Shown here: in pieces, positions 1-64,000 of the stretch
Numbering within the stretch: position 1 is the stretch's first letter
Layout of the letters: the number at the start of each line of letters is the position of its first letter
NCBI GenBank assembly: GCA_964016885.1
Contig: OZ024743.1
Location: forward strand, 177,816,001-177,880,000
DNA from: Eledone cirrhosa
Taxonomy: Eukaryota
Direction of reading: 5' to 3'
DNA: 64,000 nt
Notes under the pieces: generated by a model
What the model saw: only the letters and a program-made list of their open reading frames with translations
Database searches by the model: none
What the model was told of the DNA's origin: nothing
Made by a program: the position numbers and the translations under genes

Positions 1-133
1 AAACTCTGGTACAAACACTACACTTGCGACAATTATTGACACATAGTGCTGGGCCCATGGTACCATGTGACGACAAGTGCAGAGAGATCTCCAGATATAA
101 AGCAATGCCTGTGCCGTGAAGCTTTTATAGTGA
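1..133 (-). mobile_element. Truncated copy of the (TATG)n-associated non-coding retroposon (runs off window start)
   Basis: Near-exact reverse complement of about 24044-24176 and the matching part of 27299-27608; abuts (CATA)n. Confidence 0.8.
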
Positions 134-134
134 A

Positions 135-179
135 CATACATACATACATACATACATACATACATACATACATACATAC
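135..179. repeat. (CATA)n microsatellite
   Basis: Direct reading. Confidence 0.97.
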
Positions 180-572
180 TCAGCTGCCCACTTGATGTAA
201 ACGTTGTCAGAAAAATACCGGAGAAGGAGGACATCTACGGACCATTGGTGAGGAGTTTACAAATCCAGTATCCAAGATACACCTTTAGCTTCATACCCAT
301 CATTATTGGAGCTACGGGTTATATACCAACCCGCTTGGACCAAAGTATGACTGAACTTGGATTTGCGGACAAAGAGCGCAGCTCCCTAATTCATAGTCTA
401 CAAATGGCTGCGATAGCTGGCACCTTCAAAATTTGCAAAATATTCTTGCGATTCAAGTGATGACAATTTCTTTTCTTTTACAACCTTGCCACCAGGAAGG
501 TGGCCGGTCAAAAAATATACTCGAAATTAAGAGAAAGAGATAACATATTCGTTGCTACTTCTTATCACAAGA
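180..572 (+). mobile_element. 5'-truncated R4/Dong-like non-LTR retrotransposon, C-terminal restriction-like endonuclease end and 3' UTR
   Basis: Translation SCPLDVNVVRKIPEKEDIYGPLVRSLQIQYPRYTFSFIPIIIGATGYIP aligns by eye with 24559-24954 (EISCPADANIISKISEKENIY...MPVIVGELGYV). Confidence 0.75.
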
Positions 573-643
573 GTATGTATGTATGTATGTATGTATGTAT
601 GTATGTATGTATGTATGTATGTTTGTATGTATGTATGTATGTA
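573..643. repeat. (TATG)n microsatellite
   Basis: Direct reading. Confidence 0.97.
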
Positions 644-2373
644 TCCCTTCATTGAATATTTCACGATCATGTGCACGCAGGTGACTTTTCAGACCAGCTT
701 TTGTTTTGCAAGTGATACGTCAACTAACTGTGTCTTGGCGATACCGGCTCGGGTGTATCGTCATGCATTCTACGATCTCTGCTCAGTCCACTAGGTGACT
801 TGAAAATTAAGCCACACTCATTGCAAATGTACTACATACATGCATCACGTGACCCCCCCCCCCCCTCCCATGCATATGAGAGTCATTAAGAAGTACAAAT
901 GACAGCATCACATTTAATATTAAAATATTTACTGTAATACCTCAAATATGTTCAGCACATTCAATAGTAAAGTTATTATAAATATCTGAATAAACAAACA
1001 TATTTTTAAAAAAATATATTCTGCTAAATCCTTATATGATGTTAAGCGTTAACTTTAAGGAAACATCACCATTTGACAAATTTTCTTTCTTTCTTAATAT
1101 ATATTTTTTCCATTTATAATTTTCTCTTCGTTTTTATTTCCAACAGAGTACTGAGAGGAAACATTTCCATCAATGATTACCACATCAATTAAGTAGAAGC
1201 ATTTTCACTTGTCTCTTCAACAGTCGCAACAATGATGTTGATAAAAACGTTTGTCTAATCACCTGTAAATCCTATTCTTTCTAACATTGCAAGTTAAAAT
1301 GGTAATTGCATCGCTTGCAGTCAGATATCATCGCACCACATGCCAGGTGGTTTTTCAGCCTCTAAGATGCGGTTTGCATTGAAGGTAATTGCAGCGTTAG
1401 TTTCTCCCCATACTATATGTGATCCAAGGCGTACAGGATACAGGCTCCGGTCCGGGCATTTGCCATTGGGGCAATCAGATTTGGTGGGCTCCAAGATCAC
1501 TGAGTAACTTGCAGAGGGTAGAGATCATTTAGATATATTTTCATACGTTCATATACCGGGCCATCTCCTGCTATTAAAATGACATGATAACACATGATAT
1601 CCTTTCGGATCGATTTTTGACCGCAAATAGAACATAATTTTGGGCACACGTCCTAGCCAACATGAAAAACCATATGTTAGACAGAAGAGTTGTCCACTCC
1701 CAAAGCAATGCGGAACAAAAACGAGCAATTTAGCCTGGTACCACCTCATAGTGTTTACGTACAGCGACCAAACATGCGAGATCTTTTTTATTAATTCCGT
1801 TGCTTCATTTTCCCCATCGGTATGATTTCAATAATTATTGCAACCAATATACTTTTAATATCCATCTCGCTCAATCTGTGCTTTGAAATATTTTTTTTAA
1901 CATTTTTTTTAATGATCTTCTCAAATATCGAATATATTAATTATTGTTGTCCATATTTCAATTTGGTTTAAGTTTGACGTCATATCAATGCATTGAGTAT
2001 TAAAAAGCTAGTCTGAAATAAATATTGTTAGAATAAATATCTTAATTAAAGTCTAATATTTTTTTAACTTTTTCCAGCAAATACAGCAGCAAACTATGTG
2101 TACATTACGAAATTATACCAACCCTAACGGCTAGGCAGTGAACTCTTCATACTTGGTGAACTAGTAATAGTTGAATTACCATTTAAAAAAAGAAATTCTA
2201 CATTTGTTGACGTATGATAATAAAATGGATTTCAATTAACTCATTCAAAAACATCGTTGGTATTAAAACCAAAATTAAACTTACAGTTAATATATTTAAA
2301 GCAAGGAACATTGAAAAGTAAACTAGAAATAGTTCTTTTGAGAATTAGGTCTGTTAAATATCTAAAAATGTTT

Positions 2374-2772
2374 TTCGCCCACTTATTCCTGATAGCGTCT
2401 TGGGAGCAGAGTCAAGAAACACTCCCTTCAGCGGTCCTGTCAGAAGCAACTGTCTCCAAATGATCAGGTTAGATCCCCAAGCGATCTCAGCCGAGCACAA
2501 GGATGTTATCCAACCATTTTGCTCGGGGTCTACCTGTGGGTCTCCTGCAGGTTGGTTTTGCCTGTAAAATCTGTTCAGTGATTCTTTCGTGAGACATTCT
2601 CACCATATACCCATAGTATCGGAGCTGTGATGTCTCAATTCAGAGAGCTTGTGTCTCTACCTGGAGCGACTCTCTGAACTCCGAACCACGCACTCTTTCG
2701 AGTAACGTTACTCCCGAGACCCTTCGGAGGAACCCCATTTTAGCCGCTTGTATTCATGAGTGTATATTTAAG
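2374..2772 (-). mobile_element. RTE-clade LINE 3' fragment, decayed
   Basis: Minus strand encodes IQAAKMGFLRRV...LRYYGYMVRM...GRPTGRPRAKW, typical of the RTE C-terminus; homologous to 8081-8716, 11162-11503 and 12700-12924. Confidence 0.75.
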
Positions 2773-3134
2773 TCAACATTAATTATTGCATGTCTATATT
2801 TGTGACTAACTATTCCACCCAATCTTTTCTATTCGAACTTTATTTAGAGGAATTGAATGGACTTCCGTCAGTTTTGCCGATGAGTGTTCATGAAATTAAC
2901 GTGTACGTGGCTGAGCAGTCCACAGACATGTGTGGCCTGAACATAATTCTCGTGAAGATTCAGCATGACACTGTGACAAGGCTGGTCCTTTGAATTACAG
3001 GTACAGTCTATCTGACGGGCTTCCAAATAGTTTCCGTCTACCCAATTTCAATCACAATTCTTGTGGTGACCCCAGGCTATGGTTAATGACGCTTGTCTAC
3101 GATGTTACACTGTGGGAGCGAAACCGATAATTAA

Positions 3135-3348
3135 TAATGGTTTCTGATTTAGACACAAGGCCAACATGTTTTTTTTTTGGGGGGGGGGGAGTCGACACCA
3201 GTACATCACTGGTAATTTATTTTATCGACCCCGTAAGGATGAAACGGAAAACTAACCTCGGTGGAATTTGAACTCACAACGTAAAGGGATGTAACTATAT
3301 GCCGCTAAACATGTCCTACGCTCCACCGATTCTGCCAATCCACCGGCC
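3135..3348 (-). mobile_element. tRNA-derived SINE with Nin/Deu-like central domain
   Basis: Reverse complement of the GAGTTCAAAT...CCTTACGGGGTCGATAAAATAA...ACCAGT family motif. Confidence 0.75.
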
Positions 3349-3536
3349 TGAGACTTAATGAAAGCAAATTGAACTTCTTAACATTTCCACTTATGCTGTG
3401 TCCTCTTCTTAAATATATTATCAGTTAAACACAACTTATATTAAAAACAAAACTAGTCTTCGCTCTATAATGGATATTTAAATGCGTTTCTATTCGCTCT
3501 GTTAGTGCGAAAACTAATTTTGTTTATATTTTTCAG

Positions 3537-3560
3537 TAAAGCCAGCCATAAAACCGCTCG
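3537..3560 (+). other. Candidate 24-nt microexon of an unidentified host gene
   Basis: ACTAAT branch-like motif, pyrimidine-rich tract ending TTTCAG, 24 nt, then GTATGC donor; frame-preserving. Confidence 0.35.
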
Positions 3561-3784
3561 GTATGCAAATTTGGCTAATCAGCCGATGTATACTTTAGAG
3601 AATACTATATATTCTCAAGAGTTATAGTGTGTGGCAGAGAAGAGAGATACACAATCTTAACAAAGTGAAATTACCAAGAAACAATATTATTGTTTATCTG
3701 TCTCACCGCTAGAACAAAAGGAAGGTGAAGGTCATCTAAAACAACATAACGTAATGAGGCAGTTTGCTTGCAAACGAATCGAAT

Positions 3785-4175
3785 ATTGACAGTATCGGAA
3801 GAGGCTCGGACGCCATTCTTTGCAGCAAAGAGTTACGAACCTTTATGATCTGAGTTCAATCCCGCCGAAGTTAACTTTGCCTTTCATCCTTACGGGGTCG
3901 ATAAAATAAAGTACCAGTGTATTACTGGGATAACTGCTGGCCTTGTGCCAAAAGTAGAAACAATTATTATTCGATATAAAGTGCGGTGGGTTGGCAGTAT
4001 CGGTAGAGGGTCAGACGTCATACTTAGCAGCATAGAGTTACGACCCTTTACAGTCTGATTTCAAATGCCGACGAGGTTAACTTTGCCCTTCATACTTTTG
4101 GGGTCGATAAAATAAAGTACCAGTAATGCACTGGGATAATTGCTGGCCTTGAGCTCAAATTAGTAACAATTATTA
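3785..4175 (+). mobile_element. Two tandem Nin/Deu-like SINE copies
   Basis: Each has a B-box-like GAGTTCAA/GATTTCAAAT, TTTGCCYTTCAT...GGGGTCGATAAAATAAAGTACCAGT and an ATT tail; ATTATTATTCrATATAAAG is duplicated around the second copy. Confidence 0.85.
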
Positions 4176-4323
4176 TTCAATATAAAGCTAAAGAATACAA
4201 CTTAAATGTTTTACTAGATATGTGATATTTACAAAGAATATTGAAGGTTGGAAAATCACTGATGAAGGACTATTTTTATCATATGTAACCCATGTGCAAC
4301 CACGCAGTATTCTTTCTTCTCAT

Positions 4324-4423
<100 letters not shown>

Positions 4424-4836
4424 TTGCATACACCTGACCATTTTTGCAGACGTCATTATCCATTAACAGAGCATGTTAATACAGCCGCTTGATGAAAACC
4501 GTTTTCCTTTGGCTCGGAATAAATGATCATTGAAAATTAGGAGTGCCTGCATTTGTATCATTGTCATTCACTATGTATTTTTCTCTAAATATAGTTTTTA
4601 CAATGAATCTCCTTTCTTTAAATCCATAAACTAATGACCTCCACCCATCCTAAACACCACCTTTCCCTACCACTAGAAAATGTATAAATACTTCCATATC
4701 ACATAGACAGTTGGCTTTCCTGGTGATTTCCTTCGAATGAAACAGTTCTAGTCATGTAGAAGCCAGTTCTATATTAGAAATTTATACTCTGCTATGTATT
4801 GAGTATCTTACGTAATTACCCCCGATTGAACCCGAG

Positions 4837-4886
4837 ACACACACGCACACACCTGACACGCACACGCACGCACACGCACACACACA

Positions 4887-4981
<95 letters not shown>
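4837..4981. repeat. Compound (CA)n(TA)n microsatellite
   Basis: Direct reading. Confidence 0.95.
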
Positions 4982-5416
4982 TATTTATATTCTGTTTCTC
5001 GTTTCGTATGTTTGCAATTGTTGTATATCGCACAATAAACCCATTGATGCAAAGACTTACAAACATCCACTACTTTATCTCTTCGCGACTGATTTGGCCC
5101 AGATGATATGTGCACACACACACGCACACACACAAACATATACATATATATATATATACTTGTGTATAATGGTAGCTATGGTGCTTCCATAGGCGGTATG
5201 CCAAAGTTAGCACTCAATATTCATACAGAGTAGAGTGTGGATAGTATAAAAAAACGGAAAATTTTCTCCGAACGAACTACCCGTGTCCGAAGGAACCTGC
5301 AGCCGTAGAATCATCCAGATCCATACAGTGATCATGTCTCGAACTACCTGCCGGCGAAACAATTGTAACACGCAATAAACTGTGTCCAGATGCATCACTG
5401 ATTTTTCGTTTATTTA

Positions 5417-5453
<37 letters not shown>

Positions 5454-6640
5454 CATAAAAATAATGTTATTGTAATGGGATATGTATTATTAATTTTGTT
5501 TTGATTTGACTTATTTGCTTGTTAGTTTGTCTATATGATAATTTGTTTGTCTATTTGTCTGTTTGTTTTCGGTTTGTATTTTTTTCTTTTTTTGCTGGTC
5601 TCTAGTTAACTATCATTCGAAAATACAATCATAATTATGCAAATTGAATTGGCTACATAAATATATAGAAATCATACACCAAAACAGAATAAAACTGAAA
5701 ACCTATTTATTAATATGAATAACAGAAATTATGGAGCCAATGAACTATTATTTGTACTTGTCAGAATTTGATATCTTTTGGAAGCTAAACAGATGGATTG
5801 GGTTTTCAAATAGCTTATGTATTGCAGTAAGGCGGCAGATTGGTAGAGTAGGTAAAATGTCGGATAGGCTCTCTGCCCCGTTAGTTCAAATCCTGGTGAG
5901 GTCAATTTTGCCTTTTATCTATCCGAGGTTTATAAGAAAAAAGACCAGTCTAGTACTGGGCTCCGTTCTTCCTCTATATCTCTTTCTCACTTTCTATAAT
6001 TCTCTAGAAGAAATCTGCTGTACTAAGGCCTGGAGAGGGATGACTTAAAATGCCCAAGAAACGCCATATGTCAATACGGCATCCCTACGAGTTACGGGGC
6101 CATACCATTCCAAGTATTGCATGAAATGAAACATGTATTGCCGAAAAGTCTCCACTTTGGTATGGGCTTCATTCACCCAACAATGGTATATATGTCGAAT
6201 CATCGTATAATGTCATTTGTATAATAACTTAACTACCCGCATAAAAGACAAGATTTACATGGTGAAATGAAAGTGCTTCCTAAGACTCAAATATCAGTGG
6301 CTATGGTAAATGACATATGTTCAGTATGTTCACATTGTGGGTCGAACACAGAACCTGATGAATACGAACTTCTTAATCATTCGGTCATGCTCCATCCAGT
6401 GAGGTTAAATAACTTGTAGGGTGTTCTTCAAACTCCCAGAATTACCAGCTATTTGCAAAATGTTGTCCAAGATAAAACATATGAATAACAAGGACGACGG
6501 CGGCGGCTGCGGCGGCGCCAACAAACAACACCGCCTAGAACACAAAGAAGAGAGAACATAAAAAGAACATAGCAAGAACAGGAACACAGCAAATATACTC
6601 CTTAAATTCGCTGACCACGCAAATGAGTTTATCAAATAAA

Positions 6641-7438
6641 TGAGTGTGTAACATATAATAAGTGTGTAAGTTATAATGAGTGTGTAAGATATGACTGTGT
6701 AAGATATGAGTGTGTAAGATATAATGAGTGTGTAAGATATGAGTGTGTAAGATATGACTGTGTAAGATATGAGTGTGTAAGATATAATGAGTGTGTAAGA
6801 TATGAGTATGTAAGATGTAATGAGTGTGTAAGATATCAGTGTGTAAGATATGACTGTGTAAGATATGTGTGCGTAAGATATAATGAGTGTGTAAGATATG
6901 AGTGTGTAAGATATAATAAGTGTGTAAGATATGAGTGTGTAACATATGAGTGTGTAAGATATAATCAGTGTGTAAGATATGAGTGTGTAAGATATGAGTG
7001 TGTAAGATATAATCAGTGTGTAAGATATGAGTGTATAACATATGAGTGTGTAAGATATAATCAATGTGTAAGATATGTGTGTGTATGATATGAGTGTGTA
7101 AGTTATAATGAGTGTGTAAGATATGAGTGTGTAAGATATGATTGTAAGATATAATGAGTGTGTAAGATATGAGTGTGTAAGATATGAGTGTGTAAGATAT
7201 AATGAGTGTGTAAGATATGAGTGTGTAAGATGTAATGAATGTGTAATATATGAGTGTGTAAGATATAATGAGTGTGTAAGATATGAGTGTGTAAGATATG
7301 AGTGATAAGATATGAGTGTGTAAGATATGAGTGATAAGATATAATGAGTGTGTAAGATATAATGAGTGTGTAAGATATGAGTGTGTAAGATGTAATGAGT
7401 GTGTAAGATATGAGTGTGTAAGATGTAATGAGTGTGTA
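6641..7438. repeat. Minisatellite with interspersed 15-bp (GAGTGTGTAAGATAT) and 18-bp (+AAT) units
   Basis: Direct reading; unit lengths are multiples of 3, which explains the spurious 377-aa and 168-aa ORFs. Confidence 0.95.
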
Positions 7439-7957
7439 AAGTGGGAATGATGTAGGAGTAGCTGTTGCAGTGGGTGTCTCTAGCCATTCTCCGCGGTAAC
7501 ACCTTTGCTATTGTCTCTGCAGGGCGCAAGTGAGGCACTGCTCAGACTGGGTTCTTTCCCCACTTTCTCTTTCTTTTATTGCTTGATTCTTTTCTTTTCT
7601 TTTTTCTTCTTTCCCCTTCTTTCATAGCTTGATTCTTTTTTTTTTTTTTCTTCTTTTCATTTCCCTTTGTTTTGTTCCCTTTAATAGTTTGTTTTGTTTT
7701 TCTATAAACAGTTTTGTAAAATAAAATGTTGAACTCCCCGAAAGGAAGTTGGAGAAGTAGCTTCTGGCAGTGGTGTCTCTCGTTCAAGTGTGACTAATCT
7801 CAGAATGAGCCACAAGGTTAATACACTATTTAGAGAAGAGTGATACTTGTTTTGTTTTGCTGTATATGTAATAGAGAAGAAATGACTTCATTGTTCCTTT
7901 CCCGGAGCATTTCTTTACCATTTCTATAATGAAGTGTCTTTTACATCTTTACTTATA

Positions 7958-8080
7958 CTAGCAGAAGAAATGCCCTCGGGCGGTTTCTGCTAGCATATGT
8001 AGTGTGCATATTGGTATCATACGCAAATATATATATGCTTATAGATTTAATATGTAAATTGGAAAGTAAATTGACAATAT
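7958..8080 (-). mobile_element. Non-autonomous Helitron 3' end, cut by an RTE insertion
   Basis: CTAG terminus with adjacent hairpin; homologous to 26388-26510. Confidence 0.6.
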
Positions 8081-8716
8081 CTTCTTCGCCCACTTATTTT
8101 GAGAGGGTTATGGGAGCAGAGTCCTTCTCAAACACTCCTTCCAGCGAATCTGCCAAAATCTCTAACTGATCCAGCTGGATTCCAAAGCGAGACCAGCCAA
8201 GCTCATGGATGTTATCCAACCATCTTGCTCAGGGTCTACCTCTTGGTCTCTTGCCGGTTGGTTTTTCCTGTAAAATCTGTCCAACGATTCTTTAGGGAGA
8301 CATTCTTACCACATGTCCATAGTATCGGAGCTGTGATGTCTCAATTCGGAGAAGTAGCGGCTCTAACCGGAGTGACTACCTGATCCCCGAGCTACGCACT
8401 TTATCGAGTAGCGTTGCTCCAAATACCCTTCGAAGGAACCCCATTTCGACCGCTTGTATTTGCAATTGTATTCTTTCGGTCATTACCCAAGATTCATGAC
8501 GTTCAGTTAAGGTTGGCATGTATACCAGGAAGACAGCGAGTTTTGCCTTTACACCTACCCCCCTGAAGCAGGCGCATTACTGCCTCAGCTTTTGCAATTC
8601 TTGCACTTAATTCAGCCTCCAACGTTTCATCACTCCTGAACACTGCTCAAAGATACTTGAACTTCTCTACCTGCTTCAGCAGAACTCCGTTCATATGTAT
8701 ATACATTTGAGGGACT
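8081..8716 (-). mobile_element. RTE-clade LINE 3' fragment
   Basis: Minus strand reads LKQVEKFKYL...ELSARIAKA...IQAVEMGFLRRVFG...RPGRPRARW; short GAA tail. Confidence 0.85.
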
Positions 8717-8904
8717 TCTGTCCATCCGTCATTCACAAAATGTGTGTGTGTTTGTGTGACTATGTGTGTGTAAAAGGAAAGAAGGGGGTACACACATATA
8801 TATGTCTATAACTTAAAAACGGTGACACACATACACACACGTCTCTAATTTAAGAACGCCGACAAACTCACGCACGCGCAGATGCACACTCTCGTAGTAC
8901 CACT

Positions 8905-9231
8905 TAAGAGCTTTGGCTCGGGAAAACATCCACTCAATTTTAGAACCGTCTGGGTTCTCCAGCATTGATGGAAAACGACCTGACAGTCTTACCCTGTGCC
9001 CCCGGTCACAGTTGGTAAGGGTGAGAGCTACAGCATCCGCAGCTGAACGGAACATAATCCTAAAATACCGTGTTCTGTCGGCTAACTACATTTTCCAGCC
9101 TGTGGCGTTCGAGACGTTGGGGGGGGGGGGGGCTACTGACTGCGAGATTCCTATCTTCAAATGTAGCTCGCCTAACCGAGGTAACTGGTGATGCTCGTGA
9201 GGACGCTCTGTTGTTCCAGCACCTCAGCTTC
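8905..9231 (+). mobile_element. CRE-clade non-LTR retrotransposon restriction-like endonuclease fragment
   Basis: LEPSGFSSIDGKRPDSLTL...AAERNIILKY...YIFQPVAFETLG...TGDAREDALLFQHLS motifs; internal deletion and frameshift. Confidence 0.8.
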
Positions 9232-9363
9232 GGTCCTAGATGTATGTATTACCTGCTTGGGTGTTGTATGAGGTCCTAGATGTGTGTATTACCTGCTTGG
9301 GTGTTGTATGGGGTCCTAGATGTGTATATTACCTTCTCGTGTGTTGTATGGTGTCCTAGATGT
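9232..9363. repeat. 40-bp tandem repeat, about 3.3 copies
   Basis: GTCCTAGATGT recurs with 40-bp period (9233, 9273, 9313, 9353). Confidence 0.9.
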
Positions 9364-9369
9364 GCGTTA

Positions 9370-9572
9370 AGTGACTTAAATTACAAGACACCCCCTCTGA
9401 ACAGGACACCAGTCCATGGCAGTGTTAAGCCTCCAACGATTGCTGCTGGCATTCATTTCAGCTGAGTACACTCGAGCAACATAAAATGAAGAACACAGCA
9501 CACTACTGAGTCCAGTCATCGAACACACGATATTTTGACCATAATTCCAACGTCTTTACCACTAGGTCACAC
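9370..9572 (-). mobile_element. Second tRNA-derived SINE family (CORE-like), decayed
   Basis: Reverse complement resembles 22368-22605 and 32535-32830 (ACTCAGCTGAAATGAAT...ATGGACTGG...CCTGTTCAG). Confidence 0.6.
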
Positions 9573-9728
9573 TTCTCAAAATTTCACTTTGGTGGAATCC
9601 GGTTTCAGAATATAGAATAAGTACCGCACGGTATATTGTCCTACGGTCTAATGACTTAGCAAATTCACTTTAATTGTATGTGACTCCTCTGAGATTGGTA
9701 TATATCGTATGTATGTATGTGTGTATGG

Positions 9729-9982
9729 GGATATCTCGGTATGCGGTTATCTGTGTATCTGGATATCTCTGTATGTGGTCATCTGTGTACGTGGATATCT
9801 CTGTATGTGGTCATCTGTGTACGTGGATATCTCTGTATGTGGTCATCTGTGTACGTTGATATCTGTGTATCTGGATATCTGTGTATCTGGATATCTGTGT
9901 ATATGAGTATCCGTGTATGTGGATATATGTGTATTTGAGTATCCGTGTATGTGGATATGTGTATTTGAGTATCCGTGTATGT
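9729..9982. repeat. 16/32-bp minisatellite (GGATATCTCTGTATGT/GGTCATCTGTGTACGT)
   Basis: GGATATCTC recurs at 9761, 9793 and 9825. Confidence 0.85.
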
Positions 9983-10019
9983 GTGTCGGTATGTGTTACG
10001 TGTGCATGTGCGTGCCTGT

Positions 10020-10745
10020 GTGTGTGTGTATAATGTTATGTACGTGGGGTCCATTACGTGTGAGATGTGTACATACCTTATGTATGTGTGTGTATGTGTA
10101 TGTGTGCGCATGTGAGTGTGTGTTTGTGTGTGTGTGTGTAATCTTATGTATGAAGAAGTGCATTACTTGTGAGATTTCTACATATCCTTTGTTTGTATGC
10201 CTGTATGTATGCATGTGTGTTTGTGTTTATTAAGCATGTGTGCGTGCGCGCGCGTGTGTGTGTGTGCGTGTGTGTAATGTTATGCACAAAGTGGTCCATT
10301 TAATATCCTATGTACGTGTGCCTGTATGTGATCCTGGATGTGTGCGTATATGTGTGTATGTGTGTATGTATGTGTGTGATTATGTGTGTGTGTGTGTGTA
10401 TGTATGTGTGTGTGTGTGTGTGTGTTTGTGTGTGTGCAATGTTATGCACAAAGTGGTCCATTTAATATCCTATGTACGTGTGCCTGTATGTGATCCTGGA
10501 TGTGTGCGTATATGTGTGTGTGTATGTGTGTATGTATGTGTGTGATTATGTGTGTGTGTGTGTGTGTGTATGTGTGTGTATGTGTGTGCATGTATGTGTG
10601 TGTATGTGTGTGTGTTTGTGTGTGTGCATGCTTGTGAGTTTTTGTCTGTGTTTATGTGAGCGTTTGTTAGCGTCTGGGTGTGTGTGTGTTCGCCCTTGTT
10701 TGTGTGTATGTAATCTTATGTACGAAGAAGTACAATATTGCAAGT
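10020..10745. repeat. Compound repeat: conserved AAT(G/C)TTATG block separated by (TG)n tracts
   Basis: Near-identical blocks at about 10276 and 10438; diverged ones at about 10031, 10140 and 10712. Confidence 0.75.
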
Positions 10746-11161
10746 GTTTGTTCATTCAATAATTTACTTAAAACCAATTTTTTTCAAAAATCTCAAACTA
10801 TTATTAAATTAGACTTCATTAAAGCGTTGCTTTGTTCTTTAATAGGGTGGGTAAAAGCTAATCGCTAGAAATAGGATGAACGTATTTCATGTGCTGATGT
10901 AAAAAATCGATCCCCTTTTAAAATCACTTTATGATCTCTATATGTTTCATACGATATTTTAATGTAATGCGGTCTCCGATTTATAAAACGCTTCTTGAAT
11001 TGTTTACCTTAATCAGCGTATTTGTTATCTTGTACAGTCACAAGGAATAAACAATCTCTTCGAACTAATAGCTGACCTCATAGTTCGTTCATTATTGATA
11101 TACGTTTGTATCTTCCTTTTAAAGTATTACTTCCATTATCTGTTTTTCAGTGTGTTCTAAA

Positions 11162-11503
11162 AAATACGATCGCGAATACAAACAGCCGAAATGAGGTTTA
11201 TCCGAAGGGTCTTTGGAGTAATGTTACTCGATAGAGTGCGTAGTTCGGAGATCAGACAATCACTACTTCACCAGATTCAGAGATTACAACTCCGGTATTA
11301 CGGGCATGTGATTAGAATGACTCAGGAAAAAGTCGCGTTAAGGGCAAAAGCAGTGTGATGTTTGAGGACTCTGACCCCACGACCCTCTCAGGATTAAGTG
11401 GGCAAAGAAGAAGAAGAAGAAGAAGAAGAAGAAGAAGAAGAAGAAGAAGAAGAAGAAGAAGAAGAAGAAGAAGAAGAAGAAGAAGAAGAAGAAGAAGAAG
11501 AAC
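11162..11503 (+). mobile_element. RTE-clade LINE 3' fragment with (GAA)n tail and 19-bp target-site duplication
   Basis: TSD TTTTTCAGTGTGTTCTAAA at 11143-11161 and 11504-11522; (GAA)n at about 11407-11502; internal deletion relative to 8081-8716. Confidence 0.9.
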
Positions 11504-12155
11504 TTTTTCAGTGTGTTCTAAAGAAGATATGGCGCTTCATTTGATGTAACAGGCTTAGAAGAACATGAATTGGAATAATGCAAAATTTCAAACTATTTAT
11601 CATGTCGAATATTGCTAAGATGTTTCTCACTACAGATTGAAAGTCTACAGAATTTAATAGCCAATTAATCATCAACTTTTACAACACACAAAACATAGAT
11701 ATGGCAATATACGGGAAACAAAGGCATTGACCGAGTAAATAACATTCAATATTTCAGAAAAATAATTACGTTCTTGTAACATGAAGTTAAAGAGTGCAGA
11801 TTTGTGGCAAAGCAAAAATCTCAATTTTGGTTCTGTTGCAAATGTCCATCATTTCAAGTGGATAGAAGATGACGAGTTATCTCCACCTTTTTCGCAATTC
11901 AACCTGCTTCTCTTTTGATTAAATGTAGCTAATTTATAGAAGCATTCCTTCCATCAGGAAAATGGTGAATTTAACAATAAATATTGATTTCTCAGTTTGT
12001 TGATCATGATAAAGTATGTTTTTATCGTGTTTCTTCGAAATAGAAGTATGCTTTCAAATGTCATAATCCATGTTGTAAAATTAATCTCTAGCATAGAGTA
12101 TTTGCTTTAAGTTAGAAGTTCCAGAATTATTCTACATTTAATCCTACTCTTCGAT

Positions 12156-12518
12156 GACATTTGCTGATGTACCTACTAAAAAAACCCGTTAGTACATGTG
12201 TCAGTTTATGATATTTGCTGACATACATACTAACAAACACGTTAGTAGGTATAGCAGTTTAATACATGTGCTGACATACCTACTAACCAGCTTGTTAGTA
12301 CGTGTGTCAGTTTAATACATTTGCTGATATACCTACTAACCAACTTGTTAATACGTGTGTCAGTTTAATACATGTGCTGACATACCTACTAACTAACTTG
12401 TTAGTAGGTATGTCATTTAAAGACATTTTCTGATATACCTACTAGCAAAGTTGTTAGTACGTATTTAGTTTAAGACATTTGCTGATATACCTACTAACAA
12501 ACATGTTTGTCAGTTTAA
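12156..12518. repeat. 53-bp minisatellite (about 7 copies) with palindromic monomer
   Basis: Monomers at about 12161, 12215, 12268, 12321, 12374, 12427 and 12479; CTGACATACCTACTAAC-N6-GTTAGTAGGTATGTCA. Confidence 0.9.
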
Positions 12519-12699
12519 AATCTCATTGGCACATTCGTCCTTTCATATCATACAAACAATATTCTAAATATTTAACACAAGATTGAGAACAATATTGTAC
12601 CAAAATGGAGATATATCATAATTTATATAATTCTTACAAAATGAAAATATAAACACAAATAAAAAATCATATAATAAATACAATTAATCATTGCTAGGA

Positions 12700-12924
12700 A
12701 CCAGTTAGTTTTGCCCGTAAAATCTGTCCAACGATTCCTTCCTGAGACATTCTATCCACATGCCCATTTTATCAGAGCTATGATCGTTCAATTCGGAGAA
12801 GTAGTGGCTCTACTTGGAGTGACTCTCTGATCTCCGAGCTACACACTCTATCGAGTAATGATACCTCAAAGATCCTTCGGAGGAACCTCATTTCGGCCGC
12901 TTGAATCCGCGATCGTATTCTTTC
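12700..12924 (-). mobile_element. RTE-clade LINE internal fragment
   Basis: Homologous to 8255-8480. Confidence 0.75.
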
Positions 12925-13499
12925 CGTGCCGATGTGTTGAGAAGACAAATTACACCAAATTTAGGCAAACTGCCACAGATATCCTTAATATTGTAACATA
13001 GCAGGTGCAATCAATAATATTCATATAAGCTTGGCAACTAGAATCGTGTTTGTTGAGAAATCTGTAAACTTAACTTGTAGACTTTAATTTATGATAAGTA
13101 CTTCAGTATTTTCTGACGTGTAAGAACTGACGTTTCCTGGCTAACGCATATATGTGTATGTGTGCATGTATGTGTGTATGTGTGCGTAAGAGCTGTTTGA
13201 TGTCTAGATCATATATGTGTTAGTGCATGCGTGTGTACATGTGTGTGTGTGTGTAAAAAAAAGGTGTTTCATTTTCTTTCTATTCCATTTCCACAGAATA
13301 GTACTGAAATTAAAGAATTGTAAGTCATATATTTCCAGAAATCACAAAAGAATGTCATTAAATTCATAATAGTATGAAGAACTAGAAACATATTCTGATT
13401 AATTTAACTCAAAAACATGTACTTCCTCTACAACAGCATGTGTGTATATATGAGACTGTAGATATGGCAACGTGTATTACACACACGCGCACACACACG

Positions 13500-13535
<36 letters not shown>

Positions 13536-13536
13536 T

Positions 13537-13609
<73 letters not shown>

Positions 13610-13640
13610 TAAATAGATAAATATATATATATATACATGA

Positions 13641-13704
<64 letters not shown>

Positions 13705-13832
13705 ATACTTTGGGAGGTCATGTTGCCAATAAGAAACACACGCACCAGTTGCGTTCACTTCAATTTATTATAATAAATTTATAAATTTCCGGTTGGTTGG
13801 TTGGTTCCACAAACAGATGGTTGTTTATATAT

Positions 13833-13876
13833 TGTCAAAGTTCTTTCGTCACACATTCTGTGATCTCTTCAGTGAC
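13833..13876 (-). ncRNA. Minimal type I hammerhead ribozyme
   Basis: Reverse complement GTCA-CTGAAGA-G-ATCACA-GAATG-TGTGAC-GAAA-GAACTT-TGAC; one stem II mismatch. Confidence 0.65.
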
Positions 13877-14250
13877 TGGGGATTCTTTTCTTTGTTTTTG
13901 TGCCTCTCCTTTGTTCTGTCCTACGCCATCTTGTTTCTGTGTGTGTGTTGTGTGCTCAGTCTGCGCATGCGCCCCATCCGGGTGTCTGTGTGTGTTTATA
14001 TTCGTTTATTTATTTGTTTATTAACATGTTACTGGTCGGGCGCCCACTCCATGTGCGTATGCGCCCCCACCTTGTCCCTACCTGCAAGTTGCGATGTTGT
14101 TGTTCCACTTATGTTTTCTATTTAATTTTGGTTGTAATTCTTTTATGTTTATTGCCTCTGTGATTTGTCTAAACATTGCGTCTTTTCTGTGTGTAGATTC
14201 TATTTTTATTTCTATGTTCTCTAATTTACCCTTAAATTAAAGAATCCCCA

Positions 14251-14293
14251 GTCACTGAAGAGGTCACAGAATGTGTGACGAAAGAACTTTGAC
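14251..14293 (+). ncRNA. Minimal type I hammerhead ribozyme
   Basis: GTCA-CTGAAGA-G-GTCACA-GAATG-TGTGAC-GAAA-GAACTT-TGAC: CUGANGA and GAAA cores, 6-bp stem II, 4-bp stem I. Confidence 0.75.
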
Positions 14294-14502
14294 AATATAT
14301 AAACAACCATCTGGTTGTGGAACCAACCAACCAACCGGAAATTTATAAATTCCTAAATTTATAAATATATTATAATAAATTGAAGTGAAAGCAATGGTGC
14401 GCGTGTTTCTTATTGGCAACATGACCCTCCCAAAGTATAACAATATCGGTTTCAACACACGTTTTCAGATAAAGAATCTTGCTAAACAAATTCAAAAACG
14501 AA

Positions 14503-14542
<40 letters not shown>

Positions 14543-15097
14543 ATATATATATGCATAAATAAATATATATATATGCATAAATAAATATATATATATATAT
14601 ATATAATTTTTTTTTTCTATTTGAATATAGTAATGCTGGCTATTAATCGAATATTATTATTAATATTCGAAAAACTCAGCGTACATTTATTGTATTCACC
14701 CAAATATTTTTTCTTTCTATTTGAATATGGCAAAGCCAACCATTAATCGCTCGTATACAGGAAACTGACTGGCCAGTCTGCTGATCTGCAAATCTGGCTG
14801 ATCAGTGGATCTGCTAATAATATATCATAAAACATGTCTATAGAATTACCAGATAAAATATATACCATTTCCTCTCCCAATTAGCATAATTAACCGCATA
14901 AAAAATCGAATAGACCAGGCTATAAGAATAAGGCTTCTATGAAGAAATCTCAAACAAATAACCGAAACTAGCCCTTCGCGTCGGCTGCCACGGAATATTT
15001 ATCGAATATTTCGACAGTGTAATCGCCTAGATATACAGTCAATTAAACAGAATTAGGTGTAAAATAAACTAGGAGAAAAGAGAATACATTTATTTAC

Positions 15098-15170
15098 CTC
15101 GACCATGGTTTCGTCCGCATTTTGAGATTTCCAATAACTTCGGAAACTCGAGCACCGAACTCTTCAGGAG
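15098..15170 (-). ncRNA. Hammerhead ribozyme with extended stem II
   Basis: Reverse complement CTC-CTGAAGA-GTTCG...CGGAC-GAAA-CCATGG-TC-GAG. Confidence 0.75.
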
Positions 15171-15368
15171 TTTGCTCTAATCTAGACAATAAATTTTCCA
15201 AAGTGATCGCGCCAAGAATACATTAAAAAATGGCTAAGAATCGTGACGTAGCAGCGTCAGGTTGGAAGGAGTGTGGTAGTTGCTTACGGCTGGTGTGCTA
15301 GAAAGTACAGCACAATACAGCCAAATTTGTATCTCAACCAATCGGGAGATTATTACATATAAAGGTTT

Positions 15369-15437
<69 letters not shown>

Positions 15438-15880
15438 CATACATATACGTGTTTTGCAACGGGTCACTTTGTGGCTCAATAAAAATTTAATAAATTAAAT
15501 AATCAGAGCTATATATCATAAAACATGTCTATAGAATCACCAGATAAAATATATACAATTTCCTCTCCCAATTAGCATAATTAACCGCATAAAAAATCGA
15601 ATAGACCAGGCTATAAGAATAAGGCTTCTATGAAGAAATCTGCAACAAATAACCGAAACTAGCCCTTCGCGTCGGCTACGACGGAATATTTATCGAATAT
15701 TTCGACAGCGTAATCGCCCAGATATACAGTCAATTAAACAGAATTAGGTGCAAAATAAACTAGGAGAAAAGAGAATACACCCCTTCCAACCTGACGCTGC
15801 TACGTCACGATTCTTAGCCATTTTTTAATGTATTCTTGGCGCGATCACTTTGGAAAATTTATTGTCTAGATTAGAGCAAA

Positions 15881-15953
15881 CTCCTGAAGAGTCCGGTCCT
15901 CGAGTTTCCGAAGTTATTGGAAATCTCACAATGCGGACGAAACCATGGTCGAG
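15881..15953 (+). ncRNA. Hammerhead ribozyme with extended stem II
   Basis: CTC-CTGAAGA-GTCCG...CGGAC-GAAA-CCATGG-TC-GAG; GUC cleavage triplet ending at 15950; palindromic stem III. Confidence 0.8.
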
Positions 15954-17704
15954 GTAAATAAATGTATTCTCTTTTCTCCTAGTTTATTTTACACCTAATT
16001 CTGTTTAATTGACTGTATATCTGGACGATTACGCTGTCGAAATATTCGATAAATATTCCGTCGCAGCCGACGCGAAGGGCTAGTTTCGGTTATTTGTTGG
16101 AGATTTCTTCATAGAAGCTTTATTCTTATAGCCTGGTCTATTCGATTTTTTATGCGGTTAATTATGCTAATTGGGAGAGGAAATGGTATATATTTTATCT
16201 GGTGATTCTATAGACATGTTTTATGATATATAGCTCTGATTATTTAATTTATTAACTTTTCATTGAGCCACAAAGTGACCCGTTGCAAAACACGTATATG
16301 TATGTATGTATATATATATATATATATATGTAAACCTTTATATGTATATATATATATATAGTCACAAAATCACCGGACAGGTAATGATAAGAATATTTTG
16401 TTATGTAAAGCAAACAATATATTTAAATTCAATTGTTTCGTTAACTAGCTTTGGGAGAAAGAGAGAGAGAGAGAGGCGGGGTCTGTGCCCATGACTTTTG
16501 TATATCTTCTGAAATTGATCAGAATTAAGTTTTTGCTGATTAGTTTAAATTATTCAGCATGGAAACACTTCCATAATGGATGATTTATGGGAGTGGGGTA
16601 TTGTTAAATCTGACTAGTAGAACACAATATATATATGATGAGAGGAGAAGAAACAATGTACCAGGAATTCGTGAGTGGATGCAGTTAAGGACCGAAACAC
16701 TCGGTTGAAGGGAGTTTCTTCGCTGAATACCTTCTGCTGTTTAGCTCTTCTGAGGGTTTATTTTACCCCTGATAGCTATAGAAATGTGAGCCAGAGCTTG
16801 AAACGTGTCTCTCAGTGACATCCATGTCTCTCTAACAGTATACTGTTAGAGATGAGTATACGATGAGTTGATGTAATGTTTTAGTTTCACACAAAACCAA
16901 TAAAGTAAATGGACAGTTGCAATAAAAATAAATCAGATTTTTTATTGAGCTGCTGTCCTCTAGGACCCTGTCTTAAACAGTTTGATATCAGTACATGTAT
17001 TAGTTTATTATTTATTATTGATCTCTATTTCCTCAAGTGCTAAAAGCAAGAGAATACGTGCATACACACACAATTGAACATTACAGAAATAATTATCATA
17101 TTACTTCCACCATAAACTCGTAATTTTAATACACACACATCTTCGCCTGCTTGATATGCTTGTAAACCTATGTTATTTTATGTGATACCTTTGCCATGCA
17201 GTAATTATATATGCCTAGTACCATTGCTTGTTTCCTACATAACTGTCCTGTATATGCCTAACACATTTGTACTCTCTATACGCTTGCATATGTACTGCTA
17301 CTGTCCTCGTTTTACGAGTAAATTTCTTCCTAATGCCTATTTAATTATTATACTATTCTCTTGTAATCTCTATCACATCCATTCCACTCTGTAAATACGA
17401 AAATGTTGATGACAACGTTAATATCCATGTATCTATATGATTGTTCAGTTGGATAGGAAGTTAATTATATATCCAAACTTTGCTGGTGCTCCGATGATCC
17501 CAAACAAAAGTTTGGAAGAAACGATTGTCAGCACTAACATGATTTGAACATAGTTTGATTATTGTGTAATTTATATTCCTGCTCTGTAAAACAGGTGATG
17601 TATTTACATTGAGCTATTCTTCTTACTGGTAATAAGGTAGTAATGAATTACTGACCTTTCCTGTTTATAGTTGTATATAGTGTATATATAACTATAAATA
17701 ATAT

Positions 17705-17764
<60 letters not shown>

Positions 17765-17767
<3 letters not shown>

Positions 17768-19965
17768 CAGTGCCATTCTAGTAACATATTTTTGATGGGA
17801 GACATTACTCCACCCTGTGTTGATTGGTCTAGAAACAGTTTGAAACCAGGCTCTCCAACCTCAACCACTGACAAAGAAGCAGTCGAGTCACTTCTCGATC
17901 GACTTTATGAATGAGTTTTTCTTGTCCCAGCTTGTCGTTGCACCAACAAGGCATAAGAAGAACATTTTGGACCTAGTGTTTAGTAACCACACTAACACTA
18001 TACATAATATTACAGAAGAAAAAACCCTTCTCTCAGACCATGACATGGTTCTTTGTAACCTCAGATTCCGCCAGCCGAAAGCTAATCCTAGGGACCACTT
18101 TCCAGCCCACCCATTTGATAACATGGATTTCTATAATGCCATCTGGGATGCAATCATGAACGAGCTATCATGTGTTGAGTGGTCTTTTACACACGCACTC
18201 ATTTCCACCAACATCAAAACATCTTGGCAGATCTTTGTAGACAATGTCACAAATATATGTGTAAAACACACCCCACCAAAATCTGTGAACAAAACTAAGT
18301 GCAGTATCCCACAAAACAGAAAAACTATTATCAGAAAAATAAAAAGAATAAACAAAAAAATTAAAACACTAAAATACTAGCAACAGCAACACACACATTC
18401 GATGGCTATCACCCTGCTTGAATCAAATAAATATAACCTCCAGCAATGCATGAAGTCCATCACCAATAACCAAAGAACAACGGAACAGAGGTGGGCCATT
18501 GAGAAAATCAAGCTCAACCCCAAAGTGATCTTTTCATTTGCGTAAAAAGATAAGGTCACTGTCTCCACTGTTGGCCCTCTAGTTGATGAGAATGGCACAC
18601 TCCAAGATAATGCCAAAACCATGGGCGAGATACTGCAGAAACAATACTGCTCTGTTTTCAGCAATCCTGATATGGCCGATCTGGGATGTATCAGTGATGT
18701 TAATCCCCAACACACTATATCAGACATAACGTTTGGCGCCCCTGATGTCTTAGAGGCAATAAACGAAATTAAACACAATTCAGCAGTAGGCCCTGAGCGG
18801 TTCCCTGCTTGTGTCCTGAAGGTGTGTCGACACTAACTTGCGTCTCCTCTTGCTAATCTGTGGAGGAACTCACAGGATACTTGCTATTTTGCTGGAAACT
18901 TTCTGTCGCAGTCAGTTGTCCCAGTTTTCAAAAAGAGAAATAAATCACTTGCAGTGAACTACCGTCCGATCTCACTCACCTCTCCTATCATCAAAGTATT
19001 TGAGAGTGTGGTGAGATCACGAATAACCTAATTTCTCGAAACCAATGGCTTGCTGAACTCCAGCCAACATTGGTTCCGTAATAGAAGGGACTGCCTACGC
19101 AGCTGCTGCATCACTTTGACGATGTTTTGAGAGCCTTGGGAGACGGCTCCAACACTGATGTCTTCTACCTTGATCTCAGCAAGGCCTTTGACAGGGTTGA
19201 TCATACGATTCTATTCGAAAATCTATCGAATATTGGTATTCCTGGAAGGTTACTACAGTGGGTCAAATGTTTCCTGACAGGCAGAATCCAACATGTTGTA
19301 GTCGAAGGAGTAAAATCAATCCCAGCCAAAGTCAGCATTGGCGTCCCACAAGACACTGTGTTTGGTCCACTTCTTTTCATCATCTACATTAATCACATTA
19401 CTGACATCATCAAGCACAACAATATAAGAATCTTCGCAGATGATTCCAAGTTCCAAAGGTCATCAATGAGGTGGGTGACCGGACTTGCCTTCAGTCAGAC
19501 CTACTGGCTGTTATCCAATGGGCAGAAAAGAACAATATGCTGTTGAATGAGGATAAGCTCTAGTTAATCCACGTTGAGAAAAAGGATGTCCTGAAATTCC
19601 CATAATCTCTTCCTTCAGGTGAAACTCTCGTGGCAGCCAACAGCATCAGAGACCTGGGAGTTATTGTGGACAGCAACATAAGCTGGGCCACTCATATAAA
19701 CAGCAAAGTTGACATGGCCCGCAGAATGTGTTCCTGGATTCTCAGAACCTTCCAGTCGAGAGATATTCATACTGTTATCCTTCTTTTCTCCACTTTTGCC
19801 CGACCCCACCTTGAATACTGTTGTCCACACAAAACAAAGTACCATGAAAGTTGAAGCACCCCAAAGATCAATTACAAAAAAGATAGATGGTATGAAGGCC
19901 TTCACTATTGGAGTCGATTAGAAAAGCTCCACCTTTATTCTCTGAAGCGTGAACGCTACATTATC
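17765..19965 (+). pseudogene. Decayed CR1/L2-group LINE ORF2 (AP endonuclease end plus RT)
   Basis: PTRHKKNILDLVF, SDHDMV, NYRPISLTS, YLDLSKAFDRVDH, GVPQDTVFGPLLFIIYIN, IFADDSK, IRDLGVIVD, RPHLEYC; many stops and frameshifts; (TA)n on both sides. Confidence 0.9.
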
Positions 19966-20309
19966 AGCAAATCTAGGTGTCGAACCGGCCGCAGTTCAAC
20001 CGTCCGGGTCCTGACTCATTTCCGATATATATAAATATATATAGATATATATATATATATATGAATGTATATACAGTGTATTTGGCAATACACTGTATGG
20101 TTAATTAAAAGCATTTTGAAAACTTTACGCTATTGTTTTAAAGTAGTGACTATATATATATATATATATATATACAGAGAGAGAGAGAGAGATAGGGGGG
20201 AGGGGGGGGGGGGGGGGGAGAGAAATAAACACAGTAAATTCTGCGTCTAAATTGCAGGTTATCAATATGAGTTAATAACTCTATATTTTATTTGTGTGTA
20301 TATATATAT

Positions 20310-20600
20310 AACTTTAACTTTGATAGGTTTCGGCCAGTATTTCAAACCAGGATTTGGGCACCATGGCTCACTCAAGTAGAGAGTTATTCTTTACAGAGGC
20401 ATATCCGGGTGTAGGAGGTTTTCCGGAATATCTTGAAGGAATTTGTCCAAAGACATCTTGAACTTCATGGGGTATGTTTCTATTTTAATGTTTTTTGGTG
20501 TAATGTTAAAGAGAGCGGGGGCAATTGAGGTGAAATAATTGTGCCGTATTGTTGTTATGAGATGCGAGTGAGATTTTTGTCGTGGGCGGATAGCACGGGG
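20310..20600 (-). mobile_element. LINE 3' end (CR1/L2/Jockey group)
   Basis: Minus strand PALFNITPKNIK...FKMSLDKFLQDIP...; ends GGCCGAAACC followed by an AAAGTT-repeat tail. Confidence 0.6.
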
Positions 20601-20749
20601 CCCAAGCCTTGGGTGTACCTTACAGGTGATGCCAATATCATCTGGGCATCAATGATGGAATATTTTCCTATTACCCACTCTACTACCCTAAGTATCGAGT
20701 ACTCTGGGGAGTTATGGTGTCCACCTGGTTACTTACCACACTTCCTTCG

Positions 20750-20826
<77 letters not shown>

Positions 20827-21160
20827 TATAAAGAGAGAGATGGGGGAGAGAGGGGGAGAGAGAGAGAAGGCGAAATTGGAAATAGCACGGAAAATATATT
20901 TAAGGGTCTGTTTTTCTTTCTTCATCTTTCTTTGATTCGTCAAAGTAACATTATTGGAAAAATGAGAGGGCAATTCTTTTAAAAAAGAGTTTTATAATGT
21001 ATATAAAGAATGTAAAGTATAACCGCTTTCGATGTATTAGTAAAATTCATTTTATCAAATGTTGGATATTTATCAAGGTAATCAAAAACTTTATTCAGTC
21101 AAAATCATATATTACGACGAATGTTTCCACAAATCGACTACATTAATTAATCACATAATT

Positions 21161-21341
21161 GGTGGATTGGCAGTATCGGTAGAGGGTCGGACGCCATGCT
21201 TTCTAGCATAGTTACGTCCCTTTACGATCTGAGTTCAAATCCCGCCGAGGTTGACTTTGCCTTTCATCCTTACGGGGTCGATAAAATAAAGTACCAGTGA
21301 GGCACTGGGTAGTTGCTGGCCTTGTGCCTAAAGTAGAAACA
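21161..21341 (+). mobile_element. Full-length Nin/Deu-like SINE with 19-bp TSD
   Basis: TSD ATTAATTAATCACATAATT at 21142-21160 and 21342-21360. Confidence 0.9.
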
Positions 21342-22139
21342 ATTAATTAATCACATAATTAATGATATCGTTGATGGGACATAAACGTCTTTCGGTATCT
21401 CATTAGAAAACAGAATTATTTACATGAATCAATTGGTCCATTATGTTATTACACAAGCAAGCGTTCAAGTAAAAATGAGGAAAACAAAATAAAGAACAAG
21501 TTAAACAACCTAGGTAAGGTATGTGACAAAAAAGGGAGGTAAATATAAGTATTGTGAAGGACGTAAGTTATACAGTGAACTTGTTTGAGAGAGAGCAGAC
21601 ATTATACAAAATGACATGTCGAGACACAAACGCAGAACAAAGATACGTATGTTATTGTTGCTCCTTATAGTGTAAGAGATGTTTATGGATATTTCCATTA
21701 CTCCCCCGTGTCATGCTCCACACAACGCAACATCTCGTCTTGGAATCTAACTCACAACCTCACTATTGTAAGCCTCATACTCTAACCACTAAACCATGCG
21801 CCTTCACATAAAAGCAATATAAACACCATAAAAACCTATGTGGAATTAAACTATCGCCTTTGTAAGATTGCACCACTTTAGTCATAGTGCCACAGAGACT
21901 GAGGAAAGATGAAGACAGTAAAGAAACGGATCGGTAGCGAACAGAACAAAACTCTTTAGTTTCACCCATATTTACCTTTTCATGCCATGTATACAACCGA
22001 GATCGAATCTACCTTTAATGCTTCTCCCGTCGAAAAAGTAGTACTAGTGAAGAGCTGGGGTCGATTAAATCGATTAATCCCTCTTCAAAATTGTGCAGAC
22101 TGGTACCTATATCAAGAATATTGCTTTCCACTGGAGGCT

Positions 22140-22605
22140 CTTCCCTAGTGGTATTTGTGATGGAATTACGATCATAATTGCTTCTACTTTTGGCACAAGG
22201 CCAGCAATTATCCCAGTGTATTACTGGTACTTTATTTTATCGACCTCGTAAGGATGAAAGGCAAAGTTAACCTCGGCGGGATTTGAACTCAGAATGGCAA
22301 GAGCCGTAACTCTATGCGTCAAAGCATTGCGTCCGACCCTCTACCGATACTGCCAAACGATCATAATGTCGTGGGTTTGATGCCTCAACTGGGTTGTGTG
22401 TTGTGTTCTTGAGCAAAACACTTTATTTCAAGTTGCCCCAGTAAACTCAGCTGAAAATGAATACCAGCAATAGCTGGAGCTCTTACTCTGTAATGGACTG
22501 GCGACCTGTTCAGGAGGGGAGACTTTTACTCTCAGTCACTTCACGCCACAGAAGCCGGGATAAGCACCGGCCTGATGAGCCTTCTGGTTTAATACAGACT
22601 TTAGA
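22140..22605 (+). mobile_element. CORE-like SINE, interrupted in its tRNA head
   Basis: CCTAGTGGT... then TGTGTTGTGTTCTTGAGCAAAACACTTTAT...CCGGGATAAGCACCGGCCTGATG; homologous to 32535-32830. Confidence 0.7.
22179..22356 (-). mobile_element. Nin/Deu-like SINE nested in another SINE
   Basis: TSD ACGATCATAAT at 22168-22178 and 22357-22367. Confidence 0.88.
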
Positions 22606-23877
22606 CTGGTAAATAAATTTCTAATGCCTTATGTAGGGAAGTCAGTATGTAGGGCAATTCCCATGGCCCTTCTCTAGGGGAACCCAAGACAGGTGAGAGA
22701 GGAAAGGGAGGAAACAGCAGTCAATTGACAAGATCCCAGACCTCATTCACTTACCGAATAGGTGGAACTGGTCACATATGACTAAGGACATTTGTGATAT
22801 TTCCATTGCTGATACTGGCTACCAGATGCAACTCGTAGCAGATAGAGCAACGTGAAATAAAATGTCTTTCTCAAGGACATTACACATCGCCTGGTCCGAG
22901 AATCGGTGTGAGAGGAAGTTAGTCTTAAACAAGAGCAGTTGATGATGTCATGAAATTAAAATTACATCAGTAAAGAAATAAAAAATAAAGATTGAATCTG
23001 TTTACATGGAGGATGATAACATTTCTAATTTATATTGTTAGTCTTTGTTTAGTTTACTCATAAAAGAAAATTACATTTTTCTTTTAGCCAAATCTTTATT
23101 CATTTTCACATATTTCACTGCCTCTAACTTCTCGTTTGTCAGGAGTAAAAATCAGATGAAATCAAATTAAATTTACCATGAAATTATTTCTTTCTTTGCT
23201 TTCTTTAAGTTTTTCTCCATTGTATAATTTTTTGTAAAATTATATCATTTTTTTTTTAAATTAGAAATTTAAACTAAGTAAAATACATCATTTGGTCCGT
23301 TATATGTTGTCTCTTTACTTTACTGTTAGCATCGTCATCGTTGTTGATGTTGTTACAATAGCTGTGGTTCATTATGTCTGATGTTCATGTTGTTGTTGTT
23401 ACTATTACTGTCATAGTTGTTACTGCATGGGTTTTCTTTTAAATAAATGACAAAGACAAAGAACAATATTAAAGATTAATCTTTTTGTTGTTGTTGTTGT
23501 TGTCTCATAATATATATTATACGCTTTCACCATTTTCTTACTGCTGTTTTGCTATTGTTGCTGTTGGCTGGTGTGTGTGTTTTCAGATGTTGTTTCTAAT
23601 TTCTTATTCCGAAGATTAATTTGTCATGAGAATTTGAGGAAAAAATTTCCTGTGATATCTTCTGATTCCATTTCCAGAGAGAGATACTCGGCAGATAATT
23701 TCGTTCATCATACCCAGAAGAATATTGAGAAAATAATTAAAATGGCGGGCGGTAGAAAACAATATATCTTGTTTTCCCCCCAAAACAAAAGTAGAAATTT
23801 ACTCGTATGTATGTATGTATGTATGTATGTATGTATGTATGTATGTATGTATGTATGTATGTATGTATGTATGTATG

Positions 23878-24285
23878 GGAGAGATGACCCCTTAGCCTTT
23901 GTCAAGGCAGAATTCTAGGAGAAGGAAAACTCTGATATAACACCTGCAACCCTGATGGTATCCAATGATGTTGACTTGTTCTTCTTTTTGGTAAATATCA
24001 TCTTGGTTAAGAGAGTGGGACTGGCTTTGTGCAGTACCTTTGCTCACTATAAAAGCTTCACGGCACAGGCATTGCTTTATATCTGGAGATCTCTCTGCAC
24101 TTGTCATCACATGGTACCATGGGCCCAGCACTATGTGTCAATAATTGTCACAAGTGTAGTGTTTGTACCAGAGTTTGCAAGTCGCTGGCTGGACTAAAAA
24201 GTCACACTCGTTCAGCGTATCGGTAGGGGTTCTTCTACATGGATATAAAGTAGTGGCCGTACTCGAAAACGAGTTGGCAGCCACC
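23878..24285 (+). mobile_element. Non-coding retroposon (RTE-like 3' end) embedded in (TATG)n
   Basis: (TATG)n on both sides; shared 3' end ACTCGAAAACGAGTTGGCAGCCACC with variable 5' ends among copies. Confidence 0.8.
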
Positions 24286-24308
24286 ATGTATGTATGTATG
24301 TATGTATG

Positions 24309-25751
24309 TTCTTTTGGTTTTATAATTTCACAAAGTTTTACCAATAGAGAGAGAATCGGCTTCTAACATAGACACAAGACTCTCTCATTGGAATTTACAC
24401 ATCAACTAGGTAGATATGTATGTCTGCATGCATGTGTAGATATGGATGTTATTGTATCTGTGGATGTGAATGTCTTGAGTTGTATGTGTGCATGTGTATT
24501 TGCTTTGCATCTGTACATGTGTATATGCAGTTATTAAATGCAAAATTTCTGGAATGTTTTACATATTTTTTACTGTTCCATTAATGGATTGTACTTGTAA
24601 TTTCCTAACTAGTTGTGTTCTTTCTGTTCCTGTGAAGCCTAGCTTCTCAAGATTTGTATTGAGGCAGTTACTAACATATCCCAGTTCCCCAACAATCACA
24701 GGCATAAATCTGAAGGTGTAATCAGGGTGGAGTATCTGCAGATTTCTCATCAGTTTTGCATAAATATTCTCCTTTTCACTAATCTTTGATATTATATTGG
24801 CATCTGCTGGGCAGCTAATTTCCACTACTGTGCATGCTTTCTTCTCCCTGTCCCATATCATAATATCTGGTCTGTTATGTCTGCATTTTATTGGGGTTTT
24901 TACTGGAACATTCCACCAGTACTCTTTCATATTATATACATGGATGTCTTCCACATTTCTGTAGCTTTTAACGTGTTTATTATCAGGGCTATCTTTTTTA
25001 CGAACTGCATTGTACAGTTTTTGGCCACTACATCATGCCTCATAAATAAATAGTACCGTGATGACATCTGTGGACAGCTGCTGATGACATGGGTGATATC
25101 CTCGATGTTAGTTCTGCAGAGTCTGCACTTGTTATCACATCTAGGTGTTTTGCCTGCATCCCTATCTCTTTTGTGAATTAAGTATTTCATGTTAATCTCC
25201 TGTTCTTGGATTGCAAAAGCGTATCCTTCAAAGTTGGACCCAATATAGCGGTTGTTGGTCCAAGATAGACTACTTTCCTTATCTATATTACTCTCACTCT
25301 GGAGCTTCCTGGCAACATATCCATGCATGATTTTTTGCTGATAAGCATGCAGTTTTTCATCCATGGATTCACTGCGATACTGCTGAGCGACGTCTCTGGG
25401 TGTGAGTGTTTGATTATCTCACAGGGAATATCACTAGAGGAGTTCCTTCCCAACTCTCATGATCTTATCTGTTTCATGCAGATAGATTTGCTCGAGAAAC
25501 GGGCTCCTACGCTTCGAGGTTCGTAGATGTCGGAAAGATATGATGCGACATTCAAATGTTGTCTGGACTGATGTTAGGCCTCTGCCTCCTTGCTTACGTT
25601 TCAAGTAAAGGCTATCTATGTCACTGTTGATGTGGAAGTTTCCGGAATTGTTTAGTATTTTTCGACTTCCAACATCAACTGCTCGGATTTCGTCTATCGT
25701 CCAATTGAGTATTCCAAACGTTGGTGTTAGGACAGGCATAGCAAACCCATT

Positions 25752-25754
<3 letters not shown>
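24309..25754 (-). mobile_element. 5'-truncated R4/Dong-clade non-LTR retrotransposon
   Basis: YLKRKQGGRGL, AIQEQEI, CRLC...EDITHVISSC, RHD, NRPDIMIWD...EISCP (CCHC finger plus PD-D/E endonuclease); frameshifted; 3' end abuts (CATA)n, 5' end abuts (TA)n. Confidence 0.88.
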
Positions 25755-25842
<88 letters not shown>

Positions 25843-25892
25843 ATGTATGGGTGGATGGATGAATGGATGTATATATGTATGTAAGTATGTAG

Positions 25893-26342
25893 CTTGGTGA
25901 GGAGGGTGATATTCGGATACCTTGCGGGATGAAATACAAAACCCAGCAAAGGGCGGAGGAACTCATCAAGTCAATGGCCATTCAAATAGTAGTTTGTTTT
26001 TTGTTGTTGTTTTTTTTTTGTTTTTGTTTTTTTCTCCAGGCAGTGAAAAGCCCCAGTTGTCACAACACCTTTCTAAGAGAGGGAAACTCTAAAAAAAAAC
26101 GTGCGGCTTCGGAAACATCCGATGATGTTGACCAGTTCACGTTTTCGGGGAGTGTTTGCGATGCTCAGAGAGTGGGATTGGTCGAGTGCAAGGTCTTTCC
26201 CCACTTAAAGAACCTTCAAAGCACAGGCATTGCTTGTTGAGGATCAGTTACAGTGTCGTGTAGCTGGCCATAGCCTAAACGTGCACCAAACTCTATAATC
26301 TGACAAGCGATTGCAATACTCTTAGCAGAGTTTGCAGCCATC
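25893..26342 (+). mobile_element. Divergent relative of the (TATG)n-associated retroposon
   Basis: Shares GAGAGTGGGA..GTGCA..CACT..GCACAGGCATTG and the terminal hairpin plus GCAGCCA; flanked by similar TATG/GATG repeats. Confidence 0.65.
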
Positions 26343-26387
26343 GTGTATGTATGGATGGATGAATAGATGGATGGATATTTATATGTA

Positions 26388-26746
26388 CTAGTAGAAAAAC
26401 CACTCTTCGGGTGGTTTTTCTGCTGGCATGTATAGTGTGTATATTGATATTATACGCAGGTATATATGCATGTAGATATGATCAAATAAAATCGTAATTG
26501 ACAATATCCACAGAAATTGAACGAAGACTGCGTTACACTGTCTTATGTAATCAGTAATGTAATCCATGATACATTAAAAAGGACGGTATTATATATAAAC
26601 TGCATTGGGAGAAAATTAGTGACAGAAAATTAGTATGTTTATTTAAAGGATGGCCAACCGGAGGTGTTGACATTTCAAAAATTTTAAAGAAGTAAATCTT
26701 TAAATAAACAAAATATATTTAATCAACAGCCACGAAATTTAGTAGA
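26388..26746 (-). mobile_element. Non-autonomous Helitron (about 360 bp)
   Basis: On the minus strand starts TC after A, ends CTAG before T, with subterminal hairpin CCACTC-TTCG-GGTGG; second partial copy at 7958. Confidence 0.7.
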
Positions 26747-26783
26747 TAAATTATGTAATATTCATTCATTATTTAACCAAAGT

Positions 26784-26963
26784 GGATTGGCAGTATCGGT
26801 AAGGGTCGGACGCCATGCTTTGAAGCATAGAGTTACCTCCCTTTATGATCTGAGTTCAAATCCCGCCGAGGTTAACTTTGCCTTTCATCCTTACGGGGTC
26901 GATAAAATAAAGTACCAGTAATGCACTGGAATAATTGCTGGCCTTGTGCCAAAAGTAGAAACA
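26784..26963 (+). mobile_element. Nin/Deu-like SINE with 16-bp TSD
   Basis: TSD ATTATTTAACCAAAGT at 26768-26783 and 26964-26979. Confidence 0.9.
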
Positions 26964-27298
26964 ATTATTTAACCAAAGTAATCTAACTTATTTTACTAAT
27001 GGGATAACAAATTATAAACCGTACGCAGTCCCGCGCTCCTTACTGTATTATAGTTTAGATATATGTATGAATGTATATATGTATATATATGTATGGATGA
27101 CTGGTTGTGTGTGTGAGACATATGTATGTGTGTGTGTGTGTGTACATGTACGTCTGCGCATATGTAGTTATTTACGTATGTATGAATGTATGTATGCATG
27201 TATGTGTGTATGTATATATATGTATGTCTGTATGTATGTATATTTGTGTATGTATGTATGTGGGTATGTGTATGTATGCATGTATGTATGTATGTATG

Positions 27299-27608
27299 TT
27301 GTTCTTCTTTTTGGTAAATATCATCTTGGTTAAGAGAGTGGGACTGGCTTTGTGCAGTGCCTTTGCTCACTATAAAAGCTTCACAGCACAGGCATTGCTT
27401 TATATCTGGAGATCTCTCTGCACTTGTCATCACATGGTACCATGGGCCCTGCACTATGTGTCAATAATGGTCACAAGTGTAGTCTTTGTACCAGAGTTTT
27501 CAAGTCGCTGACTGGACTAAAAAGTCACATTCGTTCAGCGCATCGGTAGGGGTTCTCCTACATGGATATAAAGTAGTGGCCGTACTCGAAAACGAGTTGG
27601 CAGCCACC
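27299..27608 (+). mobile_element. Copy of the (TATG)n-associated non-coding retroposon
   Basis: Highly similar to 23976-24285; (TATG)n on both sides. Confidence 0.85.
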
Positions 27609-27744
27609 ATGTATGTATGTACATGTATGTATATATGTATGAATGTATGTATGTATGTATCTATATATCTATCTATCTATAACCTACGGCTCAGTAGTTA
27701 CTGGTGATGTTTATCTTTTCGTCTTTTCGGATTATAGCTACTGT

Positions 27745-27895
27745 CACCCAGAGAGTGGGATTGGCTCAGTGCACAGTATTTCCTCACTTTTAAACAAATC
27801 TTCACGCACAGGCATTGTATGATAGAATTAATTGATAATTATTAATTATGTTATATCGTACAATGTCCATACTCGATAACGAGGGGGCAGCCATC
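27745..27895 (+). mobile_element. Short divergent relative of the same retroposon
   Basis: Same two conserved blocks with a shorter spacer; tail is CAT/TATC-like. Confidence 0.6.
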
Positions 27896-27919
27896 ATCAT
27901 CTATCTATGTATTTAGCTA

Positions 27920-28004
<85 letters not shown>

Positions 28005-28479
28005 TCACTGAAAATGACTCTACTTTGAACAAGACATCTTCCATGGATTCACAAATACGTCAGACATTTAGTATGTGATTATATGTAGGTGTCTGTGTAG
28101 TTGTACTGACACTCTTGTTGTCGATGTGCTAATCTTTTTAACACGTGAATGTGCGAGCGTGTACACGAATACTTTCTATACCATGTGATTCTATGAATAT
28201 GGTCTTGTCGGTAAACTCAAATGGAAAATCTTTGGAATATGTGCAAACTTATTCATTGAAGGATGCGTGTCAATTTAATTTGTTCTTTTTTCGTATACCA
28301 CGACATTTGCAAACTTGTATGTAAATCTGTAGTGACATAGACTTGTGAACCTATGATAATAGGTCAAAATAGAGGTCGAAAACCATGATATACGAGCTGT
28401 AAGTGTTGCATGTATTCTCCTTAAATATTTTCTTCTAAACATTTTAGATGATAGTCACACACAGATGACATCAACAAAC

Positions 28480-28710
28480 AATAATTTCTGATTCGGGCAC
28501 AAGGCCAAAAAAAAATTTTTTTTTTTGGGGGGGGGGGGGGGGATTTATTAAATCGACCCGAGTACGTTACTGGTACTTTATTTTAACGATCCCGTAAGGA
28601 TGAAAAGTAAAGCTAACCTCAGCGGGATGTGAACTCTTAATGTAAAGGGCCGTAACTATATACCACTAAGCATGTTGTCCGATGGTTTACCGATACAACC
28701 AATCCACAGC
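28480..28710 (-). mobile_element. Nin/Deu-like SINE
   Basis: Similar to 3135-3348, including the poly-T/poly-G segment. Confidence 0.75.
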
Positions 28711-29019
28711 CCTTGCATGAGGTTTGTTCTTTGTCCCTTAAAAAACATCAGGTGTGTTGTGTTTGCCCCAGATGTCTGCTTTTACACTAGAATAACTGAT
28801 GTTTCAAACATGTGGATGTGGATGCATTCTCTAATTTTTTTTTTCGTTTTTTGTTATTACAAGCCATTTCTTGCTTTGGCAAGTCATTGTTTTATTCGTT
28901 GACCAAGTTTCCACGAGGGTCAGGTTATTTAGTACTGATAGCTTCACAGTCAGGCTGTTGTAATGTGACCTAGTCATACAGCGGGTCTAAACACATCTGA
29001 CTAATAAATGACAAGTCAG

Positions 29020-29215
29020 TCAATCATATTGGTGGCCTCCCCACAGGCCGGCGGACAGAATAGAGGAGACGTTTCCCCGAAGGATGGCAAGGGAGACGCG
29101 CTGGAAAAGCCACTCCAACTCGCGGGGCTCACACCTGAGGCTGGCCAGCTCAGTGCGTATCGTGGTGAGTAGGGAGGTAGCCCTAGGGCCGAGAACACCA
29201 GAAGTCTCCACTGCT
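29020..29215 (-). mobile_element. CRE-clade retrotransposon 3' fragment
   Basis: ETSGVLGPRATSLL...EPRELEWLFQRVSLAILRGN. Confidence 0.8.
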
Positions 29216-30689
29216 CTTGGATCAATTTAGAAAGTAAATGACAGCGACAATAGTGTATGTACTGTTACAGCAAGATGTTTGTTTTACAATTTAGTAGCAG
29301 CTTGACGTTCTACTAAGGCCTTACAGTGATTTAACCCAGCAGACTACAACTATTTCCATCATGTGAACTGGCGCATATAATGGGAATCAAAATTAATAAT
29401 GATCAAAATAAATCTACATTAGTGTATTTAATTGCGGTTCTTTAATTTAACACCCCAATTCCACCCAACCTGGATATACATCAAATTTGGCTCCCATTTT
29501 CCGATAAATATGGAATAGGTACCAGATAGGTAATAAGAGTTATTTAATAGACTGTAACAGTCCCTGGAAAAATTTAACTTTGTGTTAAATTTAAACGATT
29601 AAATATATTGTCTGAAATTTATTTTCTAAAGAAGACAAAAATCAGTTAGATTTTAAAATTAGAAATTGAGCTAAAATTTATTTTTAGCTAAAATCTGAGA
29701 ATAGATATAATTTGGAGAGATACTCTTCAAAAGTTAATGAGGTTAATCATTTATAATTAGCTTTATTCATAATACATAGCGCGAGATAAATAAATTTGTT
29801 GATTAATTTCTTCTTTAAAAGGTTGTATCATATATTGTAACAGAATGTCACACAACCGATACTATTCTGTAAGAAAAACCATGTAATAAACTGTAAAGCT
29901 TAAAATAGACAAACCATAGTTATATACTGTTGTAATTTTTTATAACATAGTTTAGTCATCGCCAGTTACACTCGAAGAGGTAGCTAGACAATACTGTTAT
30001 AACAACAACAAACTAAATCAATAATATAGAATAATAGATGTTCATGTTCATAGACATGGTTTAATAAGATTATATCATTTAATTGAATTCTTGTGATATT
30101 AAGCGTTTTACTGTAACACTTCGATTGTATCAAGTCTGTTAATTAAGAAAATGAACGATAAATGAAAATATAATGTAAATCAGCAAAAGATCGTCTGATA
30201 AATTGTTGTTAAAAGAGGATCTGAAACATACATAGGAAAATGTTACAAAATATGCATTAATATCAGCAGAAAATTGAAGTTATCAGCCTAACATTTCACC
30301 CACAGAAAATCTCAGTGTGTTATAGGAAAGCTAATGTAACAAAATAAACACTAGATAGTGGAAAGAAATTCTCAGGAGAGCTGGACAGCAGACGGTCTTC
30401 AATGAAGAAAACCCACCCCAAGCAAGTGTTTCCGGATTTAACTTGGTTAATTTGGAATATTCTCAGCAAAAATATTTGTTTAAATCCAATTATTTATTTA
30501 TTTATTTTCCCTGTAACTGCTGAGGAAGTCGTAGGGCGCCGTAGTGACATACGACGTTTTTAAGGTATTTTTGAAAACCTGGCGCAGACCGTTTCATGTC
30601 CAGGTCCGAACACATCAGATTTCTTCAAGAGAAGGATAGAAAGAGAGAGAGAGAAACTAAGAAAAATATATAGAGGAAGAATCGCCCCC

Positions 30690-31070
30690 GATACTATATT
30701 GGAACTTTTGTTATTGCCCTCGAAAGGACGAAAGGCAAAGTTGATATTGACGAGATTTGAACTAAGAGAAGAGGGTCAGAACGAATACCAGAAGCACTCT
30801 AACAATTCTGCCAATTCGCCGCCTTTAAACCCAAGCAAGCAATTGTTATTCTTTATAAAACGTAGGGGGGGGGGGGGATTGGCAGTATCGGTAGAGGGTC
30901 GGACGCCATGCTTTGCAGCATAGAGTTGCGGCCCTTTATGATCTGAGTTCAATCCCGCCGCGGTTAACTTTGCCTTTCATCTTTACAGTCACGCACTGGG
31001 GTCGATTTAATCGACTTTCCCCTCCCCCCAAAATGCTGACCATGTGCCTATATAAGAAACCAATATTTCG
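30690..31070. mobile_element. Two divergently oriented decayed Nin/Deu-like SINEs
   Basis: Minus-strand copy at about 30690-30825, plus-strand copy at about 30878-31070. Confidence 0.65.
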
Positions 31071-31366
31071 AAAAAGGTACATTAATGATGGTGATGCGCT
31101 TTAACTGAGGACGCCAGCGTCTGCTAGCTATGCTTGTGAGATATGAGTTCGGCTCAGTAAGGAGAGAATACAAATTCTCAATTATTACTACTATCCTACT
31201 CTAACCGTTGAACGCAACATAATCAGTGAATAACGAATAGGATACACACACACACACACGCACACACTTGCACACACACTCGCACACACACACACACGCA
31301 CACACACACACTCGCACGCACACAGACACACACACACACACTCACACACTCTCTCTCACACACACA

Positions 31367-32110
31367 CATGGTTAAAATATGAATAGAGCAACAAAATCTT
31401 TTGGTGGTCGTGAAATGTCATTCCCATTCCAACTTGCACTAAATAGTTGCAAGTTCTCAGAAATATTCAATAAATGCGTAAATATATTGACAACAATTTT
31501 TCTTCTCAAAATTCAGCACCGGTGGGTGGCAAAGAAATGGGACCTACCAGTCCATTAGGGGGCTGGTGGTTTCAGCAACAAAAGTGAAAAGTACACAAAA
31601 ATCAACAATAACACCCATAAAATGCAACATTTTAAAAACACTAGCAACATTTGTCATCTTCGAATTTTAATAATCTTGGTGGTTTAGTAAGTCTTTCTTG
31701 AGAATGAAAACCAATATTATCCCGTGACACTTTTCCAGATTCGACTAAGCCCCGTAAACCACCGAAACATTCTCAAGAAAGACTTACTAAACCACCAAGA
31801 TTATTAAAATTCGAAGATGACAAATGTTGCTAGTGTTTTTAAAATGTTGCATTTTATGGGTGTTATTGTTGATTTTTGTGTACTTTTCACTTTTGTTGCT
31901 GAAACCACCAGCCCCCTAATGGACTGGTAGGTCCCATTTCTTTGTCACCCACCGGTGCTGAATTTTGAGAAGAAAAATTGTTGACAATATATTTACGCAT
32001 TTATTGAATATTTCTGAGAACTTGCAACTATTTAGTGCAAGTTGGAATGGGAATGACATTTCACGACCAGCAAAAGAAGATTTAGTTGTTCTATTCATAT
32101 TTTAACCATG
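31367..32110. repeat. Long inverted repeat (about 340-bp arms, 61-bp spacer), possibly Penelope-like
   Basis: 31367-31706 is a near-perfect reverse complement of 31768-32110; flanking (CA)n and (TG)n tracts extend the symmetry. Confidence 0.9.
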
Positions 32111-32299
32111 TGTATGTGTGTGTGTGTGTGTGTGTGAGAGAGAGTGTGTGAGTGTGTGCGTGTGTGTGTGCGAGTGTGTGTGCGAGTGTGTGTGCGAGTG
32201 TGTGTGCGTGTGTGTGTGTGTGTGCGAGTGTATGTGCGAGTGTGTGTGTGCGAGTGTGGGAGTGTGTGTGCGAGTGTGCGAGTGTGTGTGCGAGTGTGC

Positions 32300-32370
<71 letters not shown>

Positions 32371-32534
32371 GCACTAAGTTGCATAAATATCTTATAGTAA
32401 AAGCAATAATTGAATTTGAAATCGTCCTTCGCATCAATCTTCTCAAACGTTGTGCATTGCGACTGATTTTGATTTGTGCCAAAATCTCCCTTATCTATAA
32501 TCTTGCAATAAATATTTTATTCTCTTCGTCACAG

Positions 32535-32830
32535 TGAAGGCAAGTGGCCTAATGTTTAGTATGTTTGGCGTGCGATTGTGATGTCATCGGTTTGATTCGA
32601 GGCCTGGGTCGTGTATGTGCCTTTTTTTTTTTTTTTAGCAAAACACTTTATTTCACGTTATTCCAGTACACTCAGCTGAGATGTGTGAGTACCAGCAGTA
32701 CCTGGAGAGTTGATCCTGCAATAGACTAACATCATGTCCTGGTAGGAGTATTGTACTCTCAATCACTTAACATCAAGGAAACCGGGGATAAGCACTTGTC
32801 TGATGGGACTTCGGCTTAGAACAGATTTTA
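32535..32830 (+). mobile_element. CORE-like tRNA-derived SINE
   Basis: AGTGGCCTAATG head, GGTTTGATTC B-box-like motif, AGCAAAACACTTTATTTC, ACCGGGGATAAGCAC. Confidence 0.7.
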
Positions 32831-32929
32831 ACTACTAATGTTGTTTCTTTTAGCAGCCATTAACACAAGATAAGGAACAGAAAAATATTTGATTTGTGTA
32901 TGTAACGTGGTGTGGTAAATAAATATTAA

Positions 32930-33175
32930 CATATACACCAGGTCCGAATACAAAGGAACCAAACTCCTACTGTCACTGCCCTCGTCTCTCCCGCTCTTTC
33001 CATTTCACATATACAACAGGTCCGAACATAAAGGAACCAAACACCCACCGTTACTGCCTCCGTCTTTCCCGCTCTCTCCATCTCTCACTATTATATACAT
33101 ATACATCAGGTCCGAACTCAATGGAACTAAACTCCCACTGTCACTGCCTCTATCTCTCCTGCTCTCCCCATCTAT
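32930..33175. repeat. 78-90 bp tandem repeat (3 copies) next to a CRE 3' end
   Basis: CAGGTCCGAA at 32939, 33017 and 33107. Confidence 0.8.
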
Positions 33176-33189
33176 TATAAGAAAATGGG

Positions 33190-33370
33190 GGTCCACTTGC
33201 TGGCCGCCCCACAGCCCCGGTGGACAGAATAGAGAAGGCGATACCCGGAGGATGGTGATGGAATGGTGCTGGAAGAGCCATTCCAGCTCGCGAGCCTCAC
33301 ACCTGCAGGTAGTCAACTCTGTGCCGATGATGGTGAGTAGGGAGGGGGCCCTAGGGCCAAGGAAACCAGA
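33190..33370 (-). mobile_element. CRE-clade 3' fragment
   Basis: RCEARELEWLFQHHSITILR; homologous to 29020-29215. Confidence 0.75.
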
Positions 33371-33419
33371 AGTCGCCTCATGTTATTATATGATAATTTT
33401 GACTTGGCATCAATCATCT

Positions 33420-33600
33420 ACGGACGGCCACAAACCCCGGTACTGCGGCCCGCAATGCAGAGAAAAAGAGGACAAATAGATAGTGGGGATTGCCTGTCGT
33501 TTCCTCTTAGCACCGGTCGCTGTTGAGACTTCGGGCGTACTTGGACCCCGTACTGCCGAGATCCTCCGCAAAATCGCGGGAAAGCTTTTGCGGTCTTGTC
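33420..33600 (+). mobile_element. CRE-clade endonuclease fragment
   Basis: AERKEDK...RFLLAPVAVETSGVLGPRTAEILRKIAGKL. Confidence 0.7.
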
Positions 33601-33974
33601 CGCGGAGTGCAGCCTCAACACCGCAGCACCCTAGGCCCAGAGCCCATCCCCCTCCACATTCTTCTGTGACACTTGCCTTTCCATTCCTTTTCTATTTTCA
33701 TAACTACAAAAGACACTTGAATATTCAATATAACTCTACTTTGGGTAGTAAGTATTACAAAGTTGTATAATATATAGTGTACCGTTCACAGTAGTTCTAC
33801 TTACTGCACCACTTCATTCTACTGCACCGCCATCTTGTAAACGAAATATGTAGATGTATGCCTTATTTTTCTGCTTTTGTTTAGTTTTTTGTTTTGTTTT
33901 GTTTTGTTTTTCATCATCGATTTAGTTACTGCTTTTCTCATCTACTTTTATTTTTCACTGCTCGAAGTCACTAA

Positions 33975-33993
33975 TTCTCGCTCTCTTTCTCTT

Positions 33994-34045
<52 letters not shown>

Positions 34046-34239
34046 ATTCTATCTCTTTCTTTCTCCCTTTCTCTCTCAATGTCTTTGACATTCTATCACT
34101 TACTTTCTTTCTTTCTCTCTCACTATCGCTCTGTCTCCGTATTTCTCTCTCTCTCTTTCTCTCTCCTTCTCTCTCTCAGCTTTCTATCTCTTTCTCTCAC
34201 TCTTTCCCTTTCTCACTGTCTCTGCCTTTTTATCTGTCT

Positions 34240-34336
<97 letters not shown>

Positions 34337-34642
34337 TCTCACACACACACGCCAGAGACAAAGGTATTCAGTAAACCTCATTATATGAAATGTAAAGCAA
34401 ATTGATAAATAATTGTTGTTTAGAAATATGTCCAAGTATCTACTCACAAGTCTATAACATATTTTAAAATATGTTTGGAAAACGTTTCTACGTCTCGCCT
34501 CCGCCCCCTCCTCCTCTCTCACCTTCATTATTTTTATGTAACAATCCTTTGTTCCACTTCTGATAAAATTCACTGCACATTCTATCTGTAGACTTGGTCT
34601 TCACATTATTAATTTGCTTATAATACCGCCTCCTCTCTCTCG

Positions 34643-34733
<91 letters not shown>

Positions 34734-34810
34734 CCTCTCTCACTTTCTGCCCCCTCCCTCTCTTTACCTATCTCTCTTTTTCTTTCATTCTCTTTCTCTC
34801 TCCCCCTCCC
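33975..34810. repeat. (CT)n/(CA)n-rich low-complexity region
   Basis: Direct reading. Confidence 0.9.
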
Positions 34811-35740
34811 TGCTATGTATTATAACAGTTCCACCTATCTATTTCGTTTTCTGTTTCCCCTTCTCTATCTATCACCCATCTTTGCAATATGTACAATACT
34901 CTGCAGTTGCCTTGTAAACATTTTATTCATCATCCAAAGTTATTTCATTAAAAATATAATAAACACACGCTGTAGAATGCTTCAGGTCAACCACGTGTCT
35001 TCAAATATGGTTCGTTAATTTGTCGTGGAACTAACTCTATACCGATCTCGTCGTATGGACTGAGTGATCTACCAACTATGGATATGACCTGCCGGTTTAT
35101 CACTAAAATAGCCGTTAAAACAGCTCTCGGGACAGGTTTAACTTGACAGCTAATTTTACTTCTGACTCAGTCTTGTTGTTGCTCTCTACTCTCAGGGCGG
35201 GCTTAACTCTACAGCTGCTTTTAATTATATCAGTTAGCCAACTCTGACGGATCAGATACTATCTTAGAAGCGACATGTTACATATGCTAATGTGGGCCAA
35301 AGGTTGGACGGTGACTGTCTGTGACATATGCTAATATGGATCAGGGGTTAGACCAGTGATATATGCCAATGTGGGCCAGAGGTCGGACTGTGACTGTCTG
35401 TGACGAATGCCAATTAAACCGGAGGCCTTCTTCTGGATTCCATCTAAGATGTTTGTATGTTTAGCAGCAACACCGTCCTACATGTGTGAGCTGCACTCTA
35501 TTTTGATTCTTACCCGACATTAATTGGATCTTTCACTGGTTTGGTTTCAATCATTTGAACTATTTGACTAGTTTGCAGTGATATTGAAGCAACATCTATA
35601 AAATGTTTGACTAACTCAGCCATCTTTAAAATTATTTCGATTTAATACTTATTTAGGTGATCTTTGTTTTCCGAAATACTACGTTACAGGGACAAAGGCA
35701 AGAACACATACATAGACACATACACTGTCTATCTGTTTTC

Positions 35741-35814
<74 letters not shown>

Positions 35815-36660
35815 CCATCTGACTCTTTCTCTTTTTTTCACTCACACACACATACAAACGTGCACTATCTCTCTGTTTTGCTATCTCTCTCGCCGTCGTT
35901 CTCTCTATATGTATCTGTCTATCTCTATTTCAAACACACACGTTGTCTTTCTGTTTTCCTATCTCCCTCTGTATCTCTTTCTCTCTCTCCCTCTCTCTCT
36001 CTCTCTGTCTCTCTCTCTCTTTATTCTACACACACACACACACACTTAATATACAATGTCTGCTTCCAATAAAATATTTATGCAGTGTTGTAATTATAAT
36101 TCTTCCAAGAAATTGTTTACCAACTGTGTCATCTGATTCCTCAGTTAGGTTAAAGCACAATCTGAAATTATGATCTGGACCTAACTTACTTAACCCCTTG
36201 TTTAATCACTTTCTCTGAAGTCATAACCATACTGCTTCAATAGGGATACGGCTATTTAAATTATAAATGTATCACAAGGAACCAACACTAATTATAGCTC
36301 TAACCTTAGGTTACATGGGTGACAAAAAAGGCTCAGTTGTTCGGATATCCGATTAAAAATACCTCGGTATTTGTTCCGGATCATTGCCCATCTGATTTCT
36401 AGTTTTGCCGAGATCAACTTTACCAGGAATACTTTTGAAATTGATAAAGTACCTCTTAAGTACTGAGTCGATTCTTCCGCTAGCTCATGTTATCTTTCTT
36501 TCTTTCAGGATAAAATCTACCGTGTTCTGACCTGGAGATTTATTGGCTTCACCAGGTTTAAATTATACAGGATATGGTGGGTTTCAGAACGGCACCCCTA
36601 CAACTACCTTAGGAAGTAGGCATTTTACTCTTTTATTTGATTGTGTAATCCAATTTCAGT

Positions 36661-39600
36661 TCTCTATTATAACAGTGTCATCTATCTATTATAACAGTGT
36701 CATCTATCTATTATAACAGTTCCAGCTATCTATTATAACAGTTCCAACTATCTATTATAACAGTGTCATCTATCTATTATAACAGTGTCAGCTATCTATT
36801 ATAACAGTTCCAACTATCTATTATAACAGTGTCAACTATCTATTATAACAGTTCCAGCTATCTATTATAACAGTGTCATCTATCTATTGTAACAGTGTCA
36901 TCTACCTATTATAACAGTGTCATCTATCTATTATAACAGTGTCATCTATCTATTATAACAGTTCCAGCTATCTATTATAACAGTGTCATCTATCTATTAT
37001 AACAGTGTCATCTATCTATTATAACAGTATCATCTATCTATTATAACAGTGTCATCTATCTATTATAACAGTTCCAGCTATCTATTATAACAGTTCCAAC
37101 TATATATTATAACAGTGTCATCTAGATATTATAACTGTTCCAGCTATCTATTATAACAGTGTCATCTATATATTATAACAGTGTCATCTATCTATTATAA
37201 CAGTGTCATCTATCTATTATAACAGTGTAATCTATCTATTATAACAGTGTCAGCTATCTATTATAACAGTGTCATCTATCTAATATAACAGTGCCATCTA
37301 TCTATTATAACAGTGTCATCTATCTATTATAACAGTGTCATCTATCTATTATAACAGTTCCAGCTACCTATTATAACAGTTCCAGCTATATATTATAACA
37401 GTGTCATCTATCTATTATAACAGTGTCATCTATCTATTATAACAGTTCCATCTATCTATTATAACAGTGTCATCTATATATTATAACAGTGTCATCTATC
37501 TATTATAACAGTTCCAGCTATCTATTATAACAGTGTCATCTATATATTATAACAGTGTCATCTATCTATTATAACAGTGTCATCTATCTATTATAACAGT
37601 GTAATCTATCTATTATAACAGTGTCAGCTATCTATTATAACAGTGTCATCTATCTATTATAACAGTGTCATCTATCTATTATAACAGTGTCAGCTATCTA
37701 TTATAACAGTGTCATCTATCTATTATAACAGTGTCATCTATCTATTATAACAGTGTCATCTATCTAGTATAACAGTGTCATCTATCTATTATAACTGTTC
37801 CAACTATCTATTATAACAGTGTCATCTATCTAATATAACAGTGCCATCTATCTATTATAACAGTTCCAGCAATCTATTGTAACAGTGTCATCTATCTATT
37901 ATAACTGTTCCAACTATCTATTATAACAGTGTCAGCTATCTATTATAACAGTGTCATCTATCTATTATAACAGTGTCATCTATCTATTATAACAGTGTCA
38001 TCTATCTAGTATAACAGAGTCATCTATCTATTATAACTGTTCCAACTATCTATTATAACAGTGTCATCTATCTAATATAACAGTGCCATCTATCTATTAT
38101 AACAGTTCCAGCAATCTATTGTAACAGTGTCATCTATCTATTATAACTGTTCCAACTATCTATTATAACAGTGTCATCTATCTAATATAACAGTGTCATC
38201 TATCTATTATAACAGTTCCAGCAATCTATTGTAACAGTGTCATCTATCTATTATAACTGTTCCAACTATCTATTATAACAGTGTCATCTATCTATTATAA
38301 CAGTGTCATCTATCTATTATAACAGTGTCATCTATCTATTATAACAGTTCCAGCTATCTATTATAACAGTGTCATCTATCTATTATAACAGTTCCAGCTA
38401 TCTATTATAACAGTGTCATCTATCTATTATAACAGTGTCATCTATCTATTATAACAGTGTCATCTATCTATTATAACAGTTCCAGCTATCTATTATAACA
38501 GTTCCAGCTATCTATTATAACAGTGTCATCTATATATTATAACAGTGTCATCTATCTATTATAACAGTTCCAGCTATCTATTATAACAGTTCCAGCTATC
38601 TATTATAACAGTGTCATCTATCTATTATAACAGTTCCAGCTATCTATTATAACAGTGTCATCTATCTATTATAACAGTGTCATCTACCTATTATAACAGT
38701 GTCATCTATCTATTATAACAGTTCAAGCTATCTATTATAACAGTGTCATCTATCTATTATAACAGTGTCATCTACCTATTATAACAGTGTCATCTATCTA
38801 TTATAACAGTTCCAGCTATATTTTATAACAGTGTCATCTATCTATTATAACAGTGTCATCTATCTATTATAACAGTGTCATCTATCTATTATAACAGTGT
38901 CATCTATCTATTATAACAGTGTCATCTATCTATTATAACAGTGTCATCTATCTATTATAACAGTGCCATCTATCTATTATAACAGTGTCATCTACGTATT
39001 ATAACAGTGTCATCTATCATTTATAACACTTCCAGCTATCTATTATAACAGTTCCAGCTACCTATTATAGTAGTGTCATCTATCTATTATAACAGTGTCA
39101 TCTATATATTATAACAGTGTCATCTATCTATTATAACAGTTCCAGCTATCTATTATAACAGTGTCATCTATCTATTATAACAGTGTCATCTATCTATTAT
39201 AACAGTTCCAGCTATCTATTATACCAGTGTCATCTAACTATTATAACAGTTCCAGCTATCTATTATACCAGTGTCATCTATCTATTATAACAGTTCCAGC
39301 TATCTATTATAACAGTGTCATCTATCTATTATAACATTTCCAGCAACCTATTATAACAGTTCCAGCTATCTATTATAACAGTGCCATCTATCTATTATAA
39401 CAGTTCCAGCTATCTATTATAACAATGTCAGCTATCTATTATAACAGTGTCATCTATCTATTATAACAGTTCCAGCTATCTATTATACCAGTGTCATCTA
39501 TCTATTATAACAGTTCCAGCTATCTATTATAACAGTTCCATCTATCTATTATAACAGTGTCATCTATCTATTATAACAGCGTCATCTATCTATTATAACA

Positions 39601-42600
39601 GTTCCAGCAACCTATTATAACAGTTCCAGCTATCTATTATAACAGTGTCATCTATCTATTATAACAGTTCCAGCAACCTATTATAACAGTTCCAGCTATC
39701 TATTATAACAGTTCCAGCAACCTATTATAACAGTTCCAGCTATCTATTATAACAGTTCCAGCAACCTATTATAACAGTTCCAGCTATCTATTATAACAGT
39801 GCCATCTATCTATTATAACAGTTCCAGCTATCTATTATAACAATGTCAGCTATCTATTATACCAGTGTCATCTATCTATTATAACAGTTCCAGCTATCTA
39901 TTATAACAGTGTCATCTATCTATTATAACAGTTCCAGCAACCTATTATAACAGTTCCAGCTATCTATTATAACAGTGTCATCTATCTATTATAACAGTTC
40001 CAGCTATCTATTATAACAGTGTCATCTATCTATTATAACAGTTCCAGCTATCTATTATAACAGTTCCAGCTATCTATTATAACAGTGCCATCTATCTATT
40101 ATAACATTTCCAGCTATCTATTATAACAATGTCAGCTATCTATTATAACAGTGTCATCTATCTATTATAACAGTGTCATCTATCTATTATAACAGTGTCA
40201 TATATTTATTATAATAGTTCCAGCTATCTATTATAACAGTCAGCTATCTAATATAACAGTGTCATCTATCTATTATAACAGTGTCATCTATCTATTATAA
40301 CAGTTCCAGCTATCTATTATAACAGTGTCATCTATCTATTATAACAGTTCCAGCTATCTATTATAACAGTTCCAGCTATCTATTTTAACAGTGTCATCTA
40401 TCTATTATAACAGTTCCAGCAACCTATTATAACAGTGTCATCTATCTTTTATAACACCTCCAGCTATCTATTATAAGAGTGTCATCTATCTACTATAAGA
40501 GTGTCATCTATCTATTATAACAGTGTCATCTATCTATTATAACAGTGTCATATATTTATTATAACAGTTCCAGCTATCTATTATAACATTTCCAGCTATC
40601 TATTATGACAGTGTCATCTATATATTATAACAGTGTCATCTATCTATTATAACAGCGTCATCTATTTATTATAACAGTGTCATCTATCTATTATAACAGT
40701 GTCTTTTATCTATTATAACAGTTCCAGCTATCTATTATAACAGTGTCATCTATCTATTATAACAGTGTCATCTATCTATTATAACAGTTCCAGCTATCTA
40801 TTATAACAGTGTCATCTATCTATTATAACAGTGTCATCTATCTATTATAACAGTGTCATCTATCTATTATAACAGTTCCAGCTATCTATTATAACAGTGT
40901 CATCTATCTATTATAACAGTGTCATCTATCTAGTATAACAGTGTCATCTATCTATTATAACAGTGTCATCTATCTATTATAACAGTGTCATCTATCTATT
41001 ATAACAGTTCCAGCTATCTATTATAACAGTGTCATCTATCTATTATAACAGTTCCAGCTATCTATTATAACAGTTCCAGCTATCTATTATAACAGTTCCA
41101 GCTATCTATTATAACAGTTCCAGCTATCTATTATAACAGTTCCAGCTATCTATTATAACAGTGTCATCTATCTATTATAACAGTGTCATCTATCTATTAT
41201 AACAGTGTCATCTACCTATTATAACAGTTCCAGCTATCTATTATAACAGTGTCATCTATCTATTATAACAGTGTCATCTATCTAGTATAACAGTGTCATC
41301 TATCTATTATAACAGTTCCAGCTATCTATTATAACAGTTCCAGCTATCTATTATAACAGTTCCAGCTATCTATTATAACAGTGTCATCTATCTATTATAA
41401 CAGTTCCGGCTATCTATTATAACAGTGTCATCTATCTATTATAACAGTGTCATCTATCTATTATAACAGTTCCAGCTATCTATTATAACAGTGTCATCTA
41501 TCTATTATAACAGTGTCATCTATCTATTATAACAGTTCCGGCTATCTATTATAACAGTGTCATCTATCTATTATAACAGTGTCATCTATCTATTATAACA
41601 GTTCCAGCTATCTATTATAACAGTGTCATCTATCTATTATAACAGTGTCATCTATCTATTATAACAGTTCCAGCAACCTATTATAACAGTGTCATCTATC
41701 TATTATAACAGTTGCAGCTATCTATTATAACAGTTCCAGCTACCTATTATAACAGTTCTAGATACCTATTATAACAGCTCCAGCTATCTATTATAACAGT
41801 GTCAGCTACCTATTATAACAGTTCCAGCTATCTATTATAACAGTTCCAGCTATCTATTATAACAGTGTCATCTATCTATTATAACAGTGTCATCTATCTA
41901 TTATAACAGTGTCAGCTATCTATTATAACAGTGTCATCTATCTATTATAACAGTGTCATCTATCTATTATAACAGTGTCAGCTACCTATTATAACAGTTC
42001 CAGCTATCTATTATAACAGTGTCAGCTACCTATTATAACAGTTCCAGCTATCTATTATAACAGTTCCAGCTATCTATTATAACAGTGTCATCTATCTATT
42101 ATAACAGTTCCAGCTATGTATTATAACAGTTCCAGCTATCTATTATAACAGTTCCATCTATCTATTATAACAGTTCCACCTACCTATTATAACAGTGTCA
42201 TCTATCTATTATAACAGTGTCAGCTATCTATTATAACAGTGTCAGCTATCTATTATAACAGTGTCATCTATCTATTATAACAGTTCCAGCTATGTATTAT
42301 AACAGTTCCAGCTATCTATTATAACAGTTCCACCTATCTATTATAACATTGTCATCTATCTATTATAACAGTGTCTGCTGTCTATTATAACAGTTCCAGC
42401 TATCTATTATAACAGATCCAGCTACCTATTATAACAGTTCCGGCTATCTTTTATAATAATGTCAGCTACCTATTATAACAGTTCAAGCTATCTAACATAA
42501 CCGTTCCAGCTATCTATTATAACAGTTCCAGCTATCTATTATAACAGTTCCAGCTATCTATTATAACAGTGTCATCTATTTATTATAACAGTGTCATCTA

Positions 42601-45600
42601 GATATTACAACAGTGTCAGCTATCTATTATAACAGTGTCATCTATCTATTACAACAGTGTCAGCTATCTATTATAACAGTGTCATCTACCTATTATAACA
42701 GTGTCTGCTGTCTATTATAACAGTTCCAGCTATCTATTATAACAGTTCCAGCTATCTATTATAACAGTGTCATCTATCTATTATAACAGTATCATATATC
42801 TATTATAACAGTTCCAGCTACCTATTATAACAGTATCATCTATCTATTATAACAGTGTCATCTATCTATTATAACAGTGTCATCTATCTATTATAACAGT
42901 GTCATCTATCTATTATAACAGTTCCAGCTATCTATTATAACAGTTCCAGCTATCTATTATAACAGTGTCATCTATCTATTATAACAGTGTCATCTATCTA
43001 TTATAACAGTTCCAGCTATGTATTATAACAGTTCCAGCTATCTATTATAACAGTGTCATGTATCTATTATAACAGTGTCATCTACCTATTATAACAGTGT
43101 CTGCTGTCTATTATAACAGTTCCAGCTATCTATTATAACAGTTCCAGCTACCTATTATAACAGTTCCAGCTATCTATTATAACAGTGTCATCTATCTATT
43201 ATAACAGTATTATCTATCTATTATAACAGTTCCAGCTACCTATTATAACAGTATCATCTATCTATTATAACAGTGTCATCTATCTATTATAACAGTGTCA
43301 TCTATCTATTATAACAGTGTCATCTATCTATTATAACAGTTCCAGCTATCTATTATAACAGTTCCAGCTATCTATTATAACAGTGTCATCTATCTATTAT
43401 AACAGTGTCATCTATCTATTATAACAGTTCCAGCTATCTATTATAACAGTGTCATGTATCTATTATAACAGTGTCATCTACCTATTATAATAGTGTCTGC
43501 TGTCTATTATAACAGTTCCAGCTATCTATTATAACAGTGTCATCTATCTACTATAACAGTTCCAGCTACCTATTATAATAGTGTCATCTATCTATTATTA
43601 TAGTGTCATCTATATATTATAACAGTTCCAGCTATCTATTATAACAGTGTCATGTATCTATTATAACAGTATCATCTATCTATTATAACAGTGTCATCTA
43701 TCTATTATAACAGTGTCATCTAGCTATTATAACAGTGTCATCTATCTATTATAACAGTGTCATCTATCTATTATAACAGTTCCAGCTATCTATTATAACA
43801 GTTCCAGCTACCTATTATAACAGTTCCAGCTACCTATTATAACAGTTCCAGCTACATATTATTACAGTTCCAGCTATCTATTATAACAGTGTCATCTATC
43901 TATTATAACAGTTCCATCGATCTATTATAACAGTTGCAGCTATCTATTATAACAGTTGCAGCTATCTATTATAACAGTTCCAGCTACCTATTATAACAGT
44001 TCCAGCTATCTATTATAACGGTGTCTTTTATCTATTATAACAGTGTCATCTATATATTATAACAGTGTTATCTATCTATTATAACAGTGTCAGCTATCTA
44101 TTATAACAGTTCCTGCTACCTATTATAACAGTTCCAGCTATCTATTATAACAGTGTCATCTATCTATTATAACAGTGTCATCTATCTATTATAACAGTGT
44201 CATCTATCTATTATAACAGTTCCAGCTATCTATTATAACAGTGTCATCTATCTATTATAACAGTATCATCTATCTATTATAACAGTATCATCTATCTATT
44301 ATAACAGTATCATCTATCTATTATAACACTTCCAGCTATCTATTATAACAGTTCCATCTATCTATTATAACAGTTCCAACTATCTATTATAACAGTGTCA
44401 TCTATCTATTATAACAGTGTCATCTATCTATTATAACAGTTCCAGCTATCTATTATAACAGTGTCATCTATCTATTATAACAGTGTCATCTATCTATTAT
44501 AACAGTGTCATCTATCTATTATAACAGTGTCATCTATCTATTATAACAGTGTCATCTATCTATTATAACAGTATCATCTATCTATTATAACAGTATCATC
44601 TATCTATTATAACAGTTCCAGCTATCTATTATAACAGTGTCATCTATCTATTATAACAGTTCCATCTATCTATTATAACAGTGTCATCTATCTATTATAA
44701 CAGTTCCATCTATCTATTATAACAGTTCCAACTATCTATTATAACAGTTCCAACTATCTATTATAACAGTTCCAGCTATCTATTATAACAGTTCCAACTA
44801 TCTATTATAACAGTTCCAGCTATCTATTATAACAGTGTCATCTATCTATTATAACAGTGTCATCTATCTATTATAACAGTGTCAGCTATCTATTATAACA
44901 GTGTCATCTATCTATTATAACAGTGTCATCTATCTATTATAACAGTTCCATCTATCTATTATAACAGTGTCAGCTATCTATTATAACAGTGTCATCTATC
45001 TATTATAACAGTATCATCTATCTATTATAACAGTGTCATCTATCTATTATAACAGTTCCAGCTATCTATTATAACAGTGTCATCTATCTATTATAACAGT
45101 GTCATCTATCTATTATAACAGTTCCATCTATCTATTATAACAGTGTCATCTATCTATTATAACAGTTCCAGCTATCTATTATAACAGTGTCATCTATCTA
45201 TTATAACAGTGTCATCTATCTATTATAGCAGTGTCATCTATCTATTATAACAGTGTCAGCTATCTATTATAACAGTGTCATCTATCTATTATAACAGTGT
45301 CATCTATCTATTATAACAGTTCCAGCTATCTATTATAACAGTGTCAACTATCTATTATAACAGTGTCATCTATCTATTATAACAGTTCCAGCTATCTATT
45401 ATAACAATGTCATCTATCTATTATAACAGTTCCAGCTATCTATTATAACAGTGTCATCTATCTATTATAACAGTTCCAGCTATCTATTATAACAGTGTCA
45501 TCTATCTATTATAACAGTTCCAGCTATCTATTATAACAGTGTCATCTATCTAGTATAACAGTGTCATCTATCTATTATAACAGTGTCATCTATCTATTAT

Positions 45601-48600
45601 AACAGTTCCATCTATCTATTATAACAGTGTCATCTATCTATTATAACAGTGTCATCTATCTATTATAACAGTGTCAGCTATCTATTATAACAGTGTCATC
45701 TATCTATTATAACAGTATCATCTATCTATTATAACAGTATCATCTATCTATTATAACAGTGTCATCTATCTATTATAACAGTGTCATCTATCTATTATAA
45801 CAGTGTCATCTACCTATTATAACAGTGTCATCTATCTATTATAACAGTTCAAGCTATCTATTATAACAGTGTCATCTATCTAATATAACAGTTCCAGCTA
45901 TCTATTATAACAGTGTCATCTATCTAATATAACAGTTCCAGCTATCTATTATAACAGTTCCATCTATCTATTATAACAGTATCATCTATCTATTATAACA
46001 GTATCATCTATCTATTATAACAGTGTCATCTATCTATTATAACAGTGTCATCTATCTATTATAACAGAGTCATCTACCTATTATAACAGTGTCATCTATC
46101 TATTATAACAGTTCAAGCTATCTATTATAACAGTGTCATCTATCTAATATAACAGTTCCAGCTATCTATTATAACAGTGTCATCTATCTATTATAACAGT
46201 GTCATCTATCTAATATAACAGTTCCAACTATCTATTATAACAGTTCCAACTATCTATTATAACAGTTCCATCTATCTATTATAACAGTTCCAGCTATCTA
46301 TTATAACAGTTCCAGCTATCTATTATAACAGTGTCAACTATCTATTATAACAGTGTCATCTATCTATTATAACGGTATCATCTATCTATTATAACAGTGT
46401 CATCTATCTAATATAACAGTTCCAGCTATCTATTATAACAGTTCCATCTATCTATTATAACAGTTCCAGCTATCTATTATAACAGTTCCAGTTATCTATT
46501 ATAACAGTTCCAGCTATCTATTATAACAGTTCCAGCTATCTATTATAACAGTGTCAACTATCTATTATAACAGTGTCATCTACCTATTATAACAGTGTCA
46601 TCTATCTATTATAACAGTTCCAGCTATCTATTATAACAGTTCCAGCTACCTATTATAACAGTGTCATCTATCTATTATAACAGTGTCATCTATCTATTAT
46701 AACAGTTCCAGCTATCTATTATAACAGTGTCATCTATCTATTATAACAGTTCCAGCTACCTATTATAACAGTTCCAGCTATCTATTATAACAGTTCCAGC
46801 TATCTATTATAACAGTGTCATCTATCTATTATAACAGTTCCAGCTACCTATTATAACAGTTCCAGCTACCTATTATAACAGTTCCAGCTACCTATTATAA
46901 CAGTTCCAGCTATCTATTATAACAGTGTCATGTATCTATTATAACAGTGTCATCTACCTATTATAACAGTGTCTGCTGTCTATTATAACAGTTCCAGCTA
47001 TCTATTATAACAGTTCCAGCTACCTATTATAACAGTTCCAGCTATCTATTATAACAGTGTCATCTATCTATTATAACAGTATTATCTATCTATTATAACA
47101 GTTCCAGCTACCTATTATAACAGTATCATCTATCTATTATAACAGTGTCATCTATCTATTATAACAGTGTCATCTATCTATTATAACAGTGTCATCTATC
47201 TATTATCACAGTTCCAGCTATCTATTATAACAGTTCCAGCTATCTATTATAACAGTGTCATCTATCTATTATAACAGTGTCATCTATCTATTATAACAGT
47301 TCCAGCTATCTATTATAACAGTGTCATGTATCTATTATAACAGTGTCATCTACCTATTATAATAGTGTCTGCTGTCTATTATAACAGTTCCAGCTATCTA
47401 TTATAACAGTGTCATCTATCTACTATAACAGTTCCAGCTACCTATTATAATAGTGTCATCTATCTATTATTATAGTGTCATCTATATATTATAACAGTTC
47501 CAGCTATCTATTATAACAGTGTCATGTATCTATTATAACAGTATCATCTATCTATTATAACAGTGTCATCTATCTATTATAACAGTGTCATCTATCTATT
47601 ATAACAGTGTCATCTATCTATTATTATAGTGTCATCTATCTATTATAACAGTGTCATCTATCTTTTATAACAGTTCCAGCTATCTATTATAACAGTTCCA
47701 GCTATCTATTATAACAGTGTCATCTATCTATTATAACAGTGTCATCTACCTATTATAACAGTGTCATCTATCTATTATAACAGTGTCATCTATCTATTAT
47801 AACAGTTCCAGCTATCTATTATAACAGTTCCAGCTACCTATTATAACAGTTCCAGCTACCTATTATAACAGTTCCAGCTACATATTATTACAGTTCCAGC
47901 TATCTATTATAACAGTGTCATCTATCTATTATAACAGTTCCATCGATCTATTATAACAGTTGCAGCTATCTATTATAACAGTTCCAGCTATCTATTATAA
48001 CAGTTCCAGCTATCTATTATAACAGTTGCAGCTATCTATTATAACAGTTCCAGCTACCTATTATAACAGTTCCAGCTATCTATTATAACGGTGTCTTTTA
48101 TCTATTATAACAGTGTCATCTATATATTATAACAGTGTCATCTATCTATTATAACAGTGTCAGCTATCTATTATAACAGTTCCTGCTACCTATTATAACA
48201 GTTCCAGCTATCTATTATAACAGTGTCATCTATCTATTATAACAGTGTCATCTATCTATTATAACAGTGTCATCTATCTATTATAACAGTTCCAGCTATC
48301 TATTATAACAGTGTCATCTATCTATTATAACAGTATCATCTATCTATTATAACAGTATCATCTATCTATTATAACAGTATCATCTATCTATTATAACAGT
48401 ATCATCTATCTATTATAACACTTCCAGCTATCTATTATAACAGTTCCATCTATCTATTATAACAGTTCCAGCTACCTATTATAACAGTATCATCTATCTA
48501 TTATAACAGTATCATCTATCTATTATAACAGTATCATCTATCTATTATAACACTTCCAACTATCTATTATAACACTTCCAACTATCTATTATAACAGTTC

Positions 48601-51600
48601 CAACTATCTATTATAACAGTTCCAGCTATCTATTATAACAGTTCCAACTATCTATTATAACAGTTCCAGCTATCTATTATAACAGTGTCATCTATCTATT
48701 ATAACAGTGTCATCTATCTATTATAACAGTGTCAGCTATCTATTATAACAGTGTCATCTATCTATTATAACAGTGTCATCTATCTATTATAACAGTTCCA
48801 TCTATCTATTATAACAGTGTCAGCTATCTATTATAACAGTGTCATCTATCTATTATAACAGTATCATCTATCTATTATAACAGTGTCATCTATCTATTAT
48901 AACAGTTCCAGCTATCTATTATAACAGTGTCATCTATCTATTATAACAGTGTCATCTATCTATTATAACAGTTCCATCTATCTATTATAACAGTGTCATC
49001 TATCTATTATAACAGTTCCAGCTATCTATTATAACAGTGTCATCTATCTATTATAACAGTGTCATCTATCTATTATAACAGTGTCATCTATCTATTATAA
49101 CAGTGTCAGCTATCTATTATAACAGTGTCATCTATCTATTATAACAGTGTCATCTATCTATTATAACAGTTCCAGCTATCTATTATAACAGTGTCAACTA
49201 TCTATTATAACAGTGTCATCTATCTATTATAACAGTTCCAGCTATCTATTATAACAGTGTCATCTATCTATTATAACAGTTCCAGCTATCTATTATAACA
49301 GTGTCATCTATCTATTATAACAGTTCCAGCTATCTATTATAACAGTGTCATCTATCTATTATAACAGTTCCAGCTATCTATTATAACAGTGTCATCTATC
49401 TATTAAAACAGTGTCATCTATCTATTATAACAGTGTCATCTATCTATTATAACAGTATCATCTATCTATTATAACAGTATCATCTATCTATTATAACAGT
49501 GTCATCTATCTATTATAACAGTGTCATCTATCTATTATAACAGTGTCATCTACCTATTATAACAGTGTCATCTATCTATTATAACAGTGTCATCTATCTA
49601 TTATAACAGTTCCAGCTATCTATTATAACAGTTCCAGCTACCTATTATAACAGTTCCAGCTACCTATTATAACAGTTCCAGCTACATATTATTACAGTTC
49701 CAGCTATCTATTATAACAGTGTCATCTATCTATTATAACAGTTCCATCGATCTATTATAACAGTTGCAGCTATCTATTATAACAGTTCCAGCTATCTATT
49801 ATAACAGTTCCAGCTATCTATTATAACAGTTGCAGCTATCTATTATAACAGTTCCAGCTACCTATTATAACAGTTCCAGCTATCTATTATAACGGTGTCT
49901 TTTATCTATTATAACAGTGTCATCTATATATTATAACAGTGTCATCTATCTATTATAACAGTGTCAGCTATCTATTATAACAGTTCCTGCTACCTATTAT
50001 AACAGTTCCAGCTATCTATTATAACAGTGTCATCTATCTATTATAACAGTGTCATCTATCTATTATAACAGTGTCATCTATCTATTATAACAGTTCAAGC
50101 TATCTATTATAACAGTGTCATCTATCTATTATAACAGTATCATCTATCTATTATAACAGTATCATCTATCTATTATAACAGTATCATCTATCTATTATAA
50201 CAGTATCATCTATCTATTATAACACTTCCAGCTATCTATTATAACAGTTCCATCTATCTATTATAACAGTTCCAGCTACCTATTATAACAGTATCATCTA
50301 TCTATTATAACAGTATCATCTATCTATTATAACAGTATCATCTATCTATTATAACACTTCCAACTATCTATTATAACAGTTCCAACTATCTATTATAACA
50401 GTTCCAACTATCTATTATAACAGTTCCAGCTATCTATTATAACAGTTCCAACTATCTATTATAACAGTTCCAGCTATCTATTATAACAGTGTCATCTATC
50501 TATTATAACAGTGTCATCTATCTATTATAACAGTGTCAGCTATCTATTATAACAGTGTCATCTATCTATTATAACAGTGTCATCTATCTATTATAACAGT
50601 TCCATCTATCTATTATAACAGTGTCAGCTATCTATTATAACAGTGTCATCTATCTATTATAACAGTATCATCTATCTATTATAACAGTGTCATCTATCTA
50701 TTATAACAGTTCCAGCTATCTATTATAACAGTGTCATCTATCTATTATAACAGTGTCATCTATCTATTATAACAGTTCCATCTATCTATTATAACAGTGT
50801 CATCTATCTATTATAACAGTTCCAGCTATCTATTATAACAGTGTCATCTATCTATTATAACAGTGTCATCTATCTATTATAACAGTGTCATCTATCTATT
50901 ATAACAGTGTCAGCTATCTATTATAACAGTGTCATCTATCTATTATAACAGTGTCATCTATCTATTATAACAGTTCCAGCTATCTATTATAACAGTGTCA
51001 ACTATCTATTATAACAGTGTCATCCATCTATTATAACAGTTCCAGCTATCTATTATAACAGTGTCATCTATCTATTATAACAGTTCCAGCTATCTATTAT
51101 AACAGTGTCATCTATCTATTATAACAGTTCCAGCTATCTATTATAACAGTGTCATCTATCTATTATAACAGTTCCAGCTATCTATTATAACAGTGTCATC
51201 TATCTATTAAAACAGTGTCATCTATCTATTATAACAGTGTCATCTATCTATTATAACAGTATCATCTATCTATTATAACAGTATCATCTATCTATTATAA
51301 CAGTGTCATCTATCTATTATAACAGTGTCATCTATCTATTATAACAGTGTCATCTACCTATTATAACAGTGTCATCTATCTATTATAACAGTTCAAGCTA
51401 TCTATTATAACAGTGTCATCTATCTAATATAACAGTTCCAGCTATCTATTATAACAGTGTCATCTATCTAATATAACAGTTCCAGCTATCTATTATAACA
51501 GTGTCATCTATCTAATATAACAGTTCCAGCTATCTATTATAACAGTGTCATCTATCTAATATAACAGTTCCAGCTATCTATTATAACAGTGTCATCTATC

Positions 51601-54600
51601 TATTATAACAGTGTCATCTATCTAATATAACAGTTCCAACTATCTATTATAACAGTTCCAACTATCTATTATAACAGTTCCATCTATCTATTATAACAGT
51701 TCCAGCTATCTATTATAACAGTTCCAGCTATCTATTATAACAGTGTCAACTATCTATTATAACAGTGTCATCTATCTATTATAACAGTATCATCTATCTA
51801 TTATAACAGTGTCATCTATCTATTATAACAGTGTCATCTATCTATTATAACAGTGTCATCTATCTATTATAACAGTGTCATCTATCTATTATTATAGTGT
51901 CATCTATCTATTATAACAGTGTCATCTATCTTTTATAACAGTTCCAGCTATCTATTATAACAGTTCCAGCTATCTATTATAACAGTGTCATCTATCTATT
52001 ATAACAGTGTCATCTACCTATTATAACAGTGTCATCTATCTATTATAACAGTGTCATCTATCTATTATAACAGTTCCAGCTATCTATTATAACAGTTCCA
52101 GCTACCTATTATAACAGTTCCAGCTACCTATTATAACAGTTCCAGCTACATATTATTACAGTTCCAGCTATCTATTATAACAGTGTCATCTATCTATTAT
52201 AACAGTTCCATCGATCTATTATAACAGTTGCAGCTATGTATTATAACAGTTCCAGCTATCTATTATAACAGTTCCAGCTATCTATTATAACAGTTGCAGC
52301 TATCTATTATAACAGTTCCAGCTACCTATTATAACAGTTCCAGCTATCTATTATAACGGTGTCTTTTATCTATTATAACAGTGTCATCTATATATTATAA
52401 CAGTGTCATCTATCTATTATAACAGTGTCAGCTATCTATTATAACAGTTCCTGCTACCTATTATAACAGTTCCAGCTATCTATTATAACAGTGTCATCTA
52501 TCTATTATAACAGTGTCATCTATCTATTATAACAGTGTCATCTATCTATTATAACAGTTCCAGCTATCTATTATAACAGTGTCATCTATCTATTATAACA
52601 GTATCATCTATCTATTATAACAGTATCATCTATCTATTATAACAGTATCATCTATCTATTATAACAGTATCATCTATCTATTATAACACTTCCAGCTATC
52701 TATTATAACAGTTCCATCTATCTATTATAACAGTTCCAACTATCTATTATAACAGTGTCATCTATCTATTATAACAGTGTCATCTATCTATTATAACAGT
52801 TCCAGCTATCTATTATAACAGTGTCATCTATCTATTATAACAGTGTCATCTATCTATTATAACAGTGTCATCTATCTATTATAACAGTGTCATCTATCTA
52901 TTATAACAGTGTCATATATCTATTATAACAGTATCATCTATCTATTATAACAGTATCATCTATCTATTATAACAGTTCCAGCTATCTATTATAACAGTGT
53001 CATCTATCTATTATAACAGTTCCATCTATCTATTATAACAGTGTCATCTATCTATTATAACAGTTCCATCTATCTATTATAACAGTTCCAACTATCTATT
53101 ATAACAGTTCCAACTATCTATTATAACAGTTCCAGCTATCTATTATAACAGTTCCAACTATCTATTATAACAGTTCCAGCTATCTATTATAACAGTGTCA
53201 TCTATCTATTATAACAGTGTCATCTATCTATTATAACAGTGTCAGCTATCTATTATAACAGTGTCATCTATCTATTATAACAGTGTCATCTATCTATTAT
53301 AACAGTTCCATCTATCTATTATAACAGTGTCAGCTATCTATTATAACAGTGTCATCTATCTATTATAACAGTATCATCTATCTATTATAACAGTGTCATC
53401 TATCTATTATAACAGTTCCAGCTATCTATTATAACAGTGTCATCTATCTATTATAACAGTGTCATCTATCTATTATAACAGTTCCATCTATCTATTATAA
53501 CAGTGTCATCTATCTATTATAACAGTTCCAGCTATCTATTATAACAGTGTCATCTATCTATTATAACAGTGTCATCTATCTATTATAACAGTGTCATCTA
53601 TCTATTATAACAGTGTCAGCTATCTATTATAACAGTGTCATCTATCTATTATAACAGTGTCATCTATCTATTATAACAGTTCCAGCTATCTATTATAACA
53701 GTGTCAACTATCTATTATAACAGTGTCATCTATCTATTATAACAGTTCCAGCTATCTATTATAACAGTGTCATCTATCTATTATAACAGTTCCAGCTATC
53801 TATTATAACAGTGTCATCTATCTATTATAACAGTTCCAGCTATCTATTATAACAGTGTCATCTATCTAGTATAACAGTGTCATCTATCTATTATAACAGT
53901 GTCATCTATCTATTATAACAGTTCCATCTATCTATTATAACAGTGTCATCTATCTATTATAACAGTGTCATCTATCTATTATAACAGTGTCAGCTATCTA
54001 TTATAACAGTGTCATCTATCTATTATAACAGTATCATCTATCTATTATAACAGTATCATCTATCTATTATAACAGTGTCATCTATCTATTATAACAGTGT
54101 CATCTATCTATTATAACAGTGTCATCTACCTATTATAACAGTGTCATCTATCTATTATAACAGTTCAAGCTATCTATTATAACAGTGTCATCTATCTAAT
54201 ATAACAGTTCCAGCTATCTATTATAACAGTGTCATCTATCTAATATAACAGTTCCAGCTATCTATTATAACAGTTCCATCTATCTATTATAACAGTATCA
54301 TCTATCTATTATAACAGTATCATCTATCTATTATAACAGTGTCATCTATCTATTATAACAGTGTCATCTATCTATTATAACAGTGTCATCTACCTATTAT
54401 AACAGTGTCATCTATCTATTATAACAGTTCAAGCTATCTATTATAACAGTGTCATCTATCTAATATAACAGTTCCAGCTATCTATTATAACAGTGTCATC
54501 TATCTAATATAACAGTTCCAGCTATCTATTATAACAGTGTCATCTATCTATTATAACAGTGTCATCTATCTAATATAACAGTTCCAACTATCTATTATAA

Positions 54601-56095
54601 CAGTTCCAACTATCTATTATAACAGTTCCATCTATCTATTATAACAGTTCCAGCTATCTATTATAACAGTTCCAGCTATCTATTATAACAGTGTCAACTA
54701 TCTATTATAACAGTGTCATCTATCTATTATAACAGTATCATCTATCTATTATAACAGTGTCATCTATCTAATATAACAGTTCCAGCTATCTATTATAACA
54801 GTTCCATCTATCTATTATAACAGTTCCAGCTATCTATTATAACAGTTCCAGCTATCTATTATAACAGTTCCAGCTATCTATTATAACAGTTCCAGCTATC
54901 TATTATAACAGTGTCAACTATCTATTATAACAGTGTCATCTACCTATTATAACAGTGTCATCTATCTATTATAACAGTTCCAGCTATCTATTATAACAGT
55001 TCCAGCTACCTATTATAACAGTGTCATCTATCTATTATAACAGTGTCATCTATCTATTATAACAGTTCCAGCTATCTATTATAACAGTGTCATCTATCTA
55101 TTATAACAGTTCCAGCTACCTATTATAACAATTCCAGCTATCTATTATAACAGTTCCAGCTATCTATTATAACAGTGTCATCTATCTATTATAACAGTTC
55201 CAGCTACCTATTATAACAGTTCCAGCTACCTATTATAACAGTTCCAGCTACCTATTATAACAGTTCCAGCTATCTATTATAACAGTTCCAACTATCTATT
55301 ATAACAGTGTCATCTATCTATTATAACAGTTCCAGCTATCTATTATAACAGTTCCAGCTATCTATTATAACAGTGTCATCTATCTATTATAACAGTTCCA
55401 GCTATCTATTATAACAGTGTCATCTATCTATTATAACAGATCCAGCTATGTATTATAACAGTGTCATCTATCTATTATAACAGATCCAGCTATGTATTAT
55501 AACAGTGTCATCTATCTATTATAACAGATCCAGCTATCTATTATAACAGTGTCATCTATATATTATAACAGATCCAGCTATGTATTATAACAGTGTCATC
55601 TATCTCTTATAACAGTTCCAGCTTTCTATTATAACAGTGTCATCTACCTATTATAACAGTTCCAGCTATCTATTATAACAGATCCAGCTTTCTATTATAA
55701 CAGTTTCAGCTATCTAATATAACAGTGTCATTTATTTATTATAACAGTGTCGTCTAGATATTATAACAGTGTCAGCTATCTATTATAACAGTGTTATCTA
55801 TGTATTATAACAGTGTCATCTATCTATTATAACAGTGTCATCTATCTAGTATAACAGTGTCATCTATGTATTATAAAAGTGTCATCTATCTATTATAACA
55901 GTTTCAGCTATTTATTATAACAGTTCCAGCTATCTATTATAACAGTTTCAGCTATCTATTATAACAGTGTCATCTATCTATTATAACAGTGTCATCTATC
56001 TAGTATAACAGTATCATCTATCTATTATAACAGTTTCAGCTATTTATTATAACAGTTCCAGCTATTTATTATAACAGTTCTAGCTATCTATTATA
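36661..56095. repeat. 22-bp satellite array, left block (about 880 monomers)
   Basis: Monomer TATCTATTATAACAGT plus 6 variable bases, mostly GTCATC or TCCAGC; period 22 confirmed at several points. Confidence 0.99.
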
Positions 56096-56316
56096 TCTAT
56101 CTATGGGATGGACACACGCGTATAACTTGCTAAGTAAGTTCTGTTTAAATTTCTATAGAAATTCTTGTCTGATAACTTTAATTTTTGTACCATTTTGTAG
56201 AGGGACTGCCAGGTCAAACTTTGATCTGGTCAGTCTCTCAAAATATTCTACGCCTTTAGGCGAAATAGTTAAACAAAAAAAAAGTTTTTTCTTGTTGAAA
56301 AGTCAATATTTTTTAA

Positions 56317-58104
56317 ATGGCCGAAGCTTCTTCACCAAAATTCGAAGGAGGAAAGGGGAAGATGAACTTACAGCTTCCCCCTGCCACTGTCACAGTAGCA
56401 GAGGTCAAGAAGAAAGGTCAGCCAGAGGAAGAATTCTCTCCACCTGTTAACCGACAACTTGACGTTGCCATGGCAACAACCCAAAGAACCAGCAGCAACA
56501 GCAACAACAACAACAATGCGACGGACGAAAGCAACACCAATAACAATAACAATAACAACAACAAGACCATTAACGGTGACAACAACAACAATGATAACAA
56601 CAACACCACCAACGACAACAACAACACAAACAAACAAAATTTCTCCTTCGCCGAGACGACAAGGAAAACCCTCGACTATCTGCCAGTAGATATAACAAAA
56701 GCGAAGGAGCTACTGGCGGATGCGAAAAAATATATAGTGTACGGGGAAAATGGTTCATTCACAATCCATTCCCCCCCGGAACTAAAAAGCCAGAGACTCC
56801 TAAACACGGTCATGTTTAGGACAATCTCGAACAAAAGTAAAAAACCAGCTCAACCATCACAGAGCGAGATAGAGCTGGTTTTAAAAGACGTCATGAAGGA
56901 CATCACCTTCATTCAGAAGGATAGACTCTACGGGAGTCTATCCATTCTCATGAAGGACAGGGACACAGCAGTGAAACTGTCCATCAAACCAATCACATCC
57001 ACCGCATACACCTTCTACCCTACGTACATGGGTAGAAGAACACAAAAAATAAAAATCCACACCATCCTGCCGATTATGGACATATGGTGGGTTTTGACAG
57101 GTTTTCTGGACCTGGAGGATGACATGCTGGTGTCCATGGGAAAGGCATCGGGTGACGCGTTCAGTGGAACGAGCCTCGAACTTGTAGTTCAAATGAGGCC
57201 CGAAAGGATCGCCCAGATCCCTGAACGCGTCATACTGGATGATCTAACCTTCATCAACATTACCGTTGAGGGTAGACGGCCCTCGTGTTACCTCTGCGGA
57301 ACCAGAGGTCACCTGAGGGCTGTCTGTCCCCAACTTAATAAGAAAACCCCAATCCTGCCTACACCACCAACAACTGCACAACCAACACAATCACCACAAC
57401 TACCACTACAAAAACAACCACCACAGCTCAAACCAAAACAAAACAATGTCCAACCCATCCCCTCCACTCAAAAAACAAAAACAATTTCCAAAACACCCGT
57501 ACCGCAAACACAACCCGAAAATATACCCCTCCCCTCCAACGCGGAAGATGATCCTAGTTCGTCGTCAGACGAGGAGGAGCACTTCCACACAATCAAAAGA
57601 AAAAAAAGAAAACACACCTCAGACACACAAATGAAAAAAACCCCTCCCCAAAACATAACACTGACACCAACACAAAAGAGCTCACAACAGCAAACAAAAA
57701 ACACCACACAAAAACAAAAACATGCATACACATACATAAATACAAGAAACAAAAAACTGTTAAACATTGTGTACAACAACAATCTAATAAAAACACAAGG
57801 GCCTAACTTCACCCAGGCAGGGGATTTCCCCCACCTCAAAATGATTAAGGCCCCACAGGACACCTATAAAACTTTAAAAAACAATTTTAAAGAGGACGTG
57901 GGTCCCCCCTGCGTCGGGCCCATTAACCGCGTCCTCCTAAAAAACTATCCCACCCCCTCCCCAAACACCCTCACAACTCCAAGCTCCCCAACCACACAAC
58001 ACACTGATGCCCCCACACTTCCACAAACCACCACCCCACCCAACAACCCATCCCCCACCCTAATGGAAATTGTGCAGCCCGATACCCGGGACGCAGAGAG
58101 GTAA
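56317..58104 (+). CDS. Tx1-type ORF1 nucleic-acid-binding protein (595 aa)
   Basis: Uninterrupted ORF; CYLCGTRGHLRAVC knuckle after EGRRP; Asn-rich N-terminal and Pro/Gln/Thr-rich C-terminal regions; basic cluster KRKKRK. Confidence 0.9.
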   Translation: MAEASSPKFEGGKGKMNLQLPPATVTVAEVKKKGQPEEEFSPPVNRQLDVAMATTQRTSSNSNNNNNATDESNTNNNNNNNNKTINGDNNNNDNNNTTNDNNNTNKQNFSFAETTRKTLDYLPVDITKAKELLADAKKYIVYGENGSFTIHSPPELKSQRLLNTVMFRTISNKSKKPAQPSQSEIELVLKDVMKDITFIQKDRLYGSLSILMKDRDTAVKLSIKPITSTAYTFYPTYMGRRTQKIKIHTILPIMDIWWVLTGFLDLEDDMLVSMGKASGDAFSGTSLELVVQMRPERIAQIPERVILDDLTFINITVEGRRPSCYLCGTRGHLRAVCPQLNKKTPILPTPPTTAQPTQSPQLPLQKQPPQLKPKQNNVQPIPSTQKTKTISKTPVPQTQPENIPLPSNAEDDPSSSSDEEEHFHTIKRKKRKHTSDTQMKKTPPQNITLTPTQKSSQQQTKNTTQKQKHAYTYINTRNKKLLNIVYNNNLIKTQGPNFTQAGDFPHLKMIKAPQDTYKTLKNNFKEDVGPPCVGPINRVLLKNYPTPSPNTLTTPSSPTTQHTDAPTLPQTTTPPNNPSPTLMEIVQPDTRDAER

Positions 58105-58128
58105 GTGCCTTTTCTCTTCACCACCAAC

Positions 58129-60369
58129 ATGGCTATGCTAAGAGTAGGCTGTTTAAATGCGCGTGGCCTGGGCTCAACTTGGAAGCAAGCAATGCTTCTA
58201 AATGACCTCAGGACACAACGTATAGATGTGATGGTTATTTGCGAGGCCCGGATCAGCAACGTGCGACAGCTGGCCCCCACCTTTGATGACTTTGAGATGC
58301 ACGCATCTCTCTGTCAGCCCGGAGGTGGGGGTGGAGTTGTCGTTCTGCTGCAAAAACATCTGGGTCTCGCAACACAGATGGTACATTTGGACCCGGAGGG
58401 TCGACTAGTGGTTCTGGACCTTGGCAGTGGTAAAGGCGGAGCGTTTAGGTTGGTAGCCGCCTACGGCCCTTTCGGGTCAATGCGGCCGGACTTCTTCCAT
58501 CGTCTGGAGACTTTTCTAGGGACGTCCCGCTCCTTGCTATTAGTGGGGGACTGGAATGGTATCCTAGATGCACGCTGGGACTACGTAGGGGCCTGCCCCG
58601 ATAGAGAGGGGTGTAATAGCCTCAAAGGGTTAATCGGTCGATTTGACCTGGCCGATAGATATCGACTAGATTTTCCGACTGCGCCAACCTGGACTTGGGC
58701 AAATCGTAGCGGATCATCTAGGTCGTACCTAGATAGGTTCTTAGTTAGAATTAAGGATAAGGACTTTTTAAGTTGTCCAAAAATGCGCATGGTTGGCTAT
58801 TCAGACCACAAATTAGTGACCTGCATGGTCAACCTTGACAGAACTCATAGACAGGGCCCCGGTTACTGGAAGCTCAACTTGTCCTTGCCGGCAAGTAGAG
58901 CCTACAGGAATCGGATTAGTACGTTAGTTAAGGAACGGTTGACTGGAGCGATCGTCAACAGCAGGTGGTGGGTATCTCTAAAGAGAGAGATTAGAGTAGT
59001 CTCGATAGAATTTAGTAAGGTTCTAGCTGCGGATAGGAATAGGAAGGAAAGGGAGCTAATAGATAGAGTAGAAGAGGCAATTAGAAGCGGCGACGTGGCC
59101 AGAGTGCTAGCGTCGAGAACGGCTTTGAGCCAGTTTTTCGACGCGAAGCACGAAGGCTGCGTTGTCCGAAGTAAAATACGTGCTCTAGGGAACGAGGGGA
59201 CCAAAGCTGTTAGCTGGGCCCGCGTGACAGAGGCCAACAGTGGAACTAAATCCACCATCCGGTCTTTGCGAGACCTGGATGGACGGGCGATTCTTGAGCC
59301 TAAGCAGATGTGTGAGGCCTTTCAAAGGCACTTTGCCCGACTGTTCGGGAGGGGCGGGGAGCCGGTTGGGAACGTGGACTTCGGTCCATACCTCGACGGC
59401 CTGCCGCGCCTCTCGGACAGGGAGGCGAAGTCCTGCGAGGAGCCGATTTCGGCCGCTGAGATAGAGGACGTGCTGAGCCAATGCGGCAAACGCAAATCCC
59501 CGGGTCTCGATGGTCTTCCTTACGAATTATATCTAGCTATGCCGGACTTGTTCCCCGATCTCCTCGAGGCGGTCTACTGCAACTGGCAACAGAACGGGAG
59601 AATTCCCTGTACTGTGACCAAGGGCGTAGTCACGCTAGTGAGGAAGGACGAGAACAAGGGGGACGAAATAAGTAACTTCAGGCCCATAACACTGCTAAAT
59701 ACAGAGTTACAGATTTTGGCCAAGGTGCTAGCAAAGAGGTTGGCGCTTGTCGTGGGCAACCTGGTGGGAGATGCGCAGACATGCGCTATCCCGTCCAGGT
59801 CCATCCATGACAACCTCCACCTCATGCGATACATCATAGAGAGGGTTGGGAACGAATCCGGCTTTGGTGGGGCTCTGATCAACTTGGATCAATCTAAGGC
59901 GTTCGATAGGGTCGACCATGGTTACCTGGATGCGGTGCTAGCGGCGGCAGGCTTCGGACCCGTTTTCAGGGGCTGGATCACTGCTATGCACAGCAGCCGC
60001 ATCTGCTCTAGGGTCAAGGTGAACGGCTACCTCTCGGAGCCGTTCAAAATCGCCCGGTCCATCCGACAAGGGTGCCCTCTCTCCTCCCTTCTGTATGTGT
60101 TGACTCTCGAGCCACTACTGCGGAAGTTGGAGTTGTTGCAGGGCATCCCTTTGGAACCGGGATTGCGGAAAGCGGTGTCGGCCTACGCCGATGACGTGAC
60201 AGTAATGGTGTCGACGGCCTCCGAAATCGAGGCGGTCGGCACCTTACTGGAGGAGTACGAAAAGTTCACAGGGGCTAAGCTGAACCGGGACAAGTCGATC
60301 GGTTTGCAACTCGGCACGTGGAGGGGCAGACCGATGCCCTCCGATAGCGTCGTCGGACGCTGGACGTAG
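58129..60369 (+). CDS. ORF2 part 1: AP endonuclease plus reverse transcriptase, ending at an in-frame TAG
   Basis: LNARGL, GDWN, YLDRF, SDHK, GPGYWKLN, KSPGLDGLP, NFRPITLLN, LDQSKAFDRV, RQGCPLS, YADD; first ATG at 58129. Confidence 0.93.
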   Translation: MAMLRVGCLNARGLGSTWKQAMLLNDLRTQRIDVMVICEARISNVRQLAPTFDDFEMHASLCQPGGGGGVVVLLQKHLGLATQMVHLDPEGRLVVLDLGSGKGGAFRLVAAYGPFGSMRPDFFHRLETFLGTSRSLLLVGDWNGILDARWDYVGACPDREGCNSLKGLIGRFDLADRYRLDFPTAPTWTWANRSGSSRSYLDRFLVRIKDKDFLSCPKMRMVGYSDHKLVTCMVNLDRTHRQGPGYWKLNLSLPASRAYRNRISTLVKERLTGAIVNSRWWVSLKREIRVVSIEFSKVLAADRNRKERELIDRVEEAIRSGDVARVLASRTALSQFFDAKHEGCVVRSKIRALGNEGTKAVSWARVTEANSGTKSTIRSLRDLDGRAILEPKQMCEAFQRHFARLFGRGGEPVGNVDFGPYLDGLPRLSDREAKSCEEPISAAEIEDVLSQCGKRKSPGLDGLPYELYLAMPDLFPDLLEAVYCNWQQNGRIPCTVTKGVVTLVRKDENKGDEISNFRPITLLNTELQILAKVLAKRLALVVGNLVGDAQTCAIPSRSIHDNLHLMRYIIERVGNESGFGGALINLDQSKAFDRVDHGYLDAVLAAAGFGPVFRGWITAMHSSRICSRVKVNGYLSEPFKIARSIRQGCPLSSLLYVLTLEPLLRKLELLQGIPLEPGLRKAVSAYADDVTVMVSTASEIEAVGTLLEEYEKFTGAKLNRDKSIGLQLGTWRGRPMPSDSVVGRWT

Positions 60370-61566
60370 GGCCCGGTGAAGTTGCTCGGGGTCTGGTTCG
60401 GACCGGACCTCCAGGTGGAGAAAAACTGGGCGGAGGTTACGAACAGGGTGTTTGCACTGACCCAGAAGTGGGCCAGTTGCAAACTATCCCTGACAGGTCG
60501 GGCGGAGGTGGCGAACACCTACATAGCGTCCGTCATCTACTACCGCCTGACCGTAGTGCCCTGCCCAAGGGAAACCCTCACCAAGATGGAGCGCGCGCTC
60601 TTCCAATTCCTTTGGAAGAGGCGGGCTCCTATGGTGAGGAGATCCATCTGCTGTCAACACCCTTCGAAAGGAGGGCTGGGGATGCCGTGGCTAATGATGC
60701 GTAAACACGCATTAAGGCTACGGCACCTCTACGTATTCCTCACCGGACAACCGGTGTGGGCCTCGTTTGTGAGACGAACCTTTCCCAGACTCGTCTCACT
60801 CACCGAGCTGCAATCCTGGGTCAAGCAAAGACCGAGAAAACTGGGCGCCTGGCACACTGAGTGTGCCCAGGCGCTCACCGCCCTCTGGCAGGCGGATCCG
60901 GTTATCAGTGGAGACTCCACCGCAACATTCTATAGAGGGCTGGTACGCAGCAGGTGCGACGACGCCCTCGGAGAAGCCCTAGACATGGAGGAGGACGAAC
61001 TGGCCAGCCTGTTCGGTAGGACATTCAGCCCGGGACCTATGGACAACTTCCAGAAGTCCCTGGCCTGGCAGTGCTACCGAGGGGCTTTACCCGTTCGAGA
61101 AAGGCTCTACAGACACGGGCGCCCGGGTAGGGACCCCGCCAAAAAGATCTGTCCCAGATGCGTGTGCGACGAGGAAACCGTTGCACACGCATTAGTACAC
61201 TGCTCGGGCGTAGCCGATCTGTGGGGCTATGTCGAACAACTGCTGTCAAGGGTGGGACCGATCCGGTTGACCACCGAGTCTATTGTAATGATCAAGCCGC
61301 CTCCCCCCTTCAAAGATGAAGCAGAGGCGGTGTTTCTGTGCGTAATAGCCATGGCGAAAGAGGTTGTATGGTGGACGCGTCTGAAAGGACTGAGGTCGGG
61401 CACCTTTCTCTCTGGCCAACAACTGGTCCGTTTCTTCCGATATCATTTCGGAAGAAGGATCAGGATGGAGAGAGAGGTGCTGCACCTCAGCCGTTTCTAT
61501 GAAAGATGGGTGAAAGTGGCGAGAATGGCCCGTGTGAATGGGCCTTCACTCTACATCAGACTATAG
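60370..61566 (+). CDS. ORF2 part 2: end of RT, thumb region and C-terminal CCHC finger (same frame, after TAG)
   Basis: VKLLGVWF, LSLTGRAEVAN, KGGLGMP, CPRC...ETVAHALVHC. Confidence 0.88.
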   Translation, partial: GPVKLLGVWFGPDLQVEKNWAEVTNRVFALTQKWASCKLSLTGRAEVANTYIASVIYYRLTVVPCPRETLTKMERALFQFLWKRRAPMVRRSICCQHPSKGGLGMPWLMMRKHALRLRHLYVFLTGQPVWASFVRRTFPRLVSLTELQSWVKQRPRKLGAWHTECAQALTALWQADPVISGDSTATFYRGLVRSRCDDALGEALDMEEDELASLFGRTFSPGPMDNFQKSLAWQCYRGALPVRERLYRHGRPGRDPAKKICPRCVCDEETVAHALVHCSGVADLWGYVEQLLSRVGPIRLTTESIVMIKPPPPFKDEAEAVFLCVIAMAKEVVWWTRLKGLRSGTFLSGQQLVRFFRYHFGRRIRMEREVLHLSRFYERWVKVARMARVNGPSLYIRL

Positions 61567-61830
61567 GTGAGGAAGATGAAAGACCAAGGGAGCACCCCTT
61601 CTCTGTGCTCCTGAGGAGAAGGGTTGCACACTTTTTTCGGGGGTGTGTGCGACCCCCCAAGGCGCCTCCTCTCTATTGAGGATTTTGTTAAAAATTTTAT
61701 TTTTTGTTATATCTTATTTTATTTTTATATTTTGTTATTGCCTTCTCCTTATTGAGGACGCCTTTTTGTGTAAACTCCCCCCTTTGTACTTGTCCCACTT
61801 TTGATGCCCTAGTGGCAAATAAAAGAAACA

Positions 61831-64000
61831 TATCTATTATAACAGTTCCATCTATCTATTATAACAGTTCCATCTATCTATTATAACAGTTCCAACTATC
61901 TATTATAACAGTGTCATCTAGATATTATAACTGTTTCAACTATCTATTATAACAGTTCCAACTATCTATTATAACTGTTTCAACTATCTATTATAACAGT
62001 TCCAACTATCTATTATAACAGTTCCAACTATCTATTATAACAGTTCCAACTATCTATTATAACAGTTCCAACTATCTATTATAACAGTTCCATCTATCTA
62101 TTATAACTGTTTCAACTATCTATTATAACAGTTCCAACTATCTATTATAACTGTTTCAACTATCTATTATAACAGTTCCAACTATCTATTATAACAGTTC
62201 CAACTATCTATTATAACAGTTCCAACTATCTATTATAACAGTTCCAACTATCTATTATAACAGTTCCATCTATCTATTATAACTGTTTCAACTATCTATT
62301 ATAACAGTTCCAACTATCTATTATAACAGTTCCAACTATCTATTATAACAGTTCCAACTATCTATTATAACAGTTCCAACTATCTATTATAACAGTTCCA
62401 ACTATCTATTATAACAGTTCCAACTATCTATTATAACAGTTCCAACTATCTATTATAACAGTTCCATCTATCTATTATAACTGTTTCAACTATCTATTAT
62501 AACAGTTCCAACTATCTATTATAACAGTTCCAACTATCTATTATAACAGTTCCAACTATCTATTATAACAGTTCCATCTATCTATTATAACAGTTCCAAC
62601 TATCTATTATAACAGTTCCAACTATCTATTATAACAGTTCCATCTATCTATTATAACAGTTCCAACTATCTATTATAACAGTTCCATCTATCTATTATAA
62701 CAGTTCCATCTATCTATTATAACAGTTCCATCTATCTATTATAACAGTTCCAACTATCTATTATAACAGTTCCATCTATCTATTATAACAGTTCCATCTA
62801 TCTATTATAACAGTTTCAACTATCTATTATAACTGTTCCAACTATCTATTATAACAGTTCCAACTATCTATTATAACTGTTTCAGCTATCTATTATAACA
62901 GTTCCAACTATCTATTATAACAGTTCCAACTATCTATTATAACAGTTCCAACTATCTATTATAACAGTTTCAACTATCTATTATAACAGTTTCAACTATC
63001 TATTATAACTGTTCCAACTATCTATTATAACAGTTCCAGCTATCTATTATAACAGTTCCATCTATCTATTATAACAGTTCCAACTATCTATTATAACTGT
63101 TTCAGCTATCTATTATAACAGTGTCATCTATCTATTATAACTGTTCCAACTATCTATTATAACAGTTCCAACTATCTATTATAACTGTGTCATCTATCTA
63201 TTATAACAGTTCCAACTATCTATTATAACTGTTCCAACTATCTATTATAACTGTTTCAGCTATCTATTATAACAGTGTCATCTATCTATTATAACTGTTC
63301 CAACTATCTATTATAACACTTCCATCTATCTATTATAACTGTTTCATCTATCTATTATAACAGTTCCATCTATCTATTATAACTGTTTCATCTATCTATT
63401 ATAACAGTTCCATCTATCTATTATAACAGTTCCAGCTATCTATTATAACAGTTCCAACTATCTATTATAACAGTTCCAGCTATCTATTATAACAGTTCCA
63501 TCTATCTATTATAACAGTTCCATCTATCTATTATAACAGTATCATCTATCTATTATAACAGTGTCATCTATCTATTATAACAGTTCCAACTATCTATTAT
63601 AACAGTTTCAACTATCTATTATAACTGTTCCAACTATCTATTATAACTGTTTCATCTATCTATTATAACAGTTCCAACTATCTATTATAACAGTTCCAAC
63701 TATCTATTATAACAGTTTCAACTATCTATTATAACTGTTCCAACTATCTATTATAACAGTTCCAACTATCTATTATAACAGTTCCAACTATCTATTATAA
63801 CAGTTCCAGCTACCTATTATAACTGTTCCAACTATCTATTATAACTGTTTCATCTATCTATTATAACAGTTCCAACTATCTATTATAACAGTTCCATCTA
63901 TCTATTATAACTGTTTCATCTATCTATTATAACAGTTCCAACTACCTATTATAACAGTTCCAACTATCTATTATAACTGTTTCAACTATCTATTATAACA
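61831..64000. repeat. 22-bp satellite array, right block (at least 98 monomers, runs off window)
   Basis: Same core; dominated by TCCAAC/TCCATC and AACTGTTTCA variants. Confidence 0.99.

Follow-up and report, generated by a model that had tools for sequence, protein, structure and literature searches.

The 64-kb window, by which we mean the whole stretch of DNA analysed, contains a LINE of 5,726 nt at positions 56105-61830, which is embedded in a tandem array of 22-bp units. The following features were assigned:

36663..56095, plus strand: left part of the 22-bp tandem array, about 883 units, TATCTAT in most of them; a probably incidental target
56085..56095, plus strand: 5' copy of the target-site duplication (TSD), TATCTATTATA, 11 bp, assigned from the sequence and the family pattern
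56096..56104, plus strand: 5' leader TCTATCTAT, 9 nt, TATC-like, missing from the target unit
56105..56316, plus strand: 5' UTR with DPE-like words and a GTAAGT motif; putative promoter
56317..58104, plus strand: ORF1, 595 aa
58129..61566, plus strand: ORF2, 1,145 codons, in the same frame as ORF1
60367..60369, plus strand: premature stop in ORF2, private to the window copy
61567..61830, plus strand: 3' UTR without poly(A), ending in AATAAA, AGAAA and CA
61831..61841, plus strand: 3' copy of the TSD, TATCTATTATA, 11 bp
61831..64000, plus strand: right part of the 22-bp tandem array, which extends about 1.2 kb past the window

An earlier, sequence-only reading of this DNA had described a complete element of about 5.7 kb without frameshift within the array, and both ORF1 and an ORF2 of the APE-RT type were indeed recovered. 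The single premature stop in ORF2, which the text of that reading did not name, is replaced by a sense codon in all 39 other copies covering the site (loci L061-L120). The window copy is a recent, incidental insertion that is now dead, being disabled by this stop.

The junctions were also as previously described, with TATCTATTATA on both sides, the additional 9 nt TCTATCTAT on the 5' side and no poly(A) on the 3' side. The 3' terminus consists of AATAAA (61818-61823), AGAAA and the terminal dinucleotide CA (61829-61830), and the 3' junction reads AATAAAAGAAACA. Two readings of the TSD had been offered. The 11-bp duplication with a 9-nt extra at the 5' end fits the pattern of the family and was retained, whereas the 7-bp duplication TATCTAT was considered less likely, as it would break a monomer and takes no account of the leader seen throughout the family.

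The predicted ORF2 protein comprises an N-terminal APE domain (PF03372, E 4e-8), a central RT domain (PF00078, E 7e-26) and a C-terminal zinc finger (zf-RVT, E 6e-6, just under the curated Pfam cut-off), and motif inspection found the catalytic motifs to be present. Its best sequence match in the PDB was the L1 ORF2p (E 2.5e-48). The predicted structural model (pLDDT 85.9) matched the fold of human L1 ORF2p with an E value of 2e-53 and a TMt of 0.84-0.86 for the endonuclease. The window family hence shows the ORF2 layout of the Tx1 clade, a member of the L1 group, together with a predicted L1-group fold.

ORF1 is predicted to encode a protein with an N-rich start, an RRM-like core, a CCHC knuckle (aa 323-339) and a low-complexity P/T/Q tail. 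The Pfam match of the knuckle is weak (PF00098, E 0.051); its C-C-H-C residues, as found in Tx1 knuckles, are invariant across nine aligned ORF1 proteins sharing 29-96% identity. Atlas matches of 0.89-0.92 were obtained to zf-CCHC, RRM and ZCCHC3-type clusters. The structural model of ORF1 (pLDDT 66.7) consists of two alpha/beta units, and a Foldseek search with it returned no match at E<=0.001. A CCHC knuckle together with such predicted RRM-like units is consistent with Tx1 according to PMC5203782.

The closest named homologues originate from the octopod Argonauta hians (63-67%), which makes an octopod host likely. In an RT tree of 41 rows, composed without Repbase families or vertebrate L1s, the family groups with an unnamed group of 50-54%. 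The clade (support 96/92) also holds fish and turtle proteins, among them a catfish protein automatically named “transposon TX1 149 kDa”, and stands apart from the plant L1s. A phmmer search scored 237 bits to a carp protein and 155-168 bits to human L1, over different spans. Judged from the predicted proteins and this tree, membership of the family in the Tx1 clade seems likely, though as an informal rather than a formal assignment.

As one option, the sequence-only reading had proposed that the 22-bp satellite is the target of the family and serves it as a safe harbour. The window copy does sit cleanly in the array with a TSD, and the family has hit about ten different minisatellites, so that tandem repeats may be over-represented among its non-TATC sites. 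However, the monomer pattern was matched 734 times in the 3.0-Gb genome, always on one strand, with 687 matches within the window and 46 within the next 1.13 kb, and therefore represents one single-locus array of about 23 kb. This array offers 861 TATCTAT sites. The 3' end of the family followed by the 22-bp repeat was found only once genome-wide, namely in the window copy, compared to 1,946 family ends in total. Satellite-targeting Tx1 elements, which form the “Sat” class in the legend of Fig. 3 of PMC4494074, are characterised by repeated insertion into one satellite family, as opposed to the one copy found here. The minisatellites hit by the family (estimated unit periods 18-56 bp) were nearly all hit once, one of about 48 bp being hit at three places, and the sole feature they have in common is TAT(A/C)T, which occurs in the unit of every one of them. 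A specificity for the 22-bp satellite was thus rejected on the basis of a single-locus array with a single insertion in this assembly, and targeting of the satellite as a safe harbour appears very improbable. The presence of TATCTAT in its unit is likely the only reason why the array was hit.

The 3' ends of the family were counted genome-wide by an exact 28-nt 3' anchor. They indicate a family of about 1,950 near-identical copies. The motif NN-TAT(A/C)T directly follows 1,891 of the 1,946 exact 3' ends (97.2%) and is absent from 55. Outside the array, the window has the motif at about 1.5% of its positions on either strand, which gives the background. All 64 flanks compared carry TAT at positions 3-5 and T at position 7, and none of them shows an insertion into (TC)n or (TTC)n of the type known from Kibi and Koshi.

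Flank classes were assigned to practically every 3' end along contig C1 as far as 153 Mb, duplicates being dropped before counting. Of the 93 distinct copies, 63 are followed by (TATC)>=2, eight by (TA)>=4 and six by TATC and then TA; another TAT[A/C]T site was present in 12, and four lacked the motif. For comparison, the working bar for a target preference applied by Kojima is more than 20% of the flanks (PMC4494074). The specificity is loose, with (TA)n and other TAT[A/C]T sites accounting for 26 of the 93 copies.

Per strand, the genome contains 17,144 starts of (TATC)5 and 1.35 million starts of (TA)10, which are about 80 times commoner. The preference for TATC per array is therefore several hundred-fold, a rough figure indicating the order of magnitude only since the thresholds differ between the two repeats and the insertions themselves multiply TATC arrays; as TATC arrays are split and lengthened by insertions, the enrichment over TA is to some extent circular. 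The insertions were moreover counted after selection, so that the bias could be increased by a purging of copies from other sites.

The alternative proposal of the earlier reading, that of a sequence-specific family targeting (TATC)n, is upheld by these flanks and by the TATC found at the 5' junctions of truncated copies. Taken together, the junctions strongly support an insertion in fixed orientation immediately before TAT(C/A)T, for the most part within (TATC)n microsatellites.

The (TATC)n runs might instead represent a 3' tail written by the element itself through slippage or read-through, combined with a weakly specific insertion, for example at any TA step. It would agree with this explanation that 4,133 of the 17,144 (TATC)5 starts (24%) directly follow AAAGAAA-N, the 3' end of the lineage, compared to five for a control pattern. 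Upstream of the first 30 such starts an ORF2 match was detected in 28 cases (27 with 68-99% identity and one short piece with 52%), and the other two have similar 3' UTR ends. A few 3' junctions (L080, L120, L281) carry a short TATC that is absent from the 5' flank, which hints at occasional read-through tails.

Copies truncated at the 5' end nevertheless show TATC at their 5' junction as well and in a single orientation, which identifies it as target rather than tail: (TATC)2 was detected within 24 nt upstream in 44 of 76 truncated copies and (GATA)2 in none of them (background 0.1-0.3%). Either (TATC)2 or (TA)4 was found upstream of 54 of the 76 copies (background about 3%) and neither upstream of 22. 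Furthermore, a TATC tail is usually lacking in pure (TA)n or minisatellite targets (L068, L069, L077, L104, L112, L073, L079, L108), and the copies with poly(A) place the end of the RNA at CA or CATA. A tail written by the element is therefore improbable as a general explanation of the (TATC)n runs. Where the target is a minisatellite or unique DNA, TATC continues for 5-7 nt into the 3' flank, which then repeats the 5' flank. The TSDs mostly measure 7-22 bp, and 1-5 nt of microhomology are frequent; no TSD was resolvable at L063, L080, L110, L120 and L270.

The dinucleotide following AAAGAAA is CA, TA or CT and tracks the tree of 58 full-length copies, on which it requires six changes, whereas 2,000 shuffles gave 22.0 on average and never fewer than 16. 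It is inherited along the tree and is therefore part of the element. Poly(A) within 10 nt of the 3' end was found in 20 overlapping matches representing four distinct loci, after CA in three and after CATA in one. Their surroundings are (TAA)n, a (GATA)n array in reversed orientation, or AT-rich DNA lacking a clear TSD; none of the four lies in a sense-strand TATC target. The RNA would accordingly be polyadenylated at the end of the element, while priming on the target would start from the last element bases and skip the poly(A). From the same junctions the first nick may be placed on the GATA strand, 0-3 nt from the step between TC and TAT.

The 9-nt leader of the window copy has counterparts throughout the family. 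They were assessed in copies whose 3' flank is no TATC run. Within the 14 nt that immediately precede the element, TCTATC was present in 14 of 16 full-length copies compared to 6 of 34 truncated copies (Fisher p 3.5e-6), in a set that is small and not fully independent as it includes the window copy, L132 and L133 (one shared junction), a single copy from a sister subfamily and two that were chosen by eye. The bases in excess of the TSD amount to 24 nt (L132/L133, shared junction), 15 nt, 9 nt (window copy), 6 nt and 5 nt.

Such extra bases could have been made at integration, by template jumping of the RT or slippage during repair, in a family that has the target described above and an ordinary promoter at its first unique base. 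Their variable length (about 5-24 nt), the irregularity of some of them (L142, L281) and a sister family with a self-contained head and variable extra bases at its 5' junction fit this explanation. It accounts less readily for the fact that the extras are largely restricted to full-length copies and also occur where the target offers no TATC run (L132, L181, window copy), that an identical TCTCT precedes the first unique base in 50 of 67 full-length copies, and that in one sister family the TATC run abuts a DPE-like word. An origin at integration thus seems rather unlikely, though considerably less so than the explanations by satellite or tail. The leader of the window copy was likely copied from the 5' end of an RNA that began in the (TATC)n upstream of the donor element.

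The 5' UTR provides candidates for the motif that could position such a start. It contains the words GGATG (56106-56110), GGACA (56110-56114) and ACACGCG (56114-56120), followed by GTAAGT (56134-56139). A DPE-like word located 20 nt upstream of a (GT/AG)AAG(T/C)T motif is common to the heads of at least six sister types. Among 14 distinct loci of one sister family, which has a long unique head, nine have the DPE-like word at +28 relative to an A; in another sister family it directly follows the TATC run. The DPEs of jockey, Doc, I, F, SART1 and TRAS1 occupy +28 to +32 (PMC4748587). Applied to the three candidate words, between which the match in the window family is ambiguous, this spacing would place the start 18, 22 or 26 nt upstream of 56105 and therefore inside the target repeat. 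The arrangement suggests that transcription starts approximately 18-26 nt before the first unique base, within the target. A role of GTAAGT as splice donor is doubtful since sister families carry AGAAGTT at the same place.

We propose the following insertion cycle. RNA polymerase II would initiate about 18-26 nt before the first unique base, in the (TATC)n of the donor, at a position presumably set by the internal DPE-like motif. Polyadenylation directly behind AATAAAAGAAA-CA or -CATA is shown by the four copies mentioned and is presumably the rule. The APE domain would nick the (GATA)n strand 0-3 nt from the step between TC and TAT, and reverse transcription would begin at the last bases of the element and bypass the poly(A), as the on-target junctions indicate. 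The duplication of mostly 7-22 bp that is left behind implies a looser second cut. The TATC leader of a full-length cDNA, visible as extra TATC at the junction, may pair with or otherwise join the upstream target. With every insertion the target is duplicated and TATC is added, from which further insertions and the observed clusters of sister families would arise. Nick site, start site and annealing are all read from junctions alone.

Several observations indicate a young family. Exact 26-nt 5' ends were found 362 times genome-wide. Among 60 consecutive 5' ends 57 belong to complete copies, and both ORFs are open in 22 of these 57. The median divergence from the commonest letter of each alignment column is 0.33%; that of the window copy is 0.21%, with nine private substitutions, and the closest pair of full-length copies differs at two sites. 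The ORF2 codons of the young and the older subfamily show 84 silent and 57 residue-changing differences, compared to 143 silent and 182 residue-changing differences plus 12 stops among the young copies. Such a pattern is expected under selection on source elements. The family is likely young and still active.

The sister families have the same target as the window family, and another member of the lineage was located within 120 nt of 39 of the 93 copies on C1. Near-identical pieces were also detected, at low depth only, in two sequencing runs labelled as other organisms (X5, X6); they likely derive from diet or contamination rather than from transfer. No RNA dataset was listed as carrying the family, and the contigs of X4 and X1 were uninformative on poly(A) and start. 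Among distant relatives from metagenomes (56 loci), neither (TATC)3 nor (GATA)3 was present at the ends of any of the 14 loci inspected; these loci are too distant to bear on the target of the lineage.

Overall, we regard the element as belonging to a Tx1-like LINE family which is young, likely still active and would insert before TAT(C/A)T, mostly in (TATC)n, and assign this reading a probability of about 0.85. Such a family would extend the sequence-specific Tx1 elements by one target, (TATC)n/(GATA)n, and by one host group, with approximately 1,950 copies, many of them intact, rather than a few relics. The targeting of microsatellites by APE-type LINEs has been described as poorly understood (PMC3812793). 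The hundreds of young junctions and the sister families sharing one target (68-99% ORF2 identity) make the recognition rule directly testable.

More tentatively, and with somewhat less than even odds in our view, an octopod radiation of Tx1 may have made (TATC)n part of its own gene. Some families would have lost their initiator, start inside the target repeat, and carry and re-deposit the leader, so that the lineage builds and spreads both landing pads and promoter starts, accounting for at least a quarter of the long TATC arrays of the genome. If the leader model is true, the choice of target is linked to promoter function and a LINE lineage generates a major microsatellite class. GATA/TATC markers in these animals would often adjoin multicopy DNA.

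PMC4494074 gives (TC)n, (TTC)n, (TTCC)n and (TTTC)n as microsatellite targets known from Tx1 and also mentions satellites as targets; clades other than Tx1 target ACAY, AC, TAA and TG (PMC3812793, PMC4640811). In Octopus vulgaris 80 L1-Tx1 families were catalogued, 13 of which were recently active; the word “target” is absent from the main text of that catalogue and “TATC” from its supplementary table (PMC13282606). A survey of gastropods gives L1-Tx1 families, with no target analysis in the part consulted (PMC11203168). No LINE targeting TATC or GATA was found in the literature searched, a scope that excludes Repbase, Dfam and both the Fig. 3 labels and the supplement of PMC4494074. The earlier suggestion of an undescribed family consequently holds for this literature only.

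Kibi in (TC)n and Koshi in (TTC)n of teleosts, as well as crocodilian Tx1 elements in (TTCC)n/(TTTC)n, are likewise two-ORF APE LINEs that insert into microsatellites (PMC4494074, PMC3812793), whereas the target of the window family is (TATC)n/TAT(A/C)T. With the fish and turtle proteins examined, which are not labelled as Kibi or Koshi, the RT of the window family shares only 35-40% identity, and it falls outside their clade. Judging from its junctions, the family appears to work like Kibi and Koshi with another target, one that is new relative to the literature searched.

SART1/TRAS1, Waldo, Mino and Dong similarly target short repeats, in a manner largely set by the endonuclease (PMC1919474, PMC3812793, PMC7265360, PMC4748587), but belong to other clades and have the targets TTAGG, ACAY, AC and TAA. 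Targeting determined by the endonuclease has been established for TRAS1, SART1, R1Bm and Tx1L (PMC1919474). SART1 requires a long poly(A) for accurate priming, in contrast to the window family, whose on-target copies lack poly(A).

By analogy, the nearest precedent for the leader would be the melanogaster-type R1, for which 6-27 nt of the 28S target upstream are inferred to be included in the transcripts and to anneal at the 5' junction (PMC2718515). This R1 also resembles the window family in combining a fixed first nick with a flexible second cut, and it forms tandem arrays by insertion into its own TSD (PMC2718515), to which the close neighbourhood of lineage members on C1 bears a resemblance. 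R1 nevertheless constitutes a clade of its own and is restricted to a single site in the 28S rDNA, whereas the target of the window family is a dispersed and extendable microsatellite.

The monomer variants of the 22-bp array differ between the two sides of the element: GTGTCATC and TTCCAGC monomer types predominate to its left (window 36663-56095), whereas the TTCCAAC type predominates to its right (window 61831-64000 and locus L212:1-1200). The insertion point is located at or near the border of two homogenised array domains.

Two genomic copies of the family, at L132 (contig C1, 295.84 Mb) and L133 (C1, 295.92 Mb), have the same junction and the same 290 nt of 5' flank. Their bodies, however, show 26 differences and belong to different young lineages, and their 3' flanks differ as well. 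This combination suggests that a duplication came first and that gene conversion or recombination then acted between copies. At L082 (C1, 42.26 Mb) three tandem copies are separated by repeated spacers resembling target-site duplications, a pattern which shows that copies were inserted serially into the junction of a copy already present. The 5'-truncated copies at L063, L112 and L105 have fold-back (inverted) duplications at their junctions or close to them.

Within the element (window 58095-58131), the ORF2 start codon lies in frame, eight codons after the ORF1 stop, and the spacer peptide VPFL(F/L)(T/N)TNM is conserved in the family copies and in the 87% subfamily. The ORF1 stop codon itself is part of AG-GTAAGT, a perfect splice-donor word. 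Candidate mechanisms at this junction would be read-through, reinitiation or splicing.

A further ORF1 was observed:

L111:126-1436, minus strand, more distant Tx1-like ORF1, 29% identity

The region upstream of this ORF1 is CT-rich rather than TATC, and the ORF possibly represents a family with another target. The ORF2-related proteins P0004-P0071 and P0194-P0243 form a large unnamed group, which is sister to the octopod group in the RT tree of 41 rows. RT identity to this group is 50-54%, and its largest clusters reach 732 members.

Off-target copies carrying a poly(A) tail were identified at L277/L310 (C1, 138.806 Mb) and L329 (contig C10, 13.57 Mb). One of them is flanked by (TAA)n runs on both sides and was possibly mobilised in trans; (TAA)n is the reported target of Dong elements. 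The other lies within a reversed (GATA)n array and has an inverted 5' piece.
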